A stretch of 64,000 nucleotides of DNA from Candidatus Dojkabacteria bacterium. GTDB taxonomy: Bacteria > Patescibacteriota > Dojkabacteria > SC72. Every line of letters starts with the position of its first letter. Positions within the stretch are counted from its first letter, which is position 1. Both the position numbers and the translations under genes were made by a program. Location of the stretch: positions 167,995-231,994 of the forward strand of contig JAGPFQ010000001.1 of assembly GCA_018056375.1 (NCBI GenBank). The letters run 5' to 3'. Shown here in pieces: positions 1-64,000 of the stretch. The notes under the pieces are model-generated. The model saw only the letters and a program-made list of their open reading frames with translations, had not been told where the DNA came from and ran no database searches.

Positions 1-231
1 GCTTCTTATAAACTGTTTGAACTTGGATGCTTGATGTACAATAGGAGACCTACAGTAAAAGAGATAGTGACTTTCTTGTTTCAGGGTAAGAAAAAAGATT
101 AACACTATCTTTACATCCAGAATTTATGGTATAATATAGATAGCTATGGAAGCTTTCTGTGATAGACTGCTTAGAGTGTAATCTCCCATATTTGTGGTGT
201 AGCGAATTTAATTTTTATTTATATATAAATA

Positions 232-492
232 ATGGGTAAAAAGTTATTTGTAGGCAACCTCAGCTGGAACGTCAGAGACGAGGAGTTGAAGGAAGCATTT
301 GCTCCATTTGGTACTGTTGAAGAAGCAGTAGTTATCATTGATAGAATGAAGAATAGATCCAAAGGTTTTGGATTTGTTACTTTTTCTACAGAAGATGAAG
401 CACAGAAAGCAATGACTGAAATGAATGGTAAAGAGATTGATGGCAGAGCTGTCAATGTATCTTTAGCCAGAGAAGAGAGAAGAGAGGAGTAA
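232..492 (+). CDS. RRM-domain RNA-binding protein (single RNA-recognition motif with a short Arg/Glu tail)
   Basis: RNP-2-like LFVGNL and RNP-1-like KGFGFVTF motifs; 86 aa; upstream TTTACA / extended -10 TGgTATAAT near 110-136. Confidence 0.75.
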   Translation: MGKKLFVGNLSWNVRDEELKEAFAPFGTVEEAVVIIDRMKNRSKGFGFVTFSTEDEAQKAMTEMNGKEIDGRAVNVSLAREERREE

Positions 493-513
493 TCCTTTTT
501 ATCTAGGAATTGC

Positions 514-543
514 AGAGGGGGTAGAAATACCTCCTCTTTTTTG
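514..543 (+). terminator. intrinsic terminator of the RRM gene
   Basis: 10-bp stem AGAGGGGGTA/TACCTCCTCT with GAAA loop, followed by a run of six T. Confidence 0.75.
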
Positions 544-558
544 TATGACCTCTTTTAA

Positions 559-739
559 GGTCTGACCTAGGTCTGTCCCTCTTTTTCCTTAGCTATCTGC
601 CTGTCTATCAAGGTTTGTTGGTTTGGATACTGCTGAGTTCGGCTTACAAAACCCAACCGAAATATGACGCTGTGGACTAGGAAACCGTTGTACAATGCGA
701 AAACCGAAGGAAATTGAAGGTCTGACCTGGACCAGACCC
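559..739. repeat. palindrome-bounded intergenic repeat element, copy A (related to 49672..49878)
   Basis: termini GGTCTGACCTAGGTCTG (559-577) and GGTCTGACCTGGACCAGACC (719-739); interior carries an AAGGTTTGT motif; lies between convergent gene ends. Confidence 0.45.
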
Positions 740-745
740 TTAGGG

Positions 746-2656
746 CTATGCCTCTGCGTTTAGCTTGTCGAGCTGTTGTTTGGCATAGAAGGTGAGGTTT
801 TTTCTCTTTGCCCACACCCTTTCTGTGCTTTTGAGGAGCTTCTTTCTAAGTCGGATATGCTTAGGTGTTACCTCTATCAACTCGTCATCTTTTATAAATG
901 ACAATGCATATTCAATGGTAAGTTGGATTGGTGTTTTAAGTGCAATCTCTGTCACCTGTGCATGGGACATCCTAACATTTGTCTTATGCCTCTCCTTACA
1001 TGGGTTTACCTCTATATCATCCGTTGTGTTAGTAACACCAATTATCATACCCTCATATACCTCTGTTGAACCTGATATAAAGAGTCTACCTCTCTCTTGA
1101 ACACTCATAAGGGCATATGCAAGAGCTGTACCAGTCTCTGATGATATGATAACTCCTTTTCTAAATAGTTCATCTCCTTTCTCATGAGGGACATATTCTA
1201 AAACAGCACTGTTGATAATGGCAGTACCCTTTGTTGCTGTCATTAAGTTCCTATGCAACCCAATTAAATTCCTAGTTAGAATATGATATGTAAACCTACT
1301 CTGTCCCTCTTCACTCTCCATATTAACCATCTTTCCTTTTCTCCCACTAACTTCTTCTGTAATTGCACTTAGGTATTCTTCTGGTGCATCAATGATTAAC
1401 TCCTCTAATGGCTCACACTCTACACCATCAATGTTTTGCAAAATAACCTCAGGCTTTCCTAATTCAAACTCATATCCTTCTCTTCTTAACTGTTCAACCA
1501 AGATTGCAAGTTGTAGTTCCCCTCTTCCAGAAACATAGTGGGCATTTGCACCTTTACTTTCAATCTTTAGACTAATATTTAACCTTTTCTCTTGGTCTAA
1601 CCTCTGTTGTAATTGTTTTGCAGTAACGAACTTACCTTCTTTTCCAACAAATGGAGATGTGTTAGCAGAGAACTTTACTCTAACTGTTGGAGGTGTAATC
1701 TTAATATCAGGCAATGGCTCTGGATTATCAACACTACAAAGTGTGGCACCAATATCTGTAGAATCAATACCAGTAACTGCAACAATCTCCCCTACTCCAG
1801 CTTCATTAATTGGAGTCCATTCTAACCCAACTTTAGTAAAAAGCTCATTAACTCTTCCCTGTTTCTTTTCAAAATCTTCTTGGTTAGAAACAAGAACAAT
1901 TGGATCTCCTACCTTTACTTTTCCATTTGATATCTTTCCAATCAAGTATCTTCCTAGATGTTCATCATATTCAATACTTGTTATCTGCATCTGAAATGGT
2001 TTGTTAATATCTCCACTTGGAGCAGGAAGATTTGTAACTATCTCATCTAATATTGGAGTTAGATCTCCTGTAGTACTATTTGGAATAGTCAAGTCTCCAG
2101 TAGGCATCTCTTTGAAAACTTTTCCTTCTCTGGATATTGCATAGTATATTGGGAAGTCTAGTTGCTCTTCTTTGGTAGCCAAAGAGAGGAAAAGATCATT
2201 GATTTTAGATGTAGTCTTTTCAATGTTAGCCAACTTCCTATCTATCTTGTTAATTATTACAACTGGCTTTAATCCTAATTCAAGAGCTTTCTTAAGAACG
2301 AATTTTGTTTGAGGCATAGTTCCTTCTTTTGCATCTACAAGTAGAAGACAACTATCTGCCATATTGAGAGTTCTTTCTACCTCTCCACCAAAATCAGAGT
2401 GTCCGGGTGTGTCAATTATATTTATCTTTACACCCTTGTACTTAATAGCGATATTCTTTGCACTGATTGTAATACCCTTCTCTTTTTCTAGTTCTCCTTT
2501 ATCTAGTATTCTTGTTTGTTGCATCTCCTCTTGGTTCTCTCTGAAGAGGTGTGTTTGCTTCATGAAGGCATCAACCAAGGTAGTTTTACCATGGTCTACA
2601 TGTGCGATGATAGCGATGTTTCTTAGGTTGTTTTTATCATTTATATTCTCTGACAT
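746..2656 (-). CDS. typA: translational GTPase TypA/BipA
   Basis: G1 motif AHVDHGKTT, DTPGH, NKID; EF-G-like domain order; 636 aa. Confidence 0.9.
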   Translation of the reverse strand: MSENINDKNNLRNIAIIAHVDHGKTTLVDAFMKQTHLFRENQEEMQQTRILDKGELEKEKGITISAKNIAIKYKGVKINIIDTPGHSDFGGEVERTLNMADSCLLLVDAKEGTMPQTKFVLKKALELGLKPVVIINKIDRKLANIEKTTSKINDLFLSLATKEEQLDFPIYYAISREGKVFKEMPTGDLTIPNSTTGDLTPILDEIVTNLPAPSGDINKPFQMQITSIEYDEHLGRYLIGKISNGKVKVGDPIVLVSNQEDFEKKQGRVNELFTKVGLEWTPINEAGVGEIVAVTGIDSTDIGATLCSVDNPEPLPDIKITPPTVRVKFSANTSPFVGKEGKFVTAKQLQQRLDQEKRLNISLKIESKGANAHYVSGRGELQLAILVEQLRREGYEFELGKPEVILQNIDGVECEPLEELIIDAPEEYLSAITEEVSGRKGKMVNMESEEGQSRFTYHILTRNLIGLHRNLMTATKGTAIINSAVLEYVPHEKGDELFRKGVIISSETGTALAYALMSVQERGRLFISGSTEVYEGMIIGVTNTTDDIEVNPCKERHKTNVRMSHAQVTEIALKTPIQLTIEYALSFIKDDELIEVTPKHIRLRKKLLKSTERVWAKRKNLTFYAKQQLDKLNAEA

Positions 2657-2724
2657 ACAAGCGGTGATTTTATCACTAAATTTGAATCATGGAAAGGTGC
2701 TTGTAGAAGGTATATATGGGGGTA

Positions 2725-2753
2725 TTGAAAATCTTATAGGGTTTTGGTATAAT
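2725..2753 (+). promoter_or_regulatory. sigma70-like promoter for the giant surface-protein gene
   Basis: TTGAAA, 17-nt spacer, TGgTATAAT; about 70 nt upstream of the ATG at 2824. Confidence 0.45.
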
Positions 2754-2823
2754 CCGAATATGTAGAGCATTGTTTCTACTTAAGTTATGATAACTTTATT
2801 TATTAATTTTTAATTACAAATTA

Positions 2824-5800
2824 ATGAAGTTAAACAAAAAATCTTTTTTGAAATCTTTGTATAAGGTTTCAACAGTCCTATTTTTAGTAGGATATAACTT
2901 TGCCCAACCATTTTTAGCTATTAGACAGTTGTTAGATATAGGAGGGGAAATTACTCCTGTGGCGGCTGCTGATGGGCCATATACTATTTCTTCTACTAGT
3001 GGTATTTGGACTAAGGTTGAAGGAACAAGTAACTATTCTGGTGTGAATACCAGTGAGATAAGATGGGGAACTGGAAACCCAAGAAGTGGACTGAAATTTA
3101 CTTCTGCTGGTACTCAAACTTTTGATGCTGATCAGAAATTCCTCATAGGAGATTTGACACATATGAACTGGCCAGTTTCTGGAGGTACTGCAGATTCTGC
3201 AACTCTAAAAGTTACTTTAAATTTTTCCCAACCTCCTCTTTCTCCAAATCCAACATTTTCATACAAGTTCAATATAAATGAGACAAGTAATGGCTATTCT
3301 CCTTATACAAATTGTCCAGGATATGCTATTGGTGAACAGTTAAGTAAAACCCCATGTGATGATGTAATTACATTTCCGAATGCATATGGTCAGGGAGTTT
3401 TTACAATTGGAGATATGAAATATACATTGAAGATTGATGGGTTCCAGAGTCAATATCCAACAGGGGATCCTGTATCTAAATTCATAACAGAAGAGAAGAA
3501 AAATAATGTAGCATACTTAGTTGGTCATTTAAGTTCTGTTTTAGTTGAAAAACCAGCAATTTCAATTGAAAAATATGTTGCTGCAGTTGTTGAAGGGGAG
3601 GAAGATGTTTGGCATGATGCAGATACTGCACCAGGTATGTATATTGGAAAAGGTGATGAGGTTAAATTTAAATATGTAGTTCAAAATACAGGTAATGTTA
3701 AATTGACAAACATAGTAGTAACAGATAATAAAGGAGTAACTGTATCTTGTCCTTCTCCTGCAGAATTAGAAGCTGGTGGTAAAATGACTTGTAATAGTGT
3801 TGGTAACTATTATGCAGATTTAGGACTTTATACAAATATTGGAACTGTTGAAGGAACTCATGCAGGAGGCACTGTTACAGCAAGTGATCCTGCAAACTAT
3901 ACAGGTGTGAATAAAATTAGAATTTGTCATGCAACTAAAAGTGGTGAGGTAAATCCATACAATAATGCACAGGCAAGTATGACAGGTGATGTTCAAGGAC
4001 ATGATTCTCATCATGGTAATGTTCCTCCAAGAGTTTGGTATCCAGGTATTCAAGGAACTTGGGATGATATTATTCCTCCGTTTAATAATGAAGGTATTAG
4101 TTATCCTGGGAAGAACTGGGATGCATACGGACAATCTGTATATTACAACAACTGTACAATTCCTACAGGGACACTAAAGGTTAATAAGGTAACCGTACCT
4201 GCTGGAGATAATACAGAATTTGCAATAACAGGTTCAGGAGAATCAGCAGTAACAGGTGCTCCTACATTTATGAATGGAAATACAGGAACAATATCAAGTG
4301 CTTCTTCACATACATTTACAGTGTATCCAGGTACCTACTCTGTTGCAGAAACAAAGACTGATGGTTGGAAAGAAGTAAGCAATACTTGTAAGGATATTGT
4401 AGTTGCAAATGGTAAGAATGAAGAATGTACAATTACTAATACTAAGTATAGTTCATTAACAATTATTAAGAATGCAACACCGAGAAGTGAAGAAGAATTT
4501 AGCTTTACCACAACAGGTGAAGGTTTGGAAAATTTCAAATTAGTAGATAACTCAGATACAAGTAATCCAAGTAAGGTGTTTGAGAATCTCTTACCAGGAA
4601 ATTACTCTGTTAATGAGATAATCCCAGAACAGTGGAATTGGTATTTAGATAAAGTTGAGTGTACAGATGGAAAAAACCATGAAGCACTTACACTCTCTGC
4701 AGGAGAAAATATTACATGTACATTTAATAATGTTGAGTATGGATCTATCTCAGGTCATAAATGGAATGACTTCGATGGTATTCCAGGTACTGCAGATGAT
4801 AAGCTCAACCCTATTAAAGATTGGACAATCTTCATTGATGCAAATAATAATAATATATTAGATCCAGGTGAGACATCTATGCTCACAGGTGTTGATGGTA
4901 AATACTCATTTACTAAGTTGGAACCAGGTACATATAAGATAATGGAAGTACTACAATTAGGTTGGATCAATATTACAGGTAAAAGTCAAAGTATTACAAT
5001 AACTGCAGGAGAGAACAGAGTAGATGTTGATTTCAGCAATGTTAAATATCCAACAATTCAGGTTATTAAGAATGTAGATACAGATGGTAATGGTTCAGTT
5101 GATAAGGAGAATGCAAAAGATTGGACATGGAAACTAGGAGTTAATGAGACATATGATACAGGTATAGATCCTGTTGAGAAGATGCCAGGTACATATACTA
5201 TCTCAGAGGTTCAGAAAGATAACTATCATGTGACATCATTAGTATGTACTAAGAATGGTACTGAAATAGTTAATAAAGTAAGTGAAAGTACAGATATTAC
5301 ATTACAATCAGGAGATAAAGTAGTATGTACATTTACTAACACAAGAGATACAGGTACATTGATTGTCCAGAAAGTAGTTGTTAATGATAATGGTGGAGAA
5401 CTCAAGGCAGGTAATTTCTCATTCAAAGTAAATAATGGTGCTACTGTAACATTCAATCAAAGTACAGCAAATCCTTTATTCGGTGAGAATACAATTACAA
5501 AAGTTCCAACAGGTTCCTACTCTATTGTAGAGGTAGAAGCAGATCAAAGAGGATATGCTACTACATACAGTAATGATTGTAATGGACAATTAAATAAAGG
5601 TGATATTAAAACCTGTGTAATTACAAATAATGATAATGCACCAAAATTAGAGTTAGTAAAAACAGTTACAAATGATAATGGAGGTACATTAGGTATAGAG
5701 AATTGGAAACTAATAGCTGATGATGGAGAGGCATCAATTAGTGGATTTGGTGGTGTTGTAAGTGGAGATAACTTCAAAGCAGGAACATATACATTAAGTG

Positions 5801-8646
5801 AAGAAGGTAAAGAAGGTGTAGATGTATCAGGATACAAAGCAGGTAACTGGAGTTGTGAAGGTGCAACTGTAAATGGTAATCAAGTAGTTGTTCCATTCCA
5901 AGGAAATGTTAAATGTACAATTAACAATAATGATATTGCACCCAAACTTACACTTAACAAAATAGTTTCTAATACACATGGAGGAAACAATCCAGAGTCT
6001 GATTGGATGCTCTACGCTACTAAAGATAATGTTGTTGCACTCTCAGGAGCAGGAGCAGAAGGAGATGCAGATGTAGTAAGTGGAGAAACATTCCAAGCAG
6101 GTACATATACATTAAGTGAAGAAGGTAAAGAAGGTGTAGATGTCTCAGGATATACAGCAAGTGATTGGGAATGTATTGGTGGTGTACAAAATGGAAGTAC
6201 TATAAAATTAGGTGTTGGCGAAGAAGCAGTATGTAGTATTACAAATAGTGATACTCCTGCTCAATTGACTGTCATCAAACAAGTTAAGAACGATGATGGT
6301 GGACAAGCAACAGTAGAAGAGTTTGAAATTAAGAATAACGGTACCAAACTTACATTTGGAACAGGTTCTACAACAGGTGATATTACAGAATATAAATCTA
6401 CTCCAGCTGTAGAATCTAATACAACATATACACTTACTGAAAAAGATCACTATGGATACACAGAAGGTACTTGGACATGTATTGATGATGTTGCTAAAAC
6501 ACCAGTTGATCACCCAGTAACCTTGAAAGAAGGACAGAAAGTAACTTGTACAGTTCTAAACGATGATATTGCACCAAAGTTAACAATAGTTAAAAACCTT
6601 AATATTCAATATGGTGGTACAGCACAACCAGATGACTTTAAATTAACAGTTGGTGGTGTCGGAGTATTATCTGGCGAAACAAACGAGTATCTTGCAAATA
6701 CACCTTATGCAATAAATGAGAAATCATTCGTTGGTTATGAGTTTGTATCAATCACAGGAAGTAATAAATGTCCTGCTGTATTAGGAGGAACAATAACTCT
6801 TGATTTGGCTGATAATATTACTTGTACAATTACAAACAAAGATTTACCAGCAACAGTTACAGTATACAAAGATGTCTTAGATGGATTCTCTAACGATATC
6901 TTTAAGGTTCAGCTTGAAGATGGAGGTGAGAAGCTAGATATCAGCGATACAAAAGAAGCTGATGATAGATTAGTAGCAGTATTTAGAGACTTAGATCGTG
7001 GAGAATACTACCCAGAGGAAGTTGAACTTCCAGATGGATATATAGCTGAAGGTTGTGTTCCATTAGAAGGTTCTAGCAATACTGTTGAGAATGGTATGGG
7101 AATTGAGTTTGTATGTACAAACAAAGTAATTGATCCTCTTCTTAATATTGAAAAGAGCAATGATAAACAACATATAGATCAATATGCAGGTGATGAGGTT
7201 ACATACACAATCACAGTAACAGCACCTGAAGATGGAGAGAAAGGTACATATGTATTAAATAATGTAGTAGTCTCAGACATTGCTCCAGCAGGATTCAAAT
7301 ATATCTCTGGAACATGGACAGCACAGAAGAATGGTGTTGATATCTCAGTACCAGAGCCTACATACGATGATAAAGGTCAAGCAAAATGGAATATTGGAGA
7401 TATGAAAGAAGGAGATGTAGTTGTATTAACATACAAGACTAGAATCTCTCTTCTACAAGATCCAGGTAACTATCCAGATATTGCATGGGTAGAAGGTAAA
7501 TCACTAATAGATGGTCAAGTATTAGGTGCTTCTACAGTAGATCCAGAAACACCATTTGTAGGTACTGATGTAACAGTAATAGATCCAATTGAAACAGAAG
7601 AAGGAGAAGTATTAGGTGCATCAATTACTCTACCAGTAACAGGTGCAAGTACATATCTAACATTAGGTGCATTAATTATGATGTTCTTAGGTGCAATTAC
7701 CCTACTCCTTAAACCATTCAAGAAGTTAAGCTATGCTCTTCTTACTGGTTTAATGGCACTATCATTTGTAACTCTACTTACTCCTAACAGAGTATTAGCA
7801 GCAGACAGTGATATTCAGGTAAGAATAATGCAACCTGCAACTCCAACAAACAAAACTAGCTTTAATGTTGGATTTGTAGCACTAGACCTTAACAACAAAG
7901 AGGTTACAGTAGAATGTTACAAAGATGGTACATTGTTCAAAACAATTCCTAATGCAAATGCAGGAAATTGTCCAGCAACAGTAGATGCAAGTGGAACATA
8001 TACTTTCTATGTCATTGCAAAATCTGCTTCTGGTGAACAAAAATCAGAAGATGCAATAGTTGTTGTAGACTTAGTAAAACCATCACCTGTAATTGACTAC
8101 TCAAAGGCAGGTAATGTGATTAAGTTCAAAACAGGAAATGATGCAAAGGTTGTGAAGGTTGAAATTCACAGATCTACAACTCCTAAATATACTGCAAATG
8201 AAAGTACGAGGGTTAAGACCATGAATGTAGAGCCAAATGAAGAGTATTCATGGACAGATACAACAGCAGAAGCAGGAAAGACATACTACTATGCTCTTAG
8301 AACAGTAGATGCTATCGGTAATACATCTACAATTGTATCAGACCCTGAGGTAGTAGAAGTACCTGCAGCAACTACAGGTACTGCAACCACAATAGCAACT
8401 ACAAATACAAGAACAGGAGATGTTGCAGGTCAAACAGATACAAAGAAAGAAGGAGAAGTTGCAGGTGAGACAGATGATATTACAGAAGGTGAAGATACAG
8501 AAGTAAAGAAGACAGAAGAAGGTAAAGAGAAAGTAGATATTAAGGAAACAGGAAAGAATATTTTAAGTAAATGGTACTTCTGGGTAATAGTAGTTGTAGT
8601 CATTGGAGGAGTAGCATTCTATGTCAGAAAACAAAAGAGTAATTAA
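2824..8646 (+). CDS. giant multi-domain surface adhesin / pilin-like sortase substrate (Cna-B/SpaA-type repeats) with internal LPVTG sorting signal and in-frame C-terminal Fn3 module
   Basis: N-terminal signal peptide; more than 8 repeats of G-T-Y-x-[LI]-x-E...G[YW] motifs typical of Cna-B/SpaA domains; LPVTG plus 22 hydrophobic residues plus KPFKK at aa 1603-1634; the ORF then continues for 306 aa (signal-peptide-like stretch, Fn3-like YYYALRTVDAIGNTS, IKETG plus TM plus RKQKSN). Confidence 0.8.
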   Translation: MKLNKKSFLKSLYKVSTVLFLVGYNFAQPFLAIRQLLDIGGEITPVAAADGPYTISSTSGIWTKVEGTSNYSGVNTSEIRWGTGNPRSGLKFTSAGTQTFDADQKFLIGDLTHMNWPVSGGTADSATLKVTLNFSQPPLSPNPTFSYKFNINETSNGYSPYTNCPGYAIGEQLSKTPCDDVITFPNAYGQGVFTIGDMKYTLKIDGFQSQYPTGDPVSKFITEEKKNNVAYLVGHLSSVLVEKPAISIEKYVAAVVEGEEDVWHDADTAPGMYIGKGDEVKFKYVVQNTGNVKLTNIVVTDNKGVTVSCPSPAELEAGGKMTCNSVGNYYADLGLYTNIGTVEGTHAGGTVTASDPANYTGVNKIRICHATKSGEVNPYNNAQASMTGDVQGHDSHHGNVPPRVWYPGIQGTWDDIIPPFNNEGISYPGKNWDAYGQSVYYNNCTIPTGTLKVNKVTVPAGDNTEFAITGSGESAVTGAPTFMNGNTGTISSASSHTFTVYPGTYSVAETKTDGWKEVSNTCKDIVVANGKNEECTITNTKYSSLTIIKNATPRSEEEFSFTTTGEGLENFKLVDNSDTSNPSKVFENLLPGNYSVNEIIPEQWNWYLDKVECTDGKNHEALTLSAGENITCTFNNVEYGSISGHKWNDFDGIPGTADDKLNPIKDWTIFIDANNNNILDPGETSMLTGVDGKYSFTKLEPGTYKIMEVLQLGWINITGKSQSITITAGENRVDVDFSNVKYPTIQVIKNVDTDGNGSVDKENAKDWTWKLGVNETYDTGIDPVEKMPGTYTISEVQKDNYHVTSLVCTKNGTEIVNKVSESTDITLQSGDKVVCTFTNTRDTGTLIVQKVVVNDNGGELKAGNFSFKVNNGATVTFNQSTANPLFGENTITKVPTGSYSIVEVEADQRGYATTYSNDCNGQLNKGDIKTCVITNNDNAPKLELVKTVTNDNGGTLGIENWKLIADDGEASISGFGGVVSGDNFKAGTYTLSEEGKEGVDVSGYKAGNWSCEGATVNGNQVVVPFQGNVKCTINNNDIAPKLTLNKIVSNTHGGNNPESDWMLYATKDNVVALSGAGAEGDADVVSGETFQAGTYTLSEEGKEGVDVSGYTASDWECIGGVQNGSTIKLGVGEEAVCSITNSDTPAQLTVIKQVKNDDGGQATVEEFEIKNNGTKLTFGTGSTTGDITEYKSTPAVESNTTYTLTEKDHYGYTEGTWTCIDDVAKTPVDHPVTLKEGQKVTCTVLNDDIAPKLTIVKNLNIQYGGTAQPDDFKLTVGGVGVLSGETNEYLANTPYAINEKSFVGYEFVSITGSNKCPAVLGGTITLDLADNITCTITNKDLPATVTVYKDVLDGFSNDIFKVQLEDGGEKLDISDTKEADDRLVAVFRDLDRGEYYPEEVELPDGYIAEGCVPLEGSSNTVENGMGIEFVCTNKVIDPLLNIEKSNDKQHIDQYAGDEVTYTITVTAPEDGEKGTYVLNNVVVSDIAPAGFKYISGTWTAQKNGVDISVPEPTYDDKGQAKWNIGDMKEGDVVVLTYKTRISLLQDPGNYPDIAWVEGKSLIDGQVLGASTVDPETPFVGTDVTVIDPIETEEGEVLGASITLPVTGASTYLTLGALIMMFLGAITLLLKPFKKLSYALLTGLMALSFVTLLTPNRVLAADSDIQVRIMQPATPTNKTSFNVGFVALDLNNKEVTVECYKDGTLFKTIPNANAGNCPATVDASGTYTFYVIAKSASGEQKSEDAIVVVDLVKPSPVIDYSKAGNVIKFKTGNDAKVVKVEIHRSTTPKYTANESTRVKTMNVEPNEEYSWTDTTAEAGKTYYYALRTVDAIGNTSTIVSDPEVVEVPAATTGTATTIATTNTRTGDVAGQTDTKKEGEVAGETDDITEGEDTEVKKTEEGKEKVDIKETGKNILSKWYFWVIVVVVIGGVAFYVRKQKSN

Positions 8647-9289
8647 CAAAAAGGTTCTAGTAGGAGTAATATTACTCCTGCTAGGCCTCACTGCCCTTCT
8701 TTTGACATACAGGCCAGTAATCAAGGCTAAGATATCGCAATATAGATTTTCAGAACCATCAACTAGCAATGTAGTTCTCTCTAAGGATGGAGATATTACT
8801 AAAGAGATTAAACCAGAAACAAAAGAAGTAATCCTAGATTCAAAGTTTGGTTTGTATATTCCAAAGATTAAATCAAATGCATCAGTAGTTGCTAATGTAA
8901 GTCCATACAAAGAAGCTGAATATATTAAAGCATTAGAAACAGGTATTGCACATGCAAAAGGTACAGTCACACCAGACAAGAAAGGTAATGTATTTCTCTT
9001 TGCACACTCAGCAGTAAATTTCTATGAAAGAAACAAATATGATGTATACTTCTATCTCCTTCATGAATTAAAGAAAGATGATGAAATATTTGTAAGTTAT
9101 AACGGTATTATCTACAAATACAGAGTTCAAGAGGTAAAGATTGTTAACAGAGATGATGTTAAATATCTAAGTAAGTACTCTGATGAGGATACTCTAACCT
9201 TAATGACCTGCTATCCTGCAGGTACAGACTGGAAGAGAACAATAGTTATCGCTTACAGAGACTCTCAAGAACCTATTGTTGAGAAATAA
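8621..9289 (+). CDS. sortase (transpeptidase), membrane-anchored
   Basis: N-terminal TM; active-site His (FLFAHS), TLMTC catalytic Cys motif and downstream Arg; start overlaps the adhesin stop by 26 nt. Confidence 0.8.
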   Translation: MSENKRVINKKVLVGVILLLLGLTALLLTYRPVIKAKISQYRFSEPSTSNVVLSKDGDITKEIKPETKEVILDSKFGLYIPKIKSNASVVANVSPYKEAEYIKALETGIAHAKGTVTPDKKGNVFLFAHSAVNFYERNKYDVYFYLLHELKKDDEIFVSYNGIIYKYRVQEVKIVNRDDVKYLSKYSDEDTLTLMTCYPAGTDWKRTIVIAYRDSQEPIVEK

Positions 9290-9359
9290 TCTGTCTCTTC
9301 GTTTTCCGTACACAATCATGTATACTAAAACTAGCTAATTAAGTTGTTAGTTAATATAT

Positions 9360-9743
9360 ATGACAAAAAGACATCAAGTATACAAATGTAATATTTGTGG
9401 AAATATTGTAGAAGTACTACATGAAGGAGCAGGTACATTAGTATGTTGTGCTCAAGATATGGTTCTTTTTGAAGAGAAAAAAGAAGAAGAAGGTAATGAA
9501 AAGCATCTTCCTGTTGTAAAGGTAGAAGGAAACAAAGTTATTGTAGAAGTTGGTTCAGTCCCCCATCCTATGGAAGAAGTTCACTACATTGAGTGGATTG
9601 AAGTAATTAATGGAGATGAAAGTAAAAAAGTATTCCTTAAACCAAATCAAGAACCTAAAGCAGAATTCCTTTTTGAAAATATTGGTGAATTAAGAGTTAG
9701 AGAATATTGCAATCTACATGGTCTTTGGGAAACAGTAGTTTAA
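9360..9743 (+). CDS. desulfoferrodoxin-type superoxide reductase
   Basis: N-terminal desulforedoxin CxxC...CC cluster and C-terminal neelaredoxin His/Glu ligands (HPMEEVHYIEWI). Confidence 0.8.
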   Translation: MTKRHQVYKCNICGNIVEVLHEGAGTLVCCAQDMVLFEEKKEEEGNEKHLPVVKVEGNKVIVEVGSVPHPMEEVHYIEWIEVINGDESKKVFLKPNQEPKAEFLFENIGELRVREYCNLHGLWETVV

Positions 9744-10160
9744 CTACTTCATAACCGAAAAAGAGACTTTTGCCTTCTCACTTGCTGTGAACTGGCCTTT
9801 CTCTTCAAACTCCTCAATAACTTGAACACAAGCAGTATCTTCTTCAGGTTTTGCTATCTTAAGTACAACAGACACCTGTTCTGGATATGACTCTAAAATT
9901 AATGTTTCTACTGATGCTTTATGACATGGAGATGGTAATTGTCCTTTTACAGTATATTCCCAAGTATTTTCTTTAGTATATTCTGCTACAAAATCAAAAC
10001 CCTCCTTACTATCCTCTATTCTTAAATTCTCTGTTGTTTTACTATTATCAACATCAGCTACCCTATCTTTAACAAAAAATACTTGGTAGAGAATACCTCC
10101 AACTACAATTAGTAAAAAAAGTAAAACTCCTATTCCTATAACTCCTTTCTTGTTATCCAT
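9744..10160 (-). CDS. hypothetical membrane-anchored protein (single N-terminal TM)
   Basis: ORF of 138 aa with a hydrophobic N-terminus; no recognisable domain. Confidence 0.45.
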   Translation of the reverse strand: MDNKKGVIGIGVLLFLLIVVGGILYQVFFVKDRVADVDNSKTTENLRIEDSKEGFDFVAEYTKENTWEYTVKGQLPSPCHKASVETLILESYPEQVSVVLKIAKPEEDTACVQVIEEFEEKGQFTASEKAKVSFSVMK

Positions 10161-10781
10161 TTATTTCTTCTTTTTAATATTACTTTTTCTTGTCTTAACA
10201 GAATATATTAAGAGAGCCCAAAGACTTCCAGCCATCATAATGCATCCTGATGCCATCATAATAATATCAAAATGTGTCTGTCCTAAGCTAGCCAATGATC
10301 CTACTAGTAAACTGATAACTGCAGTACTAAAGCTGATGAGGGTTTCGTAGAATGCATACTGAAATCCCTCTATACCACTATCTACATTCATTGCAAAGAG
10401 CTTTCTCCAATTTGTAACATTAAAACAAGCTCCTAAACCAAAAACAAATTGAAGGATATAGTAATGAATCGGTTGAGAAATCAGTGGATACATAGTGTAA
10501 GGTAGGCCCATTAATATGATTCCTGCGGCTAAAAGTAGTATCTCATCCTTATCTCCCTTAATCTTGTCTGTTAGTGTGCCCATTGGTATTTGGAAAATTG
10601 CTCTAGTAGTGAAATATATTGCAGTACCGATACCTACAAACTTTACAGCATCTACACCTAATCTAGTTGAAAGATAGACACCAGAAAGTGAAGTGATGAT
10701 AAGGAAAGGTCCCCATGTAAATACATCAGCGAGAGTTAACAACGTTACAATTTTGTTTCCTTTCTTCAACCATCTCTTCAT
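10161..10781 (-). CDS. polytopic membrane protein (about 6 TM, possibly a half-size MFS-like transporter)
   Basis: 206 aa, multiple hydrophobic segments, basic C-terminus. Confidence 0.45.
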   Translation of the reverse strand: MKRWLKKGNKIVTLLTLADVFTWGPFLIITSLSGVYLSTRLGVDAVKFVGIGTAIYFTTRAIFQIPMGTLTDKIKGDKDEILLLAAGIILMGLPYTMYPLISQPIHYYILQFVFGLGACFNVTNWRKLFAMNVDSGIEGFQYAFYETLISFSTAVISLLVGSLASLGQTHFDIIMMASGCIMMAGSLWALLIYSVKTRKSNIKKKK

Positions 10782-10832
10782 ACTAATACTCTACCTTGTT
10801 GGAAAAGATTTATCAATATGATAAATTAAAGT

Positions 10833-12449
10833 ATGAATCTGCTCCAATCTGAATATTTAAATATTGTTTTAATAGCGATATCTTCTGTAATTCTATTTCT
10901 TTTTGCTATTGAAAGTCTAAGTTCTCAGCTACAAAAAGTAGCTACAGAAGGTTTTAGAAAGAAAATATCTGTATTTGTAAAGAATAGGTTCTCAGGAGCA
11001 CTTGTAGGTGCGGTTTTTACAGCATTTGTTCAATCTAGCTCTGCTGTTACAGCCATAGCTATATCCTTAGTTAATCTAGGAGTAATATCTTTTAGAAGTA
11101 GTTTAGGAATAATATTTGGTAGTAGTATTGGAACAACAATTACTGCACAATTGGCTCTGGTTTCCTCTACATCAATTGGTGCAATTATTCTAATCATTGG
11201 TTTTCTATTGAGATTTTTAGGTCCTAAGTTTAAAGAGATTAGTAAATCTGTATTCTTCTTAGGTTTTGTATTGTTTGCATTAAATATTATTACAACCAGT
11301 ATTGAACCTTTAAAAACAAATCCTGCATTTGTTAATCTTTTTAGCTATCTTTCTAATCCATTAGTTTCATACACAGTATCTTGTCTGTTTACAATATTAG
11401 TGCATTCTAGTTCTATTACATCAGGTCTTCTGGTTGTTTTGGTAGCACAGGGAATTATACCTGTGGAGATAGCAATACCTGTGGTTCTTGGAGCTAACTT
11501 AGGTACAGGTATTTCAACATTCTTGGTTTCTAAAGATTTAAATCTTTTTGGTAAGAGAGCAGGATATGCAAATGTAGTGTTTAGGGCTGTAGGGACTCTT
11601 GCTTTTATGCTCTTTGTACCATCTTTCATATCGTTACTTGAATCTCTTACCTCTAACCCGGCACAGCAGGTTGCACTTGGACATTTACTTTTTAATTTAA
11701 TCAACTCTTTGGTTTTCTTAATATTCTTAACACCTTTTGAGAAGTTTATAGTGAAAATAGTACCTGGAGAGGAAGAGGAGATACTCTTTGAAACAAAGTA
11801 TATTGATATGAAGAAGAAAAAGGGTTTGAAAGGAAGATTGTTGGATATTAAAAAAGAGATAGCCTACTCTCTTGAGAATACACAGAAGATATACAAGAAA
11901 GCATTAAGCATGTACTATGATCCCTCTCCTGTTACTTCTATAGATATTGATAAATTTGAGACATTAAACGACTATCTGGATGATGAAATTACTGCTGCTT
12001 TGCTCTCTCTCTCTGAGTACCAATTAGATAAGAAGAGAGCAAAAGAAACAGTAACTCTTGTAAAGGTGTCAAATACAATTGAACAATTGGGAGATTTAGC
12101 TTTAGATTTGGAGAATGTTTTTACTAAGTTACATAAAAGGGGAATTTCAAAAGATGATGTTCAGATAGAGAAGATCACTGAGATGTTTAATAAATTGATG
12201 GTACTTTTTGATTTGATAAAGGAGCAAGTTCTATCACCAAAGGAGAAGGAGTTGGTGAAGGTTAAGGAGAAGGAAGAGGAAATCTACTTTGTCGTGAACA
12301 GTGCCTTTAATTCCCATGTACAGAAACTACAAGAAGAAGGGAAATATCATGGAAATACATTTGTAGACTCAGTATCTATTATAGAAGCATCTGTCTCTAA
12401 GCTGAGAGACATTAGAAAACTACTCTTAAGACATGTAAGAAGTAGTTAG
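10833..12449 (+). CDS. Na+/phosphate cotransporter (NptA/YjbB family) with C-terminal PhoU-like domain
   Basis: duplicated QSSSA/S-rich Na/Pi cotransporter motifs in the membrane domain; long helical cytoplasmic tail. Confidence 0.75.
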   Translation: MNLLQSEYLNIVLIAISSVILFLFAIESLSSQLQKVATEGFRKKISVFVKNRFSGALVGAVFTAFVQSSSAVTAIAISLVNLGVISFRSSLGIIFGSSIGTTITAQLALVSSTSIGAIILIIGFLLRFLGPKFKEISKSVFFLGFVLFALNIITTSIEPLKTNPAFVNLFSYLSNPLVSYTVSCLFTILVHSSSITSGLLVVLVAQGIIPVEIAIPVVLGANLGTGISTFLVSKDLNLFGKRAGYANVVFRAVGTLAFMLFVPSFISLLESLTSNPAQQVALGHLLFNLINSLVFLIFLTPFEKFIVKIVPGEEEEILFETKYIDMKKKKGLKGRLLDIKKEIAYSLENTQKIYKKALSMYYDPSPVTSIDIDKFETLNDYLDDEITAALLSLSEYQLDKKRAKETVTLVKVSNTIEQLGDLALDLENVFTKLHKRGISKDDVQIEKITEMFNKLMVLFDLIKEQVLSPKEKELVKVKEKEEEIYFVVNSAFNSHVQKLQEEGKYHGNTFVDSVSIIEASVSKLRDIRKLLLRHVRSS

Positions 12450-13489
12450 ATAATATTTACCTCGCTAGTTAATTCTACTCCATACTCATCCATAACACTC
12501 TTTTTCATTGCTTCGATATAGTCGAGAATTTCCTTTCCTGTTGCTTTCATATTTGTTACTACACAGAGTGCATGTCTTTCAAATGTTGCTACATTACCAA
12601 TCTTCTTTCCTTTCCAACCTAGCTCATCTAGTAATCTTCCAGCAGGAATCTTTAGATACTCTTCACTGTATCCTTCTGCAGGGTATGATTGAAGTTCCTC
12701 TATTATTTTAGATAGCTCATTAAATTTCTCTACAGTTACAATTGGATTAGCAAAGAAACTTCCAGCTGTTCCATATTCTTCTACACTAGGTAATCTCTTT
12801 CCTCTCTGCCTAATGATAGCTTCCATAACTTCTTGAATACTGTATGGCTCTTTAGCAAAAGAGTCTAATTCTTCTTTTAGAGACCCATATCTTCCTGCTC
12901 TTTCATGGTAGCTAAGTTCAAATTCTTTTGTATGTTTTGTTAGTTTAAATATTGTTGATGTAATTAGGTATTTGTTTTGCCATATGTTCTTAAAATTGCT
13001 TTTTCTGTATCCATATCCACACTCTTCTGGTTTTATAACCTTCTCTTCGAATGTTTTGATATCTAGGATATTTATCTTTTCAACAACCTTACTTATCTCT
13101 TGTCCATATGCACCGATATTTTGAGATACACCACCTCCAACAGTACCTGGTATCATAACCATATTCTCAATTCCAGCATAGTCATTCTTAACACACCATC
13201 TTACAAATTCATCCCAAATCTCTCCTGCACTAGCTTGAACATATACATATTTTTCATCTTCTTTAACTACATTTATTCCTTTTAACTTAGGGATTAGTAC
13301 TAGTCCATCCCAATCTTTTGTGAACAATGTGTTACTTCCACCTCCAAGGATAATGAGGTTTTCATCTTTGAACTTTTCTAGAACCTCTTTTATCTCTTCA
13401 ATTGTTTGAGGTATTGCTAGATATTTAGCTTTTACATCTACCTTAAAGGTATTGTAATCCTTTAATGAGGTGTTTTTTTTGATGTTCAT
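12446..13489 (-). CDS. murB: UDP-N-acetylenolpyruvoylglucosamine reductase MurB
   Basis: FAD-binding GGGSN motif, MurB C-terminal domain. Confidence 0.8.
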   Translation of the reverse strand: MNIKKNTSLKDYNTFKVDVKAKYLAIPQTIEEIKEVLEKFKDENLIILGGGSNTLFTKDWDGLVLIPKLKGINVVKEDEKYVYVQASAGEIWDEFVRWCVKNDYAGIENMVMIPGTVGGGVSQNIGAYGQEISKVVEKINILDIKTFEEKVIKPEECGYGYRKSNFKNIWQNKYLITSTIFKLTKHTKEFELSYHERAGRYGSLKEELDSFAKEPYSIQEVMEAIIRQRGKRLPSVEEYGTAGSFFANPIVTVEKFNELSKIIEELQSYPAEGYSEEYLKIPAGRLLDELGWKGKKIGNVATFERHALCVVTNMKATGKEILDYIEAMKKSVMDEYGVELTSEVNII

Positions 13490-13502
13490 ATATTTTAATT
13501 GT

Positions 13503-14639
13503 TTATTTTATATATCTCCTTGGAACTCTCTCAGTTACATTTGCTAAGAGGTTCCACATTGAGTGTCCAGACCATTTTGATACTTCCCAGAGTTTAATAT
13601 TCTCTCCCCACAATTCAACATCGTCATTAACATATGCAGTTCCATCTGTTCCTAATCCAACCATCATTTGATCCATGCAAATCCTACCTAGGACTGGAAA
13701 GATATTCTTACTCTGTTTGTATTTAGGATTGTTAATATACACCCACCCTTTGTTTGACAAGTCTCTTGAATATCCATCAGCATATCCAACAGGAATGGTA
13801 ATGATTCGTTCATCTTCCTTTGTCTTGTATGTTCTTGCATATCCAACACTATTTCCCTTTTCTAATACTTTAAAGAAGAGTACTTTTGTTTTGAAATGCA
13901 TTACTGGTTTTAGTTTTTTCTGTAGATTTCTGTTTAGACTGTAGCCATACATCATTATTCCAGGTCTTACCATTGTGAAGAATGAGGATTCTAAATTTCT
14001 TGAGATTGCACCACTATTTGCTAGGTGTATCAATGGAGGAAGTTTGTAATTTAACTCTATGTATTTAAGAACTTCATTAAATCTCTTTAATTGAATTGTT
14101 GTAAACTTAGGGTCTTGGTATGAATCTACAAAATGTGAGAATATTCCAACAATATCTAAATTAGGGAGAGTATATGCTTTCTTAATGAATTCTTCCTTTC
14201 TATCCCACTGTACCCCTATTCTTCCCATACCGGTATCGATTTTAAGGTGTACCTTAGCTGTCTTTTTCAACTTTTTAGCTCTTCTAGAAATCTTTTCTAA
14301 CTTCTCGATGGAAGAACCTGTGAAATCAACATCATGTTTGAGATAAGGATCTAGTTGTGAGTCATCTGTCTCCCCTAGTACTAGAATGGGTATTTTAATA
14401 CCATTCTCTCTTAGATATACAGCTTCTTCTATATATGCGACTCCTAGATAGTCAATTTTAAGTTTTTGTAGTCTTTTTGAGATTTCTACAAGTCCATGAC
14501 CGTATGCATTAGCTTTCACTATACCTAATATTTTTCTTTTACCAACAATCCTTTTAATGACCTTAATATTCTCATCTATATTTTTTAGATATATTTCTGC
14601 TCTTGTTGGTCTGTTTTCAAAGATTTTACTTGTAAACAT
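13503..14639 (-). CDS. alr: alanine racemase
   Basis: PLP-lysine motif VKANAYGHG; N-terminal TIM-barrel plus C-terminal beta domain; 378 aa. Confidence 0.85.
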   Translation of the reverse strand: MFTSKIFENRPTRAEIYLKNIDENIKVIKRIVGKRKILGIVKANAYGHGLVEISKRLQKLKIDYLGVAYIEEAVYLRENGIKIPILVLGETDDSQLDPYLKHDVDFTGSSIEKLEKISRRAKKLKKTAKVHLKIDTGMGRIGVQWDRKEEFIKKAYTLPNLDIVGIFSHFVDSYQDPKFTTIQLKRFNEVLKYIELNYKLPPLIHLANSGAISRNLESSFFTMVRPGIMMYGYSLNRNLQKKLKPVMHFKTKVLFFKVLEKGNSVGYARTYKTKEDERIITIPVGYADGYSRDLSNKGWVYINNPKYKQSKNIFPVLGRICMDQMMVGLGTDGTAYVNDDVELWGENIKLWEVSKWSGHSMWNLLANVTERVPRRYIK

Positions 14640-14721
14640 AGTATATTCTACAAGTTTGGAAGTAGAAAGTTAAGATGGTAGAATGATAAGGTAGTTTACT
14701 TAAATTTATTAATATAAATAT

Positions 14722-15126
14722 ATGAAAGGATACGTAGATGATATTGAGAAGATTACAGAAGAGAATACAAGCTTTAGAAAGGTAGTATATACTGGAAATC
14801 ATCTTCAGTTAGTAGTTATGTCTCTAAAACCAGGTGAGGATATTGGTGAGGAAGTTCATCCTAAGGTAGATCAATTCTTTAGAGTTGAAGAAGGTAAAGG
14901 AAAGGTGGTTATGGATGGTGAAGAGACAGAGTTTGAGGATGGTTTTGCAATTGTTGTACCTTCTGGTGTTAGACATAATGTGGTTAACACATCAGATACT
15001 GAAGAATTAAAACTCTATACTATCTATACTCCAGCAAATCATATTGATGGTATTGTACATGCTACTAAGGAAGATGCTATGGCAGATGAAGAGGATGAGG
15101 CATTTTCTGAGAGTGTTAATGCATAG
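14722..15126 (+). CDS. cupin-domain protein
   Basis: cupin_2-like two-motif His/Glu pattern; 134 aa. Confidence 0.55.
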   Translation: MKGYVDDIEKITEENTSFRKVVYTGNHLQLVVMSLKPGEDIGEEVHPKVDQFFRVEEGKGKVVMDGEETEFEDGFAIVVPSGVRHNVVNTSDTEELKLYTIYTPANHIDGIVHATKEDAMADEEDEAFSESVNA

Positions 15127-15136
15127 TTATTAAAGA

Positions 15137-15195
15137 GAAGGAAGTGGGTCAATTCTGTTTGAACTAAGTCTAGAAAAGACCCACCTTCTTTTTGT
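15137..15195 (+). terminator. hairpin plus T-run downstream of the cupin gene (possibly bidirectional)
   Basis: GAAGGAAGTGGGTC ... GACCCACCTTC stem followed by TTTTTGTTCTTG. Confidence 0.45.
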
Positions 15196-15225
15196 TCTTG
15201 TATTAATGCTGATTAGAAAAAACTG

Positions 15226-15363
15226 TTAATGCCGGTTTGTTCCACCAGCATTTCGACAGGGTTTTTGTCTCCTTTTTTCTTTGTCTTTACACCCTTTACG
15301 GGTGTTTTGGCTTTTTTCATTTGTGGTTTTATCGTTTGTATTTGTTGTTTTATTTGTACTCAT
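15226..15363 (-). CDS. possible small basic protein (45 aa; not in the ORF track because it is under 60 aa)
   Basis: minus-strand ATG...TAA in a strongly purine-biased stretch; candidate promoter TTGAAG-N17-TAGAAT at 15424-15452; AAAGGTAAG ribosome-binding site. Confidence 0.25.
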   Translation of the reverse strand: MSTNKTTNTNDKTTNEKSQNTRKGCKDKEKRRQKPCRNAGGTNRH

Positions 15364-15531
15364 ATCTTACCTTTCTTTTATTATGGTTTGTTAAACAGCA
15401 GCGATTCTACAAGAACAGCCACAATTCTACCTTTTTTAACACAATTCTTCAAATTTTCTACTATCTAACCTACTTTTCTCTCTTTCATGGTAAAATGTAA
15501 TGCATAAAAAATAATAGAGATATATTAATAT

Positions 15532-16293
15532 ATGAAAAATAGTACTAATCTAGAAAGAACATTAAAAGAAAGAGGTATTAAAGCCTTAATTTTTGATTTA
15601 GATAATACTGTATTTGATACAAATCCATACTATATTGATAAAAAAGAAGCATCCTTTTTAGAAATAGTAAATAATTTTCCTGTTGAAAATGAGGAACCTG
15701 CTATTACAGCAAAGAAAATCTCTCAAGATGTTAGTAGGAAGTTCTATGAGAGAAATTGTAAGCCTTTACCAGTAAAAGTTGAATATGAAATTGGTTTAAG
15801 GGATTTCTACAAAGATAATTATCACCCATTGATGGATGAGATACTGGATAAACACTTAGAAGGTTTTTATGATAATACTCCTGAAATATTTCCAGAAGCA
15901 ATAAATCTTTTTCATTTCTTTTACCATTATCCTAATATGAAATTTTTTGCTGCAAATACTTTAGCTGGTGAGGATTGGACCAAGGTAAAGATTGAATATA
16001 TGGAAGAGAAGTGTGATATCCCAGATATCCCCTACTATACAACAGATATTGAACATCCTAAGGATTGGAAGAAACCGATAAGTGATGCTTTGAAGAAAGG
16101 GGTTGCATTAGAGGAAATTTTAGTTATTGGAGATAGTTTGAGTTCTGATATTCAACCGTCAATAGAGGAAGGTGTTGAGCATTTAATATGGATAGATAGG
16201 ATAGGTGAGAGAAATAGAGAGGCATCTTCTCTGTCAGATCTTGATAAAGTGATGGTTGTAAATGCTCTTGAGGAGATTTGGGATTTGGTATAA
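15532..16293 (+). CDS. HAD-superfamily hydrolase
   Basis: motif I FDLDNTV; HAD-like downstream motifs. Confidence 0.6.
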   Translation: MKNSTNLERTLKERGIKALIFDLDNTVFDTNPYYIDKKEASFLEIVNNFPVENEEPAITAKKISQDVSRKFYERNCKPLPVKVEYEIGLRDFYKDNYHPLMDEILDKHLEGFYDNTPEIFPEAINLFHFFYHYPNMKFFAANTLAGEDWTKVKIEYMEEKCDIPDIPYYTTDIEHPKDWKKPISDALKKGVALEEILVIGDSLSSDIQPSIEEGVEHLIWIDRIGERNREASSLSDLDKVMVVNALEEIWDLV

Positions 16294-16691
16294 AAATAAT
16301 TATTGATGAAATCCTAGAACTGTGAAATATGTATATACGAAAAAAAAGGATGGTAGCTCCAATTAACCCCATCCAATACTAGCAGAATATGGCTTACACC
16401 ATATAGATTGGACTTAGCAACAAGCAAAAGGGCTTTTGACCCAATTACCGCTACTAAGTTGTTAATGTTCGAATCATTAACATATCCTTTAAAACCTCAG
16501 TAATCATCGATATAGAAAATTGGTTCTATACCTAGACTGGTACCAACACTGATAGGCTTTAAATGTGCTAATGATTAATACTAACGAGGGGTCAAATAGA
16601 TGTCAAGGGTAGAATACTAAGGGTTTGGAGCTTTTTCTTTGAATTTTCAGTTTGACTTTAAAAAGGCTTTTTCTTTTGTTAAGTAAAAACA

Positions 16692-17909
16692 CTATAACGT
16701 TAACAAACCTTCATTTAAGAGCCCATACTTAATTTTCATTTTCAAAATTTTCAATACCTTCTCCTCTATCTCAATATCTCCATCTTGAACTTTCTTAAGA
16801 ACATAGTTGTAAATACTTTTTTGAGAACCTTGCTCCTTTTCACTATAGACACTATATATTAAAATATCAACCCCAGCGTCTAATGCCTTAACTGCAATCT
16901 CTTCCTTACTACCCATACTTTTTAATGCCATCATCTCCATATCATCAGAAACTACTAATCCATTGTAATCTAAATCCTCAATCAATCTCTTTTGAATAAT
17001 CTCCTTAGAAAGAGAAGCTGGCATCTTGTCTATATCAGGAAAAAGAATATGCCCTATCATAACAGCATCAACATCAATTTGTTTAATTGTTTTACTAAAA
17101 GGTTGAATATATCTATCCCATTGATTCTTTGAAACTTTAATTTCAGGAAGTACAAAGTGAGGATCTTTAGGAGTATCCCCATGTCCAGGATAGTGTTTAA
17201 TTACTGATAAGATAGAAGCATTCTTGTATCCACTGACTGTAAAGACAGATTTCTGTATTACTTCATCTAAAGCACCTCTGTATGTTCTGTTGTATATAAA
17301 TGACCTTCTATCTTGTGTATATTCTACAACTGGAGCTAAGTTCGTATTAACACCTAATTCTTTTAGTTTCTCTCCCCTACTCTTAGCAATTTCATATGCC
17401 TCTTGGTTATCTCCAATGGCATTTTGAGGCTCTGTAAGCACCCTATCCCATTCAATTCGAGATACAACCCCTCCTTCCTGATCTATTGCTACAAAAAGAG
17501 GAATCTTTGGGTCTGTAGATTGTATTTCATTAGTAAGTTTCTTTAGTTGTTTTTCATCTGTAATATTTTTTGCAAACAAGAGAACAGAACCAGGTTTTAC
17601 TTCTTTTAAGAATTTTTTGTTGTTTGGTTCTAAACTAGTATTACCATCAATACCAAACATGAAGAGTTGACCAACTCTTTCTTCAATACTCATTTGGTCA
17701 TAGATGCTTTTTTCAAGAGGGATGGCATTTAGTTCTTTTTCTCTGGTAATTCTTGCTTCTTCGTAGAGGTCTACCATACTTTTAGGAATTTCTATTTCTT
17801 CTACTATTGGGTTTTGTATGAGCTTAAAGTGTAGAATTAAGACAAAAATACCAAAGAAAAAGCCAAGTAGGAGTGTTGATATGAAAAAGTCTTTCTTTTT
17901 AGACTTCAT
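16692..17909 (-). CDS. beta-N-acetylhexosaminidase (glycoside hydrolase family 3, NagZ-like), membrane-anchored
   Basis: GH3 catalytic motif KHYPGHGDT; N-terminal TM. Confidence 0.75.
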   Translation of the reverse strand: MKSKKKDFFISTLLLGFFFGIFVLILHFKLIQNPIVEEIEIPKSMVDLYEEARITREKELNAIPLEKSIYDQMSIEERVGQLFMFGIDGNTSLEPNNKKFLKEVKPGSVLLFAKNITDEKQLKKLTNEIQSTDPKIPLFVAIDQEGGVVSRIEWDRVLTEPQNAIGDNQEAYEIAKSRGEKLKELGVNTNLAPVVEYTQDRRSFIYNRTYRGALDEVIQKSVFTVSGYKNASILSVIKHYPGHGDTPKDPHFVLPEIKVSKNQWDRYIQPFSKTIKQIDVDAVMIGHILFPDIDKMPASLSKEIIQKRLIEDLDYNGLVVSDDMEMMALKSMGSKEEIAVKALDAGVDILIYSVYSEKEQGSQKSIYNYVLKKVQDGDIEIEEKVLKILKMKIKYGLLNEGLLTL

Positions 17910-18000
17910 TACTAATTATATCATAGTGAAAAATATGGTATAATATACTATAGGTTGTGAAAATATTGAAAATCACAATTTAGGTAATGAGCCAAGAGAT

Positions 18001-18654
18001 TTGGATGATATGAGAGGTAAATATGATGTAGCTATCATTGTTTTAAGTGGTCCTGATGAAGATGAAGAGTATAGGGAGTATGCAGGAGCTCTTGCTCATT
18101 TTGAAGCAGAGCTAATGGGTAGGAAAGCTGTTATCATTACTGCTGGTAGTCGTTCTCATTTGATAAAAGACAGGCTTGTTAATGAAAGAGATATTCCTGA
18201 AGAGGATATAGTTGTTGAGAACCATTCCTATGATACTTCTAGTAATGCTATCTTTACTAGTGAGATGTTAATGAGATTAGGATTTGAGGAACAAGGAGAT
18301 GTTCTGTTGATAACAAATGGATATCATTTACCTAGGTCAGAGATGTTGTTTAGAAGATATTGGGGATCTAGTTTTAAGCCAATCAATGCTGAGAGGTTTC
18401 TTTATGAGAATCGTCCTGATAGTTATTCTTTACCAGGTGATACAGAGCCTTATCCATATGGTTTAGATGCAAAGAATCATGAGAATGAACTTAGAACCAG
18501 AATCCTTAAGTTTATAGATGGTGTTGTATTCAAAACTATTTATAAATATCCTGCTGGAGAGTTACTTATGAGAAGTTTGGCTAAAAGTAGGTTGCAACAG
18601 AGAAAGAAATCAAGTAGTCAAATTAATCAAGAAAACCTTCACTTTTCTTCTTGA
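18001..18654 (+). CDS. DUF218 / YdcF-SanA-ElyC family protein
   Basis: VLSG...ITAGS...SYDTSSNA...LLITNGYHLPRS pattern characteristic of DUF218. Confidence 0.55.
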   Translation: MDDMRGKYDVAIIVLSGPDEDEEYREYAGALAHFEAELMGRKAVIITAGSRSHLIKDRLVNERDIPEEDIVVENHSYDTSSNAIFTSEMLMRLGFEEQGDVLLITNGYHLPRSEMLFRRYWGSSFKPINAERFLYENRPDSYSLPGDTEPYPYGLDAKNHENELRTRILKFIDGVVFKTIYKYPAGELLMRSLAKSRLQQRKKSSSQINQENLHFSS

Positions 18655-18787
18655 AATCTTCTTTGTAGATTTTTTAAGATATCATATGGGGTGGAGGTGT
18701 AAATATTTGTAAAGAAAAAGTCTCTCATGTTTGTTATAATTTAGGGAAGTTAAAGTGTACATATTTAAGATTTTTTAATTTTAAGCT

Positions 18788-19480
18788 ATGTCTTATCTTC
18801 CTTTTATTACTGATGAAAAGTTGGTAGATGTTGTTTCAGAATTCCTAAATGATATTGAGAAAATACAGTCACAAGCTCCTATGAAATTTAGAAAAAGTAC
18901 ATTAGATCCTTTCTCTGCCGTTTTATTTTCTCTATGTTGTGGAAAGAATTTGAGTGATTGGTTAGATAATGAGTTGCACAGACAGATAGGTAAGAGTTTT
19001 CAGAATAAAATAGGAGAATTACATCAAAATATATTAGGAAATTGTGATGGATGTGAGGTTGTCGATGATATTATTGATATAAGAAATGTTGAAAAGAAGG
19101 TAATTGCAGAGATAAAGAACAAATATAATACTACAAAAGGAAGTGATAGAAAAACTTTGTATGATAATCTTTCAATTGTTTTACAACAATCGGAGTATTC
19201 AAATTTTACAGGATACTATGTAGAGATTATTCCTAAGGATAAGCAGAGGTATAATAATTGTTTTACTCCTTCAGATAATACAAGTAGAAAAAATAGACCA
19301 TGTAGAGAAGATATTAGAATTGTAGATGGTTATACATTCTATGGAATCATAACAGGATATGAGGATGCTATTAAAATGGTTTATGACATATTACCAAAAG
19401 TTATTAATGATATTACGGGTTCTGGTATAGAAATAGAGTCTGAACCTCTTTTTGAAAAACTTTTCAATAGAACATATTAG
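18788..19480 (+). CDS. putative type II restriction endonuclease (partner of the downstream m5C methyltransferase)
   Basis: operon position immediately upstream of the methyltransferase; possible PD-(D/E)xK catalytic motif (DIIDI ... AEIKNK). Confidence 0.4.
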   Translation: MSYLPFITDEKLVDVVSEFLNDIEKIQSQAPMKFRKSTLDPFSAVLFSLCCGKNLSDWLDNELHRQIGKSFQNKIGELHQNILGNCDGCEVVDDIIDIRNVEKKVIAEIKNKYNTTKGSDRKTLYDNLSIVLQQSEYSNFTGYYVEIIPKDKQRYNNCFTPSDNTSRKNRPCREDIRIVDGYTFYGIITGYEDAIKMVYDILPKVINDITGSGIEIESEPLFEKLFNRTY

Positions 19481-19521
19481 TAACCCTTGCATAAGGTTTC
19501 TCTCTCTGATAAATTATAAAT

Positions 19522-20760
19522 ATGGATGTTCATAATCTCACAATAGGTGAAGTTGCTAATAGATTAAATGTATCTGAGGATACGATTCGTAGGTGGGCAA
19601 AAAAAGGTCTTATTAAATCAACTCGTGGAAAGAATAATTATAGATTGTTTAATCTTAAGGAAATCGAAAGAGTTAAGAAACGTACACAGGGGGATTCGTG
19701 CCATAGAGGGTTTAAGGTTTTAAAATCAAAGAAAAACTATAATTACACAGTTATAGATCTATTCTCAGGTGCTGGTGGAACATCTCTTGGATTGGAAAAT
19801 GCAGGTTTGCAACATAAGCTTTTAGTAGAATTTGATAAATATGCTGTAGAGACATTAAGAACAAATAGACCTAATTGGAATGTTGAGTTTAAAGATATAA
19901 AAGAAGTTGATTTCAGGGGTACGTCTGCAGATATTGTAGAAGGGGGTTTTCCTTGTCAAGCATTTAGTTATGCTGGTAAAAAATTAGGTTTCTCTGATGT
20001 TAGAGGTACATTGTTTTTTGAGTTTGCAAGGTGTGTTTCTGAAGTTAGACCTAAGATTGCAATTGCAGAGAATGTTAAAGGTTTATTAAGGCATGATAAA
20101 GGAAGAACTTTACAGATAATGGTTTCTGTTTTAGAGGAGTTAGGGTATAGAGTTGAATATAAAGTATTAAGAGCACAATATTATGATGTCGCTCAAAAAA
20201 GGGAGAGATTAATCATTATTGGAGTGCGTGATGATTTAAAAATACCAATAATTTTTCCTAAGGAGAATGACTATTTAATTACCTTAAGGGATGCTTTAGA
20301 AGATGTGCCACACTCGGAAGGACAGACATATCCTGAGAAGAAGAGAAAGATTATGGAAATGATTCCTGAAGGTGGTTATTGGAGAGAGTTACCTGAGAAG
20401 TATCAAAAGGAATATATGGGTGCTAGTTATTATCATACAGGAGGTCGTACAGGTATGGCTAGAAGATTATCTTGGGATGAACCTTCTTTAACATTAACTA
20501 CAAGTCCTGCACAAAAACAAACAGAACGTTGTCATCCTTCTGAAACCAGACCTCTTACTGTGAGAGAGTATGCTAGGATACAAAGTTTTCCAGATGATTG
20601 GATGTTTGCAGGGTCAGTAAGTCAACAGTATAAACAGATAGGAAATGCAGTCCCTGTAAATCTAGGTTTTCATATTGGTACTGCATTAATCAAAATGCTT
20701 GAAAATGCCTCTTTAGGTTGTACAACAAACAAAGTTGAAGGTCAGCTAAGTTATTTATAA
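19522..20760 (+). CDS. DNA (cytosine-5)-methyltransferase with N-terminal MerR/excisionase-like HTH
   Basis: motif I FSGAGG, motif IV GFPCQ, motif VI ENV, motif X QIGNAVPV; C-terminal similarity to GGCC-type methyltransferases (recalled from memory). Confidence 0.9.
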   Translation: MDVHNLTIGEVANRLNVSEDTIRRWAKKGLIKSTRGKNNYRLFNLKEIERVKKRTQGDSCHRGFKVLKSKKNYNYTVIDLFSGAGGTSLGLENAGLQHKLLVEFDKYAVETLRTNRPNWNVEFKDIKEVDFRGTSADIVEGGFPCQAFSYAGKKLGFSDVRGTLFFEFARCVSEVRPKIAIAENVKGLLRHDKGRTLQIMVSVLEELGYRVEYKVLRAQYYDVAQKRERLIIIGVRDDLKIPIIFPKENDYLITLRDALEDVPHSEGQTYPEKKRKIMEMIPEGGYWRELPEKYQKEYMGASYYHTGGRTGMARRLSWDEPSLTLTTSPAQKQTERCHPSETRPLTVREYARIQSFPDDWMFAGSVSQQYKQIGNAVPVNLGFHIGTALIKMLENASLGCTTNKVEGQLSYL

Positions 20761-20772
20761 CTTAAAAGTATC

Positions 20773-22242
20773 CTACTGCAACTTCTCAAACTTCCCATCT
20801 TCTAATAGTCTGTAATATCCTGATCCCTCAGGTCCATATAGACTCCATGAGTTAATAGGAACTTGATATGTTTGACCTGTACTTGGTGAAGATAATGTCT
20901 CATACCCTCTCATACCCTCTACCCATTTCTCATTAGATTCAGTTATTAAACCTTTATGATAAGCACTACTTTGAACAGTAAAAGGAGCTCTTCGATTCTC
21001 AGTAGGTTCAACTATTGGTAGTAATGTATTCTTCCTTATAATACTACTATCAACAAAGTCAAAACTGTCTTGCATCTTCTGTAAAGTATCTTTTACATTA
21101 TCCCAATTCTCAGCTAATGTCATCTGTCCAAATCCATAAGCTGATGCATATTTAGTTCCACTAGCAGAGTATGGAGGTTGATATATTCCCACAGTTATTT
21201 TACCTAGAATAGGTATACCTTGCATCTTAGCACTAAGGTTAAACTCCTGTACACTATACCCTAATACTTGAGAAGGTAATACTGTTTCATCTGTTAATGT
21301 AAGATCTGTTATTTCCTTAACCTCTGCGAACGTCTCTTCTACCCAAAATTTAGGTGTATAGTCACCTTTTAATTCTGTTGTGTACATGTAGCTAAGTAAT
21401 GTTCTTTGATCAGGTCCTACTAATTGAATAAAACCTTCTTTCTCTTCAGAGATGGTATAACCGGTAGCCTTATCTAACTGGAAGTATTTTCCTTTGTATT
21501 TCTTAAAACCTTCAGGAGTTTCTTCCTTTACTTCTTCTTTGGGTTTTGCTGTTAAAATATCATCTGTAAGTACTTTTGTTCTTGCAAAACACCCTGAAAT
21601 CTCCTTTAAGAAACCTTCTCTCTCTTCAAATATCTCTGCAGGTGCCCAATATACTTTAAATGTAACAAAATCTTTTGTTTTAGAAACATGCATTTTTCCT
21701 TTAATATCATACTCGTTGATTTGAGCTATGACATCTGCATAAATCTCATCCTCTAACTCTTCTATCTTTTGAATCTCCTGCATCTCAAATGTCCCACCTC
21801 CTTCTTCAGTAGTTTCTTTTAAGATTTTAGAGAATGTGTTTAGGAAATCCTCTTTTGTTAATTCTGGCTGTGATTTAGCAGTATATATGAGTACTGCAGT
21901 AGTATTTGTCTCATCTTCCATTATTGAGACAGTACCGCTTTCAACCGCATAGTACCATCCATTTGGAACACCAATACTAAAGGCATTCTCAGGATACTCT
22001 ATCCTCTTAAACGAACAACTAGGGTTGTCGTTTTCTACAGTCTCAGCGTAATACTCATCTCTACCAATACCTAAATCCTTTAGAATTGTTTCTAAAGATC
22101 CTGTTAGATAGAGGGCACCTAAGAGTGCGACTACGAGGATTATTATGGTTGAAATAATTATAGATTTCTTGTGTTTTGTAAAGAAATCTGTAGACTGGGC
22201 TTCTTTCATATCGCTTAATGATATAAAATTATGTCTTTTCAA
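20773..22242 (-). CDS. hypothetical membrane-anchored extracellular protein
   Basis: 489 aa, single N-terminal TM, no recognisable domain. Confidence 0.45.
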   Translation of the reverse strand: MKRHNFISLSDMKEAQSTDFFTKHKKSIIISTIIILVVALLGALYLTGSLETILKDLGIGRDEYYAETVENDNPSCSFKRIEYPENAFSIGVPNGWYYAVESGTVSIMEDETNTTAVLIYTAKSQPELTKEDFLNTFSKILKETTEEGGGTFEMQEIQKIEELEDEIYADVIAQINEYDIKGKMHVSKTKDFVTFKVYWAPAEIFEEREGFLKEISGCFARTKVLTDDILTAKPKEEVKEETPEGFKKYKGKYFQLDKATGYTISEEKEGFIQLVGPDQRTLLSYMYTTELKGDYTPKFWVEETFAEVKEITDLTLTDETVLPSQVLGYSVQEFNLSAKMQGIPILGKITVGIYQPPYSASGTKYASAYGFGQMTLAENWDNVKDTLQKMQDSFDFVDSSIIRKNTLLPIVEPTENRRAPFTVQSSAYHKGLITESNEKWVEGMRGYETLSSPSTGQTYQVPINSWSLYGPEGSGYYRLLEDGKFEKLQ

Positions 22243-22432
22243 AGTTGTAGCAGATATGAGGATTGTGTCAAGTGGGTGTAAAAATATGCCTTCTATAGAT
22301 ACTGTAACAAACTTAATCTCAAACTCAACCTAATTAGTAGGTATCACAAGAAGATGCCTGCCTTTTCTTTTTCATATTGTTTTTGCGAAAATTGTTGAAC
22401 TAGAGTATTTGAGGTGTAATTGAGGAGAAAGT

Positions 22433-22924
22433 TTATAAACCAAATCTCCTGGCTATCTCTGCTGCTTTGTCATACTCAGAGGCTACTAATTCCTGAACAA
22501 TATGACGCCTAGGAGAAAAGATGTTAAGATCGGCTCTTCTATTAATTTTCGCTGATTTAAGTGCTTCAAATGTTGTAATATTTATCTTTCCTACGCGATC
22601 AAAAATGTTGTGTATCTCAACAAACTTGTGTACTTCGCAATTATCCCAACAGTAGTAACTTTCGACTAACTTACCTGAGTATGCAGGTTCAATCTCTTCA
22701 AAATCACTGGGCATAATTGTTAAGGATTCTGGAACCCCTCTCTTATATCGTTTGGTCGTAGCTACGATAAAACCATAGATATCCAGTTTGTTAACAAGAA
22801 TGACAAGAAGTTTGTATTTATTTCGTCTTTCTTGGGTAGAAGGATTAATTGAATTTGGGTGATAATAAACTGTTCGTTTCTTTAAATCTAGACGATTAGA
22901 TACCTTACTCATTTGTAGTGTCAA
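22433..22924 (-). CDS. candidate toxin partner (PanT-like) of the Panacea antitoxin; unknown fold
   Basis: 163-aa basic protein, 20-nt overlap with the upstream antitoxin gene. Confidence 0.4.
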   Translation of the reverse strand: MTLQMSKVSNRLDLKKRTVYYHPNSINPSTQERRNKYKLLVILVNKLDIYGFIVATTKRYKRGVPESLTIMPSDFEEIEPAYSGKLVESYYCWDNCEVHKFVEIHNIFDRVGKINITTFEALKSAKINRRADLNIFSPRRHIVQELVASEYDKAAEIARRFGL

Positions 22925-23450
22925 GGTTTAAATCTTCATTTAAGTGTTCTGTTCCTCCCAAGGTTGCTCCGAGAACTTCCATAGGTTTGGTTTTATAGGT
23001 AATTTCTGTCAATGTTTTTGCACTATAGTCTTTTAATTCTGTGAGAACTTCATTTATGATGTCCTTTTCTGGTTGTGTAAGACATTGTAAAGTGTAGGAT
23101 TTCTTTGCCTTGTATACAGCATAACAAGATAATTTGTCTTCAGAAAAAATAAGCTCTGCGGAAATAAGATCCTGATTTTGCATTTTTTCTACTATTGAAT
23201 ATATTGAAGAATCAAAAGGTCCATAGAAGTATCGTTTATAGGAGAAATTGCTAATTTTTTGTCCTGTTTGCTTCTTTGAGACCAAATCTATAATATATGA
23301 CAGTTTCATTAAAACAGTAATGGTAGCTACCTTATGTTGCTTTATAATACAATAAAGCAACTCTTTTGTTTTATCCATATTTGAGTATATCATAAGTTCA
23401 TAGAAATGACTAAGGGAGCTATATGAATGAAGAATATGATAATTTTTCAA
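22905..23450 (-). CDS. Panacea-domain (DUF4065, SocA-like) antitoxin
   Basis: KLSYIIDLVS ... YFYGPFDSSIY matches the DUF4065 core (KLqKLlY...GPv..ly). Confidence 0.6.
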   Translation of the reverse strand: MKNYHILHSYSSLSHFYELMIYSNMDKTKELLYCIIKQHKVATITVLMKLSYIIDLVSKKQTGQKISNFSYKRYFYGPFDSSIYSIVEKMQNQDLISAELIFSEDKLSCYAVYKAKKSYTLQCLTQPEKDIINEVLTELKDYSAKTLTEITYKTKPMEVLGATLGGTEHLNEDLNLDTTNE

Positions 23451-23550
23451 AAATGCTGTTCTACAACCTTAGGTTAGGTGATAAGAAAGTCGTAGACTAT
23501 CAACTAAATGAGCTATTCAAAAGCTATGCAAAAGTGGTAAAACTACCATC

Positions 23551-23628
23551 TGGGGTGAGTAATGGGAGTTGAACCCACAACCTCTGGTGCCACAAACCAG
23601 CGCTCTAACCAATTGAGCTATACCCACC
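23551..23628 (-). tRNA. tRNA-His (GTG) with G-1
   Basis: reverse complement folds as a cloverleaf; 8-bp acceptor stem with G-1:C73, anticodon loop TTGTGGC, T-loop TTCAACT, CCA encoded. Confidence 0.85.
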
Positions 23629-23668
23629 ATATCTATATATAATTATACTACATATCCATTCTCTAAAT

Positions 23669-25450
23669 CTACTTAACCGTAACAGACTTAGCTAAATTCC
23701 TAGGTCTATCCACATTGTTCCCTAACTTAACAGATAGGAAATATGAGATTAATTGGAATGGTATAGCATTACTAATACTAGAAATATTACCAACCTCTGG
23801 AGTCTCAACATACCTATCAAATACCTCCATCTTACTAAAATCCTTACTACCAATACCTACAGTAAAAGCACCTCTTGTCTTTACCTGTTCCATAGCACTG
23901 ATAAGGTCAGCACTATCCTCACTCTCCTTTGATGGAATAATACCAAATACAACTGTACCCTTCTCTATCAATGCAATCACACCATGCTTAAGTTCTCCTG
24001 CTGCAAAACCCTCAACATGCTTGTATGATATCTCCTTAATCTTAAGAGCTCCTTCAAGTGCAATAAATGCATTCTCTCCTTTACCTAGGATAAAAGCACT
24101 ATCTTTCTTTACCATGTAGTTTGAAATATCTTTAATATTTTTAAAACTCTTCTCTGTAAATAGCTTTACTATCTCCTTAGACACCTCTTTAATATTCTTT
24201 TTAGCTGTTCGATATTTCCCTACAATACTCATGGCTAAGAGATAACCCCATGCACACTGTGCTGTAAATACTTTTGTAGATGCTACACATATTTCAGGAC
24301 CTGAGTTTGTGTAATATTCAAAATCAGAAAGCATACTCATAGCAGTAGCATGCATATTAACAATGCTTGCAACCTTACATCCTTTCTCCTTCATCTGTTC
24401 AATAGCTTCAATTGTATCTGCTGTCTCACCACTCTGTGAAAATGCAATTACAATATCTCCTTTTTTAACAATAGGTAGGTAAGATTTAAATTCATAACTC
24501 TTAACCTCTTGAGCATCAATATTAGCAATATTCCTTAAGAAATATGCTGTCTGTCCTGCTGCAAAACCAGCAGTACCAGCACCTACTAGATATACTTTCT
24601 TTCCTTTCTTAATCTCTTTAACTAACGGTTCTAAATCTTTCTCTGTGTAGTTTGTTGCAAAGAGTAATGTCTCTTTCTGGTCTACTATTTCCTTTATCAT
24701 AAAATGGTCAAACTTCCCCTTCTCTATCTTGTTGTATTGATACTTCAACTCCTTTATCTCAACCTTTTTCTTTTTGTTTTTAAGAATATTAAATATTTCA
24801 ATATCCTTACCATCAATCTCTACCATATCGTAGTTTTCTAGTAATACAGCTTTGTTTGTTGCTGGTGAGAAAGAGAGTGTGTCTGAAGCTAGATATATAC
24901 CATCTTTAGCAATACCAGCAACTAGTGGAGACCCATTTCTAAGGGCATATATCTTTCTATCTTCATGACTTAATACAGCTACTGTATTCCTACCTTCTAA
25001 CTTTTTGAAAACATGAATGATAGCTTCTTTGAGAGACATCTTATCTAATTCTTCCTCTATTAGTCTTACAATTACCTCTGTATCTGTTTGTGAGATAAAT
25101 TTAACACCTTTTTTAATTAATTTTTCTTTTAATTCAGCAAAGTTTTCCACTATACCATTCTGTACAAGAGTAAAATCACCTCTTGTTGAAATGTGAGGAT
25201 GTGTATTTATTTTCGTTACACCACCGTGTGTAGCCCATCTAGTATGTCCAATACCAACAGTGCCTTTTGGTAGTTTCTTGAAAGCATCATGTTCTTTGAT
25301 TTCACCAATATCTTTGTATTGATATATTTTATCTTTTCCTAATATTGCAATACCCCATGAATCATACCCTCTATATTCTAATCTTTTTAAACCTTCAAAA
25401 ATCATATCATTACACTCTTTAGTTCCAGAATATCCAAATATGCCACACAT
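23669..25450 (-). CDS. glmS: glutamine--fructose-6-phosphate aminotransferase
   Basis: N-terminal MCGIFGY nucleophile Cys2, two SIS domains, 593 aa. Confidence 0.95.
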   Translation of the reverse strand: MCGIFGYSGTKECNDMIFEGLKRLEYRGYDSWGIAILGKDKIYQYKDIGEIKEHDAFKKLPKGTVGIGHTRWATHGGVTKINTHPHISTRGDFTLVQNGIVENFAELKEKLIKKGVKFISQTDTEVIVRLIEEELDKMSLKEAIIHVFKKLEGRNTVAVLSHEDRKIYALRNGSPLVAGIAKDGIYLASDTLSFSPATNKAVLLENYDMVEIDGKDIEIFNILKNKKKKVEIKELKYQYNKIEKGKFDHFMIKEIVDQKETLLFATNYTEKDLEPLVKEIKKGKKVYLVGAGTAGFAAGQTAYFLRNIANIDAQEVKSYEFKSYLPIVKKGDIVIAFSQSGETADTIEAIEQMKEKGCKVASIVNMHATAMSMLSDFEYYTNSGPEICVASTKVFTAQCAWGYLLAMSIVGKYRTAKKNIKEVSKEIVKLFTEKSFKNIKDISNYMVKKDSAFILGKGENAFIALEGALKIKEISYKHVEGFAAGELKHGVIALIEKGTVVFGIIPSKESEDSADLISAMEQVKTRGAFTVGIGSKDFSKMEVFDRYVETPEVGNISSISNAIPFQLISYFLSVKLGNNVDRPRNLAKSVTVK

Positions 25451-25469
25451 ATCTTTACATAGTTATTTT

Positions 25470-25605
25470 AAATTTGGGAACTGTTAGTTACTTTTTGGAA
25501 TTGTAGTAACTTTTAGGTCAACAGTATGACCTGAAGGTGTCCGCTGATAGTTCGATAACCTTCACCTCGTAGTAGTTTCCTTAAGACTACCCATACGCTT
25601 TTATA
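25470..25605 (-). promoter_or_regulatory. glmS ribozyme (GlcN6P-responsive self-cleaving leader) upstream of glmS
   Basis: the minus-strand leader contains ACGAGGTGAAGGTTATCGAACTATCAGCGGACACC, matching the conserved glmS-ribozyme core GACGAGG-UGGAGGUUAUCGAAUUUUCGGCGGAUGCC; preceded by an AAGCG cleavage-site-like start. Confidence 0.7.
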
Positions 25606-25656
25606 TTAAATATCCCTGCTTACATATTACAGGATATATAGAAACAGTCAAGATAC

Positions 25657-26343
25657 TTATCTTCTCTTCTGTCTACTGTTTAGCAAGCTTGCATAGTACA
25701 TTAGATTTAGGATTGAAGAAACTAATCCAGCAAAGTATGTTAGTGCTGCTGCATTTAATACCTCTCTAGCACCTCCTCTCTTTCCCTCTGTTATGAGGTT
25801 ATACTTCTCTATGAACTTCATCCCCCTCTTACTTGCATCTAATTCTACAGGTATTGTAATGAGAGAGAAAAGAACACCTGTTGAGAAGAGTATTAGACCT
25901 AGTTGTGCTAATTTGAATTGTGTTATGAGAAGTCCAATAAAGAAGAGTATATATCCTATGTTTGTTCCAATATTTGTTATCGGTACAAGTGTTCTTCTAA
26001 AGTTGTATATACCAGATGCTGAGAATTTCTGTTGTACATGTCCCATCTCATGAGCTACAACAGCTATATTTGAAACTGATTTAGAAGACATATTTTCAGA
26101 AGATATAGCAACTATGTTTTGTGTTGGATCAAAGTAATCCCCTAATGGTTGTCTATTAGGTAATATATCAACAGAGAAGTTTTCTCCTTTTTTAATCTCT
26201 TCTGCTGCATCTAATCCTGTCTTTCCGCTTTCTGCATCTTCTTTTGAGTATTTGTTAAATGTAGTTTTTACATATATCTGAGCAAAGATTGAGAGAAGAA
26301 GTCCTGGTATTGCAAACATCCAATATATTGGTTCTATTCCCAT
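25657..26343 (-). CDS. membrane zinc metallopeptidase (Zn_peptidase_2 / YugP-like)
   Basis: HEMGH zincin motif, flanking TM segments. Confidence 0.7.
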   Translation of the reverse strand: MGIEPIYWMFAIPGLLLSIFAQIYVKTTFNKYSKEDAESGKTGLDAAEEIKKGENFSVDILPNRQPLGDYFDPTQNIVAISSENMSSKSVSNIAVVAHEMGHVQQKFSASGIYNFRRTLVPITNIGTNIGYILFFIGLLITQFKLAQLGLILFSTGVLFSLITIPVELDASKRGMKFIEKYNLITEGKRGGAREVLNAAALTYFAGLVSSILNLMYYASLLNSRQKRR

Positions 26344-26466
26344 ATTATTACTAACTTAATTTAAAACTTTTCTATATTCATTTTATCATAGAATGTAAAA
26401 TGGATAGTTATTCTGTTTCTTTATTCTCTTTTTGCTTGCTTGACTTTTTTGTAGTATATTTTATCT

Positions 26467-27318
26467 ATGGAATTTAAAAAAGGTGAAAAATATATCTGTC
26501 TATTAGCTCCATCTTTCATAACTGAGTACCCCTATCCTAATATTGTATACAGATTAAGGAAGCTAGGGTTTGATAAGGTGATGGAGGTAACATTTGGTGC
26601 TAAGATGACCAATCTTACCTACTACAACATAATTAAAGAAAGTATTGCTAAAGGAGAGAAGAAAACATGGATTGCTAGTCCATGTCCAACTATCGTTAAC
26701 TTCATTCGAGTAAAGTATCCTCACTTGGTTGAGAATCTAGTTCCTTCACACTCTCCAATGGGTTGTATGGCTCTCATTGCTAGAAAGATGCATCCTAAGC
26801 ACAAGATTGTATTTATCGGTCCTTGCATGACTAAGAAGATGGAAGCAGGAGAAACAGGATTAGTAGACCATGTGCTTACATTTGTAGAATTAGAACAACT
26901 CTTTAAAGAGAAAGATATTCCAGAGGAGATAGAGGAAGGTAAGTATTGTATTGGGTTTGATAAATTGTACAATGACTATACCAAGATATATCCTGTTTCT
27001 GGAGGTCTCTCTGATACATTAAACTACAGACATATTCTTAAAAAGAGAGAAATACTTGTAATGGAAGGACTTAACAATCTTATGCCAGTATTTGATAAGT
27101 TTAAGGATGGTGTATACAAGCATTACAAGTTTTTAGATATTCTTAACTGTGATGGAGGATGTATTAATGGTCCTGCTATGATTAGTGAAAAATCATTAAC
27201 ACAAAGAAGAAAGAAGGTTTTTAAATACAGAGATTATGCAAGAAGATATGAAAAAGATTTAGGTAGAACAGGATTGAAGGCTCATGCAGATGGTATTAAT
27301 TTTGAGAGGAAATTCTAA
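26467..27318 (+). CDS. [FeFe]-hydrogenase H-cluster-domain-like protein (short, Nar1/sensor-like)
   Basis: LLAPSF...LRKLGFDKV...FGA start of the H-domain; L1-like ASPCP, L2-like GPCMTKK, L3-like CDGGCINGP; only 283 aa and L1 lacks the first Cys. Confidence 0.55.
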   Translation: MEFKKGEKYICLLAPSFITEYPYPNIVYRLRKLGFDKVMEVTFGAKMTNLTYYNIIKESIAKGEKKTWIASPCPTIVNFIRVKYPHLVENLVPSHSPMGCMALIARKMHPKHKIVFIGPCMTKKMEAGETGLVDHVLTFVELEQLFKEKDIPEEIEEGKYCIGFDKLYNDYTKIYPVSGGLSDTLNYRHILKKREILVMEGLNNLMPVFDKFKDGVYKHYKFLDILNCDGGCINGPAMISEKSLTQRRKKVFKYRDYARRYEKDLGRTGLKAHADGINFERKF

Positions 27319-27755
27319 TGAATCCTTTTATGCAGTTAGCTATATACAAGGCTAGAGAGGGTATGCAGAGAGGTCATGGAGGTCCTTTTGGTGCCGTTAT
27401 CGTAAAGGATGGTGAGGTTATTGCTTCAGCACATAATGAGGTGTTGAAAGAAGATGACCCCACTTCTCATGCAGAGATTCAAGCAATTAGAGAAGCAAGT
27501 GAGAAATTAAATACACATGACCTTTCAGGTTGTGAGTTGTATACAACAGGCAAACCTTGTCCAATGTGTAAGGGTGCTATACAGTGGGCAAAGATAGAGA
27601 AAGTGTATTATGGTTGTGATTATGAGGATGCAAGAAGGATAGGTTTTAATGAGCTGAGTGGTAACAGTGAGAACTATGTGGAGGAACAAATAAATCAGGA
27701 AGAATGCCAAGAACTCTATGATGAGTATCTTACTACAGATAGAGAAACTTACTAG
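27318..27755 (+). CDS. CDA-fold deaminase, probably guanine deaminase (GuaD-type)
   Basis: HAE zinc motif and PCPMC motif; PFGAVIVKDG N-terminal stretch resembling B. subtilis GuaD (recalled from memory). Confidence 0.6.
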   Translation: MNPFMQLAIYKAREGMQRGHGGPFGAVIVKDGEVIASAHNEVLKEDDPTSHAEIQAIREASEKLNTHDLSGCELYTTGKPCPMCKGAIQWAKIEKVYYGCDYEDARRIGFNELSGNSENYVEEQINQEECQELYDEYLTTDRETY

Positions 27756-27764
27756 TCTTTAAAG

Positions 27765-29873
27765 TTACTTCTTAGCATACAACTTAATATCTACAACAAC
27801 AGCCCTCTCTTCATTTAACATAACAGGATTGATATCCATAGAAACAATCTCAGGATATGTCACAAGCATACTCTGTATCTTCATTATCAAATCTATCAAC
27901 TTCTCTCTTGCTAACTTAGGTTTACCTCTGTATCCATCAATTATCTTAGATACATTTGTTTCAGATAGTATTGCATCTACTTTCTCTCTTCTTTCTGGTA
28001 TTAAGATATGCTTAATATCTTTGTAAACCTCTGTATATATACCACCTTTTCCTACAGCTAGTAAGTGACCAAACCCTACTCCATCTTTCTCATAAATATG
28101 ACTATCACCCTCCCTATTTGCACCTATGAATATTTCTAAATTAGCTTCAATCATTTCTTGGATAAGGATATTAGGTGCAGGATTACCAGTAATCTTCATG
28201 ATAGTTTCTCTTAACTCCTCAAACTTCTCTTCAAACTCAGTTATTGTTCGTATATCAAGATAGAGAGCTTTGTAATCTGTCTTATGTGCTAGGTCATCTG
28301 CTGTTGCTTTGATTGCTACAGGAAAGATTGTTGATGCAAAATCTCTTGCTTCTTCTAAACTACTAGTAACAAGTTGTTTAGGATAATCTATCCAGAATTC
28401 GCTCATAATGCTAATGGCTAAAGAATCAGGTAATACTACAACTTCATCTGTATTCTCAACATACTCAAGAATCTCTCTCTTGTTTCTAGTCTTTTTAAGG
28501 AACTTACCAGCATCTATTGGTTTGTTTAGGTCTCTTCCCAACTCAAAGTTAACTAGTTTAGCAATTAGATGCATTGCTTCTTGTACATCATTAAACCATG
28601 GAGTTTTCTTTTCATCGAGAATCTTAAAACCTTTCTTAACTTCCTTTCCTCCTAAATAGCAGGCAAAGATAGGTTTTGGTGATTGAGACACTATCTCATT
28701 TATTGCTCTGGATGTTTCTTCTACTTCTGTCATTAACTGTGGTGTTAGAAGTACCAATACACAGTCTACATCAATATCTTCTAGCACTATCTTTATACTA
28801 TTAGCAAATCTATCACTTTTAGCATCTCCAAGTATATCGATTGGATTTTTAATAGATGCCTCAACTGGTAACTCTCTTTTTAGTTTTGCTTGTGTTTTCT
28901 CTCCTAGTTCTGTAATTTCTAGTTCTTCATTCTCAGCACAGTCAACAGCTGTGATACCTGGACCACCTGCATTTGAAACTATTGCAACCTTTTTACCTTT
29001 TGGGAAACTTGCATAATCTACTAATTCTATTAATTTGTATAGTTCTTCTGAATTTTCAGCTAGTATGATATTTGCTTTCTTAACAGCTGCTAGTACTGTA
29101 TCGTAAGAGGATGCTAGAGAACCTGTGTGTGATGAGATAGCTTCTTTTGATTTCTCAGAGCTTCCAGGTGCTATTAGTAATATTGGTTTCTTTGATCTCT
29201 GTACTATTGATACAAATTCTTTTCCATCAGAGAATTCTTCTAGATATATTGCTATTGCTTTTACTTCTGGATGTGAGATGAAGTATGGTATTAATTCATT
29301 TTCATTGATATCAGCTTTGTTGCCAACAGATATGACATGTGAGAAGCCTGAATTTCCTTCATTTGCCATATCTAATACTGCTGTACAGAATGCTCCAGAT
29401 TGTGATATGAATGCTACATTTCCATCTGGTGCATTCTCTTTAGCAAATGTTAGATTAATATTTGCTTTGTTGTTGATAAAGCCAAGGCAATTTGGTCCAA
29501 TTAATCTAATCTTTGCATTCTTTAGTTTGTTTGTAATTCTCTCTTCTAATTCTCTACCTTCTACACCAGTTTCTCCAAATCCTGCAGAGATGATAAGGAC
29601 TGTTTTTACTTTCTTCTCAATACATTGGTCTACTGATTCTTCTACCATTTGATATGGGAGAGCAATACATGCTAAGTCTACATTCTCTTCTATTTCTAGG
29701 ATTGAAGGATATGCTTTTCTTTCTTGTAGTACTTCATATTTAGGATTTATTGGATATATCTTCCCATTGTATCCACCTTCAATTAGATTTCTTAATAGAA
29801 CTGCTCCTACTTTTTCGCTGTCTTGGGAGACTCCGATGATAGCAATAGATTTTGGTGATAGTGTTTCTTCCAT
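27765..29873 (-). CDS. acetyl-CoA synthetase (ADP-forming), fused alpha-beta subunits
   Basis: CoA-binding Rossmann N-terminus, succinyl-CoA-synthetase-like flavodoxin domain, ATP-grasp C-terminus; 702 aa. Confidence 0.8.
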   Translation of the reverse strand: MEETLSPKSIAIIGVSQDSEKVGAVLLRNLIEGGYNGKIYPINPKYEVLQERKAYPSILEIEENVDLACIALPYQMVEESVDQCIEKKVKTVLIISAGFGETGVEGRELEERITNKLKNAKIRLIGPNCLGFINNKANINLTFAKENAPDGNVAFISQSGAFCTAVLDMANEGNSGFSHVISVGNKADINENELIPYFISHPEVKAIAIYLEEFSDGKEFVSIVQRSKKPILLIAPGSSEKSKEAISSHTGSLASSYDTVLAAVKKANIILAENSEELYKLIELVDYASFPKGKKVAIVSNAGGPGITAVDCAENEELEITELGEKTQAKLKRELPVEASIKNPIDILGDAKSDRFANSIKIVLEDIDVDCVLVLLTPQLMTEVEETSRAINEIVSQSPKPIFACYLGGKEVKKGFKILDEKKTPWFNDVQEAMHLIAKLVNFELGRDLNKPIDAGKFLKKTRNKREILEYVENTDEVVVLPDSLAISIMSEFWIDYPKQLVTSSLEEARDFASTIFPVAIKATADDLAHKTDYKALYLDIRTITEFEEKFEELRETIMKITGNPAPNILIQEMIEANLEIFIGANREGDSHIYEKDGVGFGHLLAVGKGGIYTEVYKDIKHILIPERREKVDAILSETNVSKIIDGYRGKPKLAREKLIDLIMKIQSMLVTYPEIVSMDINPVMLNEERAVVVDIKLYAKK

Positions 29874-29881
29874 ATGTTTTG

Positions 29882-30751
29882 TTAGTTACAATATTTTAAT
29901 AATCCAGTTATATCATATTCCCTAACTTCATCAACAAGTTCTGATTGTATCCCTTTTCGACTTTGTAGTCTATCGTAGAAGGTAGGAATGGTGTTATCCT
30001 GATGTATTACACCTGTATATATTTTACCTGTTTGGGACATATCTTTTGCTAATTTTAGAGCATGATCAATTGATGTTTTATCATACTCTTGTAGAGTTTC
30101 CAGCTTAACAATGTGCTCATTGAACCATTGTGGAGTGCACTCTTTATTGTATGTTGGACAGCTTTGAGCAATCTGTATAACACTACATCCTTTATGCTCT
30201 ATTCCCTCCTTTATTATCTCTGTTAGTTGTTGTGGGTCACCACTGTATGCTTTTGCAAAGAAAGAAGGTTTTAGAGAGAGTATGAAGTGATTGATATCTA
30301 AATCTCTTTCTGGTTTTCCTTCTGGTAGTGCATACATCTTTTTTCCTTGTTTTGTTGTTACTGTTGCTTGTCCAGTAGTTAGTGCAAAGTTTTGATTGTC
30401 ATGAATTAGAATGGTCATATCATAGTTGGATTTGATAGCATTGATTAAGTGATCTATACCCTCGTGGAAACATGCTCCATCTCCTTGGTCTGCAATGACA
30501 GTATATTTTCTGTTTGCTAGATGTGCTCCTGTAGCTAGTGCAACTGCTCTTCCATGTAATCCTTTGAATGCATATGTATTTACTGTATCTGCACCATTTC
30601 CATTACATCCAATATCAAAAGAGATGAATGCTTCTGATGGTGAGATATTTAATTCAGCTAGAGCTTTTTTAAGTGCTACATGGATAGCGAAGTTTCCACA
30701 TCCTGGGCACCATGTAGGTTTTCTTTCTGTGTTGTATATATTGATATCCAT
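29882..30751 (-). CDS. 2-oxoacid:ferredoxin oxidoreductase beta subunit (TPP-binding)
   Basis: CPGCG N-terminal motif, GDG TPP-binding motif. Confidence 0.85.
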   Translation of the reverse strand: MDINIYNTERKPTWCPGCGNFAIHVALKKALAELNISPSEAFISFDIGCNGNGADTVNTYAFKGLHGRAVALATGAHLANRKYTVIADQGDGACFHEGIDHLINAIKSNYDMTILIHDNQNFALTTGQATVTTKQGKKMYALPEGKPERDLDINHFILSLKPSFFAKAYSGDPQQLTEIIKEGIEHKGCSVIQIAQSCPTYNKECTPQWFNEHIVKLETLQEYDKTSIDHALKLAKDMSQTGKIYTGVIHQDNTIPTFYDRLQSRKGIQSELVDEVREYDITGLLKYCN

Positions 30752-30753
30752 AC

Positions 30754-32475
30754 CTATACCTCCTTTTTTTCTAAATAGTTAAGTATGTCTTCGATGAAGA
30801 ATGGTCTTCCATCGAATTTTAGTAGTTTTTCATTGAACTTGTATCCTGTTTCTTCTGTTAGTAGCTTTCCTAGTTGTCCTGTTTCATTGTTTTCAATTAG
30901 TATTAATCTTTTACCTTGTTCTATTAATTCTTTTAGTCTTTCTGTTTTAACTGGGTATATGTATTCATAGTGGAGATATCCAATATCTTCATTTGAGAGG
31001 GAGGTGTTTATAATATCAAGAACGGGGTTTTTAGTATTCCCTGAGCCTACTAATATAGTTGAGGCATCTAGGCTACCAAAGTATTCTGGTTCTGGTATTT
31101 CTGCTTTTAGTTTTTCTAACTTCTTTGTTCTTTTTTTACTCATTTCCCATACTTTTTGAGCATTTTCTGTTGAGTAACCTTCTTCTGTATGTTCATCACT
31201 TGTGTGTAGGTATGGTTTTTGATCTTTTGATGGTATCCATCTTGGTGATATTCCATCTGTAGTTAGTTGGTATCTCTTTTCTCCATGTTGTAGTCCTCTT
31301 TCAATTCTTTCATTAGGTGGTAGAGCATCCAGAGAGAAGAGTCCTTCTGCTATTTGTTTTTCTGTTAGTACAATTACTGGTAGTTGGTATTTGTCTGCTA
31401 TATTGAAAGCTTTTTGTATGAGTGTGAAAGCACTTTTTGCATCTGCAATCTGTATTACACATCTTGGGAAGTCTCCGTGTGCTATCTTTGTTGCTGCTGT
31501 TATATCTCCACTACCTGTCCATGTTGGAACTCCTGTACCTGACCCTATTCTCTGTGCTACAACTATGACTAGTGGTGTTTCAGACATTCCTGAACATGAT
31601 ATTGTCTCACACATGAGGTCAAATCCTCCTCCTGATGTGGCTGTCATAGCTCTTGTTCCCATGTACATAGCTCCCATTGTCATTTGTATTGCTGTTATCT
31701 CGTTCTCTGCTTGTTTTACCAATATTTTAGTATCATTGGCACTTTCTCCTAGGAATTTAAATATGGATGTGGCTGGTGTCATAGGGTATCCAAAGAATGC
31801 TCTCATACCTCCTGCTAGTGCTCCTAGACTGATTGCATCGTTTCCTGTCATAGTCATTTTTCTGTTATTAGATGTTTCTAACTCTTCTATATCAATATTT
31901 TCACTAAGGGTTGGTTCATAGAGAGGTGAGTTATACCCTGCTTGTAGACAGGCTCTCTCTGCATCCATATCTATATTTTTACCTTCAAACATCTCTTCCA
32001 CTGCTTCGTTTAGTATTTCTAAGTTCTGTTTTAATATTTTCCATATGAAGCCTGCTAGTACAGCATTTGCCATGATTGGAGGAGCATTGTTTTCTTTTGC
32101 TATCTCTTCTGAGTCTATGAGGATTACTTTAATGTTATTCTGTTTGATATATTCTTCTTCACTTGGAGTTAGTTCTAACTCTTTGCCATCATATATTACT
32201 ATTCCATTAGGTAATACATCTGTGATGTATTCTTCAAGGGATCTTTCAGACATACAGCATAGTATGTTGGTTTTAGAAGAAGAACTATTTATACTACTGT
32301 TTGATATATCTATTTGGTAGTTTGCAAAACCTCCTTTTATTAAGGATGGGTATTCTCGGTTGGAGAAAGTATAGTAGCCTGCTCTGTTTAGAGATTTGGT
32401 TAGGATAGTGCCAACACTATTTATTCCTTGTCCGCTTTCACCACCGAATTTTACTATTATTCTTTTTAAATACAT
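30754..32475 (-). CDS. 2-oxoacid:ferredoxin oxidoreductase alpha subunit with fused N-terminal gamma domain
   Basis: gamma-domain GGxGQG motif at the N-terminus, followed by the pyrimidine-binding alpha domain. Confidence 0.85.
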   Translation of the reverse strand: MYLKRIIVKFGGESGQGINSVGTILTKSLNRAGYYTFSNREYPSLIKGGFANYQIDISNSSINSSSSKTNILCCMSERSLEEYITDVLPNGIVIYDGKELELTPSEEEYIKQNNIKVILIDSEEIAKENNAPPIMANAVLAGFIWKILKQNLEILNEAVEEMFEGKNIDMDAERACLQAGYNSPLYEPTLSENIDIEELETSNNRKMTMTGNDAISLGALAGGMRAFFGYPMTPATSIFKFLGESANDTKILVKQAENEITAIQMTMGAMYMGTRAMTATSGGGFDLMCETISCSGMSETPLVIVVAQRIGSGTGVPTWTGSGDITAATKIAHGDFPRCVIQIADAKSAFTLIQKAFNIADKYQLPVIVLTEKQIAEGLFSLDALPPNERIERGLQHGEKRYQLTTDGISPRWIPSKDQKPYLHTSDEHTEEGYSTENAQKVWEMSKKRTKKLEKLKAEIPEPEYFGSLDASTILVGSGNTKNPVLDIINTSLSNEDIGYLHYEYIYPVKTERLKELIEQGKRLILIENNETGQLGKLLTEETGYKFNEKLLKFDGRPFFIEDILNYLEKKEV

Positions 32476-32492
32476 GGGTAGTTTTTAATATA

Positions 32493-33476
32493 TTATTGTA
32501 CACCAGTACCAATGTTACCATTTCCATTGAAGAAGACATAGTTGAATATGGAATGGGTGTATCTCTCTGCAGGGATTATTACTTCTTTTGCTCTATATGT
32601 TCCTCCACATGTTGCAGAGGCTTGGAGTTTGTATACATTAAAGTTTGCTGTACAACCACCAGGACCTAAAGGTGGTATAGGAGTGATGGTAAAGGTAAAA
32701 TTGACTTCTTGATTTATGGCTGTTAACCCTATTACTAAGATATCATTATCTAAATCTATTGGTAGTCCATCATTTGGGAATAGAGTCCAATTATGAGTAA
32801 AGTTAGGATTAAGACCAAATCGGTAGCTAATAGTGTCTTCGTAATTATATTCCCTAATACTACCACCTTCTTCATATATTTTGTTTACAACCAATCCGGC
32901 TTCGTTACTTGGATTATGAACAAATATTCCAAGTCTACAATTGGAAAAGTTCCTATCTTCTTTTAGAAATGAAAATGTTTGTCCTGGTTTTATTGTTATT
33001 ACATCACCGGGAGCTATTTGTGTTAAAGAAAGTGTATATTTGTTATCTAAACCTTCTATTAATGGACAGATATCTAGATTCTGTAAATTTAATGGATGTC
33101 CTAGTTGTGCAGTTAACTCTGTAATGTCTCTATCTCCACTCTCATAGCCAGCTTCTATACCCATTTGAGCATTAGTTTGAAAGACTAATTGACCATACTC
33201 CTCCTCAGGAGGATTTATTCCTTGACCTGCTTGGTAATATGTTTCTACATATGTTTTACCAAGCATACCTTTCTCTAACCATTGTTCTAATGTACTTAGT
33301 AAAAGATTGTCTAGTATCATATCTGATACTTGATATGCTTCTGCTGAGTTTCTTTCTTGTATAGCCATACTCTTTGATTTCTGTGATCTAGAGAATACAG
33401 CAAAACCAATCATCGAGGATATGATTAGTATTACCATGATTATTGCTAGTGCTTGTGCTTTGTAGTATTTCTTCAT
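32493..33476 (-). CDS. hypothetical secreted/membrane-anchored protein (last gene of the secreted-protein operon)
   Basis: 327 aa, N-terminal TM, no recognisable domain. Confidence 0.45.
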   Translation of the reverse strand: MKKYYKAQALAIIMVILIISSMIGFAVFSRSQKSKSMAIQERNSAEAYQVSDMILDNLLLSTLEQWLEKGMLGKTYVETYYQAGQGINPPEEEYGQLVFQTNAQMGIEAGYESGDRDITELTAQLGHPLNLQNLDICPLIEGLDNKYTLSLTQIAPGDVITIKPGQTFSFLKEDRNFSNCRLGIFVHNPSNEAGLVVNKIYEEGGSIREYNYEDTISYRFGLNPNFTHNWTLFPNDGLPIDLDNDILVIGLTAINQEVNFTFTITPIPPLGPGGCTANFNVYKLQASATCGGTYRAKEVIIPAERYTHSIFNYVFFNGNGNIGTGVQ

Positions 33477-33485
33477 ATTTATATT

Positions 33486-36400
33486 TTACAACGGTTTAAA
33501 TCCAACTTCTTTCTTGTATACAGATCTATCTACATCAAAGAAGTTTTCTGCAAATTTAGTATATTTAGGATGGTAGTTAATGATTAAAGCTGGTCTTAGA
33601 GGATTATCTGCACCTAGGTTTCTTTGTAGAACGAATGAAGGAGATTCTCCTCCAATACCAAAGGCAATTAGTCCTCCTACTAGTAATACTTGGTCATGGT
33701 TTTCACTTACAGCTGCATCTTGAGCTATCGTTATTCTCTCTTTAGCAAGTAGGAATGCATCTATTCTGTCTGTACCACCAGTAGCATGTCCATCGTTTAC
33801 AATGATGTTCTTTTCTGAGAATACAAATATTGCATCATTGTTACTAGTTGCTTGGAGAGCTCCTGTTATTGTTATGTTTCCTTGGGAATATATTAAAATT
33901 TTACCAGTGTATTTAAAACTTCCTATTGTTAAATCTTTGTCAGATTTAATATAGCATCCCTTATCGGAAGAGCAGTGCCAATGAGTTGCACTTGGGATTA
34001 TTTCATCTGACAGCTTTTTGTCCATAGATGAGTTTGCTTCTCTCTTTAGTGCTTCATAGAGGTTTACTTTGTTTTGCTCATTTGTATCTTCTACTCCTTT
34101 TGCTACTGCTGGGTTTCTATGCTGTTCTGTACCTCCAAACATGAGGACTTCCCTTATTGGGTCTATACCATTTGCTTTTGTTGTTAATAGTTCTGAACCT
34201 AAGTTGTAAAAGTTAATATTAGGTTCTAGTTTTTTAGTTTCGTACTTAACTGTACCTTCTGAGTAAAATATTCCTCCTTTGGTAGACATCCATCTGTTGT
34301 AATCAAAAGGATCTGGGTCATCTGGGAATGGAGGTTCATCTGGATCTGGGTTTTGGTCTTGTCTACCAGTTCCACCAAAGTTACATGCTCTGTCATAGAG
34401 GGTTACATCGAACTTCAATGTACCAGAGGCTGTGTCACCTGTGTTAACAATCATATTTGTGGAATTACCATTGGAGTTTGTAGGATGATACCAACCACTT
34501 GTAATTACGATATTACCTTGTGCATCATAGCCGATATTACCCATCTCATCTGCACTGAGATTACCTGGTATTACTGCTTTTACTGGAATCGGAAGTGTTC
34601 TTGTTACCTCCTTTTTAGATGAAGAGCTAACATTTACAACTGTATGAACAATTTGAGAGTTAGGATGTCCTTTATCTGTACTGGTCCATTTGAGTTGTAG
34701 GTTTTTTTGATCTTCTGTTGCAAGTCTATCAAGTGTTATTGCTGTTAATCTAGGATTTTTAAAATCAAAGTTCCATATCTGTCCTGTATTTTTAACAGAC
34801 CTAATATCTGCAAAGTATCCATGTGGTTGGGTTGGGAAGAGTGTTAGATTATCCATCATACCTGTCCATATTTGGTATCTACCAGACAATGGTATGTTCT
34901 TTTCAAATTCGATTTTAATTGTCATATCTGTTGTATCTGTAGGATTTTGTGCATTCTTTACACTTTCCAGTGTTATTGTAGCTATTTTTGTTCTTTTACC
35001 ATTATTGTTTACATATATGTATGGTTGTTGAATATTTGAGTTCTGTGGTACATCTCTACCCCAACCTTCAAAACCATTTCCATTATGTGATTTATATATG
35101 CCACCCATGGTATGAACCATTATCCCTATCTTATTTGGGTCTGATAATGTTGCACCTGGTCCTACGCCTGTGAGTGTGTTTCGTTCATTATCGATTGTAC
35201 TTCCTTCTTTAACTAACCAGAGTACTGCAGCATTTATTCTGTGGTTTGCATCATCTTGTTCTGCTGCAAGATTAGTATTTATATCTCTTCCCTTTATTGT
35301 AAATGTGAGAATTCTGTTAGCTTCATTACCAGTGTATCTTGCTTCTGGTGTACATCCTTTAGCAGTGTTACCGGTTGTATTGCCTGTTACAGTTGTAGAG
35401 ATTACAGTAGGTGGTGTGTTTACTACGAAGTTGACTGATTTTGTAGTACCTTTGACCCAATTATCATCACATTTGTTTAGTGTTTCAAAAAAGGAAGAGA
35501 GTGTACCTTGATTTCCAGGGTTAAGTGATGGTGCTGTAGTTGGGATGTTGATAAAAGAGTTGAAGGGATTATCAACATTTAAGGTTCTTAGAATACCATT
35601 TAGTGTTACTCTTAAACCTCTTGCAGTGCTAGGTATACCAGGATTGTTTGTTTCTGTCCTTATCTCTGATGTTTTGTATGGATATCGAATTACTGTTCTT
35701 CTTGTAGAAGAGAGTGGTTGGTATGTCGTCCATTCGAAATTATTAATACCTAATCTTTCATATATTTTAATACTTGTAACATCAGCAGGAGATATGTTTG
35801 TTTCTGGTTTATAACAACTTTTGGTATTACAAATATTCATACCTCCACAACCGTTTTCTTGTATACAGTATGCATCTTGTCCTTTACATAGAGGACCTCC
35901 TTGTTCTGTCATTACATATTGATTATATTCTGTGGGGTCAAATGGTTGATTAGCTTCTTTGCAGTTATCCTCTACAACACATTTATTTGGAGGACATTGG
36001 GGTGTACAACCACCTCCTCCACCTCCTCCACCATGGCAACATTGTCCACTAAACAGTGTTCTTCCGGAATATTGATCAGGAAAGCCTCCTGGAATACAAT
36101 TACAATCATAATATGAAGGGATCGTTGGTGGACAACTGCCTGAATCACAAACCCCAACATCAAAACAGGGAGCAGTAGATCCTCGTTTGCAACACAAAGA
36201 TTCGTTATAGCAATAACGACCAGATGGTTTATCTCGACCTTGACATCTTTTATTAACACAATCTGTTATGCATCGAGGATCCTTTGTACATGTTTCTGGG
36301 GTTTCTTTTCTACATACACCGTTTGATACATCTTCATATGTCCAGCCTATTACAGGGGGTGGTTCTTGAGAGCACTCAAAAATAACTCCTTGAGGTGTTT

Positions 36401-36671
36401 CCCTATATCCTTCTGATCGACATTGTATTGAGACAGTTTCATTTACTTTTTTTTCATGTCCTCGCCCATCACACAGATAATAACTTCCAGGAAACTTAGG
36501 AGCAAAATCACCATAAGGACCATAACAGAGAGCAGGTATTACTCCTGTCTCATGATAACAATCATATGTTACATATGCAAATGATTGTTTTGATTTCAAA
36601 AACAGAGTAAATACTACTAAAACAAGTAAAAGACTTAAAAACAGTTTTTTAGTTGTATTTTGGACAGTCAT
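33486..36671 (-). CDS. large secreted protein with extremely Cys-rich N-terminal module and Gly8 tract
   Basis: signal peptide; about 36 Cys in the first ~260 mature residues; CHGGGGGGGGC; long beta-rich C-terminal region. Confidence 0.6.
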   Translation of the reverse strand: MTVQNTTKKLFLSLLLVLVVFTLFLKSKQSFAYVTYDCYHETGVIPALCYGPYGDFAPKFPGSYYLCDGRGHEKKVNETVSIQCRSEGYRETPQGVIFECSQEPPPVIGWTYEDVSNGVCRKETPETCTKDPRCITDCVNKRCQGRDKPSGRYCYNESLCCKRGSTAPCFDVGVCDSGSCPPTIPSYYDCNCIPGGFPDQYSGRTLFSGQCCHGGGGGGGGCTPQCPPNKCVVEDNCKEANQPFDPTEYNQYVMTEQGGPLCKGQDAYCIQENGCGGMNICNTKSCYKPETNISPADVTSIKIYERLGINNFEWTTYQPLSSTRRTVIRYPYKTSEIRTETNNPGIPSTARGLRVTLNGILRTLNVDNPFNSFINIPTTAPSLNPGNQGTLSSFFETLNKCDDNWVKGTTKSVNFVVNTPPTVISTTVTGNTTGNTAKGCTPEARYTGNEANRILTFTIKGRDINTNLAAEQDDANHRINAAVLWLVKEGSTIDNERNTLTGVGPGATLSDPNKIGIMVHTMGGIYKSHNGNGFEGWGRDVPQNSNIQQPYIYVNNNGKRTKIATITLESVKNAQNPTDTTDMTIKIEFEKNIPLSGRYQIWTGMMDNLTLFPTQPHGYFADIRSVKNTGQIWNFDFKNPRLTAITLDRLATEDQKNLQLKWTSTDKGHPNSQIVHTVVNVSSSSKKEVTRTLPIPVKAVIPGNLSADEMGNIGYDAQGNIVITSGWYHPTNSNGNSTNMIVNTGDTASGTLKFDVTLYDRACNFGGTGRQDQNPDPDEPPFPDDPDPFDYNRWMSTKGGIFYSEGTVKYETKKLEPNINFYNLGSELLTTKANGIDPIREVLMFGGTEQHRNPAVAKGVEDTNEQNKVNLYEALKREANSSMDKKLSDEIIPSATHWHCSSDKGCYIKSDKDLTIGSFKYTGKILIYSQGNITITGALQATSNNDAIFVFSEKNIIVNDGHATGGTDRIDAFLLAKERITIAQDAAVSENHDQVLLVGGLIAFGIGGESPSFVLQRNLGADNPLRPALIINYHPKYTKFAENFFDVDRSVYKKEVGFKPL

Positions 36672-36677
36672 AGTGCT

Positions 36678-38507
36678 TTATTTATAAAAATCTGCTTTAC
36701 TCGCTGGAGTATAAATAGCATTAAGTACTTGTTTTAATTTCTCAAAACCTTCAGGTGATTTAGGGCTGTAAAACACACAGGATGTAGCATCTTCAGATAA
36801 TGGTTCTTCTTCTCCCTTCTCCCAGTCTAAGTGTTTTTGATATACCTCCTCTATTCTTTTAAGACTTGCTTCTAATTCTCCTTCTTCTAGTTCACTTTTA
36901 ATATAGTAGGTTACATATCCAACTCTTCCAGTATATCCATCTTTAATTCCTGTCATATCTCCTATTATGTAATACTCTGTTTCTCCATTCTCTCCTTCTT
37001 GGAAAGTTAAGACAACATCATTCTCTGGTGCATTACCACCATCTATAGTAACTCCACATGTATGCTCATCTGAAAGAGTTACACCCAAACCTATTGGGGC
37101 TCCATGCACCCTAATCTTCTCACCTACTTTAGAAGGTGTACGAGTAGCTATATTGTTTTCATTAATTAAGAGATGTGTTAAAGTTGCCACGAGCGTATCG
37201 AGAGTCCCATTATTACCTCTTGGCCAGTTAAGTAATCTCTTAAATTCCTCTGTACTTATAATCTTTGCAACCTCTACTATTGAATACTCTTCCCCTGCTT
37301 TAAATGGTCCATTTTCCTTTTGATATTCTAAAAGGTTTCTAAAAAAGAGAGAGAGAACTAATTGTTCAGTAGTACTACCTTCTGCAAAGAGATTTCCAAC
37401 AGCAATTTCTTCACTTTCAGAACTTTTGGTAAAATTGATAGTTTCTCCTTCCTCTGTTTCTGCAGAGAGTACTACCACACCTACAGCAACATTCATAGCA
37501 ACTCCAGAGTGATTCCTAAGAGTCCCTACGGTGACACTCTCACCATTCTCACTTGTAATCTTTCTAGTTTCTAATAGTTCAAACTTTGTTTTTTCTGGAA
37601 TATCAAGGATTGTGACATGGTTCCAATAAGACTCTTTTACTTTATCTTCTCCAAATTCTCCCAATGAGAATAAAGGTAATTCATATAAGACAGTCCTGTA
37701 TCCTTCTTTAACTTCTACAATATAACCAGGTTCATGTTTTTCTATGTTGCTTGCTTTAAGTTCTCCTTCCCATTGCATAATGTCTAACATAGAATAATCA
37801 AACTCTTGTGGATCTATCTCTGGTATAGGTGTAGGTGTTGGGTCTAATGTCATAGTAGGTGTAGGTTCTAATGTTGGTGTTGGTTCTATCGTTTTTGTTG
37901 GTACCTCTTGATTAGGAATAGTTGTGTCTTCTATCTCCACATCGTTAGGAATAGAAGTGGAAGAAGATATAGGTATGTGTTCTTTAGGTTGTTCTACCTC
38001 TTTTACTGTCTGACAAGCAGGTGCAGATAATATGAAAGCTAAAGGTGCAGTAGTACGGAATATAGTCTCTGCTACTTCCTTTGGTGTTACATTGTATAAG
38101 GAATTAAGTACTTTATCTCTAACCCTTTTAAAAGTATCATCTTTTTCTCCTTTTACTGACTTCTGAGATTCTTGTAAAGCAAATTGAATGTAACTTCCAA
38201 CTGCATTACGAAAATCATCTGTCTTTTTTTCATCCCACTCTTCCATACCATCTACTAGGTCTTGATAGTCTTTCCTCAATTTCTCTCCATTATCTTCTTC
38301 ATATTTGTCATCTTGCATAAAACCAGAATTGGCAAGATGTTTTTTTAACTCAGCTAATTCCCATGTAGACATTTCACTTTTACCACTTTGTCCAAATGAT
38401 ATGACATCATCTATTTCAGAATCTATCAGCCAATCATCTATATGTTCTGTGTTGTTATAATTATTCGTGGCAGTTTGGTCGAACTTGTTTTTTTCTATAT
38501 CTCCCAT
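36678..38507 (-). CDS. hypothetical protein with acidic N-terminus, Pro/Thr-rich linker and C-terminal domain
   Basis: 609 aa; EPTPTLEPTPTMTLDPTPTP linker; no recognisable domain. Confidence 0.45.
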   Translation of the reverse strand: MGDIEKNKFDQTATNNYNNTEHIDDWLIDSEIDDVISFGQSGKSEMSTWELAELKKHLANSGFMQDDKYEEDNGEKLRKDYQDLVDGMEEWDEKKTDDFRNAVGSYIQFALQESQKSVKGEKDDTFKRVRDKVLNSLYNVTPKEVAETIFRTTAPLAFILSAPACQTVKEVEQPKEHIPISSSTSIPNDVEIEDTTIPNQEVPTKTIEPTPTLEPTPTMTLDPTPTPIPEIDPQEFDYSMLDIMQWEGELKASNIEKHEPGYIVEVKEGYRTVLYELPLFSLGEFGEDKVKESYWNHVTILDIPEKTKFELLETRKITSENGESVTVGTLRNHSGVAMNVAVGVVVLSAETEEGETINFTKSSESEEIAVGNLFAEGSTTEQLVLSLFFRNLLEYQKENGPFKAGEEYSIVEVAKIISTEEFKRLLNWPRGNNGTLDTLVATLTHLLINENNIATRTPSKVGEKIRVHGAPIGLGVTLSDEHTCGVTIDGGNAPENDVVLTFQEGENGETEYYIIGDMTGIKDGYTGRVGYVTYYIKSELEEGELEASLKRIEEVYQKHLDWEKGEEEPLSEDATSCVFYSPKSPEGFEKLKQVLNAIYTPASKADFYK

Positions 38508-38528
38508 ATATGTTTGTATAATAATATA

Positions 38529-39578
38529 TTACTTTTCTACTGATATCATATAAAACAATATCGTATTCTGCAAATCTTTTTTATTTGCCCCAGATAGTAT
38601 TTCTTCAATTATTTTATCTTTTGTAGTTGGTTTAAAACTGTTGCTTAAAACTATATCGATATTTCCACATAAACGTGTGAGTAGTATAGGTACTTCTTCT
38701 CGATTACATTCTTTTTTAAGATTTTCAACCAGAGTATCCGATTTATCTGTTAGAAAAAAGAATTGTAATTGATAATTACCACCCACTTTTAGTAAATCTT
38801 TGTTCTCAACGGTTATTGTGGTAAACAAATCCTCTCCTTCTGAGAACTCTATCTGTCTTGAAGGTAAAGTAAAGATAACATCTTTGCCTTCTATTGTAGA
38901 TTTGAAAGTAAGTTCTAAAATATCACCTTTAGTCTCAATGTTCTGTAATTGGTTTGTGAATGTATATATATGTCCAGCTTCTTCAATACCAAAAGTATTT
39001 TCCTTCATGACAACATAGTTGTAATAATCATCGGACGTGGCATTCTCTAGTGATACTACAAACCCTGTTTGGGCAATATCCTTGTTTTTATAAAACTCTT
39101 CATAGTATTCAGTATCGCTAACATTTGCTATTTCTAGACTAGAATATTCAAAAGTAAAGAGTTTACTCTTGCTATATATTATTGAGTATTTTAGAGGTAA
39201 AAACGAATCAACTTCTAACCATTCACCCATCCCTTCCCATTTAACTCTGTTATTACCTTCACATATGTTAAATACAAAAGTTTTGTCCTCTTCTTTTTTT
39301 GGGATAGTAATGAAGTTATAACAATGTGTCATTAACCTTTTATCTAACTCCTGAGGGGGATAAAGAAGTCCTTTACACTTAACCTCTACTGTATCTTTTG
39401 TTTTAACATAATCACAATCATCTAATAGTTCTTCATACTTATCTAATACAAACCATCTACCATACTTAAAACCATTCCTAATTACATCTTTATAAACAAA
39501 TACAAAAACACCTAAGAGTAGTAATAAAAAACTAATGGATAATATAACAATTGTCTTCTTAGAAGCAGTAATCTTCAT
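38529..39578 (-). CDS. hypothetical membrane-anchored protein (first gene of the secreted-protein operon)
   Basis: 349 aa; N-terminal TM. Confidence 0.45.
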   Translation of the reverse strand: MKITASKKTIVILSISFLLLLLGVFVFVYKDVIRNGFKYGRWFVLDKYEELLDDCDYVKTKDTVEVKCKGLLYPPQELDKRLMTHCYNFITIPKKEEDKTFVFNICEGNNRVKWEGMGEWLEVDSFLPLKYSIIYSKSKLFTFEYSSLEIANVSDTEYYEEFYKNKDIAQTGFVVSLENATSDDYYNYVVMKENTFGIEEAGHIYTFTNQLQNIETKGDILELTFKSTIEGKDVIFTLPSRQIEFSEGEDLFTTITVENKDLLKVGGNYQLQFFFLTDKSDTLVENLKKECNREEVPILLTRLCGNIDIVLSNSFKPTTKDKIIEEILSGANKKDLQNTILFYMISVEK

Positions 39579-39592
39579 ATATATAATATATC

Positions 39593-40339
39593 CTACATAG
39601 AACTTAAAACCCTGTCAATATTGTATAGTAAGTCTTTCTTATCCTGTGCATTCTCCATTAACCATTCTAAATACTCTCTATCTGTCTTAACAACATCCTC
39701 AAGGTTATACCCTGCATACTTACCAAATGTAAGTGTACGAATATACTGTGGTTCTTTAGATATAGTCATCATATTCTCTGGTGTAAGTACAGAATTATGT
39801 TGTAAATAATCAAAAAGATTCTTAAGTACAATCACATCACCCATAGCATCATGTGGTAATATTTCAGTATCTTTTTCTTTTTTGTAAAGACCTAAATAAT
39901 ATCTAAGATATTGTAATGAATAGCTCTCAAGGTCTCTCTTGTTCTCATCTTCTAACATATTCCTAGCTACCTTAAGTGTACATATATATTTAGGTATCTC
40001 TATACCTTTCTTCTTAAGTACTTCCATATCAAACTCTACATTATGTGCTACCCATATATATTCCTTACCCAGGTTATTAAGATGTTCTTTTAGTGTAATC
40101 TCTGAGAAAAGAGTCATAGAGGTAGTATCTTGTACCATCCTCTCTTTAAACATAGGTTTGTCTTCTAGAAATTCAGGTGTAATATGGTGTACAGCCATAG
40201 CTCCAAACGATATATCTTGTTCAGGTTTAAAATATTCATTAAACTCCTTACCATCACTAGTTAGAAAAGCTAGTTGAATGATATCTTTACTCTGTACATC
40301 AGTTGTTTCTGTATCAAAAAAAAGAAATTTCTGTTCCAT
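39593..40339 (-). CDS. DEDDh 3'-5' exonuclease (DnaQ-like) with C-terminal extension
   Basis: Exo I motif FFDTETTD; later H/D motifs. Confidence 0.7.
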   Translation of the reverse strand: MEQKFLFFDTETTDVQSKDIIQLAFLTSDGKEFNEYFKPEQDISFGAMAVHHITPEFLEDKPMFKERMVQDTTSMTLFSEITLKEHLNNLGKEYIWVAHNVEFDMEVLKKKGIEIPKYICTLKVARNMLEDENKRDLESYSLQYLRYYLGLYKKEKDTEILPHDAMGDVIVLKNLFDYLQHNSVLTPENMMTISKEPQYIRTLTFGKYAGYNLEDVVKTDREYLEWLMENAQDKKDLLYNIDRVLSSM

Positions 40340-41148
40340 TACCTGACTATACTATCATATATGCTTCCAATTTTCCCACCATTCTCTTTAGCTATCTGTA
40401 TGAGTTCATTAAAATTATTCTTCAACCATTCTACGTCTCCTTCCCTGTTATGAAGGAGAAGTACTCTACCCTTTTGTTTGTAGTAGAGCTTTCTTAGATA
40501 GTCCATATCTTCTAACTCTGTCATGGTCCATCTCATGTTAAGGAGGTTGTTATCAGTAACCCACTTTATCCATACCCTATCAAAGTATCCATATGGAGCT
40601 CTTACACTCTTTATACTAAAGCTTTGATCTTGAAGTATATTTCTAAATATATCTGTAAAAGCATTAAAATCTTTATCTAACTCCTCTACACTTCTTTTTC
40701 TAGTATGGTCTGTGGTGTGATACCCTATCTCATATCCAGAGTTGTATATATCTCTCCATAGTTCTAGATGTTCTGGATTATGTGGATTGATATATATTGT
40801 GTTTGGGAAGAATGTTGCTGTGATATTGTATTCTCTTAATAACTGATACATTCTTTTTGTTTGTTCAAAGTTATACGAATCATCTATTGTTAGTACTAGG
40901 TTTTTACCAAATATTTCCCAGTTTTCTAGTGTATCATGTGGTAGTTTAAATCTATGAAAGCTATGTGCATTAATCTTAGGTCTGTGGGGTATGTAGTAGG
41001 TGAAGTGTTGTATTTGATTATCTGGTAATTGAAGGGTATATGTGTAGTGGTATTGTGATGATATATCATCGGTGTATTCATAGACGACTTTGTATTTGAT
41101 TGGTTTTGAGATAGGTTTTGTAAAGAAGAACATGTAGTATTTTAACAT
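40339..41148 (-). CDS. polysaccharide deacetylase (NodB homology, CE4)
   Basis: TIDDS motif 1; GYEIGYHTTDH motif. Confidence 0.7.
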   Translation of the reverse strand: MLKYYMFFFTKPISKPIKYKVVYEYTDDISSQYHYTYTLQLPDNQIQHFTYYIPHRPKINAHSFHRFKLPHDTLENWEIFGKNLVLTIDDSYNFEQTKRMYQLLREYNITATFFPNTIYINPHNPEHLELWRDIYNSGYEIGYHTTDHTRKRSVEELDKDFNAFTDIFRNILQDQSFSIKSVRAPYGYFDRVWIKWVTDNNLLNMRWTMTELEDMDYLRKLYYKQKGRVLLLHNREGDVEWLKNNFNELIQIAKENGGKIGSIYDSIVR

Positions 41149-41203
41149 ATTTAGAGGTAATAATATTGAGGTTAAAATTTATAGAAGGTATAATTAGGAT
41201 AGG

Positions 41204-41941
41204 ATGTTTAAACCAACTACAGAGAAAATAAAAAAGATTTACAAAGAGAGAAAGTCTCAAGTAGATTTTTTAGATAAAAAGGTATTTAAAGGTAAAACTA
41301 ATATATATATTGACTGGGCTAATGTGTTTTTTTGGCAAGAAAAACTTGGTTGGCATATTGAAGTCAAAAGGTTGAAGCAATTTCTATCCTCTTTTCAACA
41401 GGTTAATTCTATAAAAATATACCAAGGATATTTTGAAGGGAACAAGGTTGCTGAGCAGGAACTACTTGATTGGGAATCTTGGGGTTTAGAGGTTCGAAAA
41501 AAGCCCATTAAAGAGATAAATATTAGTATAGATTTGACTCCTTTTAGATCAGATGATACGACCGTTATTAATCGAGTAATGCTAAAACAGTTAGTTAAAA
41601 AATTACCAGTTAAAAGTATTGAAATAATAAATAAAGAGATAAGAGAATTGAATAGCAATGGAATTAAGAAACTTTCTATGCATAAATGTAACTTTGATGT
41701 TGAAATGACTAGTGATATGAGGATTGATTCAAGAGATGATGAGAAAGTAAAAACATTTGTAGTATGGAGTGGAGATAGTGATTTTGTAGATACAGTAAAT
41801 GCTTTAGGTAGTGATAATAAAAAAGTTGTTATTTTCTCAACAAAAGGGATGATTTCTTATGAACTTTCTCATTCTAAAGCATATTTCTATGATGTTAAAA
41901 ATATTAAAAACTTTATTTGTTGGAATAAAGAGATAGGGTAA
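41204..41941 (+). CDS. NYN-domain (LabA-like, PIN-like RNase) protein
   Basis: IYIDWANV N-terminal Asp box; VVWSGDSDF C-terminal motif. Confidence 0.6.
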   Translation: MFKPTTEKIKKIYKERKSQVDFLDKKVFKGKTNIYIDWANVFFWQEKLGWHIEVKRLKQFLSSFQQVNSIKIYQGYFEGNKVAEQELLDWESWGLEVRKKPIKEINISIDLTPFRSDDTTVINRVMLKQLVKKLPVKSIEIINKEIRELNSNGIKKLSMHKCNFDVEMTSDMRIDSRDDEKVKTFVVWSGDSDFVDTVNALGSDNKKVVIFSTKGMISYELSHSKAYFYDVKNIKNFICWNKEIG

Positions 41942-41950
41942 TAAAAGCAA

Positions 41951-41976
41951 AAAAGGGCTCTATTCAGAGTCCTTTT
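41951..41976 (+). terminator. hairpin plus T-run after the NYN gene
   Basis: GGGCTCT-attc-AGAGTCC followed by TTTT. Confidence 0.45.
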
Positions 41977-42090
41977 AAGCCATTGTCTTCTTGACATTAA
42001 GTCAACTGCATTATATCTAAAAGGTTTGTAGATGTCAAATGATGCATTAGTTTACATTAGCTGCGTCCAAGTATAATCTTGTAGTTAAAA

Positions 42091-42597
42091 CTAGAATCTA
42101 GGTTTTTCTTCACAATCTTTTATTATCTCAAGAAGACTTTTCCAATATTTAGAATTAACAAATTTTTCTACTTCTTTATTTGCAATCCTATTTATCTCTT
42201 TCTTTCCTACATTCTTTTTACCAATTACCTTCTTCATTTCATCTTCTAGACAATCCTCATGCCAGAATATATGTATATTAGGAAATTGTTTTTCTATCTT
42301 CTTCTTCTCTTTTTCCCAATTTTTAGGGAAATCCTCTTTTAGTTTATCTAAGTCAATGAAACAAATAACTATGTCAAAGTCTCTGTTAGAAGATGTTTGA
42401 TAGCATTTTTGTAGTATTGTTTCAGGACAACCACCTGATGCATTGTCTAAAAGAAAAATCCATTTTGATGTATGATACTTAAACTTCTTGAGAGAAGAGA
42501 GATTTTTTATGAAGGTTTTATCTTTCCTTCCTTCACCAAAGAGCAGTCCTGTATATGGATGCCCTGTACTAGATTTTGATGTTTGGGAATGCTCCAT
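42091..42597 (-). CDS. small TOPRIM-like protein (DUF4276-like), partner of the upstream ATPase
   Basis: GEG glutamate followed about 60 aa later by DLD (TOPRIM E...DxD pattern); 29-nt overlap with the ATPase gene. Confidence 0.5.
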   Translation of the reverse strand: MEHSQTSKSSTGHPYTGLLFGEGRKDKTFIKNLSSLKKFKYHTSKWIFLLDNASGGCPETILQKCYQTSSNRDFDIVICFIDLDKLKEDFPKNWEKEKKKIEKQFPNIHIFWHEDCLEDEMKKVIGKKNVGKKEINRIANKEVEKFVNSKYWKSLLEIIKDCEEKPRF

Positions 42598-43753
42598 ATT
42601 TTCCAGCTAGATATTTATTTAAAAAATTATCATCACTTCTTACACCATCTATTTTGTTTAATCTTTTAACAATGCTTTCTCCATCATTGTTCTTTTCTGT
42701 TAGATAGATTTGGTGCATATCTAGCTTGTTCATACTAGCAAGTGAGAGTGAGGAGAAGATTAGTTGTGCATGTCCATCAGCATTTTCATCAATGAAATAT
42801 GTAATTATCTTGTTTAGAGCCTCCGGGTGCAATCCTAGTTCTATTTCATCTATGATTGCGACTCCATTGTATTTGAGGGCTTTAAGTATCTTTGTCATTA
42901 AGAAGAAAATACTCTGTGTTCCTCTTGATTCGTAGAGGAAAGGAAGCCTTTTATCTCCGTGAGAGGTTGTATGTATACCTGATACCATATAGTCGGTAAA
43001 TGCACTTCCTTTTTTTACTTCTTTTTCTATTTCTATACTAGTTAACCCCAAGTCAAAATTCTTCATAACATCAAGAGTCTTCTCTTTTATCTCTGTGTCT
43101 CTTTCATATGATTCAAAGGCATCTATTTGGTAAGGAATGATATTGTGTTGTCCAATCTCATTTATATTAGTGTAGAAATTATTGAAATATTCTATGAGTG
43201 TATTGATTACTTCTATATCATAGAGAGATTTTAGGAATGGGATAAAGGAGATATCTTCTCTAATTCTTGGCAATATTGATGGTTTAAGATTTTTAAAATA
43301 CCTCTTGTTTAATTCTAATATATTATCTTTCTCCCTTTTGAAGAGAGTAACAGGCTGTGCTCCTTTTTTAATCTCTTTTACTATTAATATTTCTTTGTTT
43401 ACACTGTTTTCTTTTAATACCAATTTGTATGTAAATATGTTTTCTTTAATCTCAAAAACTATTTCAATATTGGTAGGTTTCTTGTTATTGAAGAAATTAC
43501 TGTATGGAATGAATATATTTTCTACATTACCATTTCTATTTAGATTTGTGAGAAAGTATCCAAGAAATCCAAAAAGTCTGATAACATTAGTTTTACCAGA
43601 AGCATTCGCACCTATGAAAGACGCTACTTTAGTTATCTGGTCTCCTTTGGGAGAGTTAAAGTAATCGTAGGAATCTTTTTTGTTTGCAGTAAAATCAATT
43701 TCTTGTCTCTCTTTAAAGGAGTAGAAATTGTCAAATGTTATACTTCTAATCAT
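42569..43753 (-). CDS. AAA_21/ABC-type ATPase of the OLD/AbiL/PARIS-AriA class
   Basis: Walker A GANASGKT, Q-loop/signature region, Walker B AIIDEIELGLHP, H-loop. Confidence 0.75.
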   Translation of the reverse strand: MIRSITFDNFYSFKERQEIDFTANKKDSYDYFNSPKGDQITKVASFIGANASGKTNVIRLFGFLGYFLTNLNRNGNVENIFIPYSNFFNNKKPTNIEIVFEIKENIFTYKLVLKENSVNKEILIVKEIKKGAQPVTLFKREKDNILELNKRYFKNLKPSILPRIREDISFIPFLKSLYDIEVINTLIEYFNNFYTNINEIGQHNIIPYQIDAFESYERDTEIKEKTLDVMKNFDLGLTSIEIEKEVKKGSAFTDYMVSGIHTTSHGDKRLPFLYESRGTQSIFFLMTKILKALKYNGVAIIDEIELGLHPEALNKIITYFIDENADGHAQLIFSSLSLASMNKLDMHQIYLTEKNNDGESIVKRLNKIDGVRSDDNFLNKYLAGKYGAFPNIKI

Positions 43754-43872
43754 AAGTTTTGTTAATTTTGAATATATTATACTTACCTAAACTAAGTATA
43801 CAGAAAAGAGACAAAGATTGCAAGTTGCTACAGATTGTTGTAGTAAACACCAAAGTGGTACTCTCTTAAATT

Positions 43873-45057
43873 GTGTATAATGAACTCATGGATGTAGAAC
43901 TTTCATCTAAACAGAAAAAGGTAGTAGATAGTATCTTAGATTGGTACAAGAGTAAGAAGACTCAGTATGTGACTCTAGGTGGATATGCAGGTACTGGTAA
44001 GACTACCCTACTTGGTCATCTTGGGAATATGTTGCATAGGGAGTATAAAGGGATTTCAATTGCATATTGTTCATTTACTGGTAAGGCTTCTTTAGTGTTA
44101 AAAAAGAAATTAGAAGAGAGTAAGTCTTTAGATCCTTCTGATTACATAGGTACTATTCATAGATTGATATACAAAGCTATTGTAGATGAGGATGACAACA
44201 TTATCGGTTGGGAGAAGATACCTGTTGATTCGTTTGAATATGATTTAATTGTTGTAGATGAAGCATCTATGGTCTCTGAAGATATATGGAATGATCTTCT
44301 TAGTTTTGAGAAACCAATTCTTGCTGTTGGAGACCATGGTCAGTTACCACCTGTTGAAGGTAAGTTTAATCTCATGGCTTCCCCTATGCTTCGTCTTGAG
44401 GAGATATATCGTCAAGAGAGAGGTAATCCAATTATCATGGTTTCAGAGCTAGCAAGAAAGTATGGAGATATCCCTGTTATGGAGTTCTCCTCTACTGTTA
44501 GGAAGTTTAGTAAGGAAGATGAGAACCTCCAAGAGTTTCTTTCAGAGAAGTTGTCTGGATATGATGAGAATATGATGGTATTGGTGGGATACAATCATAC
44601 TAGGGTGAAGTTAAATAACGGGATTAGGCAATTCTTAGAATTTGACAGTCCAAAACCTCAAATTGAAGACAGAGTTATATGTCTTAGAAACAATGCAGAG
44701 TTAGGTATATTTAATGGTATGTTAGGTACAGTTCAATCAATTGAGAAGAAGAATTTAGCAGATATGCTTGAATATTATGATGTTGATATACAGTTTGATG
44801 GAGAGGATAACCTATTCCATGGGAGTATGTCCGCTGAACAGTTTGGTCAGAGAGAAACTATGAGGAGTATTGGAAGAGAGATAGATCTTTTTGATTTCGG
44901 TTATGCTTTGACTGTACACAAAGCACAGGGTAGTCAAGCTGAGAAGGTTATACTTTTTGAAGAGAGATTTCCCAAGATGGATGATGATATGTGGAGGAGA
45001 TGGTTGTATACAGGTGTTACTAGGGCTGTTAGTGAGTTGTATATTGTTGGGAGGTAG
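43873..45057 (+). CDS. SF1B RecD/Dda/Pif1-like DNA helicase
   Basis: motif I GGYAGTGKT, motif II VVDEASMV, motif III AVGDHGQLPPV, C-terminal HKAQGSQ. Confidence 0.8.
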   Translation: MYNELMDVELSSKQKKVVDSILDWYKSKKTQYVTLGGYAGTGKTTLLGHLGNMLHREYKGISIAYCSFTGKASLVLKKKLEESKSLDPSDYIGTIHRLIYKAIVDEDDNIIGWEKIPVDSFEYDLIVVDEASMVSEDIWNDLLSFEKPILAVGDHGQLPPVEGKFNLMASPMLRLEEIYRQERGNPIIMVSELARKYGDIPVMEFSSTVRKFSKEDENLQEFLSEKLSGYDENMMVLVGYNHTRVKLNNGIRQFLEFDSPKPQIEDRVICLRNNAELGIFNGMLGTVQSIEKKNLADMLEYYDVDIQFDGEDNLFHGSMSAEQFGQRETMRSIGREIDLFDFGYALTVHKAQGSQAEKVILFEERFPKMDDDMWRRWLYTGVTRAVSELYIVGR

Positions 45058-45097
45058 AATATTATGTTATTTAAGAGAACATTCTACTATACTAGAA

Positions 45098-45153
45098 ATC
45101 ATGGATAAACCTAAGAGGACATTAAATCATGGATAAACCTAAGAGGACATTAA
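45098..45153 (+). repeat. perfect 2 x 28-bp tandem duplication spanning the start codon of the downstream ORF
   Basis: ATCATGGATAAACCTAAGAGGACATTAA present twice, head-to-tail. Confidence 0.9.
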
Positions 45154-45416
45154 ACAAACAAGAAGGGGAACTATTTCAACGAGCTGTTGCTTTTACAATC
45201 TCTGTTGCAGATAAATACAAAAATGACAGAGCATATGAAGCCGCTTTAGTAGGTCTTTATGTAGGGTTAAAAGCTTATACAGATAACGAACTCTCATTCA
45301 ACTTGGAAACATACTTACATTGGTTTGTTAAAACATCTATAGAATACGAGTTGGGGTACAAGAATAAGGATACAAAAATTTGGGGAGAGAAAAAAGAAAG
45401 TGCAGGGGAAAAATAA
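45129..45416 (+). CDS. small protein with weak similarity to sigma-70 region 2
   Basis: ALVGLYVGLKAYTDNELSFNLETYLHWFVKTSIEYEL resembles sigma region 2.1-2.2 (DLIQEGNIGL...FSTYATWWIR); 95 aa. Confidence 0.3.
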   Translation: MDKPKRTLNKQEGELFQRAVAFTISVADKYKNDRAYEAALVGLYVGLKAYTDNELSFNLETYLHWFVKTSIEYELGYKNKDTKIWGEKKESAGEK

Positions 45417-45570
45417 ATTCTTATTTCTCCCCTGAGGGTAGCTGTATTGTTGTTATTTATCGTTTACCTTACTTTGCTTGTGTGTCTGTTTTTGAGTCAC
45501 GATCTCTATCGAAAAGTTTCCCAAGAGGATTAGATATTACATCTAAATTTTGGTATAATGTTAAGTAGAG

Positions 45571-45622
45571 AGGTGGAAGCCACCTGGCCCCTTTGTGCCA
45601 GGACTAAGCTTCCACCTTTTTT
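45571..45622 (+). terminator. strong nested hairpin plus T-run, directly preceded by an extended -10 (TGgTATAAT at 45551-45559)
   Basis: AGGTGGAAGC...GCTTCCACCT outer stem with inner CCTGG...CCAGG stem, followed by TTTTTTG. Confidence 0.6.
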
Positions 45623-45717
45623 GTTATTTCCAAGATATCTATAACTCTTCTGTTTTTGATAATAATGATATTTAGATTTTCATTAAGCTTTTAGTTTACT
45701 TGTGTTAAAATTCCCAC

Positions 45718-46695
45718 ATGGTAAGTAAAGCATCTTTAAGTATAGAGAAGTTTAAACATATACTTTACTCTTGTTATGACTCCTCTACTGCATATGAAGC
45801 AACTAAAAAGATTTGGAGTAAAGAGAATAGATTTCTTGGTCAATGTGTAGTAACAGCACTTTTAGTTCAAGAATATTTTGGTGGAGATATTAAGAGAGGA
45901 TATATACCAGAGATGAATATGTCTCACTATTGGAATTATATTGATAGTAAGAAGGTTGTTTTAACAATAGAACAGATGGGTGATATATCAGATGTTAAGA
46001 TAAAGGATATAACTACTAAATCTAGAAATAACCTGCTAGAAAATGATTCAATTTCTACTAGATACTTCTTACTTAAGGAAAGAGTAGAGAAAAGGATAAA
46101 GGAGTGGGAAAGTTTAGAAAAGAAGATGTCTTTGTGTAGGAAGTGTAATATGCCATCATATTTTGAACATGATAGTGTACACTTTGGTAGTAATTGTGAT
46201 TTACTGTTTGTAGGAGAAGCTCCAGCAAAGAATGGTTGGAGGGTTACAGGTAGAGCTTGGTACAACCCTTCTGGTAATTTAGTTCCATCAGGTAAGGTTT
46301 TTGCTAAGTTGTTGGAGATAATAGATATTAGTGAGGTATCGGATATAACATTTTTAGAAGCAGTTCAGTGCTATCCGTTAGAAGGGAAAGTGAGGAGTGA
46401 GCATATAAAGAATTGTCAGCCTTTGTTAAGAGAACAGATATACCTGTTAGATCCATTAGTTATTATTCCTATGGGAGTAAAAGCTACGAAGGCATTATTA
46501 AATTTTACGAACTTTTCAGATGTTGTTGGTAAGTTTTCATCTGTTAGAATAAAAGGTAACGATTATAATGTTTTTCCAATGTATCATCCTTCCCCTATTT
46601 CACCAAAAAGTTTGAAAGATAATATTGTAGTATTTGAGAATCTTAAGAGGTATCTGTTAGAGATAGAGGATGAGAAGAGAAATGTAGTACTTTAA
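45718..46695 (+). CDS. uracil-DNA glycosylase superfamily (family 4-like) domain fused to an unknown ~150-aa N-terminal domain
   Basis: motif A GEAPAKNG; motif B HPSPISP; internal Cys cluster. Confidence 0.55.
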   Translation: MVSKASLSIEKFKHILYSCYDSSTAYEATKKIWSKENRFLGQCVVTALLVQEYFGGDIKRGYIPEMNMSHYWNYIDSKKVVLTIEQMGDISDVKIKDITTKSRNNLLENDSISTRYFLLKERVEKRIKEWESLEKKMSLCRKCNMPSYFEHDSVHFGSNCDLLFVGEAPAKNGWRVTGRAWYNPSGNLVPSGKVFAKLLEIIDISEVSDITFLEAVQCYPLEGKVRSEHIKNCQPLLREQIYLLDPLVIIPMGVKATKALLNFTNFSDVVGKFSSVRIKGNDYNVFPMYHPSPISPKSLKDNIVVFENLKRYLLEIEDEKRNVVL

Positions 46696-46860
46696 ACTCC
46701 TATATTTTATAAGTAATAATTCTTCTAATAGCTTATATCTATCTGAAAACAAGGTTAGTATTTTCATCTATTTTTTGATATAATTATAGATAGGAAGCAG
46801 GGTAGCACCCTCTGCTGTATTGAAATAATATACACAAGGCGGAGGTAGACGCCCTGCTTG

Positions 46861-47331
46861 CTATTTAAGTACAATCTTGTGCAGTCCTTTCTTATCATAA
46901 ACTATTATATTATTAATATATCTCTTCTTTGCTTTATTCTTAATACGAGAAGAATTATACTCACATAATCGTTTTAGAAGTTTTTCTTGAAGAATATTGT
47001 TTCCTAGATCTAAAAATATATTTCTTTTTCCTTTATCTACTGACTCATTAATCCTTTTAATAACAGTTCTTTCTGAAAAATTCTTTTTTAATATGCTTTT
47101 TAATTCCCATTCTTGATTATTCCAAATAAAATCATTGGTTGGATAATATCCTCCTGTTTTAGTATCTACAAGACTATCTCTCTTTATCCATTTAATATCT
47201 TCTCCTCTTTCTGTAAACCTTTTTACAAAATTTCTTTCATGTACCCTAAGAATATTGTTATCCTCATATTCTTTCTTTGTTAAACCAATTCTTCTGTATA
47301 TGGGAGTATTTAGAAAATTTTTCTTTCTCAT
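46861..47331 (-). CDS. basic hypothetical protein, possible PD-(D/E)xK nuclease
   Basis: NDFIW...EWELK pattern; 156 aa; Lys/Arg-rich. Confidence 0.3.
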   Translation of the reverse strand: MRKKNFLNTPIYRRIGLTKKEYEDNNILRVHERNFVKRFTERGEDIKWIKRDSLVDTKTGGYYPTNDFIWNNQEWELKSILKKNFSERTVIKRINESVDKGKRNIFLDLGNNILQEKLLKRLCEYNSSRIKNKAKKRYINNIIVYDKKGLHKIVLK

Positions 47332-47419
47332 ACCTACAGATTACTCTATAAATATGAAATATAGATTAAATGTAAAGGAAAGATTGGAATATGAAATGTA
47401 TTCGTAATATAATAAAACT

Positions 47420-48187
47420 ATGATAATCCAAAATGATAGAGAAGAAAATTTAATTACAGAAGCAGCTAAGATATCAGTAGAGATACTATCTAAGCTTGGA
47501 GATATGGTTAAGGAAGGTGTTACACCTCTTGAGATTGATGAATATGCTGGAGAGCTCTGTAGAGAGTACAAGGTACATCCTAGTTTTAAGAGAGTTAAAG
47601 ACTATTACCATAATACTTGTATCTCTGTTAATGATGTAGCTGTACATGGTATTCCTAAGGATATTCCTCTTAAGAAAGGAGATTTAGTATCTATTGATTT
47701 TGGAATTGTATACAAAAAGATGTATACAGACCATTGTTGGACATGGTGTGTAGGTAAGGCAGATGAAAAGAAGATGAAATTACTTCTTGCTGGTAGAAAA
47801 GCAGTTGAAAATGCTATACCTAAAGCTGTAGTAGGTAACAGAACAGGTGATTTAGGTTATGAAATGGAGAGAGAAGCTTTAAGGAATGGTTTTAATACAT
47901 TAAGTATTTATGTAGGACATGGTATTGGTAAGAGTTTACATGAATATCCAGAGATACCTGCATTTGGTAAAAGAGGTACAGGCTCTCTCCTAGAGGATGG
48001 TATGGTTATCTGCATAGAGTGTCAGGTTGTAGATGATGTTGATGATGTTAATATTGGTGAAGATAATTGGAGTGCAAGGACTATTAATGGTGGTAATTCT
48101 GTTATGTTTGAATATATGGTTATTGTTAGAAAAGATTCCCCTACTATACTTACTAATACTCTTGATTGGGGTGTGGAGAAGGTATAG
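47420..48187 (+). CDS. map: methionine aminopeptidase type I
   Basis: pita-bread fold metal-ligand motifs (D...D...HGIG...E...E). Confidence 0.9.
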   Translation: MIIQNDREENLITEAAKISVEILSKLGDMVKEGVTPLEIDEYAGELCREYKVHPSFKRVKDYYHNTCISVNDVAVHGIPKDIPLKKGDLVSIDFGIVYKKMYTDHCWTWCVGKADEKKMKLLLAGRKAVENAIPKAVVGNRTGDLGYEMEREALRNGFNTLSIYVGHGIGKSLHEYPEIPAFGKRGTGSLLEDGMVICIECQVVDDVDDVNIGEDNWSARTINGGNSVMFEYMVIVRKDSPTILTNTLDWGVEKV

Positions 48188-48362
48188 GTTGCTTTTATTT
48201 ATCATTTCATGGTATAATACTATAGGATTGTAAAAGATCCTAAACTGCTCATTAATAATAGATTCATTTATTCCTCAACTCCCGTTTTTATCCTACACAT
48301 AGGTCTTAATATGTGTATTTAGGTTTGTGTGTAGGATAAAAAACAAATAAAAGGAGAAGAAA

Positions 48363-48581
48363 ATGAAAAAAAATAAAACCCAAGGGGAAAACCCTTGGAC
48401 AATAGTAGTCCTTGTGGCGATTTTATTCGCCCATGGACTCCAAGATCTCTATATATTGTATGAAGGCGAGCCTTCATTAGTCTTCTCAATTTTGAAGTAC
48501 ATTTTATTGTTTGTTCTCTCTATCAAAATCCTATTATGGGTCAACAAGGTAGGGGCAAAAGAAAAGGAGGAAAAAGAATAA
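48363..48581 (+). CDS. small 2-TM membrane protein
   Basis: 72 aa; strong AAAAGGAG ribosome-binding site; two hydrophobic helices; KEKEEKE tail. Confidence 0.35.
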   Translation: MKKNKTQGENPWTIVVLVAILFAHGLQDLYILYEGEPSLVFSILKYILLFVLSIKILLWVNKVGAKEKEEKE

Positions 48582-48592
48582 GTCTATTATAA

Positions 48593-48678
48593 GTAGCCGA
48601 GACAGGTATGTATAAATAAAGTTTTTGTATTTTTAATAATACTTAAACCGAATTTTACACTAGTACCTGTCTCGCTAC
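48593..48678. repeat. long inverted repeat (15-16 bp perfect stem, ~55-nt AT-rich loop)
   Basis: GTAGCCGAGACAGGTA ... TACCTGTCTCGCTAC. Confidence 0.6.
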
Positions 48679-48747
48679 GACTCCCCATATAACCAACATC
48701 TATGCTAAAATACATCTGTCTAAGTTGTATTTAAAACATATATAAAA

Positions 48748-49671
48748 ATGAAAAACCTCTATGATATAGCCATAATCGGAACAGGACCAGCAGGACTAAG
48801 TGCAAGCATATATTCAAGTAGATACAAACTAAAAAATATTGTATTTGGTAAAACACCAGGAGGTACTATTACAGAAGGTCATAAAATATGTAACTATCCC
48901 GGATATGAAGAAATTACTGGTATGGAATTAGGTATGAAGATGTATAACCATGCTAAAAAGGAAGGTGGAGAGATAGTTAATGAAAGTATTGTTGATATTA
49001 AGAAGGATGGTGATATATTCAAACTAACTTCTGATAATGAGAAGGTGTACGAAGCTAAAACAGTCATACTAGCTACAGGTACAGATAGGAATAAATTAGC
49101 TATACCAGGTGAAGATAAATACTTAGGAAAAGGAGTATCATACTGTGCTACATGTGATGGTATGTTTTACAGAGGTAAGACAGTTGGAGTAATTGGAGGT
49201 AGTAGTGCTGCAACTATGGCTGCTGTAATGCTCTCTGATATTGCTGAGAAGGTATATATTATCTACAGAGGTAATGAGCTAAGAGGAGAACCTGCATGGG
49301 CTTCTCAAGCACAAGAGAAAGAGAATATTGAAATTATATATCAAACCCTATTGACTGAACTTAATGGTAATGGACGATTAGAGGGGGTAAAGCTTTCTAA
49401 GCCTTACAATGGCTCTGAGAGCCTTAAATTAGATGGTATTTTCATAGAGATTGGTTCTGAGCCTAATATCACTCTTCCATTAGAGATGGGTGTTAAGGTA
49501 GATGACCATAACTATATTGTTGTAGATCAAGAACAAAAAACAAATATGGAGGGTATATGGGCTGCAGGAGACTGTACTACAAATTCAAACTATCTAAAAC
49601 AGGCTGTCACAGCTGCAAGTGAAGGTGCAGTTGCTGCAAACTCCATATATATGTACCTCAAACAATCTTAG
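48748..49671 (+). CDS. trxB: thioredoxin reductase
   Basis: GTGPAG FAD motif; CATC redox-active disulfide; NADPH GGSSAA motif. Confidence 0.9.
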   Translation: MKNLYDIAIIGTGPAGLSASIYSSRYKLKNIVFGKTPGGTITEGHKICNYPGYEEITGMELGMKMYNHAKKEGGEIVNESIVDIKKDGDIFKLTSDNEKVYEAKTVILATGTDRNKLAIPGEDKYLGKGVSYCATCDGMFYRGKTVGVIGGSSAATMAAVMLSDIAEKVYIIYRGNELRGEPAWASQAQEKENIEIIYQTLLTELNGNGRLEGVKLSKPYNGSESLKLDGIFIEIGSEPNITLPLEMGVKVDDHNYIVVDQEQKTNMEGIWAAGDCTTNSNYLKQAVTAASEGAVAANSIYMYLKQS

Positions 49672-49878
49672 AGGTCTGGCCTAGGTCTGCCCCACGGTAA
49701 GAAAATTTTAATCTCAAGGTTTGTGCACATGCCAAAAGGTTTCCTAGCCCTCGGCTTTGGTAGACTATCCATCTTACAAGTCCAGACACAGGAACACACA
49801 CCTCAAAAAGGTTTGTAAGAAGTGAAGATGTTGAACTTATTAAAAAGTTCTGAACAAAGGCCAGACCTAGGTCAGGCC
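49672..49878. repeat. palindrome-bounded intergenic repeat element, copy B (related to 559..739)
   Basis: terminal inverted repeats GGTCTGGCCTAGGTCTGCC (49673-49691) and GGCCAGACCTAGGTCAGGCC (49859-49878); interior AAGGTTTGT motifs; inserted exactly between two convergent stop codons. Confidence 0.5.
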
Positions 49879-50360
49879 TGTTGTGAGTTTACAAAATCAA
49901 CCCATTCTTGTAGATAGTTGGAGCTAGACCAATATTTGGGATCTCCCACATTAAATTCAATTCTTCCACCATTTTTTTCAATCGTATCATACTCCGGAAT
50001 ATCTTCTCTTGCTGCTCTATCACCACCTTTAGTAAAAACATCTGGTTTGATAATATCTACAGCTTCAATACAATCATTTTTTGTTGGGTGATTGTAAATA
50101 ACAACATAGTCTACACCTTTAATTCCATCAACTATCCTTGCTCTGTCTAACTCTGCCATGAATGCTTTACCCTTTTTAGTAACAGCTCTTTGATCTCCAT
50201 CAACAATTACAACTAAAACATCTCCAAACTTCTTAGATTCCATTATATATGACACATGTCCTGGGTGGATTGGATCAAAAAAACCTGATGCGGCTACAAT
50301 CTTCTTACCTTTTAACTTCTCTTCCCTTAACTTAGGGAAATCTTCTAGGGGTATAATCAT
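49872..50360 (-). CDS. cytidylyltransferase-family nucleotidyltransferase (HldE domain II / TagD-like)
   Basis: GFFDPIHPGHVSY HxGH motif; KGGD motif. Confidence 0.65.
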   Translation of the reverse strand: MIIPLEDFPKLREEKLKGKKIVAASGFFDPIHPGHVSYIMESKKFGDVLVVIVDGDQRAVTKKGKAFMAELDRARIVDGIKGVDYVVIYNHPTKNDCIEAVDIIKPDVFTKGGDRAAREDIPEYDTIEKNGGRIEFNVGDPKYWSSSNYLQEWVDFVNSQQA

Positions 50361-50555
50361 ATTAAAATATTTACAACTTAATTAGATATCTTACCTACCC
50401 TACTCTCAATTGTCAAAATTTTGTAATGAAGCTTATAACATTTTTCTCTTTTGTTGTTTCTGTTGAATTGACGAATATAGTTTAATTTGGATGAAAATTA
50501 TCATACTATAAGTCGTTGACCAACCACAACAGGTTGGGTTATGGTTTATCACATA

Positions 50556-50571
50556 ACACAATATGTTGTAT
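50556..50571 (+). promoter_or_regulatory. putative NrdR box upstream of nrdR-nrdDG
   Basis: ACACAATATGTTGTAT, a near-palindrome resembling the NrdR-box consensus acaCwAtATaTwGtgt; adjacent palindrome CCAACCACAACAGGTTGG at 50521-50538. Confidence 0.4.
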
Positions 50572-50578
50572 GTAAAGT

Positions 50579-51025
50579 ATGAAATGTCCTTTTTGTGAAT
50601 GTCAAATTACAAAAGTTGTAGATAAGAGGGATAACAACGAAGAGAACTCGACAAGAAGGAGAAGGCAATGTCTAAGATGTAACAAGAGATTTACAACATA
50701 TGAGAGATTGGAGAAGTTGGATATTAGTGTTGAAAAGAAAGATGGCTCTTTAGAAAAATTTGATATACAGAAGGTAGTAAAAGGTATTAAAAAGGCTGTT
50801 GATTTGGATAAGGTTACTGAAGAGGAGATATCTCTTTTTGCAGAGGAGATAGAGAGGTTTGTATTTAACAGTGAGGAGATTGTAAAGACTAAAGATATTG
50901 GACTTAAAACTTTGGAATGGTTGAAGGATAAGGATCCTCTTGCATATATAAGATTTGCTTCTGTATACAAGGAGTTTGAGAATTTAGATGATATTAAAAA
51001 AGAAATAAAAGAACTAGAGAATTAA
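50579..51025 (+). CDS. nrdR: transcriptional repressor NrdR
   Basis: CPFC...CLRC zinc ribbon plus ATP-cone. Confidence 0.9.
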   Translation: MKCPFCECQITKVVDKRDNNEENSTRRRRQCLRCNKRFTTYERLEKLDISVEKKDGSLEKFDIQKVVKGIKKAVDLDKVTEEEISLFAEEIERFVFNSEEIVKTKDIGLKTLEWLKDKDPLAYIRFASVYKEFENLDDIKKEIKELEN

Positions 51026-51042
51026 ATTTACTGTCTAAAAAC

Positions 51043-53127
51043 ATGCCCGACAAAAAAAGAGTTTCTGTAAAGAATAAAAAGCCTCTACAAGTTGAGAAAC
51101 GAGATGGTAGGATTGTTGATTTTAGTAGAGAGAGAATTGTAAGTGGGATATTTAAAGCTGCTGAGAGTGTTGGTGGTAAGGATAGAGAGAGAGCTGAGGA
51201 GGTAGCTGATGAGGTAATTAAAAGAATTAACGAGAAGTTTAAAGGTGTTGTAAAGACTAAAGATATTGGAGAGATTGTTATCGAGACTTTGCTAGATATG
51301 GGACACGGTAAGACTTCTGTTGCTTTTAATCTTTTTGTTGATTTAAGAAACAAAGTTAAGAATATTAAGTCTTTGATAGATGTTAACTCTCTTATTAATG
51401 ATTATATTGACAAGTCGGATTGGCAGGTTAATGAGAACAGTAGTAAGTCTTACTCATGGCAAGGTTTAAACTACTATATCTCTACTGCTATTCAATCTAA
51501 CTATTGGCTTCATAGTATATATCCTAAGGAGATTTCCAATGCAAATATTAACAAGGATTTACATATTCATGATTTAGGGATGTTAGCTACATATTGTTGT
51601 GGTTGGAGTTTGGAAGATTTGTTACTAAAAGGGTTTACAGGTGTTCCTGGTAAAATTTCTTCTGCACCTCCTAAACATTTTAGTACAGCTCTTGGTCAGT
51701 GTGTAAACTTTCTTTATACTCTTCAGCACGAGGCTGCAGGTGCCCAGGCATTCTCCAGTTTTGATACATATCTTGCTCCTTTTATTAGATATGACAAGCT
51801 TTCCTACAAAGAAGTGAAGCAAAAGATGCAGGAGTTCCTATACAATATGAATGTACCTACTAGAGTTGGTTGTCAGACTCCATTTACTAATATAACTATG
51901 GATTTGATCCCCAGTGGTGAATTAGCAGAGCAAGGTGTAATTATTGGAGGTAAAGTCCAGAAAGAGAAGTACAAGGATTTCCAGAAAGAGATGGGGATGC
52001 TTAACAAAGCATTCTGTGAGATTATGGTTGAAGGAGATGCTCAAGGGAGACTCTTCTCTTTCCCTATTCCAACTTACAATATAACTAAGGACTTTGATTG
52101 GGATAATCCAGACTATGAACCTATTTGGGATATGACTGCTAAGTACGGAATACCTTATTTCTCAAACTTCATTAATTCTGACATGAGTCCTGATGACGCA
52201 AGAAGTATGTGTTGCAGGTTAAGACTTGATAATAGGGAGTTGAGAAAGAGAGGAGGTGGACTATTTGGAGCAAATCCTTTGACAGGTAGTATTGGTGTTG
52301 TAACAATCAATCTTCCTAGAATTGGTTTCTTAGCTAAAGATAAGAAGGATTACTTTAAAAGGTTAGATGATTTGATGGATCTTGCAAAAGAAAGTCTGAT
52401 AATTAAGAGGAGCTTCATTGAAAAATATGCAGATAAAGGTCTTTATCCATACTCCAAATTCTACCTTGCAGACATTAAGAAGAGGTTTGGAGAGTACTAT
52501 AAGAATCACTTTAATACAATTGGTATTCTTGGTCTTAATGAGTCCTTAATTAATTTCTTTGGTGATACAAAGAAAGATATTACCTCTAAGGAAGGAAGAA
52601 GGTTCGGTCTTGAGATTATGGAACATATGAGAGATAGGCTTAAGGATTATCAGAACGAAACAAATGAGTTATTTAATCTAGAGGCAACACCAGGAGAAAG
52701 TACTACATACAAGTTTGCAAAAGCTGACAAAAAGAAATTTGGAGATGCAATTATTACAGCTGCGGATATAGGTGTTCACAAAGGTAAGAATATTGAGCCT
52801 TACTATACTAATAGCTCTCAGTTAGCAGTCGGTGCTACAGATGATATTTTTGAGGCTTTGGAAATCCAAGATGATTTTCAAACTGCCTATACAGGAGGTA
52901 CGGTACAGCATATATATGTTGGTGAAAGAATATCTTCAACTGAGGCTGTGAAGAATTTAGTAAGAAAAGTTGCTGAGAATTACAAGCTACCCTATTTTTC
53001 ATTGACTCCTACATTTAGTGTTTGTCCTAAACATGGGTATATTTCTGGAGAACATAAGTACTGTCCTAAGTGTGATGCAGAAGTTGGTTACAAAGAAGGT
53101 ATGCCGTTTAATGAGAAGTTTAATTAA
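51043..53127 (+). CDS. nrdD: anaerobic ribonucleoside-triphosphate reductase
   Basis: N-terminal ATP-cone; C-terminal glycyl-radical region and CxxC zinc site (CPKHG...CPKCD). Confidence 0.9.
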   Translation: MPDKKRVSVKNKKPLQVEKRDGRIVDFSRERIVSGIFKAAESVGGKDRERAEEVADEVIKRINEKFKGVVKTKDIGEIVIETLLDMGHGKTSVAFNLFVDLRNKVKNIKSLIDVNSLINDYIDKSDWQVNENSSKSYSWQGLNYYISTAIQSNYWLHSIYPKEISNANINKDLHIHDLGMLATYCCGWSLEDLLLKGFTGVPGKISSAPPKHFSTALGQCVNFLYTLQHEAAGAQAFSSFDTYLAPFIRYDKLSYKEVKQKMQEFLYNMNVPTRVGCQTPFTNITMDLIPSGELAEQGVIIGGKVQKEKYKDFQKEMGMLNKAFCEIMVEGDAQGRLFSFPIPTYNITKDFDWDNPDYEPIWDMTAKYGIPYFSNFINSDMSPDDARSMCCRLRLDNRELRKRGGGLFGANPLTGSIGVVTINLPRIGFLAKDKKDYFKRLDDLMDLAKESLIIKRSFIEKYADKGLYPYSKFYLADIKKRFGEYYKNHFNTIGILGLNESLINFFGDTKKDITSKEGRRFGLEIMEHMRDRLKDYQNETNELFNLEATPGESTTYKFAKADKKKFGDAIITAADIGVHKGKNIEPYYTNSSQLAVGATDDIFEALEIQDDFQTAYTGGTVQHIYVGERISSTEAVKNLVRKVAENYKLPYFSLTPTFSVCPKHGYISGEHKYCPKCDAEVGYKEGMPFNEKFN

Positions 53128-53288
53128 ATTATTATTTTAACTGCCATGGAAAAGGTAGAAAGACAAAGATGTGAGGTGTATTCTAGAGTTGTTGGGTATA
53201 TTAGACCAATCTCTCAGTGGAATATTGGTAAACAAGCCGAATGGTCTGATAGAAAGATGTTTAAAGTTTGCGGATGTAATTAAAGAAT

Positions 53289-53984
53289 ATGCCTAAAATT
53301 GGTGGTTTAGAGAAAGTATCTTTGCTTGATTATCCAGGCAAGGTATCAACGATTCTCTTTACTTATGGTTGTAATTTAAAATGTTCTTTTTGTCATAATC
53401 CAGAGTTAGTTATACACCCTCTGGATAGTGATATCGAGATTAAAGAAGAAGAGTTATTCCATTATCTTAAAGGAAGGAAAGGTTTGATTGATGCTGTTGT
53501 GATAACAGGAGGAGAACCTCTAATATGGAAGGATATCGATTTACTTATAGAGAGAATTAGGGAGATGGGTTTTCTAATTAAACTTGATACTAATGGTTTT
53601 TTTCCAAAAGAATTAAAACAGTTACTTAAAAAAGGACTATTAGATTACATAGCAATGGATGTTAAGTGGTCTAAAGATGATTATACAAAGTTTAGTGGTG
53701 ATAAAAAGGCTGTTGAGAAAGTTAAGAAATCAATTGAGATTATTATGAACTCAGGAATAGATTATGAGTTTAGAACGACCTTTGTAAAAGGAATACATAC
53801 TATTGAAGATGGAGAAAAGATTACTTCAATGATTAAAGGGGCTAAAAAATATTATATTCAGAATTTTAGATCAGGCAAAACAATAGACAAGACCTTAGAT
53901 AGTTCAAACTCTTTTACTGTAGAAGAGCTCAAAAATATTCTACGAGGTGCTAAAAAACATGTTAAAAACAGTTACATTAGATAG
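53289..53984 (+). CDS. nrdG: anaerobic RNR activating protein (radical SAM)
   Basis: CNLKCSFCHN CxxxCxxC motif. Confidence 0.85.
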   Translation: MPKIGGLEKVSLLDYPGKVSTILFTYGCNLKCSFCHNPELVIHPLDSDIEIKEEELFHYLKGRKGLIDAVVITGGEPLIWKDIDLLIERIREMGFLIKLDTNGFFPKELKQLLKKGLLDYIAMDVKWSKDDYTKFSGDKKAVEKVKKSIEIIMNSGIDYEFRTTFVKGIHTIEDGEKITSMIKGAKKYYIQNFRSGKTIDKTLDSSNSFTVEELKNILRGAKKHVKNSYIR

Positions 53985-54627
53985 CAGGGTTTTCTAGAAC
54001 CTTCACAACCTTTCCATTTATTAAAATGTCTGTATTCTTATCTATATATATTGGTGTGTTTGCTGGGTTACTAGAGTCAGGATAGAGAACAATCATATCT
54101 CTCCCTCTCTTAAACCTCTTTATTGTAGCACAGTTATCTATAATTGCCACTACAATATCACCGTCATCAAAATCGGCATCCTTCTCAACAACAACATACT
54201 TACCATTCTTTAAAGTATGACCGTCTATCACTGCTTGATCCATAGAATCTCCCTTAATAATTAACGAGAAAAGATTTCTCCTCTTTCCTAAAATATTTTT
54301 ATCTATTTTTAATACACCCATATTCTCTTCCTCAGCACTTACCATTGGAATACCAGCATTTGCATAACCAAGAATTGGTACACCTACTAAGTAGTCGTAT
54401 ACTATCTCATCATCATTTTCTGCCATATGTATACCCCTAGGTTGGCTTGTTCTAAAAATATATCCTTTTTTCTCTAAAGCATCTAGGTGAACAACTACTC
54501 CTCTCTTTGTTGTTATGCCTAATTCATCCTTAAGTTCATTCAGAGAAGGAGCAACACCTTGCTCTAAATAGTATCGTTTAATTATTCCTAAAACAGCCTC
54601 TTGTTTCTTTGTGAGTATACTGTCCAT
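53977..54627 (-). CDS. lexA: LexA repressor
   Basis: N-terminal winged HTH; S24 peptidase with GDSM serine and downstream KR. Confidence 0.85.
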   Translation of the reverse strand: MDSILTKKQEAVLGIIKRYYLEQGVAPSLNELKDELGITTKRGVVVHLDALEKKGYIFRTSQPRGIHMAENDDEIVYDYLVGVPILGYANAGIPMVSAEEENMGVLKIDKNILGKRRNLFSLIIKGDSMDQAVIDGHTLKNGKYVVVEKDADFDDGDIVVAIIDNCATIKRFKRGRDMIVLYPDSSNPANTPIYIDKNTDILINGKVVKVLENPAI

Positions 54628-54812
54628 TTTTGTAAAACATAATTTTAATATATACCCAGTATACCCTTCTTAGGAACCATTGCAAGTACTTATAGTATAT
54701 TAAATAATCACAGTAAAAGCTCATATAGCCTTCTTGTACAGTGGCTATACCATTGAGGTAACCTTCTATGATATACTAGTATTATTAATTTATTTTATTT
54801 ACTCAAACTTAT

Positions 54813-55148
54813 ATGGCAGAAGTAAAAAATGCTAAAAAGGTCTATACACTAGACGAAATAAAGTTCAAGGAAGAGAATAAGACAATAAGTATTCTCTCTT
54901 GGATTTTTATTGTAGGTCTAATAATGTTCTTTGTAGAAAAGGAAGATAGTTTTGTAAGATATGTTGGAGCACAAGCAGCTATAATGGGGCTTTTCAGTAT
55001 GCTTACATTTATCCCTATAATTGGTTGGTTATTAGGTCCAATAGCTTTTGTTTGTATGATTATTGGAATGGTTAAGACTGCTAAAGGTGAGAGATTTGAT
55101 GTTCCTCTAGTATCAGACCTTGCACTTAAAGCTATGGCAGCTCTTTAA
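54813..55148 (+). CDS. DUF4870-family small membrane protein
   Basis: FVRYVGAQAA and IPIIGWLLGP...KGERF motifs. Confidence 0.5.
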   Translation: MAEVKNAKKVYTLDEIKFKEENKTISILSWIFIVGLIMFFVEKEDSFVRYVGAQAAIMGLFSMLTFIPIIGWLLGPIAFVCMIIGMVKTAKGERFDVPLVSDLALKAMAAL

Positions 55149-55233
55149 ACTATATTTTAGTAGAAATTGAGGGGAGAGTGATCTCCCCTTTTTATTGTCA
55201 ATCATTCTTAATATATGATAGAATGACAAAGCT

Positions 55234-55310
55234 CGGGGAGTAGTTCAGATGGCTAGAACGCTGCATTTGGGATGCAGAGGTCGCAGGTTCAAGTCCTGTC
55301 TCCCCGACCA
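55234..55310 (+). tRNA. tRNA-Pro (TGG)
   Basis: cloverleaf with acceptor CGGGGAG/CTCCCCG, anticodon loop TTTGGGA, T-loop TTCAAGT, CCA encoded. Confidence 0.85.
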
Positions 55311-55345
55311 AATAGACTTTTCATCTATGTTATAATTCTTTTAAT

Positions 55346-56248
55346 ATGATACTACACTACATTGTTAACTATTTTATTAACTACACCTCATTTCTCCTAC
55401 TAATTACCCCTATTCTACTTTTTCTTCTCTACTCAAAGATTAAAGACAAGTTTACAAATAAACCTCTTTTTAAAATAGTTGTAATTTTTCTTTTCCTAAT
55501 CAATTTTCTGTTAATCTATGCAAGATTTGTAGAACCAAATATTATAGTAGAGAAACAAACAAGTATTGAAACAGGATTTAAAGCTAAAATAGTACTCATA
55601 TCAGACCCTCATATTGGTGCATATAACTCAACAAGGTTTTTAGAGAGAGTTATTGAGAAAGTTAATAATATAGATGATGCAGATTTTGTAGTAATAGCTG
55701 GAGATATTACATATTATCCAATAGGGGATTTAACTACTCTACTCTCTCCTTTTAAAAATCTTAAGAGACCCGCATACGCAGTTTTAGGTAATCATGACAG
55801 TCAAGCCCCAGGACCATATATCGAGAAAGAATTAAAGGAAGCATTAGAAAAAAATAATGTGATATTCTTAAAGAATGAAGATCTGTATCTTGAAGATTTA
55901 AATATACATGTTGTAGGTTTAGGCGATCTTTTAGCTGAGGAGGTGGACACCAAAAAGTTAGACGAGTTTAAAGATGTAGAAAATTTATTAGTAATAGCTC
56001 ACTCACCAGACACTGTTTATTCATATGAGGATATTAAACCTGATTTAACACTCTCTGGTCATACACATGGAGGACAGATTCGTATTCCTTTTATATATAA
56101 ATATTTTATACCTACTAAATATGGTTTTGACGAAGGGTTTTATGAAACTGAGAAAGGAAAAGTATATGTGTCTTCAGGACTAGGTATGACTGGATTGCCC
56201 TTTAGACTTGGTATTCCTTCTGTTATTGATATTATTGAGACTTACTAG
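55346..56248 (+). CDS. membrane-anchored metallophosphoesterase (calcineurin-like)
   Basis: DPH, GDITYY, GNHD, GHTHGGQ motifs. Confidence 0.75.
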   Translation: MILHYIVNYFINYTSFLLLITPILLFLLYSKIKDKFTNKPLFKIVVIFLFLINFLLIYARFVEPNIIVEKQTSIETGFKAKIVLISDPHIGAYNSTRFLERVIEKVNNIDDADFVVIAGDITYYPIGDLTTLLSPFKNLKRPAYAVLGNHDSQAPGPYIEKELKEALEKNNVIFLKNEDLYLEDLNIHVVGLGDLLAEEVDTKKLDEFKDVENLLVIAHSPDTVYSYEDIKPDLTLSGHTHGGQIRIPFIYKYFIPTKYGFDEGFYETEKGKVYVSSGLGMTGLPFRLGIPSVIDIIETY

Positions 56249-56258
56249 ATTATTCAGA

Positions 56259-57353
56259 TTACCAATCTGTTGTATGTCCTTTCAGCTTTGTTCTAATTGT
56301 TGAGTAGATATAGTAAAGATAATACTTCACTTTGTTTAATGGATAATCTCTACTATGCATATATGTTACTTTTGTACCTCCTAGACTTCTCTTAAACTCA
56401 CTGACACCTCTCCATGGATGCTTTTTGTTTTCAAAACTATTGGGTACAACTCCACCAAATAAATCATATGTCTTCAGTCCTAATTCTTTTCCTAATTCTA
56501 AACTCCTCCAGAAAAGTAAAGTTGTTACCATTAAGTTATTCAATCTAAAATCTGTTGATGCTCCTGCTTGGTATAAATGCATATTCTCACCATACACTGT
56601 ATTTTGCCATATTGAGAAAGGTTTTCCTTCATAATAGGCAGTAACCATATAACACATACCCCTACTCTGTTGTTCTTCCAATTCTTTCATTAGAAGTTTT
56701 GTAGGCTTATCTACATAGCCTTTAAACTTAACTGTCTCATCATGAAATCTTGCAAAATCATCAAACACTTCCTTTCCTGTTAATATCTTCACAATAACAT
56801 CTTTGTTCTCAAGGAGTCTATTTAATAAATTCCTCCTTGTTTTGTTCATCTCTCTTCTTAATTCCTCCAATGTTTTACTTAAATCCATCTGTTGAGAGAT
56901 TAAAGCGTCCACATTGTGTGTAGGGGCTTTGATAAATCCGTTTTCTTCATAGAATTCTGCTAATAGTTCATTCTCTGTTAATAAAGGAGAGAACCTAAAC
57001 ATAAAACAACTGTTTTCTTTAGCAAGATTTTTAAGAAATTCAGTAACTTCTCCCCATTCTTCTTTTGTTCCGTCTAATAACATGGGTGAGTGTTTGCATT
57101 CTAGAAATTTACCAAAAAGTTTTGAATTACCAATATTACCAGTAATGATTCCTTTTAACTCATCTTTCTTAAATATTGCATACCTAAATGTATCAACTCC
57201 TACATTCTTATTGTAGGTATATCTTGCACTACTATTAAGAAATGAATATTTGGGCATAGCAAAAACATAGCTATCCCACTCTTTATCATCTTCAACCTGT
57301 TTAAATGTTAATTCCATTTGTTGAATATTTATCAATTTAGATTTCTTTACCAA
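56259..57353 (-). CDS. FemAB-family (Acetyltransf_6) aminoacyl/peptidyl transferase-like protein
   Basis: C-terminal YQAGAS...LLFWRSLELGKELGLKTYDLFGG resembles the FemABX core. Confidence 0.55.
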   Translation of the reverse strand: MVKKSKLINIQQMELTFKQVEDDKEWDSYVFAMPKYSFLNSSARYTYNKNVGVDTFRYAIFKKDELKGIITGNIGNSKLFGKFLECKHSPMLLDGTKEEWGEVTEFLKNLAKENSCFMFRFSPLLTENELLAEFYEENGFIKAPTHNVDALISQQMDLSKTLEELRREMNKTRRNLLNRLLENKDVIVKILTGKEVFDDFARFHDETVKFKGYVDKPTKLLMKELEEQQSRGMCYMVTAYYEGKPFSIWQNTVYGENMHLYQAGASTDFRLNNLMVTTLLFWRSLELGKELGLKTYDLFGGVVPNSFENKKHPWRGVSEFKRSLGGTKVTYMHSRDYPLNKVKYYLYYIYSTIRTKLKGHTTDW

Positions 57354-58605
57354 TAGAGTTAATTATACTAACAATATTTTTAGCAATATCTTCTGTTACC
57401 TCTATATTTGTTGGTAGGTTAATAATATTTCTACAACAAAATTCTGCTTCTGTACAGTTTCCTTTTTCGTATCCTACAGTATGTAGGTTTTCTGTGCTAA
57501 TTGGAAATACTGGTGTTGTATACCATCTACCTGATATGACTTTAATTTTTCTTAGTTCTTCTCGTACCTGCTCTGGGTTTTGTAAGAGAATAGGATATCT
57601 TAATAGAACTGATGGCTCTTCTATTTCTTCAGTATCGAACTTAAAACTCTCCTTCAGTCCTTCTGTATATATCTTTGAAATATTTCTCCTATGATTATTA
57701 AATTCTTCTATTCTTTCTAATTGTTTATCTAATAACTTAGCTTGCACATCACTTAGTTTGTAGATTCCTTCAAACTCTATACTATTACTTGAAGCTTGTC
57801 TTTTAATTAATCCTGCCAATTTATACATCACAAAAAGTAACTTCCCAATACTAAATTTTAACAATGGAATATCTACAGTAAAGTAATATCTCTTTATTTT
57901 ATCCCAAAGAGTAATGTATTTAGCATTGTAAAGAGCATCTTTTTCTGACATTTCATCAACCTCTTTATATTTCTCTACCAAATTATGCTTTAATTTGTAC
58001 GATCTATTCATTACTAACAAAGCTCCTTGTGTACAGCTAATTGCCTTGTCTTGTGCAAAACTAAAGAGGAGAGCGTCTGAATACTCACCTAAATCTTTAT
58101 CTTTAGTATTAAAAAGATGAGCACAATCTTCAAGCAGAAAGATTTGATTACTTTCTTCTCTGTTCCTGTTTTCTTCATCTACAATTTTTCTAATTTCCTG
58201 TATATCGACAAGGTTTCCAAATGTGTGTTGTATAATAACAACTTTTGTTTTAGATGTAATCGCTTCTTTAAGTTTTCCAAAATTAGTATTGAATGTCTTT
58301 CTGTTTACATCAACAAATACAGGTTTTGCTTTACTCCAAAGTATTGGTGCAACTACAGCTATACATGTAAATGCTTGTAAAATTACTTCATCATCTTTCT
58401 GTAATGGAATATTTTGAAAAAGAAAATGCATTGCTTCTCTTCCTCTGTTAAAAAGAAAAATATCTTTTTTAGGAAACATATCCTGAAATTTTCTTTCTAG
58501 AATATGTCGTGCACTTGTTGTGCAAATCTTACCATTAAGAATACCTTTAGCTAGCTTGATATCTTCGTTTGTAGTATTGGGTATTGAACCGATAAATACT
58601 CCCAT
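57337..58605 (-). CDS. DegT/DnrJ/EryC1-family PLP-dependent aminotransferase-like protein
   Basis: SFAQDKAIS putative PLP-Lys region; family-typical C-terminal domain. Confidence 0.55.
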   Translation of the reverse strand: MGVFIGSIPNTTNEDIKLAKGILNGKICTTSARHILERKFQDMFPKKDIFLFNRGREAMHFLFQNIPLQKDDEVILQAFTCIAVVAPILWSKAKPVFVDVNRKTFNTNFGKLKEAITSKTKVVIIQHTFGNLVDIQEIRKIVDEENRNREESNQIFLLEDCAHLFNTKDKDLGEYSDALLFSFAQDKAISCTQGALLVMNRSYKLKHNLVEKYKEVDEMSEKDALYNAKYITLWDKIKRYYFTVDIPLLKFSIGKLLFVMYKLAGLIKRQASSNSIEFEGIYKLSDVQAKLLDKQLERIEEFNNHRRNISKIYTEGLKESFKFDTEEIEEPSVLLRYPILLQNPEQVREELRKIKVISGRWYTTPVFPISTENLHTVGYEKGNCTEAEFCCRNIINLPTNIEVTEDIAKNIVSIINSIGKEI

Positions 58606-60449
58606 TAGTATGTCCTTTCAAAGTGTGAATCTATCTCACTTAATGTAAGTTTCCATACAGCAGGTCTTCCATGAGGACAACTGTATGGGTTTTTACAACT
58701 CTTCAAACTTCTAAAGAGGTTTAACATCTCTTCATATGCTAATTTTTGCCCAGATCTAATACTTCCATGACAAGCAATTGTTGCCAGTAAATCCTCTTTT
58801 CTTTTTTTGTAGTTCTTTTTAAGAAGTTCAATATTATCTTCAAGCTCAAATATATCTAAAAATATTTTTTCAAAATTAGATTCTGCATATTCAGCAGGAA
58901 CTGTTTGTATATTAATTGAATCTTTTTCAACCGAATACACAAAACCTAGGTCATTAAAGAAATCTTTTGATTCTTCAAGAAAAAGCAACTGGTTAGATGA
59001 GAACTTGATATTGGTAGGAACAAGAAGATTCTGTAATGTCTTTTTGTTTTCCTCTCTATTTAACAATCTCTCAAAGTTTATTCTTTCTGCAGCTGCATGT
59101 TGATCAATTATCCAAAGTTTTTCATCGGTAAATTCAATTACAATATATTTATTAAAAATTTGGAATATGGATCGAATATCACCATCCTGTTGTTCTTGAT
59201 TTTCTTCTACTGGCTCTATTTCTTTAAACAGTTCTTTAGAAAACATAATGCTATCCTGTACTGATGTTGGTTTGTTTTGTGAATACAAGGATTGTTGCTG
59301 ATATTGTTTGACGCCCTCAGATGCCCTAGGAAGCGAAGTTTGAGGTACTTGGGTGTTGTAGGTCTCCCTTATCGATTTAAAATCAATATCACTGCCAATC
59401 TGCCCTGCTCCTTTACTTTCTTCATTTCTGTAAGAAAGATTCTTTTCTAAAACATGCCTAACTGCTTCCTCCACTGCTGAATATATTCTAAATGGATTCT
59501 CAAACCTAACTTCTTCTTTTCTTGGGTGAACATTGACATCAACAAGTTCTGGATTAATGTTTATATTAATCACAAAATCAATTCTCTGTCCAAAAGGTAA
59601 ATATCTAGAGTAACCTTCCATAATTGCTCTAATAATACCTCTATCTGTAATTGGTCGATTATTAACAAAGATATATTGATTGGTCGCTTTCTTTTTAAAC
59701 TTAGATGGGTGAGAAACAAAACCTGATATTCTTGTACCAGAACCTTCATATCTTAATTTCAACATATCATCACTAAAATCTTTGCCAAGAACCTCTCTTA
59801 CTCTTTCTTCATGCAGTTCTCCTGCTTTGCTATTTGTTATAGCATGAAGTTCTGTGACTGTTTTACCATCTTTTTCTAAGGTAAAAGATATATTTGGATA
59901 GATTAGAAAATACCTATTTAACATTTCGAATATCTTTCTGTATTCAGTATTGGCTGTTTTAAGATACTTAGCCCTAGCCGGAATATTGTAGAAAAGTTTT
60001 TCAACTTTAATGGTAGTTCCTTTTTCTTTTGCTATTGTTGATATCTCTGAAGCTCCTTTTTCATTAAAAAATATTGCATTTGCTCTCTCTTCCCCTTCAT
60101 ATTTAGACTCGGTTCTTACCTTTGCTACAGAAGTAATTGTAGAGAGAGCTTCACCTCTAAAACCCATACTAAGTAGTGTGTTTAAATCTTCAATACTATT
60201 AAGCTTTGATGTTGTATGTGATTGAAAAATTAAAGGAAGATTCTCTTTTGGAATACCAATACCATCATCAGAAACTTCTATTAGATCTATTCCTCCATTT
60301 TTTACTTTTACTGTAATCTTACTTGCCTTTGCATCAATAGAGTTATCTACTAATTCTTTAACCACAGATGCTGGCCTCTCTATTACCTCTCCTGCTGCAA
60401 TCTGTCTAACAACTTCATCTGATAATTTGTTTAGTTTTACACCTTTCAT
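58605..60449 (-). CDS. mutL: DNA mismatch repair protein MutL
   Basis: GHKL ATPase motifs (ELVDNSIDA, DDGIGI), C-terminal dimerisation domain. Confidence 0.9.
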   Translation of the reverse strand: MKGVKLNKLSDEVVRQIAAGEVIERPASVVKELVDNSIDAKASKITVKVKNGGIDLIEVSDDGIGIPKENLPLIFQSHTTSKLNSIEDLNTLLSMGFRGEALSTITSVAKVRTESKYEGEERANAIFFNEKGASEISTIAKEKGTTIKVEKLFYNIPARAKYLKTANTEYRKIFEMLNRYFLIYPNISFTLEKDGKTVTELHAITNSKAGELHEERVREVLGKDFSDDMLKLRYEGSGTRISGFVSHPSKFKKKATNQYIFVNNRPITDRGIIRAIMEGYSRYLPFGQRIDFVINININPELVDVNVHPRKEEVRFENPFRIYSAVEEAVRHVLEKNLSYRNEESKGAGQIGSDIDFKSIRETYNTQVPQTSLPRASEGVKQYQQQSLYSQNKPTSVQDSIMFSKELFKEIEPVEENQEQQDGDIRSIFQIFNKYIVIEFTDEKLWIIDQHAAAERINFERLLNREENKKTLQNLLVPTNIKFSSNQLLFLEESKDFFNDLGFVYSVEKDSINIQTVPAEYAESNFEKIFLDIFELEDNIELLKKNYKKRKEDLLATIACHGSIRSGQKLAYEEMLNLFRSLKSCKNPYSCPHGRPAVWKLTLSEIDSHFERTY

Positions 60450-60490
60450 ATCTACATTCTAACATATTAGGATATCTGCTAAAATATAGT

Positions 60491-62458
60491 ATGGAAAAGT
60501 TTAATCTAGTAGCAAAATACAAAGTTTCAGAAGACCAAAAGAAGGCTGTAGACCAAATAGTAGAGAGGTTTAGAGAAAAGAAAAAAGGTAACAAACAAAC
60601 ACTATTAGGAGTTACTGGTTCTGGAAAAACTTTTGTGATGGCTAATATTATCAATGAGCTTAACAAACCTACTTTAGTACTATCACACAACAAAACTCTT
60701 GCAGCACAACTTTATGAAGAATTTAAGGAATTCTTTCCAGAGAACTCTGTTAGGTATTTTGTTTCATACTATGATTACTATCAACCAGAAGCATATATTC
60801 CAGCAAAAGACCTCTACATCGAGAAAGAATCTCAAACCAACAAAGAGATAGAGAACTTAAGGTTTGCAGCTATGAATTCAGCGTTAACAAGAAAGGATAC
60901 TGTTGTGGTTGCAAGTGTATCTTGTATTTACAATATTGGACAACCTGAGAACTATGAGAACAGGGCTATCTCCTTCTTCTTAGGACAGAAGGTTGAGTTA
61001 TCAGAGATTGCTTTGGAATTAGTTGAGATGAGGTATGAGAGGGATACATATTCATTTACAAATGGTGTTTTTAGAATTACAGGTGATATTATCGAAATCT
61101 TTCCTCCCTATGAAGATATCTCTGTTAGAATAGAACTCTTTGGGAATACCGTTGAGAGAATTACAAAGGTTAATCCAATATCAAAACATGTTCTAAGTGA
61201 AGAAAAAGAAATTATCATATTCCCTGCTACATCATTAGTTTTTCCTAAAGAAGTTATCAATGATGCAATATTAAAAATACAGAAAGATTTAGAACAGAGG
61301 ACAGCTTTTTTAAGGAATATTGGAAAAGAGTTGGAGGCATATAGATTGGAACAGAAAACAAATTATGACATTGAAATGTTACAAGAAGTTGGATACTGCA
61401 AGAGTATGGAGAACTACAGTATATATTTTGATGGTAGAAAACCAGGTCAACCACCCTATACTCTTTTAGATTACTTTCCTGAAGATTATCTTCTTTTCAT
61501 TGACGAGTCTCATATTACTATTCCTCAAGTTGGAGGTATGTACAATGGTGATAAGGCAAGAAAAGACAACCTTATCGAATATGGTTTTAGATTGCCAACA
61601 GCTAGAGATAATAGACCGTTAAATTTTGAAGAGTTTAGGAAAAAACAAGGTGATACACTCTACATTTCAGCAACTCCTGCTGATTGGGAGATGCAAGATA
61701 GCAATATGCAGATTACAGAGCTTCTAACGAGACCTACAGGGCTTCTAGATCCCCTTGTTGTTGTTAAACCTACAGAGAACCAAATAGATGATGTTATAGC
61801 TGAGATAAAGGAGTGTGTTAAGAAAAAGCAGAGGGTGTTGATAACAACACTAACTAAGAGGTTTGCAGAAGATTTAACAACATATCTAAAAGATATTGAT
61901 ATTAAAGTACAATATATACATTCAGACATTGAAACAATTGAAAGAGTTGATATCTTGAGGGATTTGAGATTGGGAGAATATGATGTTGTAGTAGGTATTA
62001 ATCTATTAAGAGAAGGTATTGATCTACCTGAAGTATCCTTAGTAATCATATTAGATGCAGATAAGGAAGGATTCTTGAGGTCTAAAACTAGTCTTGTACA
62101 AACAATCGGAAGAGCTGCAAGACATGTTGATGGTAAAGTAATTATGTATGCAGATGAGATAACAGAAAGCATGAAATATGCTATCGATGAGACAAAGAGA
62201 AGAAGAAAATATCAGGAAGAATACAACAAAAAATACAATATTACACCTAAAAGCATTGTAAAAGAGATAAGAGGGAGATTGGTAGAGAAAGAAGAAGATA
62301 CAGATGTAGATTTAGATATAGAGAGAATGGATATTAAACAGAAGAAGATGTTAATTAAAGAATTAAATGAAAGAATGTTGATTGCTTCTGACCTACTACA
62401 GTTTGAGAAAGCTGCAGAGCTGAGGGATAGGATAAGAGATATAAATTTAAGTATCTGA
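60491..62458 (+). CDS. uvrB: excinuclease ABC subunit B
   Basis: GVTGSGKT Walker A, helicase motifs, C-terminal UVR domain. Confidence 0.95.
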   Translation: MEKFNLVAKYKVSEDQKKAVDQIVERFREKKKGNKQTLLGVTGSGKTFVMANIINELNKPTLVLSHNKTLAAQLYEEFKEFFPENSVRYFVSYYDYYQPEAYIPAKDLYIEKESQTNKEIENLRFAAMNSALTRKDTVVVASVSCIYNIGQPENYENRAISFFLGQKVELSEIALELVEMRYERDTYSFTNGVFRITGDIIEIFPPYEDISVRIELFGNTVERITKVNPISKHVLSEEKEIIIFPATSLVFPKEVINDAILKIQKDLEQRTAFLRNIGKELEAYRLEQKTNYDIEMLQEVGYCKSMENYSIYFDGRKPGQPPYTLLDYFPEDYLLFIDESHITIPQVGGMYNGDKARKDNLIEYGFRLPTARDNRPLNFEEFRKKQGDTLYISATPADWEMQDSNMQITELLTRPTGLLDPLVVVKPTENQIDDVIAEIKECVKKKQRVLITTLTKRFAEDLTTYLKDIDIKVQYIHSDIETIERVDILRDLRLGEYDVVVGINLLREGIDLPEVSLVIILDADKEGFLRSKTSLVQTIGRAARHVDGKVIMYADEITESMKYAIDETKRRRKYQEEYNKKYNITPKSIVKEIRGRLVEKEEDTDVDLDIERMDIKQKKMLIKELNERMLIASDLLQFEKAAELRDRIRDINLSI

Positions 62459-62461
62459 AGT

Positions 62462-63214
62462 ATGAGAATAAAATATTTAAAAAATGAAAAGTATCCCAAA
62501 GCCCAAGAATTCAACCTCTTTATTGAAAGAGTGTTTCCACAATTGCTAGAAGAGAAAAAACCAGAGCTTTATCTAGTAGCTGGTGGTGATGGTAGTATGT
62601 TACATAGTATCCAAGCTAACATTGACTCTAAAATTCCTTTTTTCGGTAAAGCGTACGGAACAGTTAATTTCTTGTTGAATGAATTTAAAAACGATCAAGA
62701 GACTATCCAAAACATTCTTGATGATAAAATAAAACTCGATATTTTTGAAACATATGCTATTAGTGCATACTTAGATGGGAAAAAATTAGGAGAAGCTGTA
62801 AACGATGTTATACTTGGGGATGAGATTATGAGCAATCACTATTTTACTTTATCTACAAAGAGTGGTGATTTCCTAAACTTTGAGTTTAGAGGTTCTGGAC
62901 TCTGTATTAGTACTCCTATCGGTTCTACTGCTTTTAATTATAATAACAATGGAAGAATACTACCTCTAGATTCAGACCTCTTATCTATAACTGGTGTTGT
63001 TTGTAATAAACAGATTAATGATATCATTCATTTTGAAAAGGTTTCTATTAAGAGTAACGGTGTTAGGGTCTATCTTACAAATGTAAAATCTAAAATACTA
63101 AAAGAAGGATCTGAATTAATCCTAAAGAAAGGTTCTAAAATTAGAATAGCATTTTTAAACAAAAAAGATTTTTTACAGAAGAGAATTGAATTGGGACATA
63201 GATTTAGAAAGTAG
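62462..63214 (+). CDS. nadK: NAD kinase
   Basis: GGDGS motif, NAD-kinase fold. Confidence 0.8.
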   Translation: MRIKYLKNEKYPKAQEFNLFIERVFPQLLEEKKPELYLVAGGDGSMLHSIQANIDSKIPFFGKAYGTVNFLLNEFKNDQETIQNILDDKIKLDIFETYAISAYLDGKKLGEAVNDVILGDEIMSNHYFTLSTKSGDFLNFEFRGSGLCISTPIGSTAFNYNNNGRILPLDSDLLSITGVVCNKQINDIIHFEKVSIKSNGVRVYLTNVKSKILKEGSELILKKGSKIRIAFLNKKDFLQKRIELGHRFRK

Positions 63215-63247
63215 TTTCTAATTATTTAAAATTAATATATCTATATT

Positions 63248-63514
63248 ATGCAAAGAGGAGTATTACAACTAACTAGAGAAGAAGTTTTAGCATTGGATAC
63301 TGCTTTTGATTGGCAGAACAATAGTGGAAGTATATTTGCACCAAAACTTCAGTATGCAAAAGAAAACTTGTTAGATATAAATGAACTTTTTGTTTCAGAA
63401 GAAGATTTAGAATTATTACTGGATAGTATTGCACCTGTTGACCCTAATAATATTCCTTTAAGTAGTACTTTTGAAAAAATAGGTTTGCTTTTACGACAGT
63501 TCAGAGGAGCATAA
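63248..63514 (+). CDS. hypothetical small acidic protein
   Basis: 88-aa ORF, no recognisable domain. Confidence 0.35.
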   Translation: MQRGVLQLTREEVLALDTAFDWQNNSGSIFAPKLQYAKENLLDINELFVSEEDLELLLDSIAPVDPNNIPLSSTFEKIGLLLRQFRGA

Positions 63515-63517
63515 ACA

Positions 63518-63591
63518 TGGTTGCGGGACATGGATTCGAACCATGATTCTCGGCTTCAAAGACCGGCATCCTACCATTAGATGATCCCGCA
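63518..63591 (-). tRNA. tRNA-Gln (TTG)
   Basis: reverse-complement cloverleaf with U1:A72 (as in E. coli tRNA-Gln), anticodon loop CTTTGAA, perfect T-arm CATGG-TTCGAAT-CCATG, CCA encoded. Confidence 0.8.
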
Positions 63592-63713
63592 ATTTCGAGT
63601 AGATTATACAATATATACCTGTTTAAAAGAAATGTTATACTATTTCAACCAATATGTGTATTAGAAGAAAGAAAAGCAAGGATAATAGAGAGTTTAGAAC
63701 AAAAGGTGTTTAC

Positions 63714-64000
63714 ATGCCTCAAAGAAAACCTCAAAATCCAAAAATTCAAAGAAGAAGAAAAGGATTATTCTTTACTAAATCCTCAAAAGGTATTAAAAGA
63801 AAGAAGAGAATAGATAGTAGTAAACTAAAAGCGGGTATACTTATATTCTTCTCTGTTCTACTTGTTGGTGCACTACTCTTTTCACTGGTCTTTTTTGTAA
63901 ATAGAATGCGTCAAGGTAAAAAGGTTCAAAGTAGTGGAGATGTTATAGGGATGAAAGATATTCCAGCTTATCCTGGAGCAGACTTTGTTTTTAAGAATGA
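63714..64000 (+). CDS. partial ORF (5' part) of a membrane protein with a basic N-terminus and one TM; runs off the window
   Basis: ATG at 63714 with no stop codon before the window end; Lys/Arg-rich start followed by a hydrophobic segment. Confidence 0.3.
   Translation, partial: MPQRKPQNPKIQRRRKGLFFTKSSKGIKRKKRIDSSKLKAGILIFFSVLLVGALLFSLVFFVNRMRQGKKVQSSGDVIGMKDIPAYPGADFVFKN

Follow-up and report, generated by a model that had tools for sequence, protein, structure and literature searches.

An internal sortase sorting signal and signal peptide join a giant adhesin to an Ig/Fn3 membrane module in a single Dojkabacteria reading frame

Why does a reading frame of a Dojkabacteria bacterium run on for 306 residues past a complete sortase sorting signal, and does it specify one surface protein or two? 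The question matters for the CPR/Patescibacteria as a whole, which are mostly uncultivated epibionts whose attachment to hosts is poorly understood. The frame lies in the window, by which we mean the whole 64-kb stretch of DNA that was analysed. We propose, with a probability of roughly two in three, that the frame arose by natural fusion of genes one and two of a three-gene CPR sortase cassette, that the fusion has long been fixed, and that the translation product of the fused frame is probably matured into two proteins.

Layout of the precursor and of its junction

The ORF encodes, in this order, a fibrillar adhesin, a sorting signal, an internal signal peptide, an Ig/Fn3 module and a TM anchor. 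Its features and the neighbouring sortase gene are as follows.

2824..8646, forward strand: whole precursor ORF, ATG-initiated, 1940 aa plus stop, a single ORF in orthologues as well
2824..2919, forward strand: N-terminal Sec-type signal peptide with basic n-region MKLNKKSFLKSLYK, hydrophobic core and ...FLA, judged by eye
2992..3519, forward strand: choice-of-anchor K head domain (NCBIfam NF038131, 1.1e-29)
3649..3882, forward strand: DUF7507/CLIPPER_2 domain (Pfam PF24346, 4.9e-12)
4456..7023, forward strand: SpaA-type (CnaB-like, prealbumin-fold) repeat stalk with SpaA_4, SpaA, SdrD_B and SpaA_2 x5 (Pfam); limits are the approximate span covering the Pfam hits
7141..7503, forward strand: DUF11/CLIPPER (CnaA-like) domain directly before the sorting signal (Pfam PF01345, 1.2e-10; TIGR01451)
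7630..7644, forward strand: LPVTG sortase motif (aa 1603-1607)
7645..7710, forward strand: TM1, hydrophobic segment of the sorting signal, ASTYLTLGALIMMFLGAITLLL (22 aa, KD19 2.23)
7665..7683, forward strand: SD-like AGGTG, 8-nt spacer and ATGATG within TM1, a possible internal start
7711..7725, forward strand: KPFKK, predicted cytoplasmic basic loop; a basic patch lies at the same place in fused relatives
7726..7800, forward strand: TM2, internal signal peptide, LSYALLTGLMALSFVTLLTPNRVLA (LSYALL...TPNRVLA), followed by ADSD
7813..8067, forward strand: module domain 1, Ig-like beta-sandwich (AlphaFold2 (AF2) aa 1664-1748, pLDDT 85-94)
8089..8331, forward strand: module domain 2, Fn3-like beta-sandwich (AF2 aa 1756-1836, pLDDT 70-86)
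8362..8568, forward strand: disordered Thr/Glu/Lys-rich linker, 69 aa (AF2 pLDDT below 50)
8569..8643, forward strand: TM3 membrane anchor, KWYFWVIVVVVIGGVAFYV at 8569-8625, plus a predicted cytoplasmic RKQKSN tail (hydrophobicity, AF2)
8621..9289, forward strand: sortase gene (Pfam PF04203, 8.8e-24), overlapping the precursor ORF by 26 nt

The upstream part is a fibrillar adhesin with an N-terminal signal peptide that is kept in 10 orthologues, several of which have, by eye, clear AxA sites (VALA|AEE, SALA|ISD). The SpaA_2 matches of its stalk (2e-67, five stretches, Pfam) are part of a repeat array whose repeat number differs among orthologues. DUF7507 and DUF11 are now named CLIPPER_2 and CLIPPER, respectively (PMC12617251). 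A role of the CLIPPER (DUF11) domain as a cleavage domain was considered and rejected, as it is an isopeptide stalk domain and no protease. Relatives are annotated as 'choice-of-anchor K', 'VWA domain' or 'LPXTG cell-wall anchored', names that miss the second product. Rfam gave no match in or near 2824..8646.

An earlier note, made from the DNA letters alone, had described the junction as LPVTG followed by 22 hydrophobic residues and KPFKK, with the frame continuing for another 306 residues. Every element of this description is borne out, the residues past KPFKK being aa 1635-1940, and so are the second hydrophobic stretch ending VLA-AD, the Thr/Glu-rich linker and the C-terminal TM. The ORF has what a sorting signal requires, namely LPXTG, about 20 hydrophobic residues with a basic tail and an N-terminal secretion signal; TM1 is a helix (5-26) in the AF2 model. 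The signal does not lie at the extreme C-terminus in the ORF, while a stop after the basic tail does occur in relatives that carry the two parts as separate genes. The Pfam model Gram_pos_anchor (PF00746) does not report the window protein at E<=0.01; an orthologue (L019) scores 22.7 bits (cutoff 20) and P0039 scores 17.6 bits. No second LPxTG with a hydrophobic segment was found in any real gene of the 64-kb window. Across 20 Dojkabacteria loci no substitution affects L, P, T or G, whereas x drifts between V, D and N, indicating that the motif is under selection. KPFKK serves both as the tail of the sorting signal and as the n-region of the internal signal peptide. A signal peptidase I site is predicted after VLA, between 7800 and 7801, and its -3/-1 residues are kept in orthologues; this site and the topology were judged from hydrophobicity and the -3/-1 rule, the family-wide -3/-1 test being a lenient one.

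Past the predicted site, the earlier note had placed an 'Fn3-like domain'. The beta-sandwich stands but the single domain does not, since the AlphaFold2 model resolves two beta-sandwich domains; fold searches with the module returned generic Ig/Fn3 matches only, and no Pfam fn3 sequence-profile match was obtained for it. In domain 1, C1698 and C1716 are 100% conserved as Cys among 147 family sequences, which fits an exported location, and domain 2 is the best-conserved part of the module (PVIDYSKAGNV.KFKT...VEIHRS...YYYALR). The module has all the marks of the family defined by profile A3: a signal-peptide-like segment, the 'xVRIEQPxSPTN' start, two beta-sandwiches, the invariant Cys pair, the linker and a C-terminal TM, in a gene context in which it is fused to, or encoded after, an LPxTG adhesin and before a sortase.

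Fused and split forms across CPR

The continuous frame could stem from faulty sequencing or assembly, or from an inactivating event in which the stop codon between two genes was lost recently, and the earlier note had listed an error of the former kind as a possible refutation. Some database calls in relatives do look like 'separate' proteins of 318-324 aa. These calls start at MM within TM1, and the spurious 324-aa genes arise because N runs upstream break the frame. The junction is read through in 20/20 Dojkabacteria loci that span it, from independent samples and assemblers and including N-free assemblies (L006, L008, L010 and the 749-kb contig L007); no start codon is present at the beginning of TM2 in the Dojkabacteria clade, and about 100 further clusters at 50% identity show this fusion too. 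Error or recent stop loss can thus practically be discounted. The note had also counted homologues with the same single-ORF organisation against its reading; such homologues were found, yet they exclude error and argue for function.

Word-indexed protein searches with the junction alone, or with DUF11 plus the sorting signal, gave no matches, though known homologues contain both segments. When the C-terminal module was used as the query of an exhaustive profile search, it yielded 1275 hits at E<=1e-3 and 561 cluster representatives at E<=1e-10, spread across CPR/Patescibacteria. Among the best 150 of these 561 matches, classed by strict criteria, about 107 are fused as in the window and about 34 are stand-alone proteins of about 320 aa that begin with an ordinary signal peptide; 96 of the 107 and 31 of the 34 have a hydrophobic segment at the C-terminus. 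Sorting motif (LPxTG in 87), TM1, basic patch, signal-peptide-like TM2 and module occur together in 89 of 96 long representatives from distinct 50%-identity clusters. As the junction recurs in these and in every orthologue read, its origin by chance is excluded. The other seven long relatives retain TM1, TM2 and the module but have a degenerate motif (LAQTG, AATG, ITGQ), suggesting that sortase processing may have been lost in some lineages.

The stand-alone modules have a classic signal peptide that ends just before the same 'xSVRIEQPxSPTN' motif that follows TM2 in the fused forms, so TM2 corresponds in position to that signal peptide. Where the earlier note had called for a search of homologous loci for two genes, separate adhesin and module genes were indeed found: three split cassettes checked at the DNA level (L024, L027 and L028) have the order adhesin (LPxTG-TM-basic tail-stop), module, sortase, with the module ATG 1 nt past the adhesin stop or overlapping it. 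The cassette, which is widespread in CPR/Patescibacteria, thus consists of a giant fibrillar LPxTG adhesin, a protein of about 320 aa (signal peptide, two Ig/Fn3-like domains, disordered linker and C-terminal TM anchor) and a dedicated sortase. The fused form is fixed in the Dojkabacteria loci, and it also prevails across the wider family. Of the note's suggestion that two pilus-cluster genes had fused by loss of a stop, the two-gene origin is upheld by the adjacent or overlapping genes of related CPR, whereas a recent stop loss is contradicted by the 20/20 fused loci. On an NJ tree the two states interchange about 18 times, compared with about 31 times when the states are shuffled, the count being approximate given that the tree is built from a module of about 180 aa; fused and split arrangements appear functionally interchangeable.

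A different way to obtain two products from the fused form would be internal initiation at the ATGATG (7678-7683) in TM1, driven by the SD-like AGGTG, which would also, or mainly, make the module, so that the locus would hold two overlapping genes; gene callers use this start where N runs broke the upstream frame. The 12 codons before ATGATG have the lowest synonymous divergence in a 520-codon alignment (0.063 vs 0.306; observed 11, expected 60.7), but this is not significant in permutation tests (P=0.22; 0.08-0.42) and the codons are mostly preferred ones. The SD-like element differs only in L006 and L009, where GGA stands for GGT and the element reads AGGAG; GGAGG precedes the sortase start of this operon, although an SD is absent from 41 of the window's 47 gene starts. 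In other lineages, by an eye count, about a quarter of the fused forms retain an in-frame 'MK' where TM2 begins. The signal peptide of the resulting product would be unusual, with 11 hydrophobic residues ahead of its basic patch, and ribosomes translating the adhesin would read through in any case, so that such a start would supplement the precursor route without replacing it. We consider internal initiation unlikely.

The adjacent sortase and the predicted maturation

The sortase gene starts behind a GGAGG that lies within the TM3 codons, and at every Dojkabacteria locus with the downstream region read, as well as in L030, it overlaps or directly follows the ORF. The catalytic His, the TLxTC Cys and the Arg are present, FLFAHS, TLTLMTC and KR aligning with orthologues as well as with class C structures. 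Among solved sortases, the class C pilus enzymes come closest; the protein nonetheless falls below every named NCBIfam class cutoff (class C NF033745, 65.9 bits, cutoff 160), and the generic TIGR01076 alone passes. The sortase genes next to split forms and those next to fused forms encode orthologous proteins (38-41% identity, E 1e-47 to 1e-57).

The favoured reading, a fixed fusion matured into two products, would proceed as follows. The N-terminal Sec signal would export the adhesin, TM1 with KPFKK would stop transfer, TM2, formerly the signal peptide of gene 2, would restart translocation for the module and TM3 would halt it a second time; with stop and start segments alternating in this way, KPFKK and RKQKSN should both be cytoplasmic. 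The sortase of the overlapping downstream gene would cut LPVT|G and hand the adhesin over to the wall or to some other acceptor, and signal peptidase I would probably cut after VLA. What remains after the two cuts would be an Ig/Fn3 protein of 281 aa, retained by TM3, and a TM hairpin of 53 aa. The mature products would be those of the two-gene relatives, the fusion merely enforcing 1:1 co-synthesis and co-localisation. The earlier note had anticipated both the topology and the two products, one a wall-linked adhesin and the other an Ig/Fn3 protein anchored by a TM, and these are what the comparison of split and fused forms predicts.

The LPVTG could instead be vestigial, the 1940-aa chain staying uncut as one protein with three TMs that displays adhesin and module together. 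The degraded motifs of the seven long relatives would fit such a protein, and the fused chain is already membrane-anchored, so that retention needs no cleavage. Against it, LPxTG is kept in 87 of the 96 clusters, with the invariance described above in Dojkabacteria, the sortase gene accompanies the ORF at each of these loci read downstream and in L030, and the split relatives necessarily yield two proteins. An uncut protein is improbable in our judgement.

A further possibility concerns the fate of the cut adhesin. A pilus-type (class C-like) sortase could join the adhesin Thr to a Lys side chain of the module or to the N-terminus exposed once the signal peptide is removed, giving a covalent adhesin-base heterodimer from which the TM hairpin is in effect excised. 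The class C affinity of the nearest solved sortases points this way, as does the constant co-encoding of the module with adhesin and sortase; the invariant inter-domain PVIDYSKAGN is also loosely like the pilin motif VxVYPK. The module lacks an LPxTG of its own, a YPK pilin motif, an E-box and a CnaA/CnaB fold, its folds being generic Ig/Fn3; the best-conserved Lys is Arg in 18% of members, the residue past the predicted signal peptidase site is variable (A, E, L, G, V, ...), and the sortase misses the class C cutoff. The YSK as a pilin-acceptor lysine resembling YPK is disfavoured by the Arg found in 18% of members and by the lack of pilin motif and E-box, the earlier note's idea of the second module as a minor pilin is not sustained, and the heterodimer appears very unlikely.

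Returning to the fused precursor with two products, a conserved three-part surface cassette is identified, made up of a giant isopeptide-stalk adhesin, an Ig/Fn3 membrane protein and a dedicated sortase, in which most sampled lineages encode adhesin and module as one ORF through a complete sorting signal and signal peptide. Current annotation overlooks the second product, and spurious genes arise inside TM1 when the upstream frame is interrupted. We tentatively suggest, at somewhat less than even odds, that in much of CPR the sortase doubles as a polyprotein-maturation enzyme, turning the precursor into a wall-linked adhesin, the 53-aa hairpin and a stoichiometric TM-anchored Ig/Fn3 partner. 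With this partner, a sortase adhesin system specific to CPR would have a third component that is obligatory and so far unrecognised. As part of the same tentative reading, the partner could, for example, dock the adhesin at the membrane or provide a platform for its assembly when an episymbiont attaches to its host; the recurrence of split and fused variants would then show that selection acts on co-delivery of both proteins. The natural split/fused pairs offer a ready experimental handle.

Comparison with known systems

In the literature searched, which omits most subscription journals, no description of the fused CPR architecture or of the family was found. The closest precedent is the streptococcal Zmp family (IgA1 protease together with ZmpB, ZmpC and ZmpD; MEROPS M26), whose members have an LPXTG, two TMs and a second signal peptidase site (PMC3518915). 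Compared with that description, the ORF has the same layout of signal peptide, LPXTG, two hydrophobic segments and second signal-peptidase-like site, and the junction logic is shared with LPVTG-TM1-KPFKK-TM2-VLA|AD. The differences lie on both sides of the junction: in Zmp proteins the LPXTG is near the N-terminus after a short segment and a large metalloprotease follows, whereas the upstream part here is a 1600-aa adhesin and the downstream part a small Ig/Fn3 protein that has a C-terminal TM of its own. No Pfam match to M26 or any other peptidase family was found in the ORF, nor any sequence relation to Zmp, so the ORF resembles Zmp at the junction yet is not a member. To our knowledge, Zmp proteins have no split two-gene counterparts, whereas split forms are common here. 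If the processing proposed above is real, with the sortase splitting the precursor, it would extend the Zmp-type 'internal LPXTG' from a curiosity to a widespread design principle.

With canonical LPXTG fibrillar adhesins, which have CnaB/SpaA and CLIPPER (DUF11) stalks, the ORF shares signal peptide, adhesive head, isopeptide-type stalk domains (SpaA_2, SpaA_4, DUF11/CLIPPER and DUF7507/CLIPPER_2; PMC12617251), sorting signal and dedicated adjacent sortase; those adhesins stop after the basic tail, whereas here a signal peptide and a further protein follow in the same frame. A large adhesin, then a small accessory surface protein and then a sortase is also the gene order of sortase-assembled pilus clusters, which encode tip, shaft and base pilins with a class C sortase, the class of the nearest solved sortases, but the module is TM-anchored and differs from pilins in the features set out above. 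The CPR 'Pam' pilus operon encodes the RbmA-like PamR as well as PamC and PamD, CPR-specific accessory proteins of surface filaments that have two tandem Ig/FnIII-like domains and a TM helix at the C-terminus; no sortase takes part in the assembly of Pam pili, which relies on donor-strand exchange (bioRxiv 10.64898/2026.03.03.709456). Their domain plan is like that of the module, a likeness judged by description only and with fold matches that are generic; RbmA is among the fold matches of the module, at rank 6 in one search and rank 43 in another. A more distant parallel is found in polyproteins cut by signal peptidase at internal signals, such as the flavivirus structural polyprotein, in which alternating stop-transfer and signal sequences give rise to several membrane or secreted products. 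Those belong to viral and eukaryotic systems, whereas the precursor described here is bacterial, and one of its two proposed cuts would be made by a sortase transpeptidase.

The precursor ORF and its junction

The precursor is encoded by a single ORF (2824..8646, + strand; ATG start, 1940 aa), in which all the junction elements described in the earlier note were found at their positions.

Features of the precursor ORF and the overlapping sortase gene (window coordinates)
2992-3519, +, choice-of-anchor K head (NF038131, 1.1e-29)
7630-7644, +, LPVTG sortase motif (aa 1603-1607)
7645-7710, +, TM1 of the sorting signal, 22 hydrophobic residues ASTYLTLGALIMMFLGAITLLL
7711-7725, +, KPFKK basic patch
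7726-7800, +, TM2, signal-peptide-like segment LSYALLTGLMALSFVTLLTPNRVLA, then ADSD
8362-8568, +, Thr/Glu/Lys-rich linker, 69 aa
8569-8625, +, TM3, C-terminal TM KWYFWVIVVVVIGGVAFYV, then RKQKSN
8621..9289, +, sortase gene (PF04203, 8.8e-24), 26-nt overlap with the precursor ORF

The N-terminal 1600 aa constitute a fibrillar adhesin with a conserved Sec-type signal at the N-terminus; its Pfam domains are DUF7507/CLIPPER_2, a stalk of SpaA_4/SpaA/SdrD_B/SpaA_2 repeats, and DUF11/CLIPPER directly ahead of LPVTG, CLIPPER being a CnaA-like isopeptide stalk domain and not a protease (PMC12617251). The DUF7507 domain is separated from the stalk by a Cys/His-rich stretch, KIRICHATKSGEVNPY...GHDSHHG... 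(window 3913-4160, aa 364-445), that matched no Pfam or NCBIfam model. Beyond KPFKK the frame runs on without a stop for 306 residues, folded region included, and near 7726 there is no start (ATG, GTG or TTG) for a second gene except ATGATG within TM1. In the AlphaFold2 model of aa 1603-1940 a hairpin of two helices is followed by two beta-sandwich domains (pLDDT 85-94 and 70-86), then by a disordered linker and a helix at the end; the folded region previously claimed as a single Fn3-like domain is thus present, but as two domains.

In the sortase encoded by the overlapping gene, the His, the TLxTC Cys and the Arg align to class C pilus sortases; the protein falls under the cutoff of every NCBIfam class. 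No further LPxTG with a hydrophobic segment was found in a real gene across the 64-kb window, which also carries the peptidoglycan genes murB and alr, a glmS ribozyme/riboswitch (25476-25610, - strand; RF00234, 49.1 bits, E 2.2e-08) and three tRNAs (23554-23627, -; 55234-55307, +; 63521-63591, -).

The possibility that an error or a recent stop loss made the fusion is excluded by the Dojkabacteria loci, among them L006-L023, found by scanning metagenomes and the genomes of species representatives: the junction frame is continuous in 20/20 spanning loci (window included; the identical L003, L004 and L005 each counted), and full-length ORFs without N are found in L006 (2528 codons stop-to-stop), L007 (749-kb contig), L008, L010, L013, L017 and L019. 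An initial search with the 306-aa C-terminal part had returned nine proteins only, some of 318-324 aa; these were rejected as separate module genes because they begin at 'MM' within TM1 and, in their DNA, upstream N runs break the frame, that from LPxTG to the module being unbroken.

Across the Dojkabacteria loci L, P, T and G of the sortase motif are invariant and x is V, D or N; the length ahead of LPxTG varies between about 1100 and 2553 aa, and that behind it stays within 329-354 aa. In L008 (region 4130-11089) a VWA head takes the place of the choice-of-anchor K of the window (2992-3519). A variable head and stalk is mounted on a constant C-terminal cassette, the junction and module being common to the orthologues. 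Choice-of-anchor K and/or DUF7507 occurs in the window, L006 and L010, and VWA in L008 and the family protein P0140 (Moraniibacteriota); SpaA_2 repeats number 3 to 11 per orthologue. One Dojkabacteria lineage has an adhesin frame break, identical in three independent samples (SRR25435804, SRR25435880 and SRR25436058), at ~1985 in L003 (same sequence at ~2725 in L004 and L005), where …EVTRQ-stop resumes in another register at …KTVEVTCTNKVID; the related L018 and L019 are intact over the stretch they cover. A genuine disruption, phase variation and a systematic error of assembly are all possible causes.

Fused and split cassettes across the CPR

An exhaustive HMMER profile search with A3, an alignment of the two module domains, against 1.84 billion cluster representatives returned 1275 proteins at E<=1e-3, 561 at E<=1e-10 and 73 at E<=1e-30, the named members belonging to Dojkabacteria, Moranbacteria/Moraniibacteriota, Microgenomates and 'Patescibacteria group'. 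Among the best 150 matches, 96 are long proteins with the module about 100 aa from the C-terminus, and in 89 of these the module comes after a sorting motif (LPxTG in 87, MPxTG in one and LPxAD in one), then a hydrophobic segment, a basic patch and lastly a second hydrophobic segment that is signal-peptide-like and ends in an AxA-type site. The other seven (P0036, P0053, P0058, P0062, P0072, P0073 and P0107) keep TM1, TM2 and the module and have a degraded motif at the LPxTG position (LAQTG, LAATG, AATGTN, AITGTD, LAVTG); in these lineages sortase processing may have disappeared or shifted in specificity. A precursor that is not cleaved, its motif vestigial, is possible in these seven members but unlikely in the window, where LPVTG is conserved and the sortase gene overlaps the precursor ORF.

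About 34-42 of the best 150 are short proteins (305-350 aa) with an ordinary signal peptide cleaved just ahead of the module's N-terminal motif (for example, MKLFLKSLTALLLILATASTVFA before the site and SALSIRVEEPKSPTN after it), and with the same C-terminal linker and TM as the fused forms. The split arrangement was verified in DNA for three of their loci. In L024 the adhesin gene ends in ...LPSTGADTLWLFVAMGLITGGYGLRKLGKRLTN-stop, the module ATG follows 1 nt on, and the sortase comes after the module; in L027 and L028 the adhesin ends in ...LPATG-TM-KLKKKYA-stop and ...LPQTG-TM-KIRRKYE-stop, respectively, the module ATG overlaps that stop in another frame (ATGCTTAA, ATGAATAA), and the sortase lies 5-8 nt further. 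Split and fused loci have orthologous sortases, which share motifs and are 38-41% identical over their full length (E 1e-47 to 1e-57). The comparison of homologous loci that the earlier note had proposed gives two genes in L024, L027 and L028 and one continuous ORF in the Dojkabacteria. The reading in the note is partly supported: a fusion origin and the two-product logic hold, and a recent stop loss or error does not.

Comparison of the split cassettes and short proteins with the fused forms shows that TM2 of the window lies where other CPR lineages have the signal peptide of an independent gene; in the precursor ORF, genes 1 and 2 of an adhesin-module-sortase cassette are fused. On an NJ tree of the module, with 107 proteins strictly classed as fused and 34 as split, Fitch parsimony gave about 18 fused/split changes vs about 31 for shuffled states; the count is rough, but it means that fusion or fission took place repeatedly. 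By an eye count, about a quarter of the fused forms in other CPR lineages retain an in-frame Met-Lys exactly at the stand-alone signal-peptide start, e.g. ...KRKARN-MKALLPL... (P0028, P0031, P0041, P0042, P0043, P0060, P0061, P0091, P0094, P0099, P0140 and others), which is either what is left of the former start codon or an internal start that could still be used; it is missing from the clade of the window. Some cassettes carry extra putative substrates, as at L029:14713-18622 (Moraniibacteriota), where the sortase is separated from the fused precursor by a second SpaA/SdrD_B protein of 852 aa and an ORF of 130 aa.

Predicted processing of the precursor

Hydrophobic segments and charges predict a topology that would be positive-inside throughout: the N-terminal signal peptide would place the adhesin outside, TM1 would run out-to-in with KPFKK inside, TM2 in-to-out with the module outside, and TM3 out-to-in with RKQKSN inside. 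The sortase would cut between Thr and Gly of LPVTG and hand the adhesin to the wall, and signal peptidase I would cut after VLA; both cuts together would yield a 281-aa TM-anchored Ig/Fn3 protein and leave a 53-aa hairpin. Since the split relatives deliver two proteins with the same signals, resolution of the fused precursor into the same two products is the simplest expectation. The domain-1 Cys pair C1698 (7915-7917) and C1716 (7969-7971), invariant in 147/147 aligned family members, fits an exported, disulfide-bonded domain. A conserved domain-2 cysteine has been lost from the window protein, where A1817 (8272-8274) occupies a position that is Cys in 88% of family members at large.

An internal start at ATGATG (7678-7683), preceded by AGGTG (7665-7669), would supplement read-through and not substitute for it. 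The 12 codons before ATGATG have the lowest synonymous divergence in a 520-codon alignment (0.063 vs 0.306; 11 observed, 60.7 expected), codons GASTYLTLGALI (window 7642-7683) are almost invariant at synonymous sites between lineages, and the sole change in the SD-like AGGTG, GGT to GGA (L006, L009), produces AGGAG. However, the low divergence is not significant by permutation (P=0.22 and 0.08-0.42), the codons concerned are mostly preferred ones, and an SD-like motif within 20 nt is absent at 41/47 ORF starts in the window (ORFs of at least 150 aa), a pattern suggesting that initiation in this genome is mostly SD-independent; the case for an internal start is therefore suggestive only. The sortase start (8598-8623) is an SD exception, its GGAGG being encoded by Gly-Gly of TM3.

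That the adhesin is ligated to the module in the manner of a pilus is disfavoured: the pilin motif and E-box are both absent, 18% of family members have Arg in place of the candidate Lys in the invariant PVIDYSKAGN motif, and the residue following the signal-peptidase site varies. The pilin identity once suggested for the second module is not borne out.

Comparison with known systems

The fused CPR architecture is real, widespread and apparently undescribed: no description of the family was found in the literature searched, and source annotations of its members read only 'choice-of-anchor K', 'VWA domain', 'LPXTG cell-wall anchored' or 'hypothetical'. Compared by description, the module parallels in architecture PamR, PamC and PamD, accessory proteins of the CPR 'Pam' pilus that combine a pair of Ig/FnIII domains with a TM helix at the C-terminus (preprint, bioRxiv 10.64898/2026.03.03.709456). 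The junction design of the CPR precursor is not unprecedented: the streptococcal Zmp proteases also combine an internal LPXTG with two TM segments and a second signal-peptidase site (PMC3518915). In Zmp the motif is near the N-terminus with the metalloprotease downstream, whereas the CPR precursor has an adhesin upstream and an Ig/Fn3 module downstream. Pfam found no M26 domain in the window precursor, which is not a Zmp member but would work like one at its junction. We know of no split counterparts of Zmp. The processing step and the module function are predicted, and the fused CPR precursor is an experimentally tractable system in which a Zmp-type internal sorting signal joins two of the genes that make up the CPR-wide adhesin-module-sortase cassette.

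Follow-up and report, generated by a model that had tools for sequence, protein, structure and literature searches.

SrtA of Staphylococcus aureus is the paradigm of LPXTG/sortase cell-wall anchoring in Gram-positive bacteria. The structural polyprotein of flaviviruses follows another route to separate exported products, being split at internal signal peptides by signal peptidase. In CPR bacteria, a sortase family has been reported in more than half of the genomes and as near-ubiquitous in Microgenomates (PMC6744442), so a sortase in CPR is not new as such; an earlier note on this DNA had considered a pilus-like cluster notable in a CPR-like lineage. The CPR Pam pilus includes PamR, a tandem-FnIII protein that is exported via Sec and ends in a TM helix; it has been proposed as the tether that holds the filament to the membrane (10.64898/2026.03.03.709456). 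What we did not find described in the searchable literature is the arrangement analyzed here, in which an adhesin, a tandem Ig/Fn3 membrane module and a sortase form one cassette. We examined this cassette in a 64-kb window (the whole stretch of DNA analyzed) and in related loci, and consider it probable, if well short of certain, that the giant ORF of the window encodes a two-protein precursor, with the sortase gene as a third part coupled to it in translation.

Table 1. Features of the adhesin–module–sortase locus, with positions counted from the first nucleotide of the window.
Feature	Position	Strand	Remarks
Promoter-like site, TTGAAA-17-TATAAT with TG extension	2725..2753	+	~70 nt 5' of giant ORF
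Giant ORF	2824..8646	+	1940 aa; adhesin, internal sorting signal and second protein module
Fibrillar adhesin part, aa 1-1602	2824..7629	+	N-terminal signal peptide, choice-of-anchor K domain, domain stalk
GEVLGAS element	7603..7623	+	Immediately 5' of sorting motif; earlier copy GQVLG at 7513-7527
LPVTG, genuine sortase motif, aa 1603-1607	7630..7644	+	Internal position
TM1 YLTLGALIMMFLGAITLLL, aa 1611-1629	7654..7710	+	Hydrophobic segment of sorting signal
KPFKK basic cytoplasmic patch, aa 1630-1634	7711..7725	+	Charged tail of sorting signal and n-region of next signal peptide
TM2 LSYALLTGLMALSFVTLL-TPNRVLA, internal signal-peptide-like segment	7726..7800	+	Aligns with N-terminal Sec signal peptides of stand-alone members
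Module ectodomain	7801..8358	+	Ig-like domain with invariant Cys pair, Fn3-like domain; AF2 pLDDT >90 over span
Disordered T/E/K/G-rich linker	8359..8571	+	GDVAG (8416-8430) and GEVAG (8452-8466)
IKETG, chance look-alike, aa 1906-1910	8539..8553	+	
TM3 WYFWVIVVVVIGGVAFYV, stop-transfer membrane anchor of module	8572..8625	+	AF2 helix
GGAGG Shine-Dalgarno-like sequence	8605..8609	+	In TM3 Ile-Gly-Gly codons, 11 nt before sortase ATG
Basic cytoplasmic tail RKQKSN and stop	8626..8646	+	Dual-coded with sortase N-terminus (MSENKRVIN)
Sortase, 222 aa, N-terminal TM anchor	8621..9289	+	ATG nested in module Tyr1933-Val1934 codons (TAT GTC)
Sortase catalytic residues	His129 9005-9007; Cys197 (in TLMTC) 9209-9211; Arg206 9236-9238	+	

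The giant ORF is preceded by a promoter-like site that agrees with the consensus at 11 of 12 positions and is the best between 2500 and 9500, as a consensus match only. The stalk of its adhesin part comprises SpaA_2 (five copies), SpaA_4, SpaA, DUF7507 and DUF11/CLIPPER domains together with E-box-like motifs; in fibrillar adhesins, domains of these families are predicted to form isopeptide bonds (PMC12617251). Judged as an LPXTG cell-wall sorting signal, LPVTG has the pentapeptide, the hydrophobic segment and the basic patch but lacks the extreme C-terminal location, since 333 residues lie beyond it. Among fused relatives (n = 103–104), the motif is nearly invariant (L in 100/103; P, T and G each in 103/103), G-[EQ]-V-L-G-A-[ST] stands ahead of LPxTG in 98 of 104, and a basic loop occupies the place of KPFKK in every fused locus inspected. 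In a few fused relatives the LP of the motif is gone (VLGAATGTE...), yet the sortase is retained. In separate-gene lineages (~15 related loci), the LPxTG signal is truly C-terminal.

The earlier note overlooked that the sequence beyond LPVTG belongs to a second protein, which also occurs independently and which here has an internal signal peptide of its own. The last ~280 residues of the giant ORF make up this module, composed in order of a signal-peptide-like helix, an AxA site, an Ig-like and an Fn3-like domain, an acidic linker, a TM helix and a basic tail. The predicted signal peptidase I site, VLA|AD, falls between 7800 and 7801; an AxA-like site lying 3–8 aa ahead of a conserved VRIxQPxxPTN is kept in 31 of the 35 fused loci parsed, and its −1 Ala is at least 90% conserved. 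In TM2 the site stands as far from the conserved start of the mature protein as it does in the signal peptides of stand-alone members. The ectodomain has no family match in Pfam or NCBIfam, and Foldseek returns generic tandem Fn3/Ig folds, with Vibrio cholerae RbmA, the structural match of PamR, at rank 33. The module family counts at least 489 clusters at 50% identity (E ≤ 1e-30); a C-terminal TM is present in 154/159 sequences and the basic tail is kept throughout. GDVAG and GEVAG in the linker are local variants of the family’s GxVLG element, and [VI]LG occurs in 57 of 101 module linkers against 3.7 expected, ~15-fold over shuffles. In some CPR lineages, a separate gene encodes the module, complete with a Sec signal peptide, and lies between the LPxTG adhesin gene and the sortase gene. 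An apparent adhesin/module split in one close relative was rejected as an artefact of a 10-N scaffold gap.

The sortase gene is real, as the earlier note had proposed. Superfamily models score above cut-off (PF04203, 84.1 bits vs 26.6; TIGR01076, 58.8 vs 39.35), and His129, Cys197 and Arg206 as well as M1 are invariant in 46 homologues. ATG 8621 is the sole start that retains the N-terminal membrane helix. The AF2 model adopts the sortase β-barrel fold and matches solved sortases at E ~1e-11, the closest being class C enzymes, which are pilin polymerases. The class assignment (A/C/E) suggested earlier could not be made by HMM, as every NCBIfam class model scores far below its cut-off (class C, 65.9/160; SrtD-LPxTATN, 71.1/140; D, 62.3/165; E, 46.4/160; F, 21.1/166; GN, TIGR03784, 32.9/158), and neither a class A nor a class B model is listed at E ≤ 0.01. 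Neither a DP[WFY] lid motif nor a C-terminal TM was found in the sortase, whose sole hydrophobic segment spans residues 6–34. It is a putative LPxTG transpeptidase.

The sortase start was confirmed inside the giant ORF, 26 nt before the end of the stop codon (8644-8646), which directly follows RKQKSN. In 53 of 55 loci, module and sortase overlap in the same frame, and in 49 of 53 the sortase ATG lies within TAT-Gnn, the Tyr codon at the end of the module TM helix; this deeply conserved overlap bears out the tight linkage and supports the translational coupling that had been predicted. The GGAGG sequence is confined to the Dojkabacteria clade. Seeding from the module, the sortase is found directly 3' in 64 of ~70 loci; seeding from the sortase, the module lies directly 5' in all 61 metagenome loci sampled, such that this sortase clade was never seen there outside the cassette. 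The cassette of adhesin, tandem-Fn3 membrane protein and overlapping sortase is conserved across the ultrasmall CPR bacteria. The window has a single sortase and a single credible LPxTG signal, that of the giant ORF; the description of the sortase as “dedicated” is borne out for these 64 kb only.

According to the two-protein reading, a Sec-exported fibrillar adhesin (aa 1–1602) would end in GEVLGAS-x-x-LPVTG, TM1 and KPFKK. With no stop codon after the sorting signal, KPFKK would double as the n-region of TM2, an internal signal peptide that would re-export the ~280-residue module (Ig-like, Fn3-like, acidic linker), while TM3 and RKQKSN would hold the module in the membrane as a plain stop-transfer anchor. 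Translation of the sortase would start at the ATG within the Tyr-Val codons, where TM3 reaches the cytoplasm, so that all three parts would be made together. The sortase would then cut LPVT|G and pass the adhesin on to a peptidoglycan precursor; genes for MurB and alanine racemase lie 3–5 kb downstream, so such precursors are made. Signal peptidase I would cut after A1659 (VLA|AD), leaving a small TM1-loop-TM2 hairpin and a type-I membrane protein, although the internal signal peptide, lying behind a TM hairpin, could also stay uncut as a signal anchor. We infer both cleavage steps from motif conservation and from the Gram-positive analogy. The module has only generic Ig/Fn3 folds, and its role is therefore a guess: with low confidence, it may be the sortase’s obligate membrane partner, as scaffold or tether, and its juxtamembrane GxV(L/A)G may mimic the pre-LPxTG element without offering a cleavable motif. 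Synthesis of an enzyme 1:1:1 with its own substrate is unusual, which counts against the two-protein reading, as do the few fused relatives that keep the sortase with a damaged motif.

The module could instead be an acceptor or basal subunit. Here, the sortase would join Thr1606 of the adhesin to an amine of the module, e.g., Lys1761, yielding a membrane-tethered covalent fibre rather than a wall-anchored one. The linkage of module and sortase in 61/61 loci and their 1:1 synthesis agree with such a role, as does the resemblance of the sortase to pilin polymerases, and PamR, likewise a tandem-FnIII protein with a C-terminal TM, is the proposed tether of another CPR filament (10.64898/2026.03.03.709456). 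Lys1761 (K137 of the module) belongs to a Y-S-K sequence in the Fn3-like domain and is conserved to 90% or more; in the closer set, Y-x-K does not vary at all. However, Y-x-K lies in the Fn3 A-strand and may be purely structural. There is no YPKN-type pilin motif, peptidoglycan synthesis genes are present, and there is no obvious benefit in splitting a fusion if its two parts are then joined again. We consider a covalent acceptor unlikely.

A second alternative leaves the internal LPVTG unprocessed, the product being an intact three-pass membrane protein with two ectodomains and the sortase acting on substrates elsewhere in the genome. In its favour, a sorting signal normally stands at the C-terminus, and the few relatives with a damaged motif keep the layout. 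On the other hand, L, P, T and G are conserved at ~100% in fused forms, the same as in lineages with a true C-terminal signal, the 61 sampled loci never show this sortase without the cassette, and the window offers no other LPxTG candidate, which together make an unprocessed precursor improbable.

The earlier note had read the C-terminus of the giant ORF as a second, degenerate sorting signal, cut by the coupled sortase, and the locus consequently as pilus-like with two functional signals. As sequence facts, IKETG, a hydrophobic helix and the RKQKSN tail are all present in the layout of a sorting signal. The helix had been given 23 residues; its hydrophobic core spans the 18 residues W1917-V1934, and the 23-residue helix of the AF2 model takes in the basic tail. 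The segment and tail fit any stop-transfer anchor, and the pentapeptide itself resembles LPXTG only in an aliphatic residue and TG, not beyond chance in a linker of 23% T, 17% E, 11% G and 9% K that AF2 models as disordered with low confidence; we therefore rejected IKETG as an LPXTG variant. Position 2 is Lys, against Pro in 103/103 true motifs. A survey of homologues for (I/L)KETG had been proposed, with lack of conservation to count as refutation, and the region proved not to be conserved. Although [IVL][KE]ET[GASTV] is kept among the closest Dojkabacteria, its last residue may be G, A, S, T or V even there, and IKETG decays within the genus-level clade. Relatives have IKETA or VKETT/S/V, those at 50–60% identity have VELTP or nothing, and the motif is absent further out. 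None of 153 family tails carries LPxTG; among 154 family representatives, just 6 have a loose [LIVM][PAK]x[TS][GAS] ahead of the C-terminal helix, and no real module tail has the strict motif there. The pilus analogy fares no better: there is no [YF]PK in the giant ORF, hence no YPK pilin motif, no second LPxTG signal or pilin gene in the window, and no class C feature in the sortase. The module tail does have a GxVLG-type element in common with the true sorting region, and may on that account descend from a sorting signal. A functional second signal is nonetheless very improbable, behind the genuine internal LPVTG signal a second protein is fused, and the IKETG region is simply the membrane anchor of that protein.

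That the fusion is an assembly or sequencing artefact joining two adjacent genes has a negligible probability, given that the errors seen in database entries (an N-gap in L001, frameshifts in the P0011/P0005 contig) break the ORF apart and do not create fusions. In-frame fusion of the module behind [LM]PxTG-TM-basic is found in 51 of 73 loci, the 51 being independent and drawn from many assemblies and phyla, as well as in 101 of 108 giant family representatives.

In sum, we tentatively propose, with slightly less than even confidence in the whole, that the locus exemplifies an undescribed CPR-wide surface-display cassette. Sortase and signal peptidase would divide one translation product into two proteins, an isopeptide-domain adhesin anchored to the wall and a tandem Ig/Fn3 protein anchored in the membrane; the latter would be the obligate partner of a distinct, class-unassigned CPR sortase clade, with the sortase start nested in its conserved Tyr codon, and its GxVLG may dock the sortase as an uncleavable pseudo-substrate. 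If true, an internal LPxTG signal is followed by an internal signal peptide within one translation product, and the partner proteins, with their at least 489 clusters, constitute a family that has no Pfam or NCBIfam model.

Compared with Gram-positive LPXTG anchoring, the locus has the same LPxTG, hydrophobic segment and basic tail, a membrane-anchored Cys transpeptidase with His/Cys/Arg, and peptidoglycan synthesis genes. It differs in that the sorting signal is internal with a whole second protein in frame behind it, the sortase reaches no A–F class cut-off, an extended G-[EQ]-VLGA[ST] element stands ahead of the motif, and the sortase gene and its upstream partner overlap in a frame that is conserved. 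Like class C pilus clusters (SpaA-type pilins), it places a sortase, with class C enzymes as its nearest solved structures, next to a SpaA-like/CnaB-type isopeptide-domain protein with E-box-like motifs; unlike them, it lacks YPKN, a second LPxTG subunit, the DP[WFY] lid and a C-terminal TM in the sortase, and its substrate is one giant adhesin rather than a polymerised pilin. The self-contained pairing of one sortase beside one target recalls the dedicated pairs of class GN (“marine”, TIGR03784) and of SrtD with LPxTATN proteins, whereas the HMM scores are far below cut-off (32.9 vs 158 and 71.1 vs 140) and those pairs have neither an obligate third Ig/Fn3 membrane protein nor a fusion. With PamR, compared in architecture only, the module shares a signal peptide, tandem FnIII-like domains and a C-terminal TM helix; Pam pili, in contrast, are assembled through donor-strand exchange, which involves chaperones, and lack both a sortase and LPxTG, while here the local context is adhesin and sortase, and no Pap-like chaperones were seen in the neighbouring genes. 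Finally, as in the flavivirus polyprotein, a stop-transfer helix with a signal-peptide-like helix and its AxA site directly behind it would separate two exported products; in contrast to those viruses of eukaryotes, the locus lies on a bacterial chromosome, and a sortase is proposed to make the first cut.

Judged from its sequence, the locus is a conserved unit of CPR (Patescibacteria) genomes made up of an adhesin, an Ig-Fn3 anchor protein and a sortase, usually encoded as a polyprotein, with putative cleavages, and an overlapping sortase gene. Close relatives of the window bear the name Candidatus Dojkabacteria (WS6), a lineage within the CPR. In the window (GC 33.6%, low), the adhesin and the anchor protein, hereafter the module, are the two parts of one giant ORF with an internal LPVTG motif between them. 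The adhesin part (2824-7629) begins with an N-terminal choice-of-anchor K domain (NF038131, 103 bits) and contains six E-box-like motifs (Y-x-[ILVM]-x-E...G/W-Y/W) within SpaA-type domains, which suggests that it may form intramolecular isopeptide bonds. Its domains SpaA_2, SpaA_4, DUF7507 and DUF11/CLIPPER are known isopeptide-bond stalk domains (PMC12617251). The same order of neighboring genes is seen in L001, the locus of an 82%-identical relative, and the 138-aa and 206-aa ORFs downstream may be pieces of one split MFS gene. The span 2500-9500, including the part 3′ of the sortase gene, contained no intrinsic-terminator-like site.

Features of the locus, in window positions (TM1, TM2: first and second hydrophobic stretches behind LPVTG)
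Feature	Position	Strand	Remarks
TypA/BipA	746-2656	-
Promoter-like site	2725-2753	+	near-consensus extended -10; 11/12 matches; ~70 nt 5′ of giant ORF
Giant ORF	2824..8646	+	1940 aa
GQVLG	7513-7527		adhesin end
GEVLG	7603-7617		adhesin end
LPVTG	7630-7644	+	aa 1603-1607; internal motif of giant ORF
TM1			YLTLGALIMMFLGAITLLL; first element past LPVTG
KPFKK			basic patch after TM1
TM2			LSYALLTGLMALSFVTLL; after KPFKK, followed by TPNRVLA↓ADSD
GDVAG	8416-8430		module linker
GEVAG	8452-8466		module linker
IKETG	8539-8553	+	aa 1906-1910; near C-terminus of giant ORF
Nested sortase start	8620-8625		equivalents in L001-L074
Sortase	8621..9289	+	Pfam Sortase 84 bits; TIGR01076 above cut-off
Desulfoferrodoxin	9360-9743	+
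Two adjacent ORFs	9744-10781	-	138 aa (no Pfam match); 206 aa (matches MFS_1)
Na/Pi cotransporter	10833-12449	+
MurB and alanine racemase	12446-14639	-	peptidoglycan precursor genes

The earlier note had read the end of the giant ORF as a second, degenerate sorting signal. Its sequence statements (IKETG, helix, basic tail, overlapping sortase ATG) are all correct on re-reading the window: behind IKETG come KNILSK, an 18-residue hydrophobic core (W1917-V1934) and RKQKSN-stop. The homologues do not bear out the reading itself. When the last 351 residues of the ORF were searched against the protein collection and the matches inspected for the motif, IKETG was kept only in relatives of 82-92% identity; the position reads IKETA, VKETT, VKETS or VKETV in the next relatives and VELTP at ~55-60% identity, and past that it is unrecognisable. 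A strict LPxTG lies ahead of the C-terminal helix in 1/154 family sequences, and since this single case (P0011) is a frameshifted adhesin fragment, no true module tail carries LPxTG; the loose motif [LIVM][PAK]x[TS][GAS] is found there in 6/154. The IKETG site falls in a T/E/G/K-rich linker with AlphaFold pLDDT <55. Unlike IKETG, the C-terminal helix and basic tail are kept throughout the module family. The IKETG region is thus not conserved in homologues, an outcome that the earlier note had itself named as refuting, and IKETG is not a sorting signal but a chance look-alike beside a plain membrane anchor.

The module is a large uncharacterised protein family. A profile search returned 1754 clusters at 50% identity, 489 of these at E ≤ 1e-30; Pfam and NCBIfam gave nothing above noise on the module (best Ig_J_second, 14.9 bits, and EssA, 14.3 bits). 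The AlphaFold model, built with 42 family sequences, has two beta-sandwich domains (pLDDT >90), then a disordered linker and a terminal helix. Foldseek matched the module only to generic tandem Fn3/Ig structures (CbhA Fn3 modules, neogenin, SiiE, RbmA), with no CnaA/CnaB pilin fold among these matches. The Ig-like domain holds an invariant Cys pair (aa 1733 and 1751 in the window protein), and a second pair in the Fn3-like domain (consensus SC…PDC), found in most non-Dojkabacteria members, is absent from the window protein.

In fact, the module also exists as a protein of its own. Stand-alone proteins of 300-345 aa among the more distant homologues (P0009, P0010; ~41 of the best 150 representatives) each carry a classical Sec signal peptide ahead of the same two domains, with an acidic linker, C-terminal TM and basic tail behind them. 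On the contig of P0009 the gene order is SpaA-like giant adhesin (>2875 aa), module and sortase; the first two genes overlap by 8 nt, and the sortase gene lies 4 nt past the module. Scanning a single genome for each species yielded 74 loci, which come from Dojka-, Shapiro-, Gottesman-, Moran-, Roizman-, Levy-, Parcu- and WWE3-type CPR genomes. The module is in frame with the upstream adhesin, directly behind [LM]PxTG-TM-basic, in 51 loci; it is a separate gene in ~15, where the upstream ORF ends in a normal C-terminal sorting signal (...VLGAS-x-x-LPATG-TM-RRK). The internal motif lies 280-420 residues from the C-terminal end in 101/108 giant representatives. Many MAG records with a CPR-type cassette (L020, L022, L025, L029-L031, L037, L039, L040, L043, L050, L051, L054, L055, L059, L064-L073) are titled ‘uncultured Gammaproteobacteria’, ‘Bdellovibrionales’ or ‘Pseudomonadales’, probably taxonomic mislabels; one isolate name among them contains ‘PATE’.

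The in-frame loci and giant representatives, together with an apparent split in L001 that is an N-gap (10-N scaffold gap at 7793-7802, shifting the frame), show that the adhesin-module fusion is real, either ancient or recurrent, and not an artefact. Frameshifts likewise split adhesin from module in P0011/P0005, which lie on one 37.6-kb ENA contig. Apparent separate genes in close relatives (P0001, P0002 and P0006, beginning at MMILG inside TM1) were rejected as truncated calls. We note that some fused Moranbacteria-type relatives (L023, at about 3900-4100, P0160 and P0225) are without the Leu-Pro of the motif (…VLGAATGTETSW…); despite this loss, TM1, TM2 and the module are all retained, as is the overlapping sortase.

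At the junction, TM2 aligns with the signal peptides of stand-alone module members. An AxA-type site lies 3-8 residues ahead of the conserved mature start VRIxQPxxPTN in 31/35 pattern-parsed fused loci and can be made out on inspection in most of the rest, and the -1 Ala is conserved at ≥90%; we infer cleavage by signal peptidase I at VLA↓AD. The topology, with the adhesin outside, TM1 running inward, KPFKK inside, TM2 running outward, the module outside, the module's C-terminal anchor (TM3) running inward and RKQKSN inside, fits the positive-inside rule, and KPFKK thus doubles as charged tail for the sorting signal and as n-region for the next signal peptide. Unusual conservation of TM1 was considered and was not supported (majority frequency 0.45 vs 0.48-0.56 in ectodomains).

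Module and sortase are linked almost without exception. Of ~70 module-seeded loci, 64 have a sortase ORF starting at the module end, and in an independent, sortase-seeded metagenome scan the module ends at the sortase start in 61/61 loci for which 400 nt or more of upstream sequence was available. In the window the giant ORF contains the sortase ATG 26 nt from its end; no other start would keep the enzyme's N-terminal membrane helix, and all 46 homologues share Met1. The first sortase ATG gives an overlap of 1-56 nt with the module ORF in 54/64 loci, and the relative frame of the two is identical in 53/55. In 49/53 loci across CPR phyla, this start codon sits within Tyr-(Val/Ala/Gly) codons (TAT-Gnn) where TM3 reaches the cytoplasm, and one A-rich stretch thus dual-codes the basic tail of the module and the basic N-terminus of the sortase. 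A Shine-Dalgarno sequence was not supported as a general feature of the overlap (20/58 loci, essentially Dojkabacteria only); in the Dojkabacteria clade, GGAGG lies within Ile-Gly-Gly codons of TM3. The earlier claim of translational coupling is well supported by these overlap, frame and linkage counts, and the arrangement is older than a single sequence could reveal.

The sortase has invariant His129, Cys197 (TLMTC) and Arg206 among homologues and a predicted sortase barrel. HMM classification, proposed in the earlier note, did not assign a class: no class model reached its cut-off (score/cut-off: SrtD-type 71/140, C 66/160, D 62/165, E 46/160). The nearest solved structures are class C pilin polymerases, but Foldseek does not separate the classes, with E-values for C, E, D and A that span about one order of magnitude. 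Of the class C features, the sortase has neither a DP[WFY] lid nor a C-terminal helix. With no pilin YPK motif found and no class C lid on the sortase, the suggested resemblance to Gram-positive pilus clusters was not supported.

A short element recurs at the adhesin's end and in the module linker. G-[EQ]-VLGA[ST] precedes LPxTG in 98/104 adhesins, and a juxtamembrane G-x-[VI]-L-G, which echoes it, is found in 57/101 module linkers vs 3.7 expected (~15-fold enriched), typically 11-25 residues ahead of the TM. The four G-[EQD]-V-[LA]-G copies of the giant ORF are the only ones in window ORFs of at least 150 aa. This element may act in sortase docking, belong to a strand or be what is left of an earlier sorting signal.

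The architecture, its conservation and the gene linkage are demonstrated here, and the processing steps we infer from established sortase biology. The sortase would cut LPVT↓G and transfer the adhesin to a peptidoglycan precursor (the window encodes MurB and alanine racemase), and signal peptidase would free the module, which would stay in the membrane via TM3. The module may then be the membrane partner or tether of the sortase, as its obligate pairing with the sortase and the linker echo of the pre-LPxTG element suggest; this is the weakest step. That the module is instead the covalent acceptor of the adhesin, for example via the nearly invariant Lys1761, seems to us less likely.

CPR bacteria live attached to host cells and, to our knowledge, how they build their surfaces is largely unknown. 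The cassette seems to be the usual setting of a large sortase clade in CPR; in one co-translated unit it brings together a sortase, a giant adhesin with isopeptide domains and an uncharacterised family of membrane proteins. If true, an LPxTG in mid-polypeptide followed by an internal signal peptide would widen the rules for sortase substrates and provide a rare bacterial case of polyprotein-style maturation at the membrane. For annotation of CPR genomes, LPxTG should be looked for beyond C-termini, and the anchor of the module should not be labelled a sorting signal. With peptides EGEVLGASITLPVTGASTY and EKVDIKETGKNILSK, and with constructs, the material for a first biochemical assay of such a sortase is now defined.

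That sortases are common in CPR has been reported before (PMC6744442). Our literature searches turned up only passing mentions of CPR sortases; neither an internal LPxTG with a second protein behind it nor the three-part cassette was described in what we found, which is weak evidence given incomplete coverage. A known system with which the module can be compared is PamR, a protein of tandem FnIII domains and a C-terminal helix that has been put forward as tethering a different, sortase-free CPR pilus to the membrane (preprint 10.64898/2026.03.03.709456). PamR and the module share an architecture of tandem FnIII-like domains and a C-terminal helix; the pilus of PamR is built without a sortase, and the module's cassette includes one.

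Follow-up and report, generated by a model that had tools for sequence, protein, structure and literature searches.

A putative Panacea-domain antitoxin gene paired with a gene for a cryptic protein of predicted MazF/PemK fold in Candidatus Dojkabacteria

The analyzed window is a 64,000-nucleotide stretch of a Candidatus Dojkabacteria bacterium contig with a G+C content of 34%. It carries two overlapping genes on the minus strand, in agreement with the two open reading frames (ORFs) described here by the initial annotation. The upstream gene, panA (22905 to 23378), encodes a standalone Panacea/SocA-domain protein of 157 amino acids, the putative antitoxin, and runs from an ATG at 23378 to a TAA stop codon at 22907 to 22905. 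The downstream gene, panT (22433 to 22912), begins with an ATG at 22912, ends with a TAA at 22435 to 22433, and encodes a 159-amino-acid basic protein of predicted MazF/PemK fold, the putative toxin. Mechanically delimited ORFs start earlier, at TTG codons at 23450 for panA (181 aa) and 22924 for panT (163 aa), but public gene calls and homolog alignments favor the ATG at 23378 (157 aa; MDKTKELLYC) and the ATG at 22912 (159 aa; MSKVSNRL). With these supported starts, the overlap between the genes is not 20 nt, as first reported, but 8 nt (ATGAGTAA, 22905 to 22912, read directly from the sequence). Likewise, the partner of PanA is basic, as had been noted, but 159 rather than 163 aa long. The isoelectric points of PanT (9.49) and PanA (6.16) give a basic toxin and a slightly acidic antitoxin, a charge pattern that fits a toxin-antitoxin pair. 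Proteins identical to PanT and PanA are labeled "hypothetical protein" and "SocA family protein," respectively, at NCBI, both from Candidatus Dojkabacteria bacterium; identical PanA (P0015) was found on 85 contigs and identical, intact PanT on 52.

Upstream of the pair, a tRNA-His(GTG) gene (23551 to 23627, minus strand; predicted by ARAGORN) lies approximately 100 nt from the mechanical panA ORF, with glmS further out. The adjacency to tRNA-His pointed out earlier is thus real, and we take it as context outside the module. We rejected the tRNA gene as an integration site or as a property of the module because there is no integrase nearby and no GC or compositional anomaly and because the adjacency is not recurrent: a tRNA occurs within the flanks of only 2 of 21 related loci. 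Between the tRNA gene and panA, a consensus scan returned a tentative promoter-like site on the minus strand (23384 to 23412), with TAGTCA, a 17-nt spacer, and a TG-extended TATACT. Such sites are not above chance in the region (4 found versus 6.1 expected from shuffled sequences), and we offer this one as a suggestion only. With 5 nt between the site and the panA ATG, an mRNA transcribed from the site would be leaderless or nearly so. Just downstream, codons 1 to 15 of panA contain an inverted repeat with perfect 10-bp arms and a 6-nt loop (GTTGCTTTAT / ATAAAGCAAC; 23336 to 23361), which was scored as terminator-like for the other strand. It may serve as an operator, or AT-rich DNA may have produced it by chance. 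Public annotations (L001 to L004) list a 49-aa ORF on the plus strand (23423 to 23572) as a gene. This is almost certainly a spurious call, as the ORF overlaps both tRNA-His and the TTG-to-ATG extension of panA on the opposite strand.

The Panacea core that the initial annotation had recognized in the ORF at 22905 to 23450 is present, including the segments KLSYIIDL and YFYGPFDSSIY. PanA matches the Pfam family PF13274 SocA_Panacea (DUF4065) with 57.9 bits against a cutoff of 25.7 (E = 2.3e-15), over profile positions 1 to 110 of 113, and the same domain was detected in all 25 close PanA homologs. Searches of PHROGs and PADLOC gave weaker matches only, all to families containing the same domain (PDC-M19A, a type I specificity subunit, and DarG). 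The AlphaFold2 (AF2) model of PanA (pLDDT, 94; pTM, 0.90) is a single globular unit, and the protein has no additional helix-turn-helix, PAD1, or zinc-binding domain. A C-terminal tail, LGATLGGxExLNxxLxL, is nearly invariant among the homologs; it lies beyond the Pfam Panacea model and packs against the globular domain in the AF2 model. Comparison of the PanA model (m862200bca7b8; 22908 to 23378, minus strand) with PDB structures gave no significant match, the best being the winged-helix proteins Pex, PadR, and LmrR (E ≥ 0.02; TM, 0.3 to 0.45). We judged this PadR/Pex likeness too weak to count as a sign of DNA binding.

By sequence, PanT resembles no described family. Neither the 159-aa nor the 163-aa version matched any entry in Pfam, NCBIfam, PHROGs, or PADLOC, and phmmer and profile searches against the PDB found nothing beyond a thioredoxin at E = 0.036, which we judged to be a chance match. 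When nine members of the toxin family were searched against Pfam at E ≤ 1, none matched PF02452 (PemK_toxin), and the scattered single weak matches to other families (DUF4252, SIR3_C, and DUSP) were likewise attributed to chance. An exhaustive HMMER search of 1.84 billion cluster representatives returned 12 matches at E ≤ 1e-3. Eight are full-length proteins of 129 to 165 aa with 21 to 37% identity; two much longer ones, P0009 (1,282 aa) and P0011 (998 aa, with Ig-like repeats), look spurious. To judge from these searches, the toxin lineage is rare and stands outside any curated sequence family. An alignment of nine members has its own set of conserved motifs (LYFHPxSxExST, [RK]xKYKLL, FIVGT[ST]K, DWE, GYYSW, YVAKLK, and a C-terminal RLG[LI]). 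When profiles built from 9 and 26 toxin sequences were compared by hhalign with a MazF/Kid alignment, the probability was below 1% and the match not significant. This negative result is weak because the reference alignment is shallow, consisting of four sequences, which a PDB search confirmed as MazF/Kid. As no profile-profile match was significant, we did not file PanT under Pfam PemK_toxin.

Structure prediction gave a different picture. The AF2 model of PanT, built on the nine-sequence alignment, has a mean pLDDT of 89.4 and a pTM of 0.85, with all five models at 78 or above. Its elements run in the order β14-22, β29-40, β45-52, β63-66, β71-74, β85-96, α97-103, β105-110, and α112-120, and this β1-β2-β3-β4-β5-β6-α-β7-α order is that of MazF; two extra helices follow at 135 to 144 and 147 to 157. 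In a Foldseek comparison with the PDB, all of the 50 best matches were MazF-type endoribonucleases, with a probability of 1.00 and target-normalized TM scores of 0.65 to 0.77 over approximately 116 to 125 columns. The best was 5hkc_A (E = 4.2e-5; TMt, 0.75), and the matches include MazF-mt3, MazF-mt1, Bacillus subtilis EndoA/YdcE, Staphylococcus aureus and Escherichia coli MazF, and Bacillus anthracis MoxT. Among the predicted viral structures in BFVD, the best matches were annotated as "Endoribonuclease" and "PemK-like protein." The model is therefore unambiguously that of a MazF/PemK-fold domain (residues ∼13 to 120) with a C-terminal helical extension of about 40 residues. The earlier statement that the partner of PanA has no recognizable toxin fold holds at the level of sequence, where no family matches, and fails at the level of structure, where a MazF/PemK fold is predicted.

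To look for a putative active site, we used an alignment of 26 toxin sequences, in which T52 and K32 are each conserved in 25 of the 26 and K34 in 24, and position 30 (R/K) is mostly basic. Under permissive settings, profile alignments run collinear along the whole MazF domain and place R30 of PanT on R29 of E. coli MazF and T52 on T52; these equivalences derive from nonsignificant alignments and the secondary-structure register. The catalytic residues documented for MazF are an Arg and a Thr, R25 and T48 in the B. subtilis protein (PMC10893535). The pattern is suggestive of an RNase active site that has been retained in PanT, possibly with Lys in place of Arg.

We then considered how consistently the two genes occur together. 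PanA lies immediately upstream of a toxin-family member at every one of the 24 distinct loci, besides the window, where this could be assessed, a count that excludes L011 and L013 as duplicates of L010 and L012. On the metagenomic contigs that carry a toxin homolog (L005 to L011), a Panacea gene of 151 to 162 aa is directly upstream and overlaps it by 1 to 23 nt. More distant PanA relatives (L012 to L016) are followed by proteins of 157 to 170 aa that match the toxin-family HMM with E values of 1e-14 to 1e-21. When the PanA alignment was run against genomes representing GTDB species, 16 loci were obtained, 14 of which extend past PanA (L017 to L030), and a toxin-family member is directly downstream in each of these 14 (E = 5e-28 to 1.5e-5). 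Across the homologous loci, the two genes overlap by 1 to 23 nt or are separated by gaps of 3 to 9 nt. At the same loci (L005 to L030), PanA homologs are 46 to 55% identical to the PanA of the window, compared with 23 to 30% for the toxin homologs. The neighborhoods are otherwise unrelated and include a type I restriction-modification (R-M) system (L007), an AAA_15/AAA_21 ATPase with a resolvase (L005), a recombinase (L006), and housekeeping genes (L012). Patescibacteria/CPR account for about half of the named metagenome-assembled genomes (MAGs), with Doudnabacteria, Moraniibacteriota, Paceibacterota, Parcubacteria, and Saccharimonadales in addition to the Dojkabacteria source; the others belong to Omnitrophota, Planctomycetota, Aminicenantes, Alphaproteobacteria, and Eubacteriales. 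The proposal that this is a Panacea antitoxin and toxin module (PanAT) is thus well supported by the domain, the gene order, the overlap, and strict co-occurrence in unrelated contexts.

Pairs of this kind have been described before. Kurata et al. (2022, PNAS, PMC8832971) list PemK among the PanT domains recognized by CDD and validate, together with PanA, MazF/PemK-like PanTs from P. moraviensis and B. ruminantium. According to the same study (PMC8832971), those two toxins have no CDD match, are MazF-like by HHpred, and specifically inhibit protein synthesis, and PanA neutralizes PanT through complex formation. Clusters T5 and T6 of that dataset (PMC8832971) comprise a "noNTD" PanA followed by a MazF-like toxin in the order A|T, the genes either overlapping (−1 to −4) or lying a short gap apart; accessions listed for the MazF-like clusters (T5, T6, and others) include WP_083201923.1 (P. 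moraviensis) and WP_116809181.1 (cluster T5). The supplementary table (PMC8832971) also records a predicted MazF-like PanT from F. xanthum that was nontoxic in E. coli and a C. bovis PanA (pair WP_076782181.1/WP_076782182.1) that was itself toxic. Direct neutralization by standalone Panacea antitoxins is reported by Ernits et al. (2023). The module in the window shares with the MazF/PemK-like PanATs an antitoxin-first bicistronic arrangement, a small overlap, and a Panacea protein without an N-terminal domain ("noNTD"), and its toxin shares, by description, the lack of a CDD or Pfam match together with a predicted MazF/PemK/EndoA-like structure. It differs in length, being 159 aa as opposed to the ∼110 to 120 aa of a typical MazF, owing to the two-helix C-terminal extension, and in a host range centered on Patescibacteria/CPR MAGs, none of which was seen in the listed part of the dataset of Kurata et al.

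Compared with MazEF and PemIK (Kis-Kid), PanT has the same predicted SH3-like barrel with a C-terminal helix and, by nonsignificant alignment, the positions of the catalytic pair are taken by a conserved Thr that closes β3 and a basic residue that opens β2. The basic toxin, the acidic antitoxin, and the antitoxin-first operon are also common to both. In contrast to the PF02452 toxins, however, PanT has no detectable sequence similarity to them, often has Lys in place of the catalytic Arg, and bears the extra C-terminal helical module, and the antitoxin is a globular Panacea protein rather than a DNA-binding AbrB/SpoVT or ribbon-helix-helix domain followed by a disordered C terminus. CcdAB likewise combines the MazF superfold with a type II toxin-antitoxin context, but no CcdB is found among the 50 best structural matches of PanT. 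In Caulobacter SocAB, the antitoxin, the founding SocA/Panacea protein, carries the domain as well; there, SocA serves as an adaptor for proteolysis of the toxin SocB, and the target of SocB is the DNA polymerase sliding clamp. Here, by comparison, the partner toxin is of an unrelated predicted fold, that of MazF, and direct neutralization is expected.

The suggestion that PanT might represent a new PanT family is borne out only in part. The lineage lies outside all curated sequence families and is rare, with 12 matches among 1.84 billion representatives, but its predicted fold is MazF/PemK and such pairing is already published. Since Kurata et al. described and validated pairs of PanA and a cryptic MazF-fold PanT, the module is of a known kind, and its novelty is limited to this rare, CPR-centered lineage, in which the toxin bears a C-terminal extension; neither the toxin type nor the class of system is new. 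Structure prediction thus places a "toxin of unknown fold" beside a Panacea antitoxin in the common MazF/PemK superfold, which supports the published view that much of the sequence-level diversity of PanTs reduces to a small number of folds. In practical terms the gain is modest: an annotation for a family of at least 26 sequences that lacks a Pfam entry and is half CPR/Patescibacteria, organisms with tiny genomes whose toxin-antitoxin and defense content is poorly charted.

The reading that we favor, and consider probable though well short of certain, is that panA and panT form a type II PanAT module in which a diverged MazF-fold endoribonuclease is neutralized by direct binding of PanA, with a plausible role in defense. 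The two genes would be cotranscribed, panA first, and from their 8-nt overlap we propose that their translation is coupled. PanT, as a highly diverged MazF/PemK-fold toxin, would act as a ribosome-independent endoribonuclease and arrest translation by cutting RNA. Thr52, at the end of β3, and R/K30 or K32, at the start of β2, would take the roles of the catalytic Thr and Arg of MazF. The 157-aa standalone Panacea protein would neutralize PanT through direct protein-protein binding. The module appears to be an accessory, horizontally mobile element that resides among defense genes (here, an Eco47II-type R-M system), and as it has similar neighbors elsewhere, a role in phage defense or abortive infection is plausible.

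The conserved pair may instead be something other than a classical self-poisoning toxin-antitoxin system, for example, a nontoxic or dead MazF-fold protein, a phage-triggered sensor/effector, or a pair with yet another role. A sensory function for Panacea is favored by Ernits et al. (2023), R-M or ATPase defense genes adjoin the module in several loci, and some predicted PanTs, including the F. xanthum protein of Kurata et al., are nontoxic in E. coli. PanA is also conserved far better than the toxin, as the identities above indicate, and a natural allele, described below, retains PanA and truncates the toxin. Nevertheless, the strict antitoxin-then-toxin overlapping architecture and the coinheritance of the genes are typical of type II modules, the conservation of K32, K34, and T52 argues for a maintained active site, and defense and toxin-antitoxin behavior can coexist. 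We regard a nonclassical role as rather unlikely, although it deserves some weight alongside the endoribonuclease module.

A further possibility concerns the standing of the lineage. PanT may belong to a distinct, unnamed clade of the MazF superfold that is obligately paired with one Panacea lineage, is enriched in the ultra-small Patescibacteria, and has a Lys-based site (K32/K34) and an added two-helix module. Because of the Lys-based site and the added helices, its substrate or mechanism could differ from those of canonical MazF. If so, the target could be a specific tRNA, rRNA, or, as with CcdB, something other than RNA, and the C-terminal extension might be a docking surface for PanA or a surface that senses a trigger. 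We find this idea doubtful.

A related proposal keeps the PanAT module and the fold and makes PanT a CcdB-like gyrase poison, or a toxin with another non-RNA target, rather than an endoribonuclease. MazF/Kid and CcdB have one fold in common, the canonical catalytic Arg is not clearly kept in PanT, where Lys occupies the best-conserved basic positions, and the extreme C terminus of the toxin family (R/K-L-G-L/I) loosely recalls the C-terminal W-G-I that CcdB needs for gyrase poisoning. In addition, CcdB appears in the HHpred lists of Kurata et al. for MazF-like PanTs. Against this, the 50 best PDB fold matches are all MazF-type RNases with no CcdB among them, the near-invariant Thr at the end of β3 lines up with the catalytic Thr of MazF, and the MazF-like PanTs validated in that study block translation, not replication. 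A gyrase poison or another non-RNA target thus seems quite improbable to us. Finally, although the AF2 model is backed by only nine sequences and the toxin has no sequence-family support, we consider it exceedingly improbable that the 159-aa ORF is not a gene or that the fold match is an artifact of a thin alignment, as homologs that share the conserved motifs follow PanA at each of 24 further distinct loci, which essentially rules out a non-gene or modeling artifact, and as the five AF2 models all reach a pLDDT of 78 or more and two independent structure libraries agree on the fold class with a probability of 1.00.

Directly downstream of panT lies a 489-aa ORF (20773 to 22242, minus strand) that has a hydrophobic N-terminal segment and matches no Pfam family, the best hit being DUF1103 at a subthreshold E value of 0.006. 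Beyond it, two genes from the toxin-antitoxin module, a type II R-M pair is located on the plus strand (18788 to 20760). The endonuclease belongs to the Eco47II family (PF09553; E = 1e-48), and the methyltransferase is a C5 cytosine enzyme (PF00145; E = 6e-86) with a fused N-terminal MerR-type helix-turn-helix (PF00376; E = 4e-13). Together, the R-M pair and the PanAT pair look like a small defense cluster.

We also observed, in part of the population, a natural deletion allele at this locus, in which 1,543 bp is missing between 10-bp direct repeats (ATTATCCCAA) at 21097 to 21106 and 22640 to 22649. It is present on 20 to 21 contigs from at least four samples (loci L001 to L004), compared with the 52 contigs with an intact toxin, and is carried by the same strain, the sequences being 99.97 to 100% identical elsewhere. 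Across the deletion, the reading frame continues from toxin residue 91 into the C-terminal 107 residues of the 489-aa orphan encoded downstream; the product is a 198-aa protein (P0002) that begins with toxin residues 1 to 91 and lacks the N-terminal 382 residues of the orphan, and panA is left intact. Whether selection acts on the module in situ could be studied with this toxin-truncating allele.

Follow-up and report, generated by a model that had tools for sequence, protein, structure and literature searches.

The window, by which we mean the whole stretch of 64,000 nucleotides of Candidatus Dojkabacteria DNA that was analyzed, contains four consecutive genes on the minus strand, which are listed here with the coordinates of the ORF list.

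38529..39578, minus strand, 349-aa gene
36678..38507, minus strand, 609-aa gene
33486..36671, minus strand, 1061-aa gene, encoding a putative adhesin that is secreted and modular
32493..33476, minus strand, 327-aa gene, encoding the putative pilin-like partner

All four reading frames named in the preliminary description are present with the lengths given there, and they are real genes, because their homologues in other genomes are conserved at the protein level. Their spacing is as tight as had been described, although the gaps measure 21, 6 and 9 nt rather than 7–22 nt. The genes are contained in a co-directional string of nine genes (41148 to 27765), in which ExoX, itself overlapping a deacetylase gene, lies 14 nt upstream of the 349-aa gene, and PorA lies 17 nt downstream of the 327-aa gene, with the next gaps being 2 and 8 nt. 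No terminator-like site that would set the four genes apart from their neighbours was found, and promoter-like matches in the locus were fewer than in shuffled sequence. Because the genes on either side, ExoX and POR, are spaced just as closely, the discrete four-gene operon that had been proposed is not delimited. The neighbourhood, beside POR and acetyl-CoA synthetase genes, is conserved core genome. In agreement with the earlier reading, none of the four proteins has a recognisable domain, since no significant match was obtained in Pfam, NCBIfam or PHROGs, and there was no match among PDB sequences; a Kyte-Doolittle scan likewise located N-terminal hydrophobic segments in three of them, the 349-, 1061- and 327-aa proteins.

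Comparison of about 14 related loci from Dojkabacteria/WS6 and relatives showed that the conserved core is a triad of 349-like, large and 327-like genes, and not the functional unit of four genes that had been put forward, the 609-aa gene being limited to 3 of about 14 lineages. In 12 other loci (L001, L004, L012, L014–L020, L023 and L025), the large gene is followed directly by a 327-like gene, and this adjacency persists where identity between the large proteins is as low as 23–26%. The large gene (L006/L013, L026, L027) and the 327-like gene (L008–L010) reside at separate loci in one lineage, and in L024 the ExoX gene is located between the two. The 327-like gene is usually directly upstream of POR genes, and conserved core-genome synteny beside POR could explain part of its adjacency to the large gene. 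Neither genes of the type IV pilus machinery nor canonical GFTLIE-type pilins were detected in the window or in 27 related loci.

The 1061-aa protein can be divided into the following parts.

36576..36671, minus strand, Sec-type signal peptide, aa 1–32 (hydrophobic segment aa 5–32; AF2 helix 4–28)
35796..36575, minus strand, hypervariable Cys-rich head, aa 33–292, 29 Cys (Cys statistics, alignments)
35629..35805, zone of clustered recombination breakpoints at the head/stalk junction, about aa 289–348 (blastn)
34302..35795, minus strand, stalk of tandem Ig/FN3-like beta-sandwich domains, aa 293–790 (AF2, Foldseek)
33489..34301, minus strand, conserved base, aa 791–1061 (alignments, profile search)

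Cleavage of the signal peptide is predicted after SFA, and no class III (prepilin) motif was found in the protein. The mature protein does start with the Cys-dense region noticed previously, but this region holds 29 of the 34 Cys residues of the protein (residues 33–292) and not the estimated 36 or so within about 260 residues. Cys accounts for 11% of the head versus 0.89% of 24 other proteins of the window, a difference far beyond chance. The CC pairs at residues 160 and 211, CNC at 190 and the CHGGGGGGGGC tract at 212–222 were found as described; the Gly run of the tract (36009–36032) is encoded by a mixture of GGT and GGA codons and is therefore not a slippage-prone homopolymer. The head aligned poorly between homologues and was left unmodelled by AF2, with a confidence below 50, and the junction motif that closes it, CYxxETN (35796–35816), is invariant. 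Heads with 9–15% Cys occur throughout the large-protein family, their sequence not being conserved. Given that the heads of close strains are wholly different yet always Cys-rich, the Cys richness is a compositional property and not that of a specific domain. In distant family members, the conserved module is preceded on its N-terminal side by CBM60, DUF2341, GH130-like or Gly-rich domains. A faint GH130 signal was observed at locus L023. A Pfam scan at E≤1 detected no EGF or other Cys-rich family and returned only two noise matches (DUF6843 and HTH_Tnp_IS1).

The large beta-rich body that was said to follow the head was seen in the AF2 model, in which the stalk has a pLDDT of 70–94 over about aa 290–690. 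The best PDB matches of the stalk in Foldseek were the Ig-like domains of PrgB and the C-terminal domains of antigen I/II, with low TM-scores, and an FN3-like hint was present at the sequence level; the stalk also contains an invariant Cys401–Cys440 pair and a YDxACN motif. The base was modelled with low confidence (pLDDT < 50). It has a W-x-TKGG-x-x-S motif, a helical segment and solenoid-like repeats of short strands, and its C-terminal tail (YHPKY...FF...YKxEVGFKP) is invariant. The conserved polar residues assigned to it are D760, N764, D968, R1017 and K1059, and H992 is not kept in distant members. Searches of Pfam, NCBIfam, PHROGs and PDB sequences assigned the base to no hydrolase, peptidase or toxin family. 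A familiar fold such as that of a beta-helix glycosidase, which the preliminary description had named as the outcome speaking against its reading, was not found. The protein ends with YKKEVGFKPL, and has neither LPXTG near the C-terminus nor a C-terminal transmembrane segment.

The base and the FN3-like domain before it (from position 34814) constitute a family-wide module of about 430 aa with the motifs W-x-TKGG, FDxACN and (Y/W)(H/D)P(K/R)Y...FF...K-x-E-V-G-F-K-P. The 1061-aa protein has 16 close homologues, and the profile search (E≤1e-3) recovered the C-terminal module in at least 246 protein clusters, most of the distant matches covering only profile positions of about 600–1034. The window protein itself scored 1618 bits with profile A1 and 378 bits with profile A3; it carries the C-terminal module and is followed by a 327-like gene, the two features by which the family is defined. 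All homologues are from CPR bacteria, and the named relatives of the large protein are Candidatus Dojkabacteria/WS6.

Alignments with related loci indicate that heads are exchanged between strains by recombination at the head/stalk junction. The DNA of L027, which represents a different chromosomal site, is 91.8% identical to the window over 35629–37034 only, and that of L026 is 95.7% identical over 34762–35805 only. L001 could be aligned up to position 35772 and then not until ExoX, such that the replaced part, between flanks of 82–97% identity, comprises the head together with both the 609-aa and the 349-aa gene. At the protein level, the head of homologue P0002 is 27% identical and its other blocks are 86–100% identical, and in P0004 the head is 92% identical and the remainder 33–58%.

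The genes upstream of the large gene differ in their conservation. The 349-aa protein is a bitopic membrane protein with an N-terminal transmembrane anchor at about aa 9–31 (within 39474–39572), a short, conserved juxtamembrane motif (DKYxELLxxC...C) and a rapidly diverging ectodomain with 6 Cys, and in all of the loci examined the large gene was directly preceded by a homologous or analogous gene for an N-terminally anchored protein. The 609-aa protein consists of an acidic N-terminal extension, a lipobox-like segment that is weakly hydrophobic and ends at Cys165 (38013–38051), a Pro/Thr-rich linker (37821–37922) and a conserved globular domain of about 380 aa. Homologues were found only in L012 and L006/L013, where lipobox-like signals (LITAYG↓C and LLANA↓C) are followed by the same PT-rich linker, and the gene was not found in L001, L004 and L014–L020. 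From this distribution, the 609-aa gene is an accessory component.

The most conserved part of the 327-aa protein is its N-terminal 60 residues, which include a hydrophobic and amphipathic helix (aa 4–58, 33303–33467) with the motif Y-K-[A/G]-QALAIIMV...IGFSVFSR...QER-S-EA. The AF2 model (mean pLDDT 76) shows this helix followed by a globular domain of the beta-sandwich/jelly-roll type in which 4 Cys are conserved, resulting in a lollipop fold like that of type IV pilins and pseudopilins, whose alpha-1 helix has about 53 residues. In all members of the family, which comprises 124 clusters all annotated as hypothetical, the N-terminus reads K/N/T/E-[A/G]↓QALAIIMVILVISSIIGFSVF, with Ala or Gly at −1 (the arrow denotes the putative cleavage site), which agrees with the pattern of a pilin leader, namely a short basic leader, Gly (rarely Ala) at −1 and a hydrophobic helix of about 20 residues. 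Of 26 members, 10 matched NCBIfam ComGG_2 in register, the best with E 0.001 and a score of 14 bits where the cut-off is 40, and PilX_N was matched by one 327-like member (E 0.21). No similarity to the E5-less minor pilin families that were considered (PF14341, PF03934 and NF041014) rose above the family thresholds. In hhalign, A↓Q lined up with the G↓F cleavage site of E. coli GspG (P 0.009), and the GspG/H/I/J profile was aligned over 58 columns with P 0.0014 and a probability of 18%, as compared with P 0.14–0.65 for GspM, GspC and GspK; E. coli GspK gave no alignment to the 327-aa protein. Position +5 is occupied by Ile and not by Glu, N_methyl (PF07963) was not matched at E≤1, the canonical motif G[FM..][TS]L.E was absent from the window and loci L001–L025 in a motif scan, and no solved pilin fold matched the globular domain in Foldseek. 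By its model and alignments, the protein is a pilin-like lollipop, with a weak similarity to ComGG, PilX and Gsp pseudopilins that stays below family thresholds.

We propose a reading to which we give an even chance, that the locus is a lineage-specific surface adhesion module of Dojkabacteria/WS6 and close CPR relatives, composed of a modular, host-binding adhesin and a pilin-like partner. The cell-surface module of Dojkabacteria encoded by these four genes has so far been undescribed. The surface or attachment apparatus envisaged in the preliminary description is supported indirectly by the Sec signal, by an Ig-like stalk resembling those of Gram-positive adhesins, by the hypervariable and recombining head, and by the carbohydrate-binding modules at the head position of distant members. 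The analysis shows the conservation of the genes, the layout of the domains, the mosaicism and the lack of known domains; adhesion, contact of the base with the 327-aa protein and the connection to a pilus are inferred. One could envisage that the 1061-aa protein is exported by Sec as a disulfide-rich head on a rigid Ig-like stalk with a conserved base, that the head (aa 33–292) is the receptor-binding part, and that the 327-aa protein holds the base at the cell surface. Most attractively, the latter would act at the tip of a type IV pilus as a pseudopilin without E5, comparable to the arrangement of PilY1 and its minor pilins; alternatively, it may serve as a membrane stalk. Several points speak against this reading: only a single pilin-like gene is present at the locus, although several minor pilins are usually required at a pilus tip, the window and the 27 related loci contain no pilus machinery genes, all pilin similarities are below family thresholds, the large and 327-like genes are separated in one lineage and in L024, and head and base are poorly modelled. 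Among the precedents in CPR bacteria is the enrichment of their genomes in type IV pili and in MdbA/VKOR disulfide machinery (PMC6744442). The 349-aa protein, which co-varies with the head, may help to fold, mask or deploy it, and the lipoprotein-like 609-aa protein would be a dispensable, lineage-specific accessory. By trading heads and upstream genes at the invariant CYxxETN junction, strains could alter their binding specificity. If this is true, the locus is a candidate for host recognition by ultrasmall CPR bacteria.

The same genes could instead specify an envelope or coat complex unrelated to pili, in which the 327- and 349-aa proteins are ordinary signal anchors that tether a surface layer, spike or fibre, and the head varies through exposure to phages or grazers and not through host binding. 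We regard this explanation as rather unlikely, despite the lack of pilus genes nearby, the conserved core-genome setting beside the POR and acetyl-CoA synthetase genes, the subthreshold level of every pilin similarity and the apparently wide distribution of the triad in the lineage (124 clusters of 327-like and 246 of large proteins), all of which are in accord with it. The helix of the 327-aa family, however, is conserved far beyond the need of a passive anchor and aligns in register with pseudopilin N-termini, and the carbohydrate-binding modules at the head position in distant members point to ligand binding. Furthermore, S-layer proteins are usually Cys-poor. It is improbable that the large protein is a secreted enzyme or effector directed against the host cell wall, with a catalytic C-terminal module and a head that targets the substrate: the GH130-like segment and CBM60 in distant members, the faint GH130 match in L023, the conserved polar residues and the poorly modelled base would fit such a function, but the base matched no hydrolase, peptidase or toxin family in the databases named above, H992 is not retained in distant members, and the obligate pilin-like neighbour is left unexplained.

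A prophage-derived cassette for a tail fibre or receptor-binding protein is largely refuted and very improbable. The mosaic head swapping recalls tail-fibre evolution, and Foldseek against viral models matched phage minor tail and FN3-containing proteins, but these matches had TM-scores of 0.06–0.12 and involved generic FN3/Ig domains, no PHROG match was better than E 0.02, and the locus is surrounded by housekeeping genes whose synteny is conserved across genomes, without any phage gene among them. Hardly any probability attaches to eukaryotic mimicry or gene transfer, which the label "eukaryote-like" given to the Cys module would imply and for which the sole arguments are the density of Cys, which is high, and the CC/CxC spacing. 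Both this notion and the label are unsupported: none of the eukaryotic Cys-rich families was matched, even at E≤1, AF2 left the region unmodelled, Cys-rich heads are common to the whole family, whose homologues are all from CPR bacteria, and CPR Peribacteria were already reported to have large extracellular proteins that are Cys-rich and vary between strains (PMC4736985).

The adhesion module proposed here shares features with several known systems. As in the PilY1 system, the gene for a large (about 1000 aa) Sec-secreted non-pilin adhesin adjoins a pilin-like gene with a hydrophobic N-terminal helix, and the putative adhesin is variable N-terminally and conserved C-terminally; it is the C-terminal part of PilY1 that docks on minor pilins. 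GspK and ComGG are E5-less cap pseudopilins, and the 327-aa protein, like GspK, lacks Glu at +5. The complex of PilY1 and minor pilins at the tip is known from type IVa pili of Pseudomonas and Myxococcus (PMC7541494). Unlike PilY1, the 1061-aa protein has no beta-propeller or vWA match in sequence or fold (Pfam PF05567 at E≤1, Foldseek, AF2), and its identity as a PilY1/PilC tip adhesin was rejected because AF2 shows Ig-like sandwiches and a solenoid-like C-terminus and no seven-bladed propeller. The locus also differs from the PilY1 system in having a single pilin-like gene and no pilus genes nearby, and the 327-aa protein differs from type IV pilins in its putative cleavage site (A/G↓Q and not G↓F) and in lacking the N_methyl motif. 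In Saccharibacteria, the TM7x minor pilins PilX1 and PilX2 have no PilD signal and carry an extra beta-jelly-roll (PilX1) or propeller domain, and they were proposed to be glycan-binding tip adhesins (PMC11623550). By these described features, they resemble the 327-aa protein in being CPR lollipop proteins that are not predicted PilD substrates; however, the PilX genes lie within pilus loci, whereas the locus examined here has no pilus genes and the partner is a separate 1061-aa protein.

The Peribacteria proteins are likewise similar by their described features, being large, signal-peptide-bearing, very rich in Cys, strain-variable and proposed to function in attachment. They have a mean length of 1655 aa with about 7% Cys over the whole protein and are encoded in a 14-gene cluster (PMC4736985), whereas in the 1061-aa protein Cys is confined to a head of about 260 aa on an Ig stalk, and this protein ends in a defined, conserved module and has a pilin-like partner. 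The tandem Ig-like stalk and the distal position of the putative binding region are shared with Gram-positive adhesins (antigen I/II, PrgB and SpaA-type pilins), but the 1061-aa protein lacks their LPXTG sortase signal, isopeptide-domain families and sequence similarity. A sortase-anchored LPXTG surface protein was rejected as an identity, given that neither LPXTG nor a hydrophobic segment is present at the C-terminus. Elsewhere in the window (2824–9289), a separate SpaA-like protein is encoded with its own sortase.

The preliminary description placed four open reading frames (ORFs) on the minus strand, and all four exist at the positions it reported:

38529-39578, minus strand, ORF for the 349-aa protein
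36678-38507, minus strand, ORF for the 609-aa protein
33486-36671, minus strand, ORF for the 1061-aa protein
32493-33476, minus strand, ORF for the 327-aa protein

Pfam, NCBIfam and PHROG scans of the four proteins gave no significant match, and the triad of 349-like, large (1061-like) and 327-like genes has no paralogue elsewhere in the window. In a Kyte-Doolittle scan the 349-, 1061- and 327-aa proteins showed hydrophobic stretches at their N-termini, and the 609-aa protein had none above threshold. The genes are separated by gaps of 21, 6 and 9 nt. This tight packing carries on upstream to ExoX and a polysaccharide deacetylase, and downstream to two genes for 2-oxoacid:ferredoxin oxidoreductase (POR) and one for acetyl-CoA synthetase. 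Because the same packing extends both ways and no terminator-like site was found between genes of the string, the four-gene operon proposed earlier is an arbitrary cut from a nine-gene co-directional string. A promoter/terminator scan returned fewer matches than shuffled sequence and was uninformative for operon boundaries.

The 1061-aa protein contains 34 cysteines, 29 of which lie in mature residues 33-292, the head of the protein, giving a Cys content of 11%; the figure for 24 other proteins encoded in the window is 0.89%. The earlier count of about 36 was too high, but the enrichment is real. CC pairs occur at residues 160 and 211, CNC at 190 and a CHGGGGGGGGC tract at 212-222; phase variation at the poly-Gly tract was considered and ruled out, because its codons are a mixture of GGT and GGA and do not form a slippage tract. 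The head cannot be aligned among homologues and terminates in an invariant CYxxETN junction, and the heads of the family carry 13-61 Cys (9-15%) whatever their sequence. In distant members, CBM60, DUF2341, GH130-like or Gly-rich domains precede the conserved module, in place of such a head or in addition to it. In one 1226-aa homologue (P0009) the head appears to be duplicated, since an insertion of about 200 residues (columns ~353-548 of alignment A1) contains a second copy of the CY..ETN junction motif along with another Cys-rich block.

An AF2 model of the 1061-aa protein, built with 17 sequences (mean pLDDT 59), had the following parts:

aa 4-28, signal-peptide helix
aa 33-290, Cys-rich head, essentially unmodelled
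aa ~290-690, tandem beta-sandwiches, pLDDT 70-94
aa ~790-1061, helical segment followed by short-strand repeats, low confidence

After the CYxxETN junction the body is well conserved and leads to an invariant C-terminal tail, YHPKY...FF...YKxEVGFKP; the protein has neither an LPXTG motif nor a C-terminal transmembrane segment. Foldseek comparison of the model with the PDB retrieved generic tandem Ig/FN3 proteins alone, the top matches, at low TM-scores, being the Ig-like domains of PrgB and the C-terminal domains of antigen I/II. Against PDB sequences, HMM profiles built from the 1061-aa family, from its C-terminal module and from the 327-aa family gave noise alone.

Block-wise identities of homologues to the window protein were discordant.

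Block-wise identity of three homologues to the 1061-aa protein
P0002: head (33-290), 27%; stalk (291-470), 96%; remaining blocks, 86-100%
P0004: head (33-290), 92%; stalk (291-470), 54%; remaining blocks, 33-58%
P0006: head (33-290), 26%; stalk (291-470), 96%; 471-690, 79%; 691-1061, 28-36%

Comparison at the DNA level agrees with this discordance. The RNase J-linked locus that encodes P0004 (L027) is 91.8% identical to the window over 35629-37034, a stretch that takes in the head together with the 609-aa gene's 3' end, and its sole other match is a stretch of about 70% identity at 34745-35360. In a second locus (L026) 95.7% identity is restricted to 34762-35805. In a third (L001) ExoX is 97.5% identical and 32000-35772 is 81.8% identical, the stalk, base and 327-like gene remaining one alignable block, and nothing in that locus could be aligned with 35772-39606, which holds the head and the 609- and 349-aa genes. 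From these three sets of matches it follows that the junction of head and stalk is where breakpoints cluster. Strains, and divergent loci too, have exchanged the head, which travels with the upstream genes. We found no earlier description of such a head-swapping cassette structure in the literature.

The window has hallmarks of CPR genomes, namely a sortase beside a 1940-aa SpaA-repeat protein, NrdD, POR and ADP-forming acetyl-CoA synthetase. Candidatus Dojkabacteria/WS6 account for most named relatives of the large protein and of the 327-aa protein, and a few are from MAGs labelled Saccharibacteria, Microgenomates, Minisyncoccales or Patescibacteria. The large protein has just 16 close homologues; a profile search against 1.84 billion representatives reached at least 246 clusters, the distant matches mostly covering the last ~430 profile positions alone. 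P0017 by itself is carried by 69 metagenome contigs. The 327-aa family has at least 124 members or clusters, all annotated as hypothetical and none with a Pfam domain. The ~430-aa C-terminal module and the 327-like proteins are defined for annotation as two uncharacterised, CPR-restricted families.

Related loci were sought in genomes with alignment A1, the distant alignments A3 and A4 having no sufficiently conserved stretch; the survey covered 27 loci, from about 14 different lineages or arrangements. The large-family gene is followed directly by a 327-like gene in L001, L004, L012, L014-L020, L023 and L025, and this adjacency persists where the large proteins share a mere 23-26% identity. 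Directly upstream of the large gene there is always a gene whose product carries a transmembrane anchor at its N-terminus; the first ~70 residues of this protein are weakly conserved (DKYxELLxxC) and the remainder divergent. In one exceptional lineage the large gene adjoins RNase J and the 327-like gene stands alone between ExoX and POR; in another (L024) ExoX lies between the two. The idea that the 327-aa gene belongs to the ExoX-POR site and has nothing to do with an inserted cassette was overturned, as the pairing of large and 327-like genes is the rule and their separation the exception. The Dojkabacteria-like genome of L024 (L024:1241-9176) has two tandem pairs, each a ~400-aa membrane protein with a ~920-aa large protein, followed by ExoX and one 327-like gene; the cassette may have been duplicated.

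The 327-like gene is nearly always immediately upstream of the POR genes, which it overlaps or from which 0-40 nt separate it (29882-33476 in the window; L001, L004, L008-L012, L014, L015, L017 and L024), even in genomes where the gene for the large adhesin now sits at another site. Homologues of the 609-aa protein are limited to L012 and L006/L013, where they are lipoprotein-like, with a lipobox-like signal followed by the same Pro/Thr-rich linker. Relative to them the window ORF (aa 1-165, 38013-38507) has an extra acidic N-terminal extension of ~100 residues, a decayed lipobox position (C to V) and, inserted just after it, a new hydrophobic segment ending at Cys165; its true start codon and mode of membrane attachment are uncertain.

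The AF2 model of the 327-aa protein (26 sequences, pLDDT 76) has a continuous helix at aa 4-58 followed by a beta-sandwich. Foldseek against the PDB found no pilin; its matches, to jelly-roll, capsid, nucleoplasmin and lectin structures, were all weak. Conservation in the family is highest over the N-terminal 60 residues, with Y5, Q8, A9, L10, A11, M14, G24, R30, E41, R42, S44, E46, A47, D52 and L55 invariant and Gln8 invariably preceded by Ala or Gly. Similarity to pilins was consistent, yet below threshold: 10 of the 26 members matched NCBIfam ComGG_2 in register (best E 0.001), and one matched PilX_N (E 0.21). With hhalign, K-A|Q-A-L-A-I-I-M-V was placed opposite R-G|F-T-L-L-E-I-M-V of E. 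coli GspG (P 0.009); the GspG/H/I/J profile gave P 0.0014 (probability 18%, 58 columns), and GspM, GspC and GspK gave P 0.14-0.65.

On the whole the preliminary description was right in most of what it observed, and its interpretation finds partial support. The best-supported reading of the locus is a modular surface adhesin, and the class that suits it best is that of modular bacterial adhesins accompanied by a pilin-like protein; its function is inferred, since the head and the base, which would be the most diagnostic regions, gave no usable model. The disulfide-rich head would be a swappable receptor-binding part mounted on the Ig-like stalk, and the 327-aa pilin-like protein would hold the conserved base, either at the membrane or at the tip of a type IV pilus. 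The 349-aa protein would then act as a membrane factor linked to the head, with an accessory lipoprotein in the 609-aa protein. A more specific proposal, which we consider rather unlikely, is a new CPR type IV pilus tip adhesin composed of an E5-less cap pseudopilin (the 327-aa family), an adhesin docked through the ~430-aa module and a host-specificity head cassette with its cognate upstream membrane protein. Such an adhesin would be analogous to PilY1 and structurally unrelated to it.

One could also envisage a non-pilus coat or spike complex. Position +5 of the 327-aa protein is Ile, not Glu, which, by comparison with GspK, is expected for a tip-capping pilus subunit, but which is equally compatible with a non-pilin protein. 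A motif search detected no canonical prepilin motif in the window or the related loci examined, and family scans and precomputed Pfam annotations detected no pilus machinery among the neighbouring genes of any locus. A targeted secreted enzyme is another rival, to be set beside the CBM60 and GH130-like domains of the distant members. A phage-derived cassette is essentially excluded; the viral structure library returned generic FN3-containing and tail proteins for the 1061-aa model, at TM-scores of 0.06-0.12. The same holds for the eukaryote-like Cys-rich module that had been suggested. As for an adhesin, CPR genomes show enrichment for both type IV pili and MdbA/VKOR disulfide-forming machinery (PMC6744442), the TM7x minor pilins PilX1 and PilX2, which are without PilD signals and have jelly-roll or propeller domains, are proposed glycan-binding tip adhesins (PMC11623550), and Peribacteria have large, Cys-rich, strain-variable extracellular proteins (PMC4736985). 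These precedents support its plausibility alone.

The locus is a concrete candidate for a host-specificity determinant because the scaffold (stalk, base and pilin-like partner) is conserved while the exposed head is exchanged. To our knowledge, host recognition and attachment by ultrasmall CPR/Patescibacteria are largely unknown beyond a few cultivated Saccharibacteria, and we know of no host for Dojkabacteria; the pilus tip adhesin reading, if true, would offer a direct genetic handle on their host range.

Elsewhere in the window, the 1940-aa protein (2824-9289, plus strand) has at least five SpaA/prealbumin-like repeats, DUF11 and DUF7507, with the sortase gene directly after it; this is another surface fibre or adhesin of the same CPR genome, separate from the locus above and dependent on sortase. 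A C5 cytosine DNA methyltransferase with an N-terminal MerR-type HTH fusion (19522-22242) and a convergent 489-aa protein without a detectable domain may together form a restriction-modification pair. At 42091-43753 (minus strand) an AAA_21/AbiEii-like ATPase (394 aa) adjoins a 168-aa protein of unknown function; this pair occurs in the window and L001, is missing from the matching region of L004, L008 and L011, and is a small variable island and possibly a defence system. At 45718-46695 (plus strand) YunG and uracil-DNA glycosylase domains are joined in one 325-aa protein, a fusion kept in L001.
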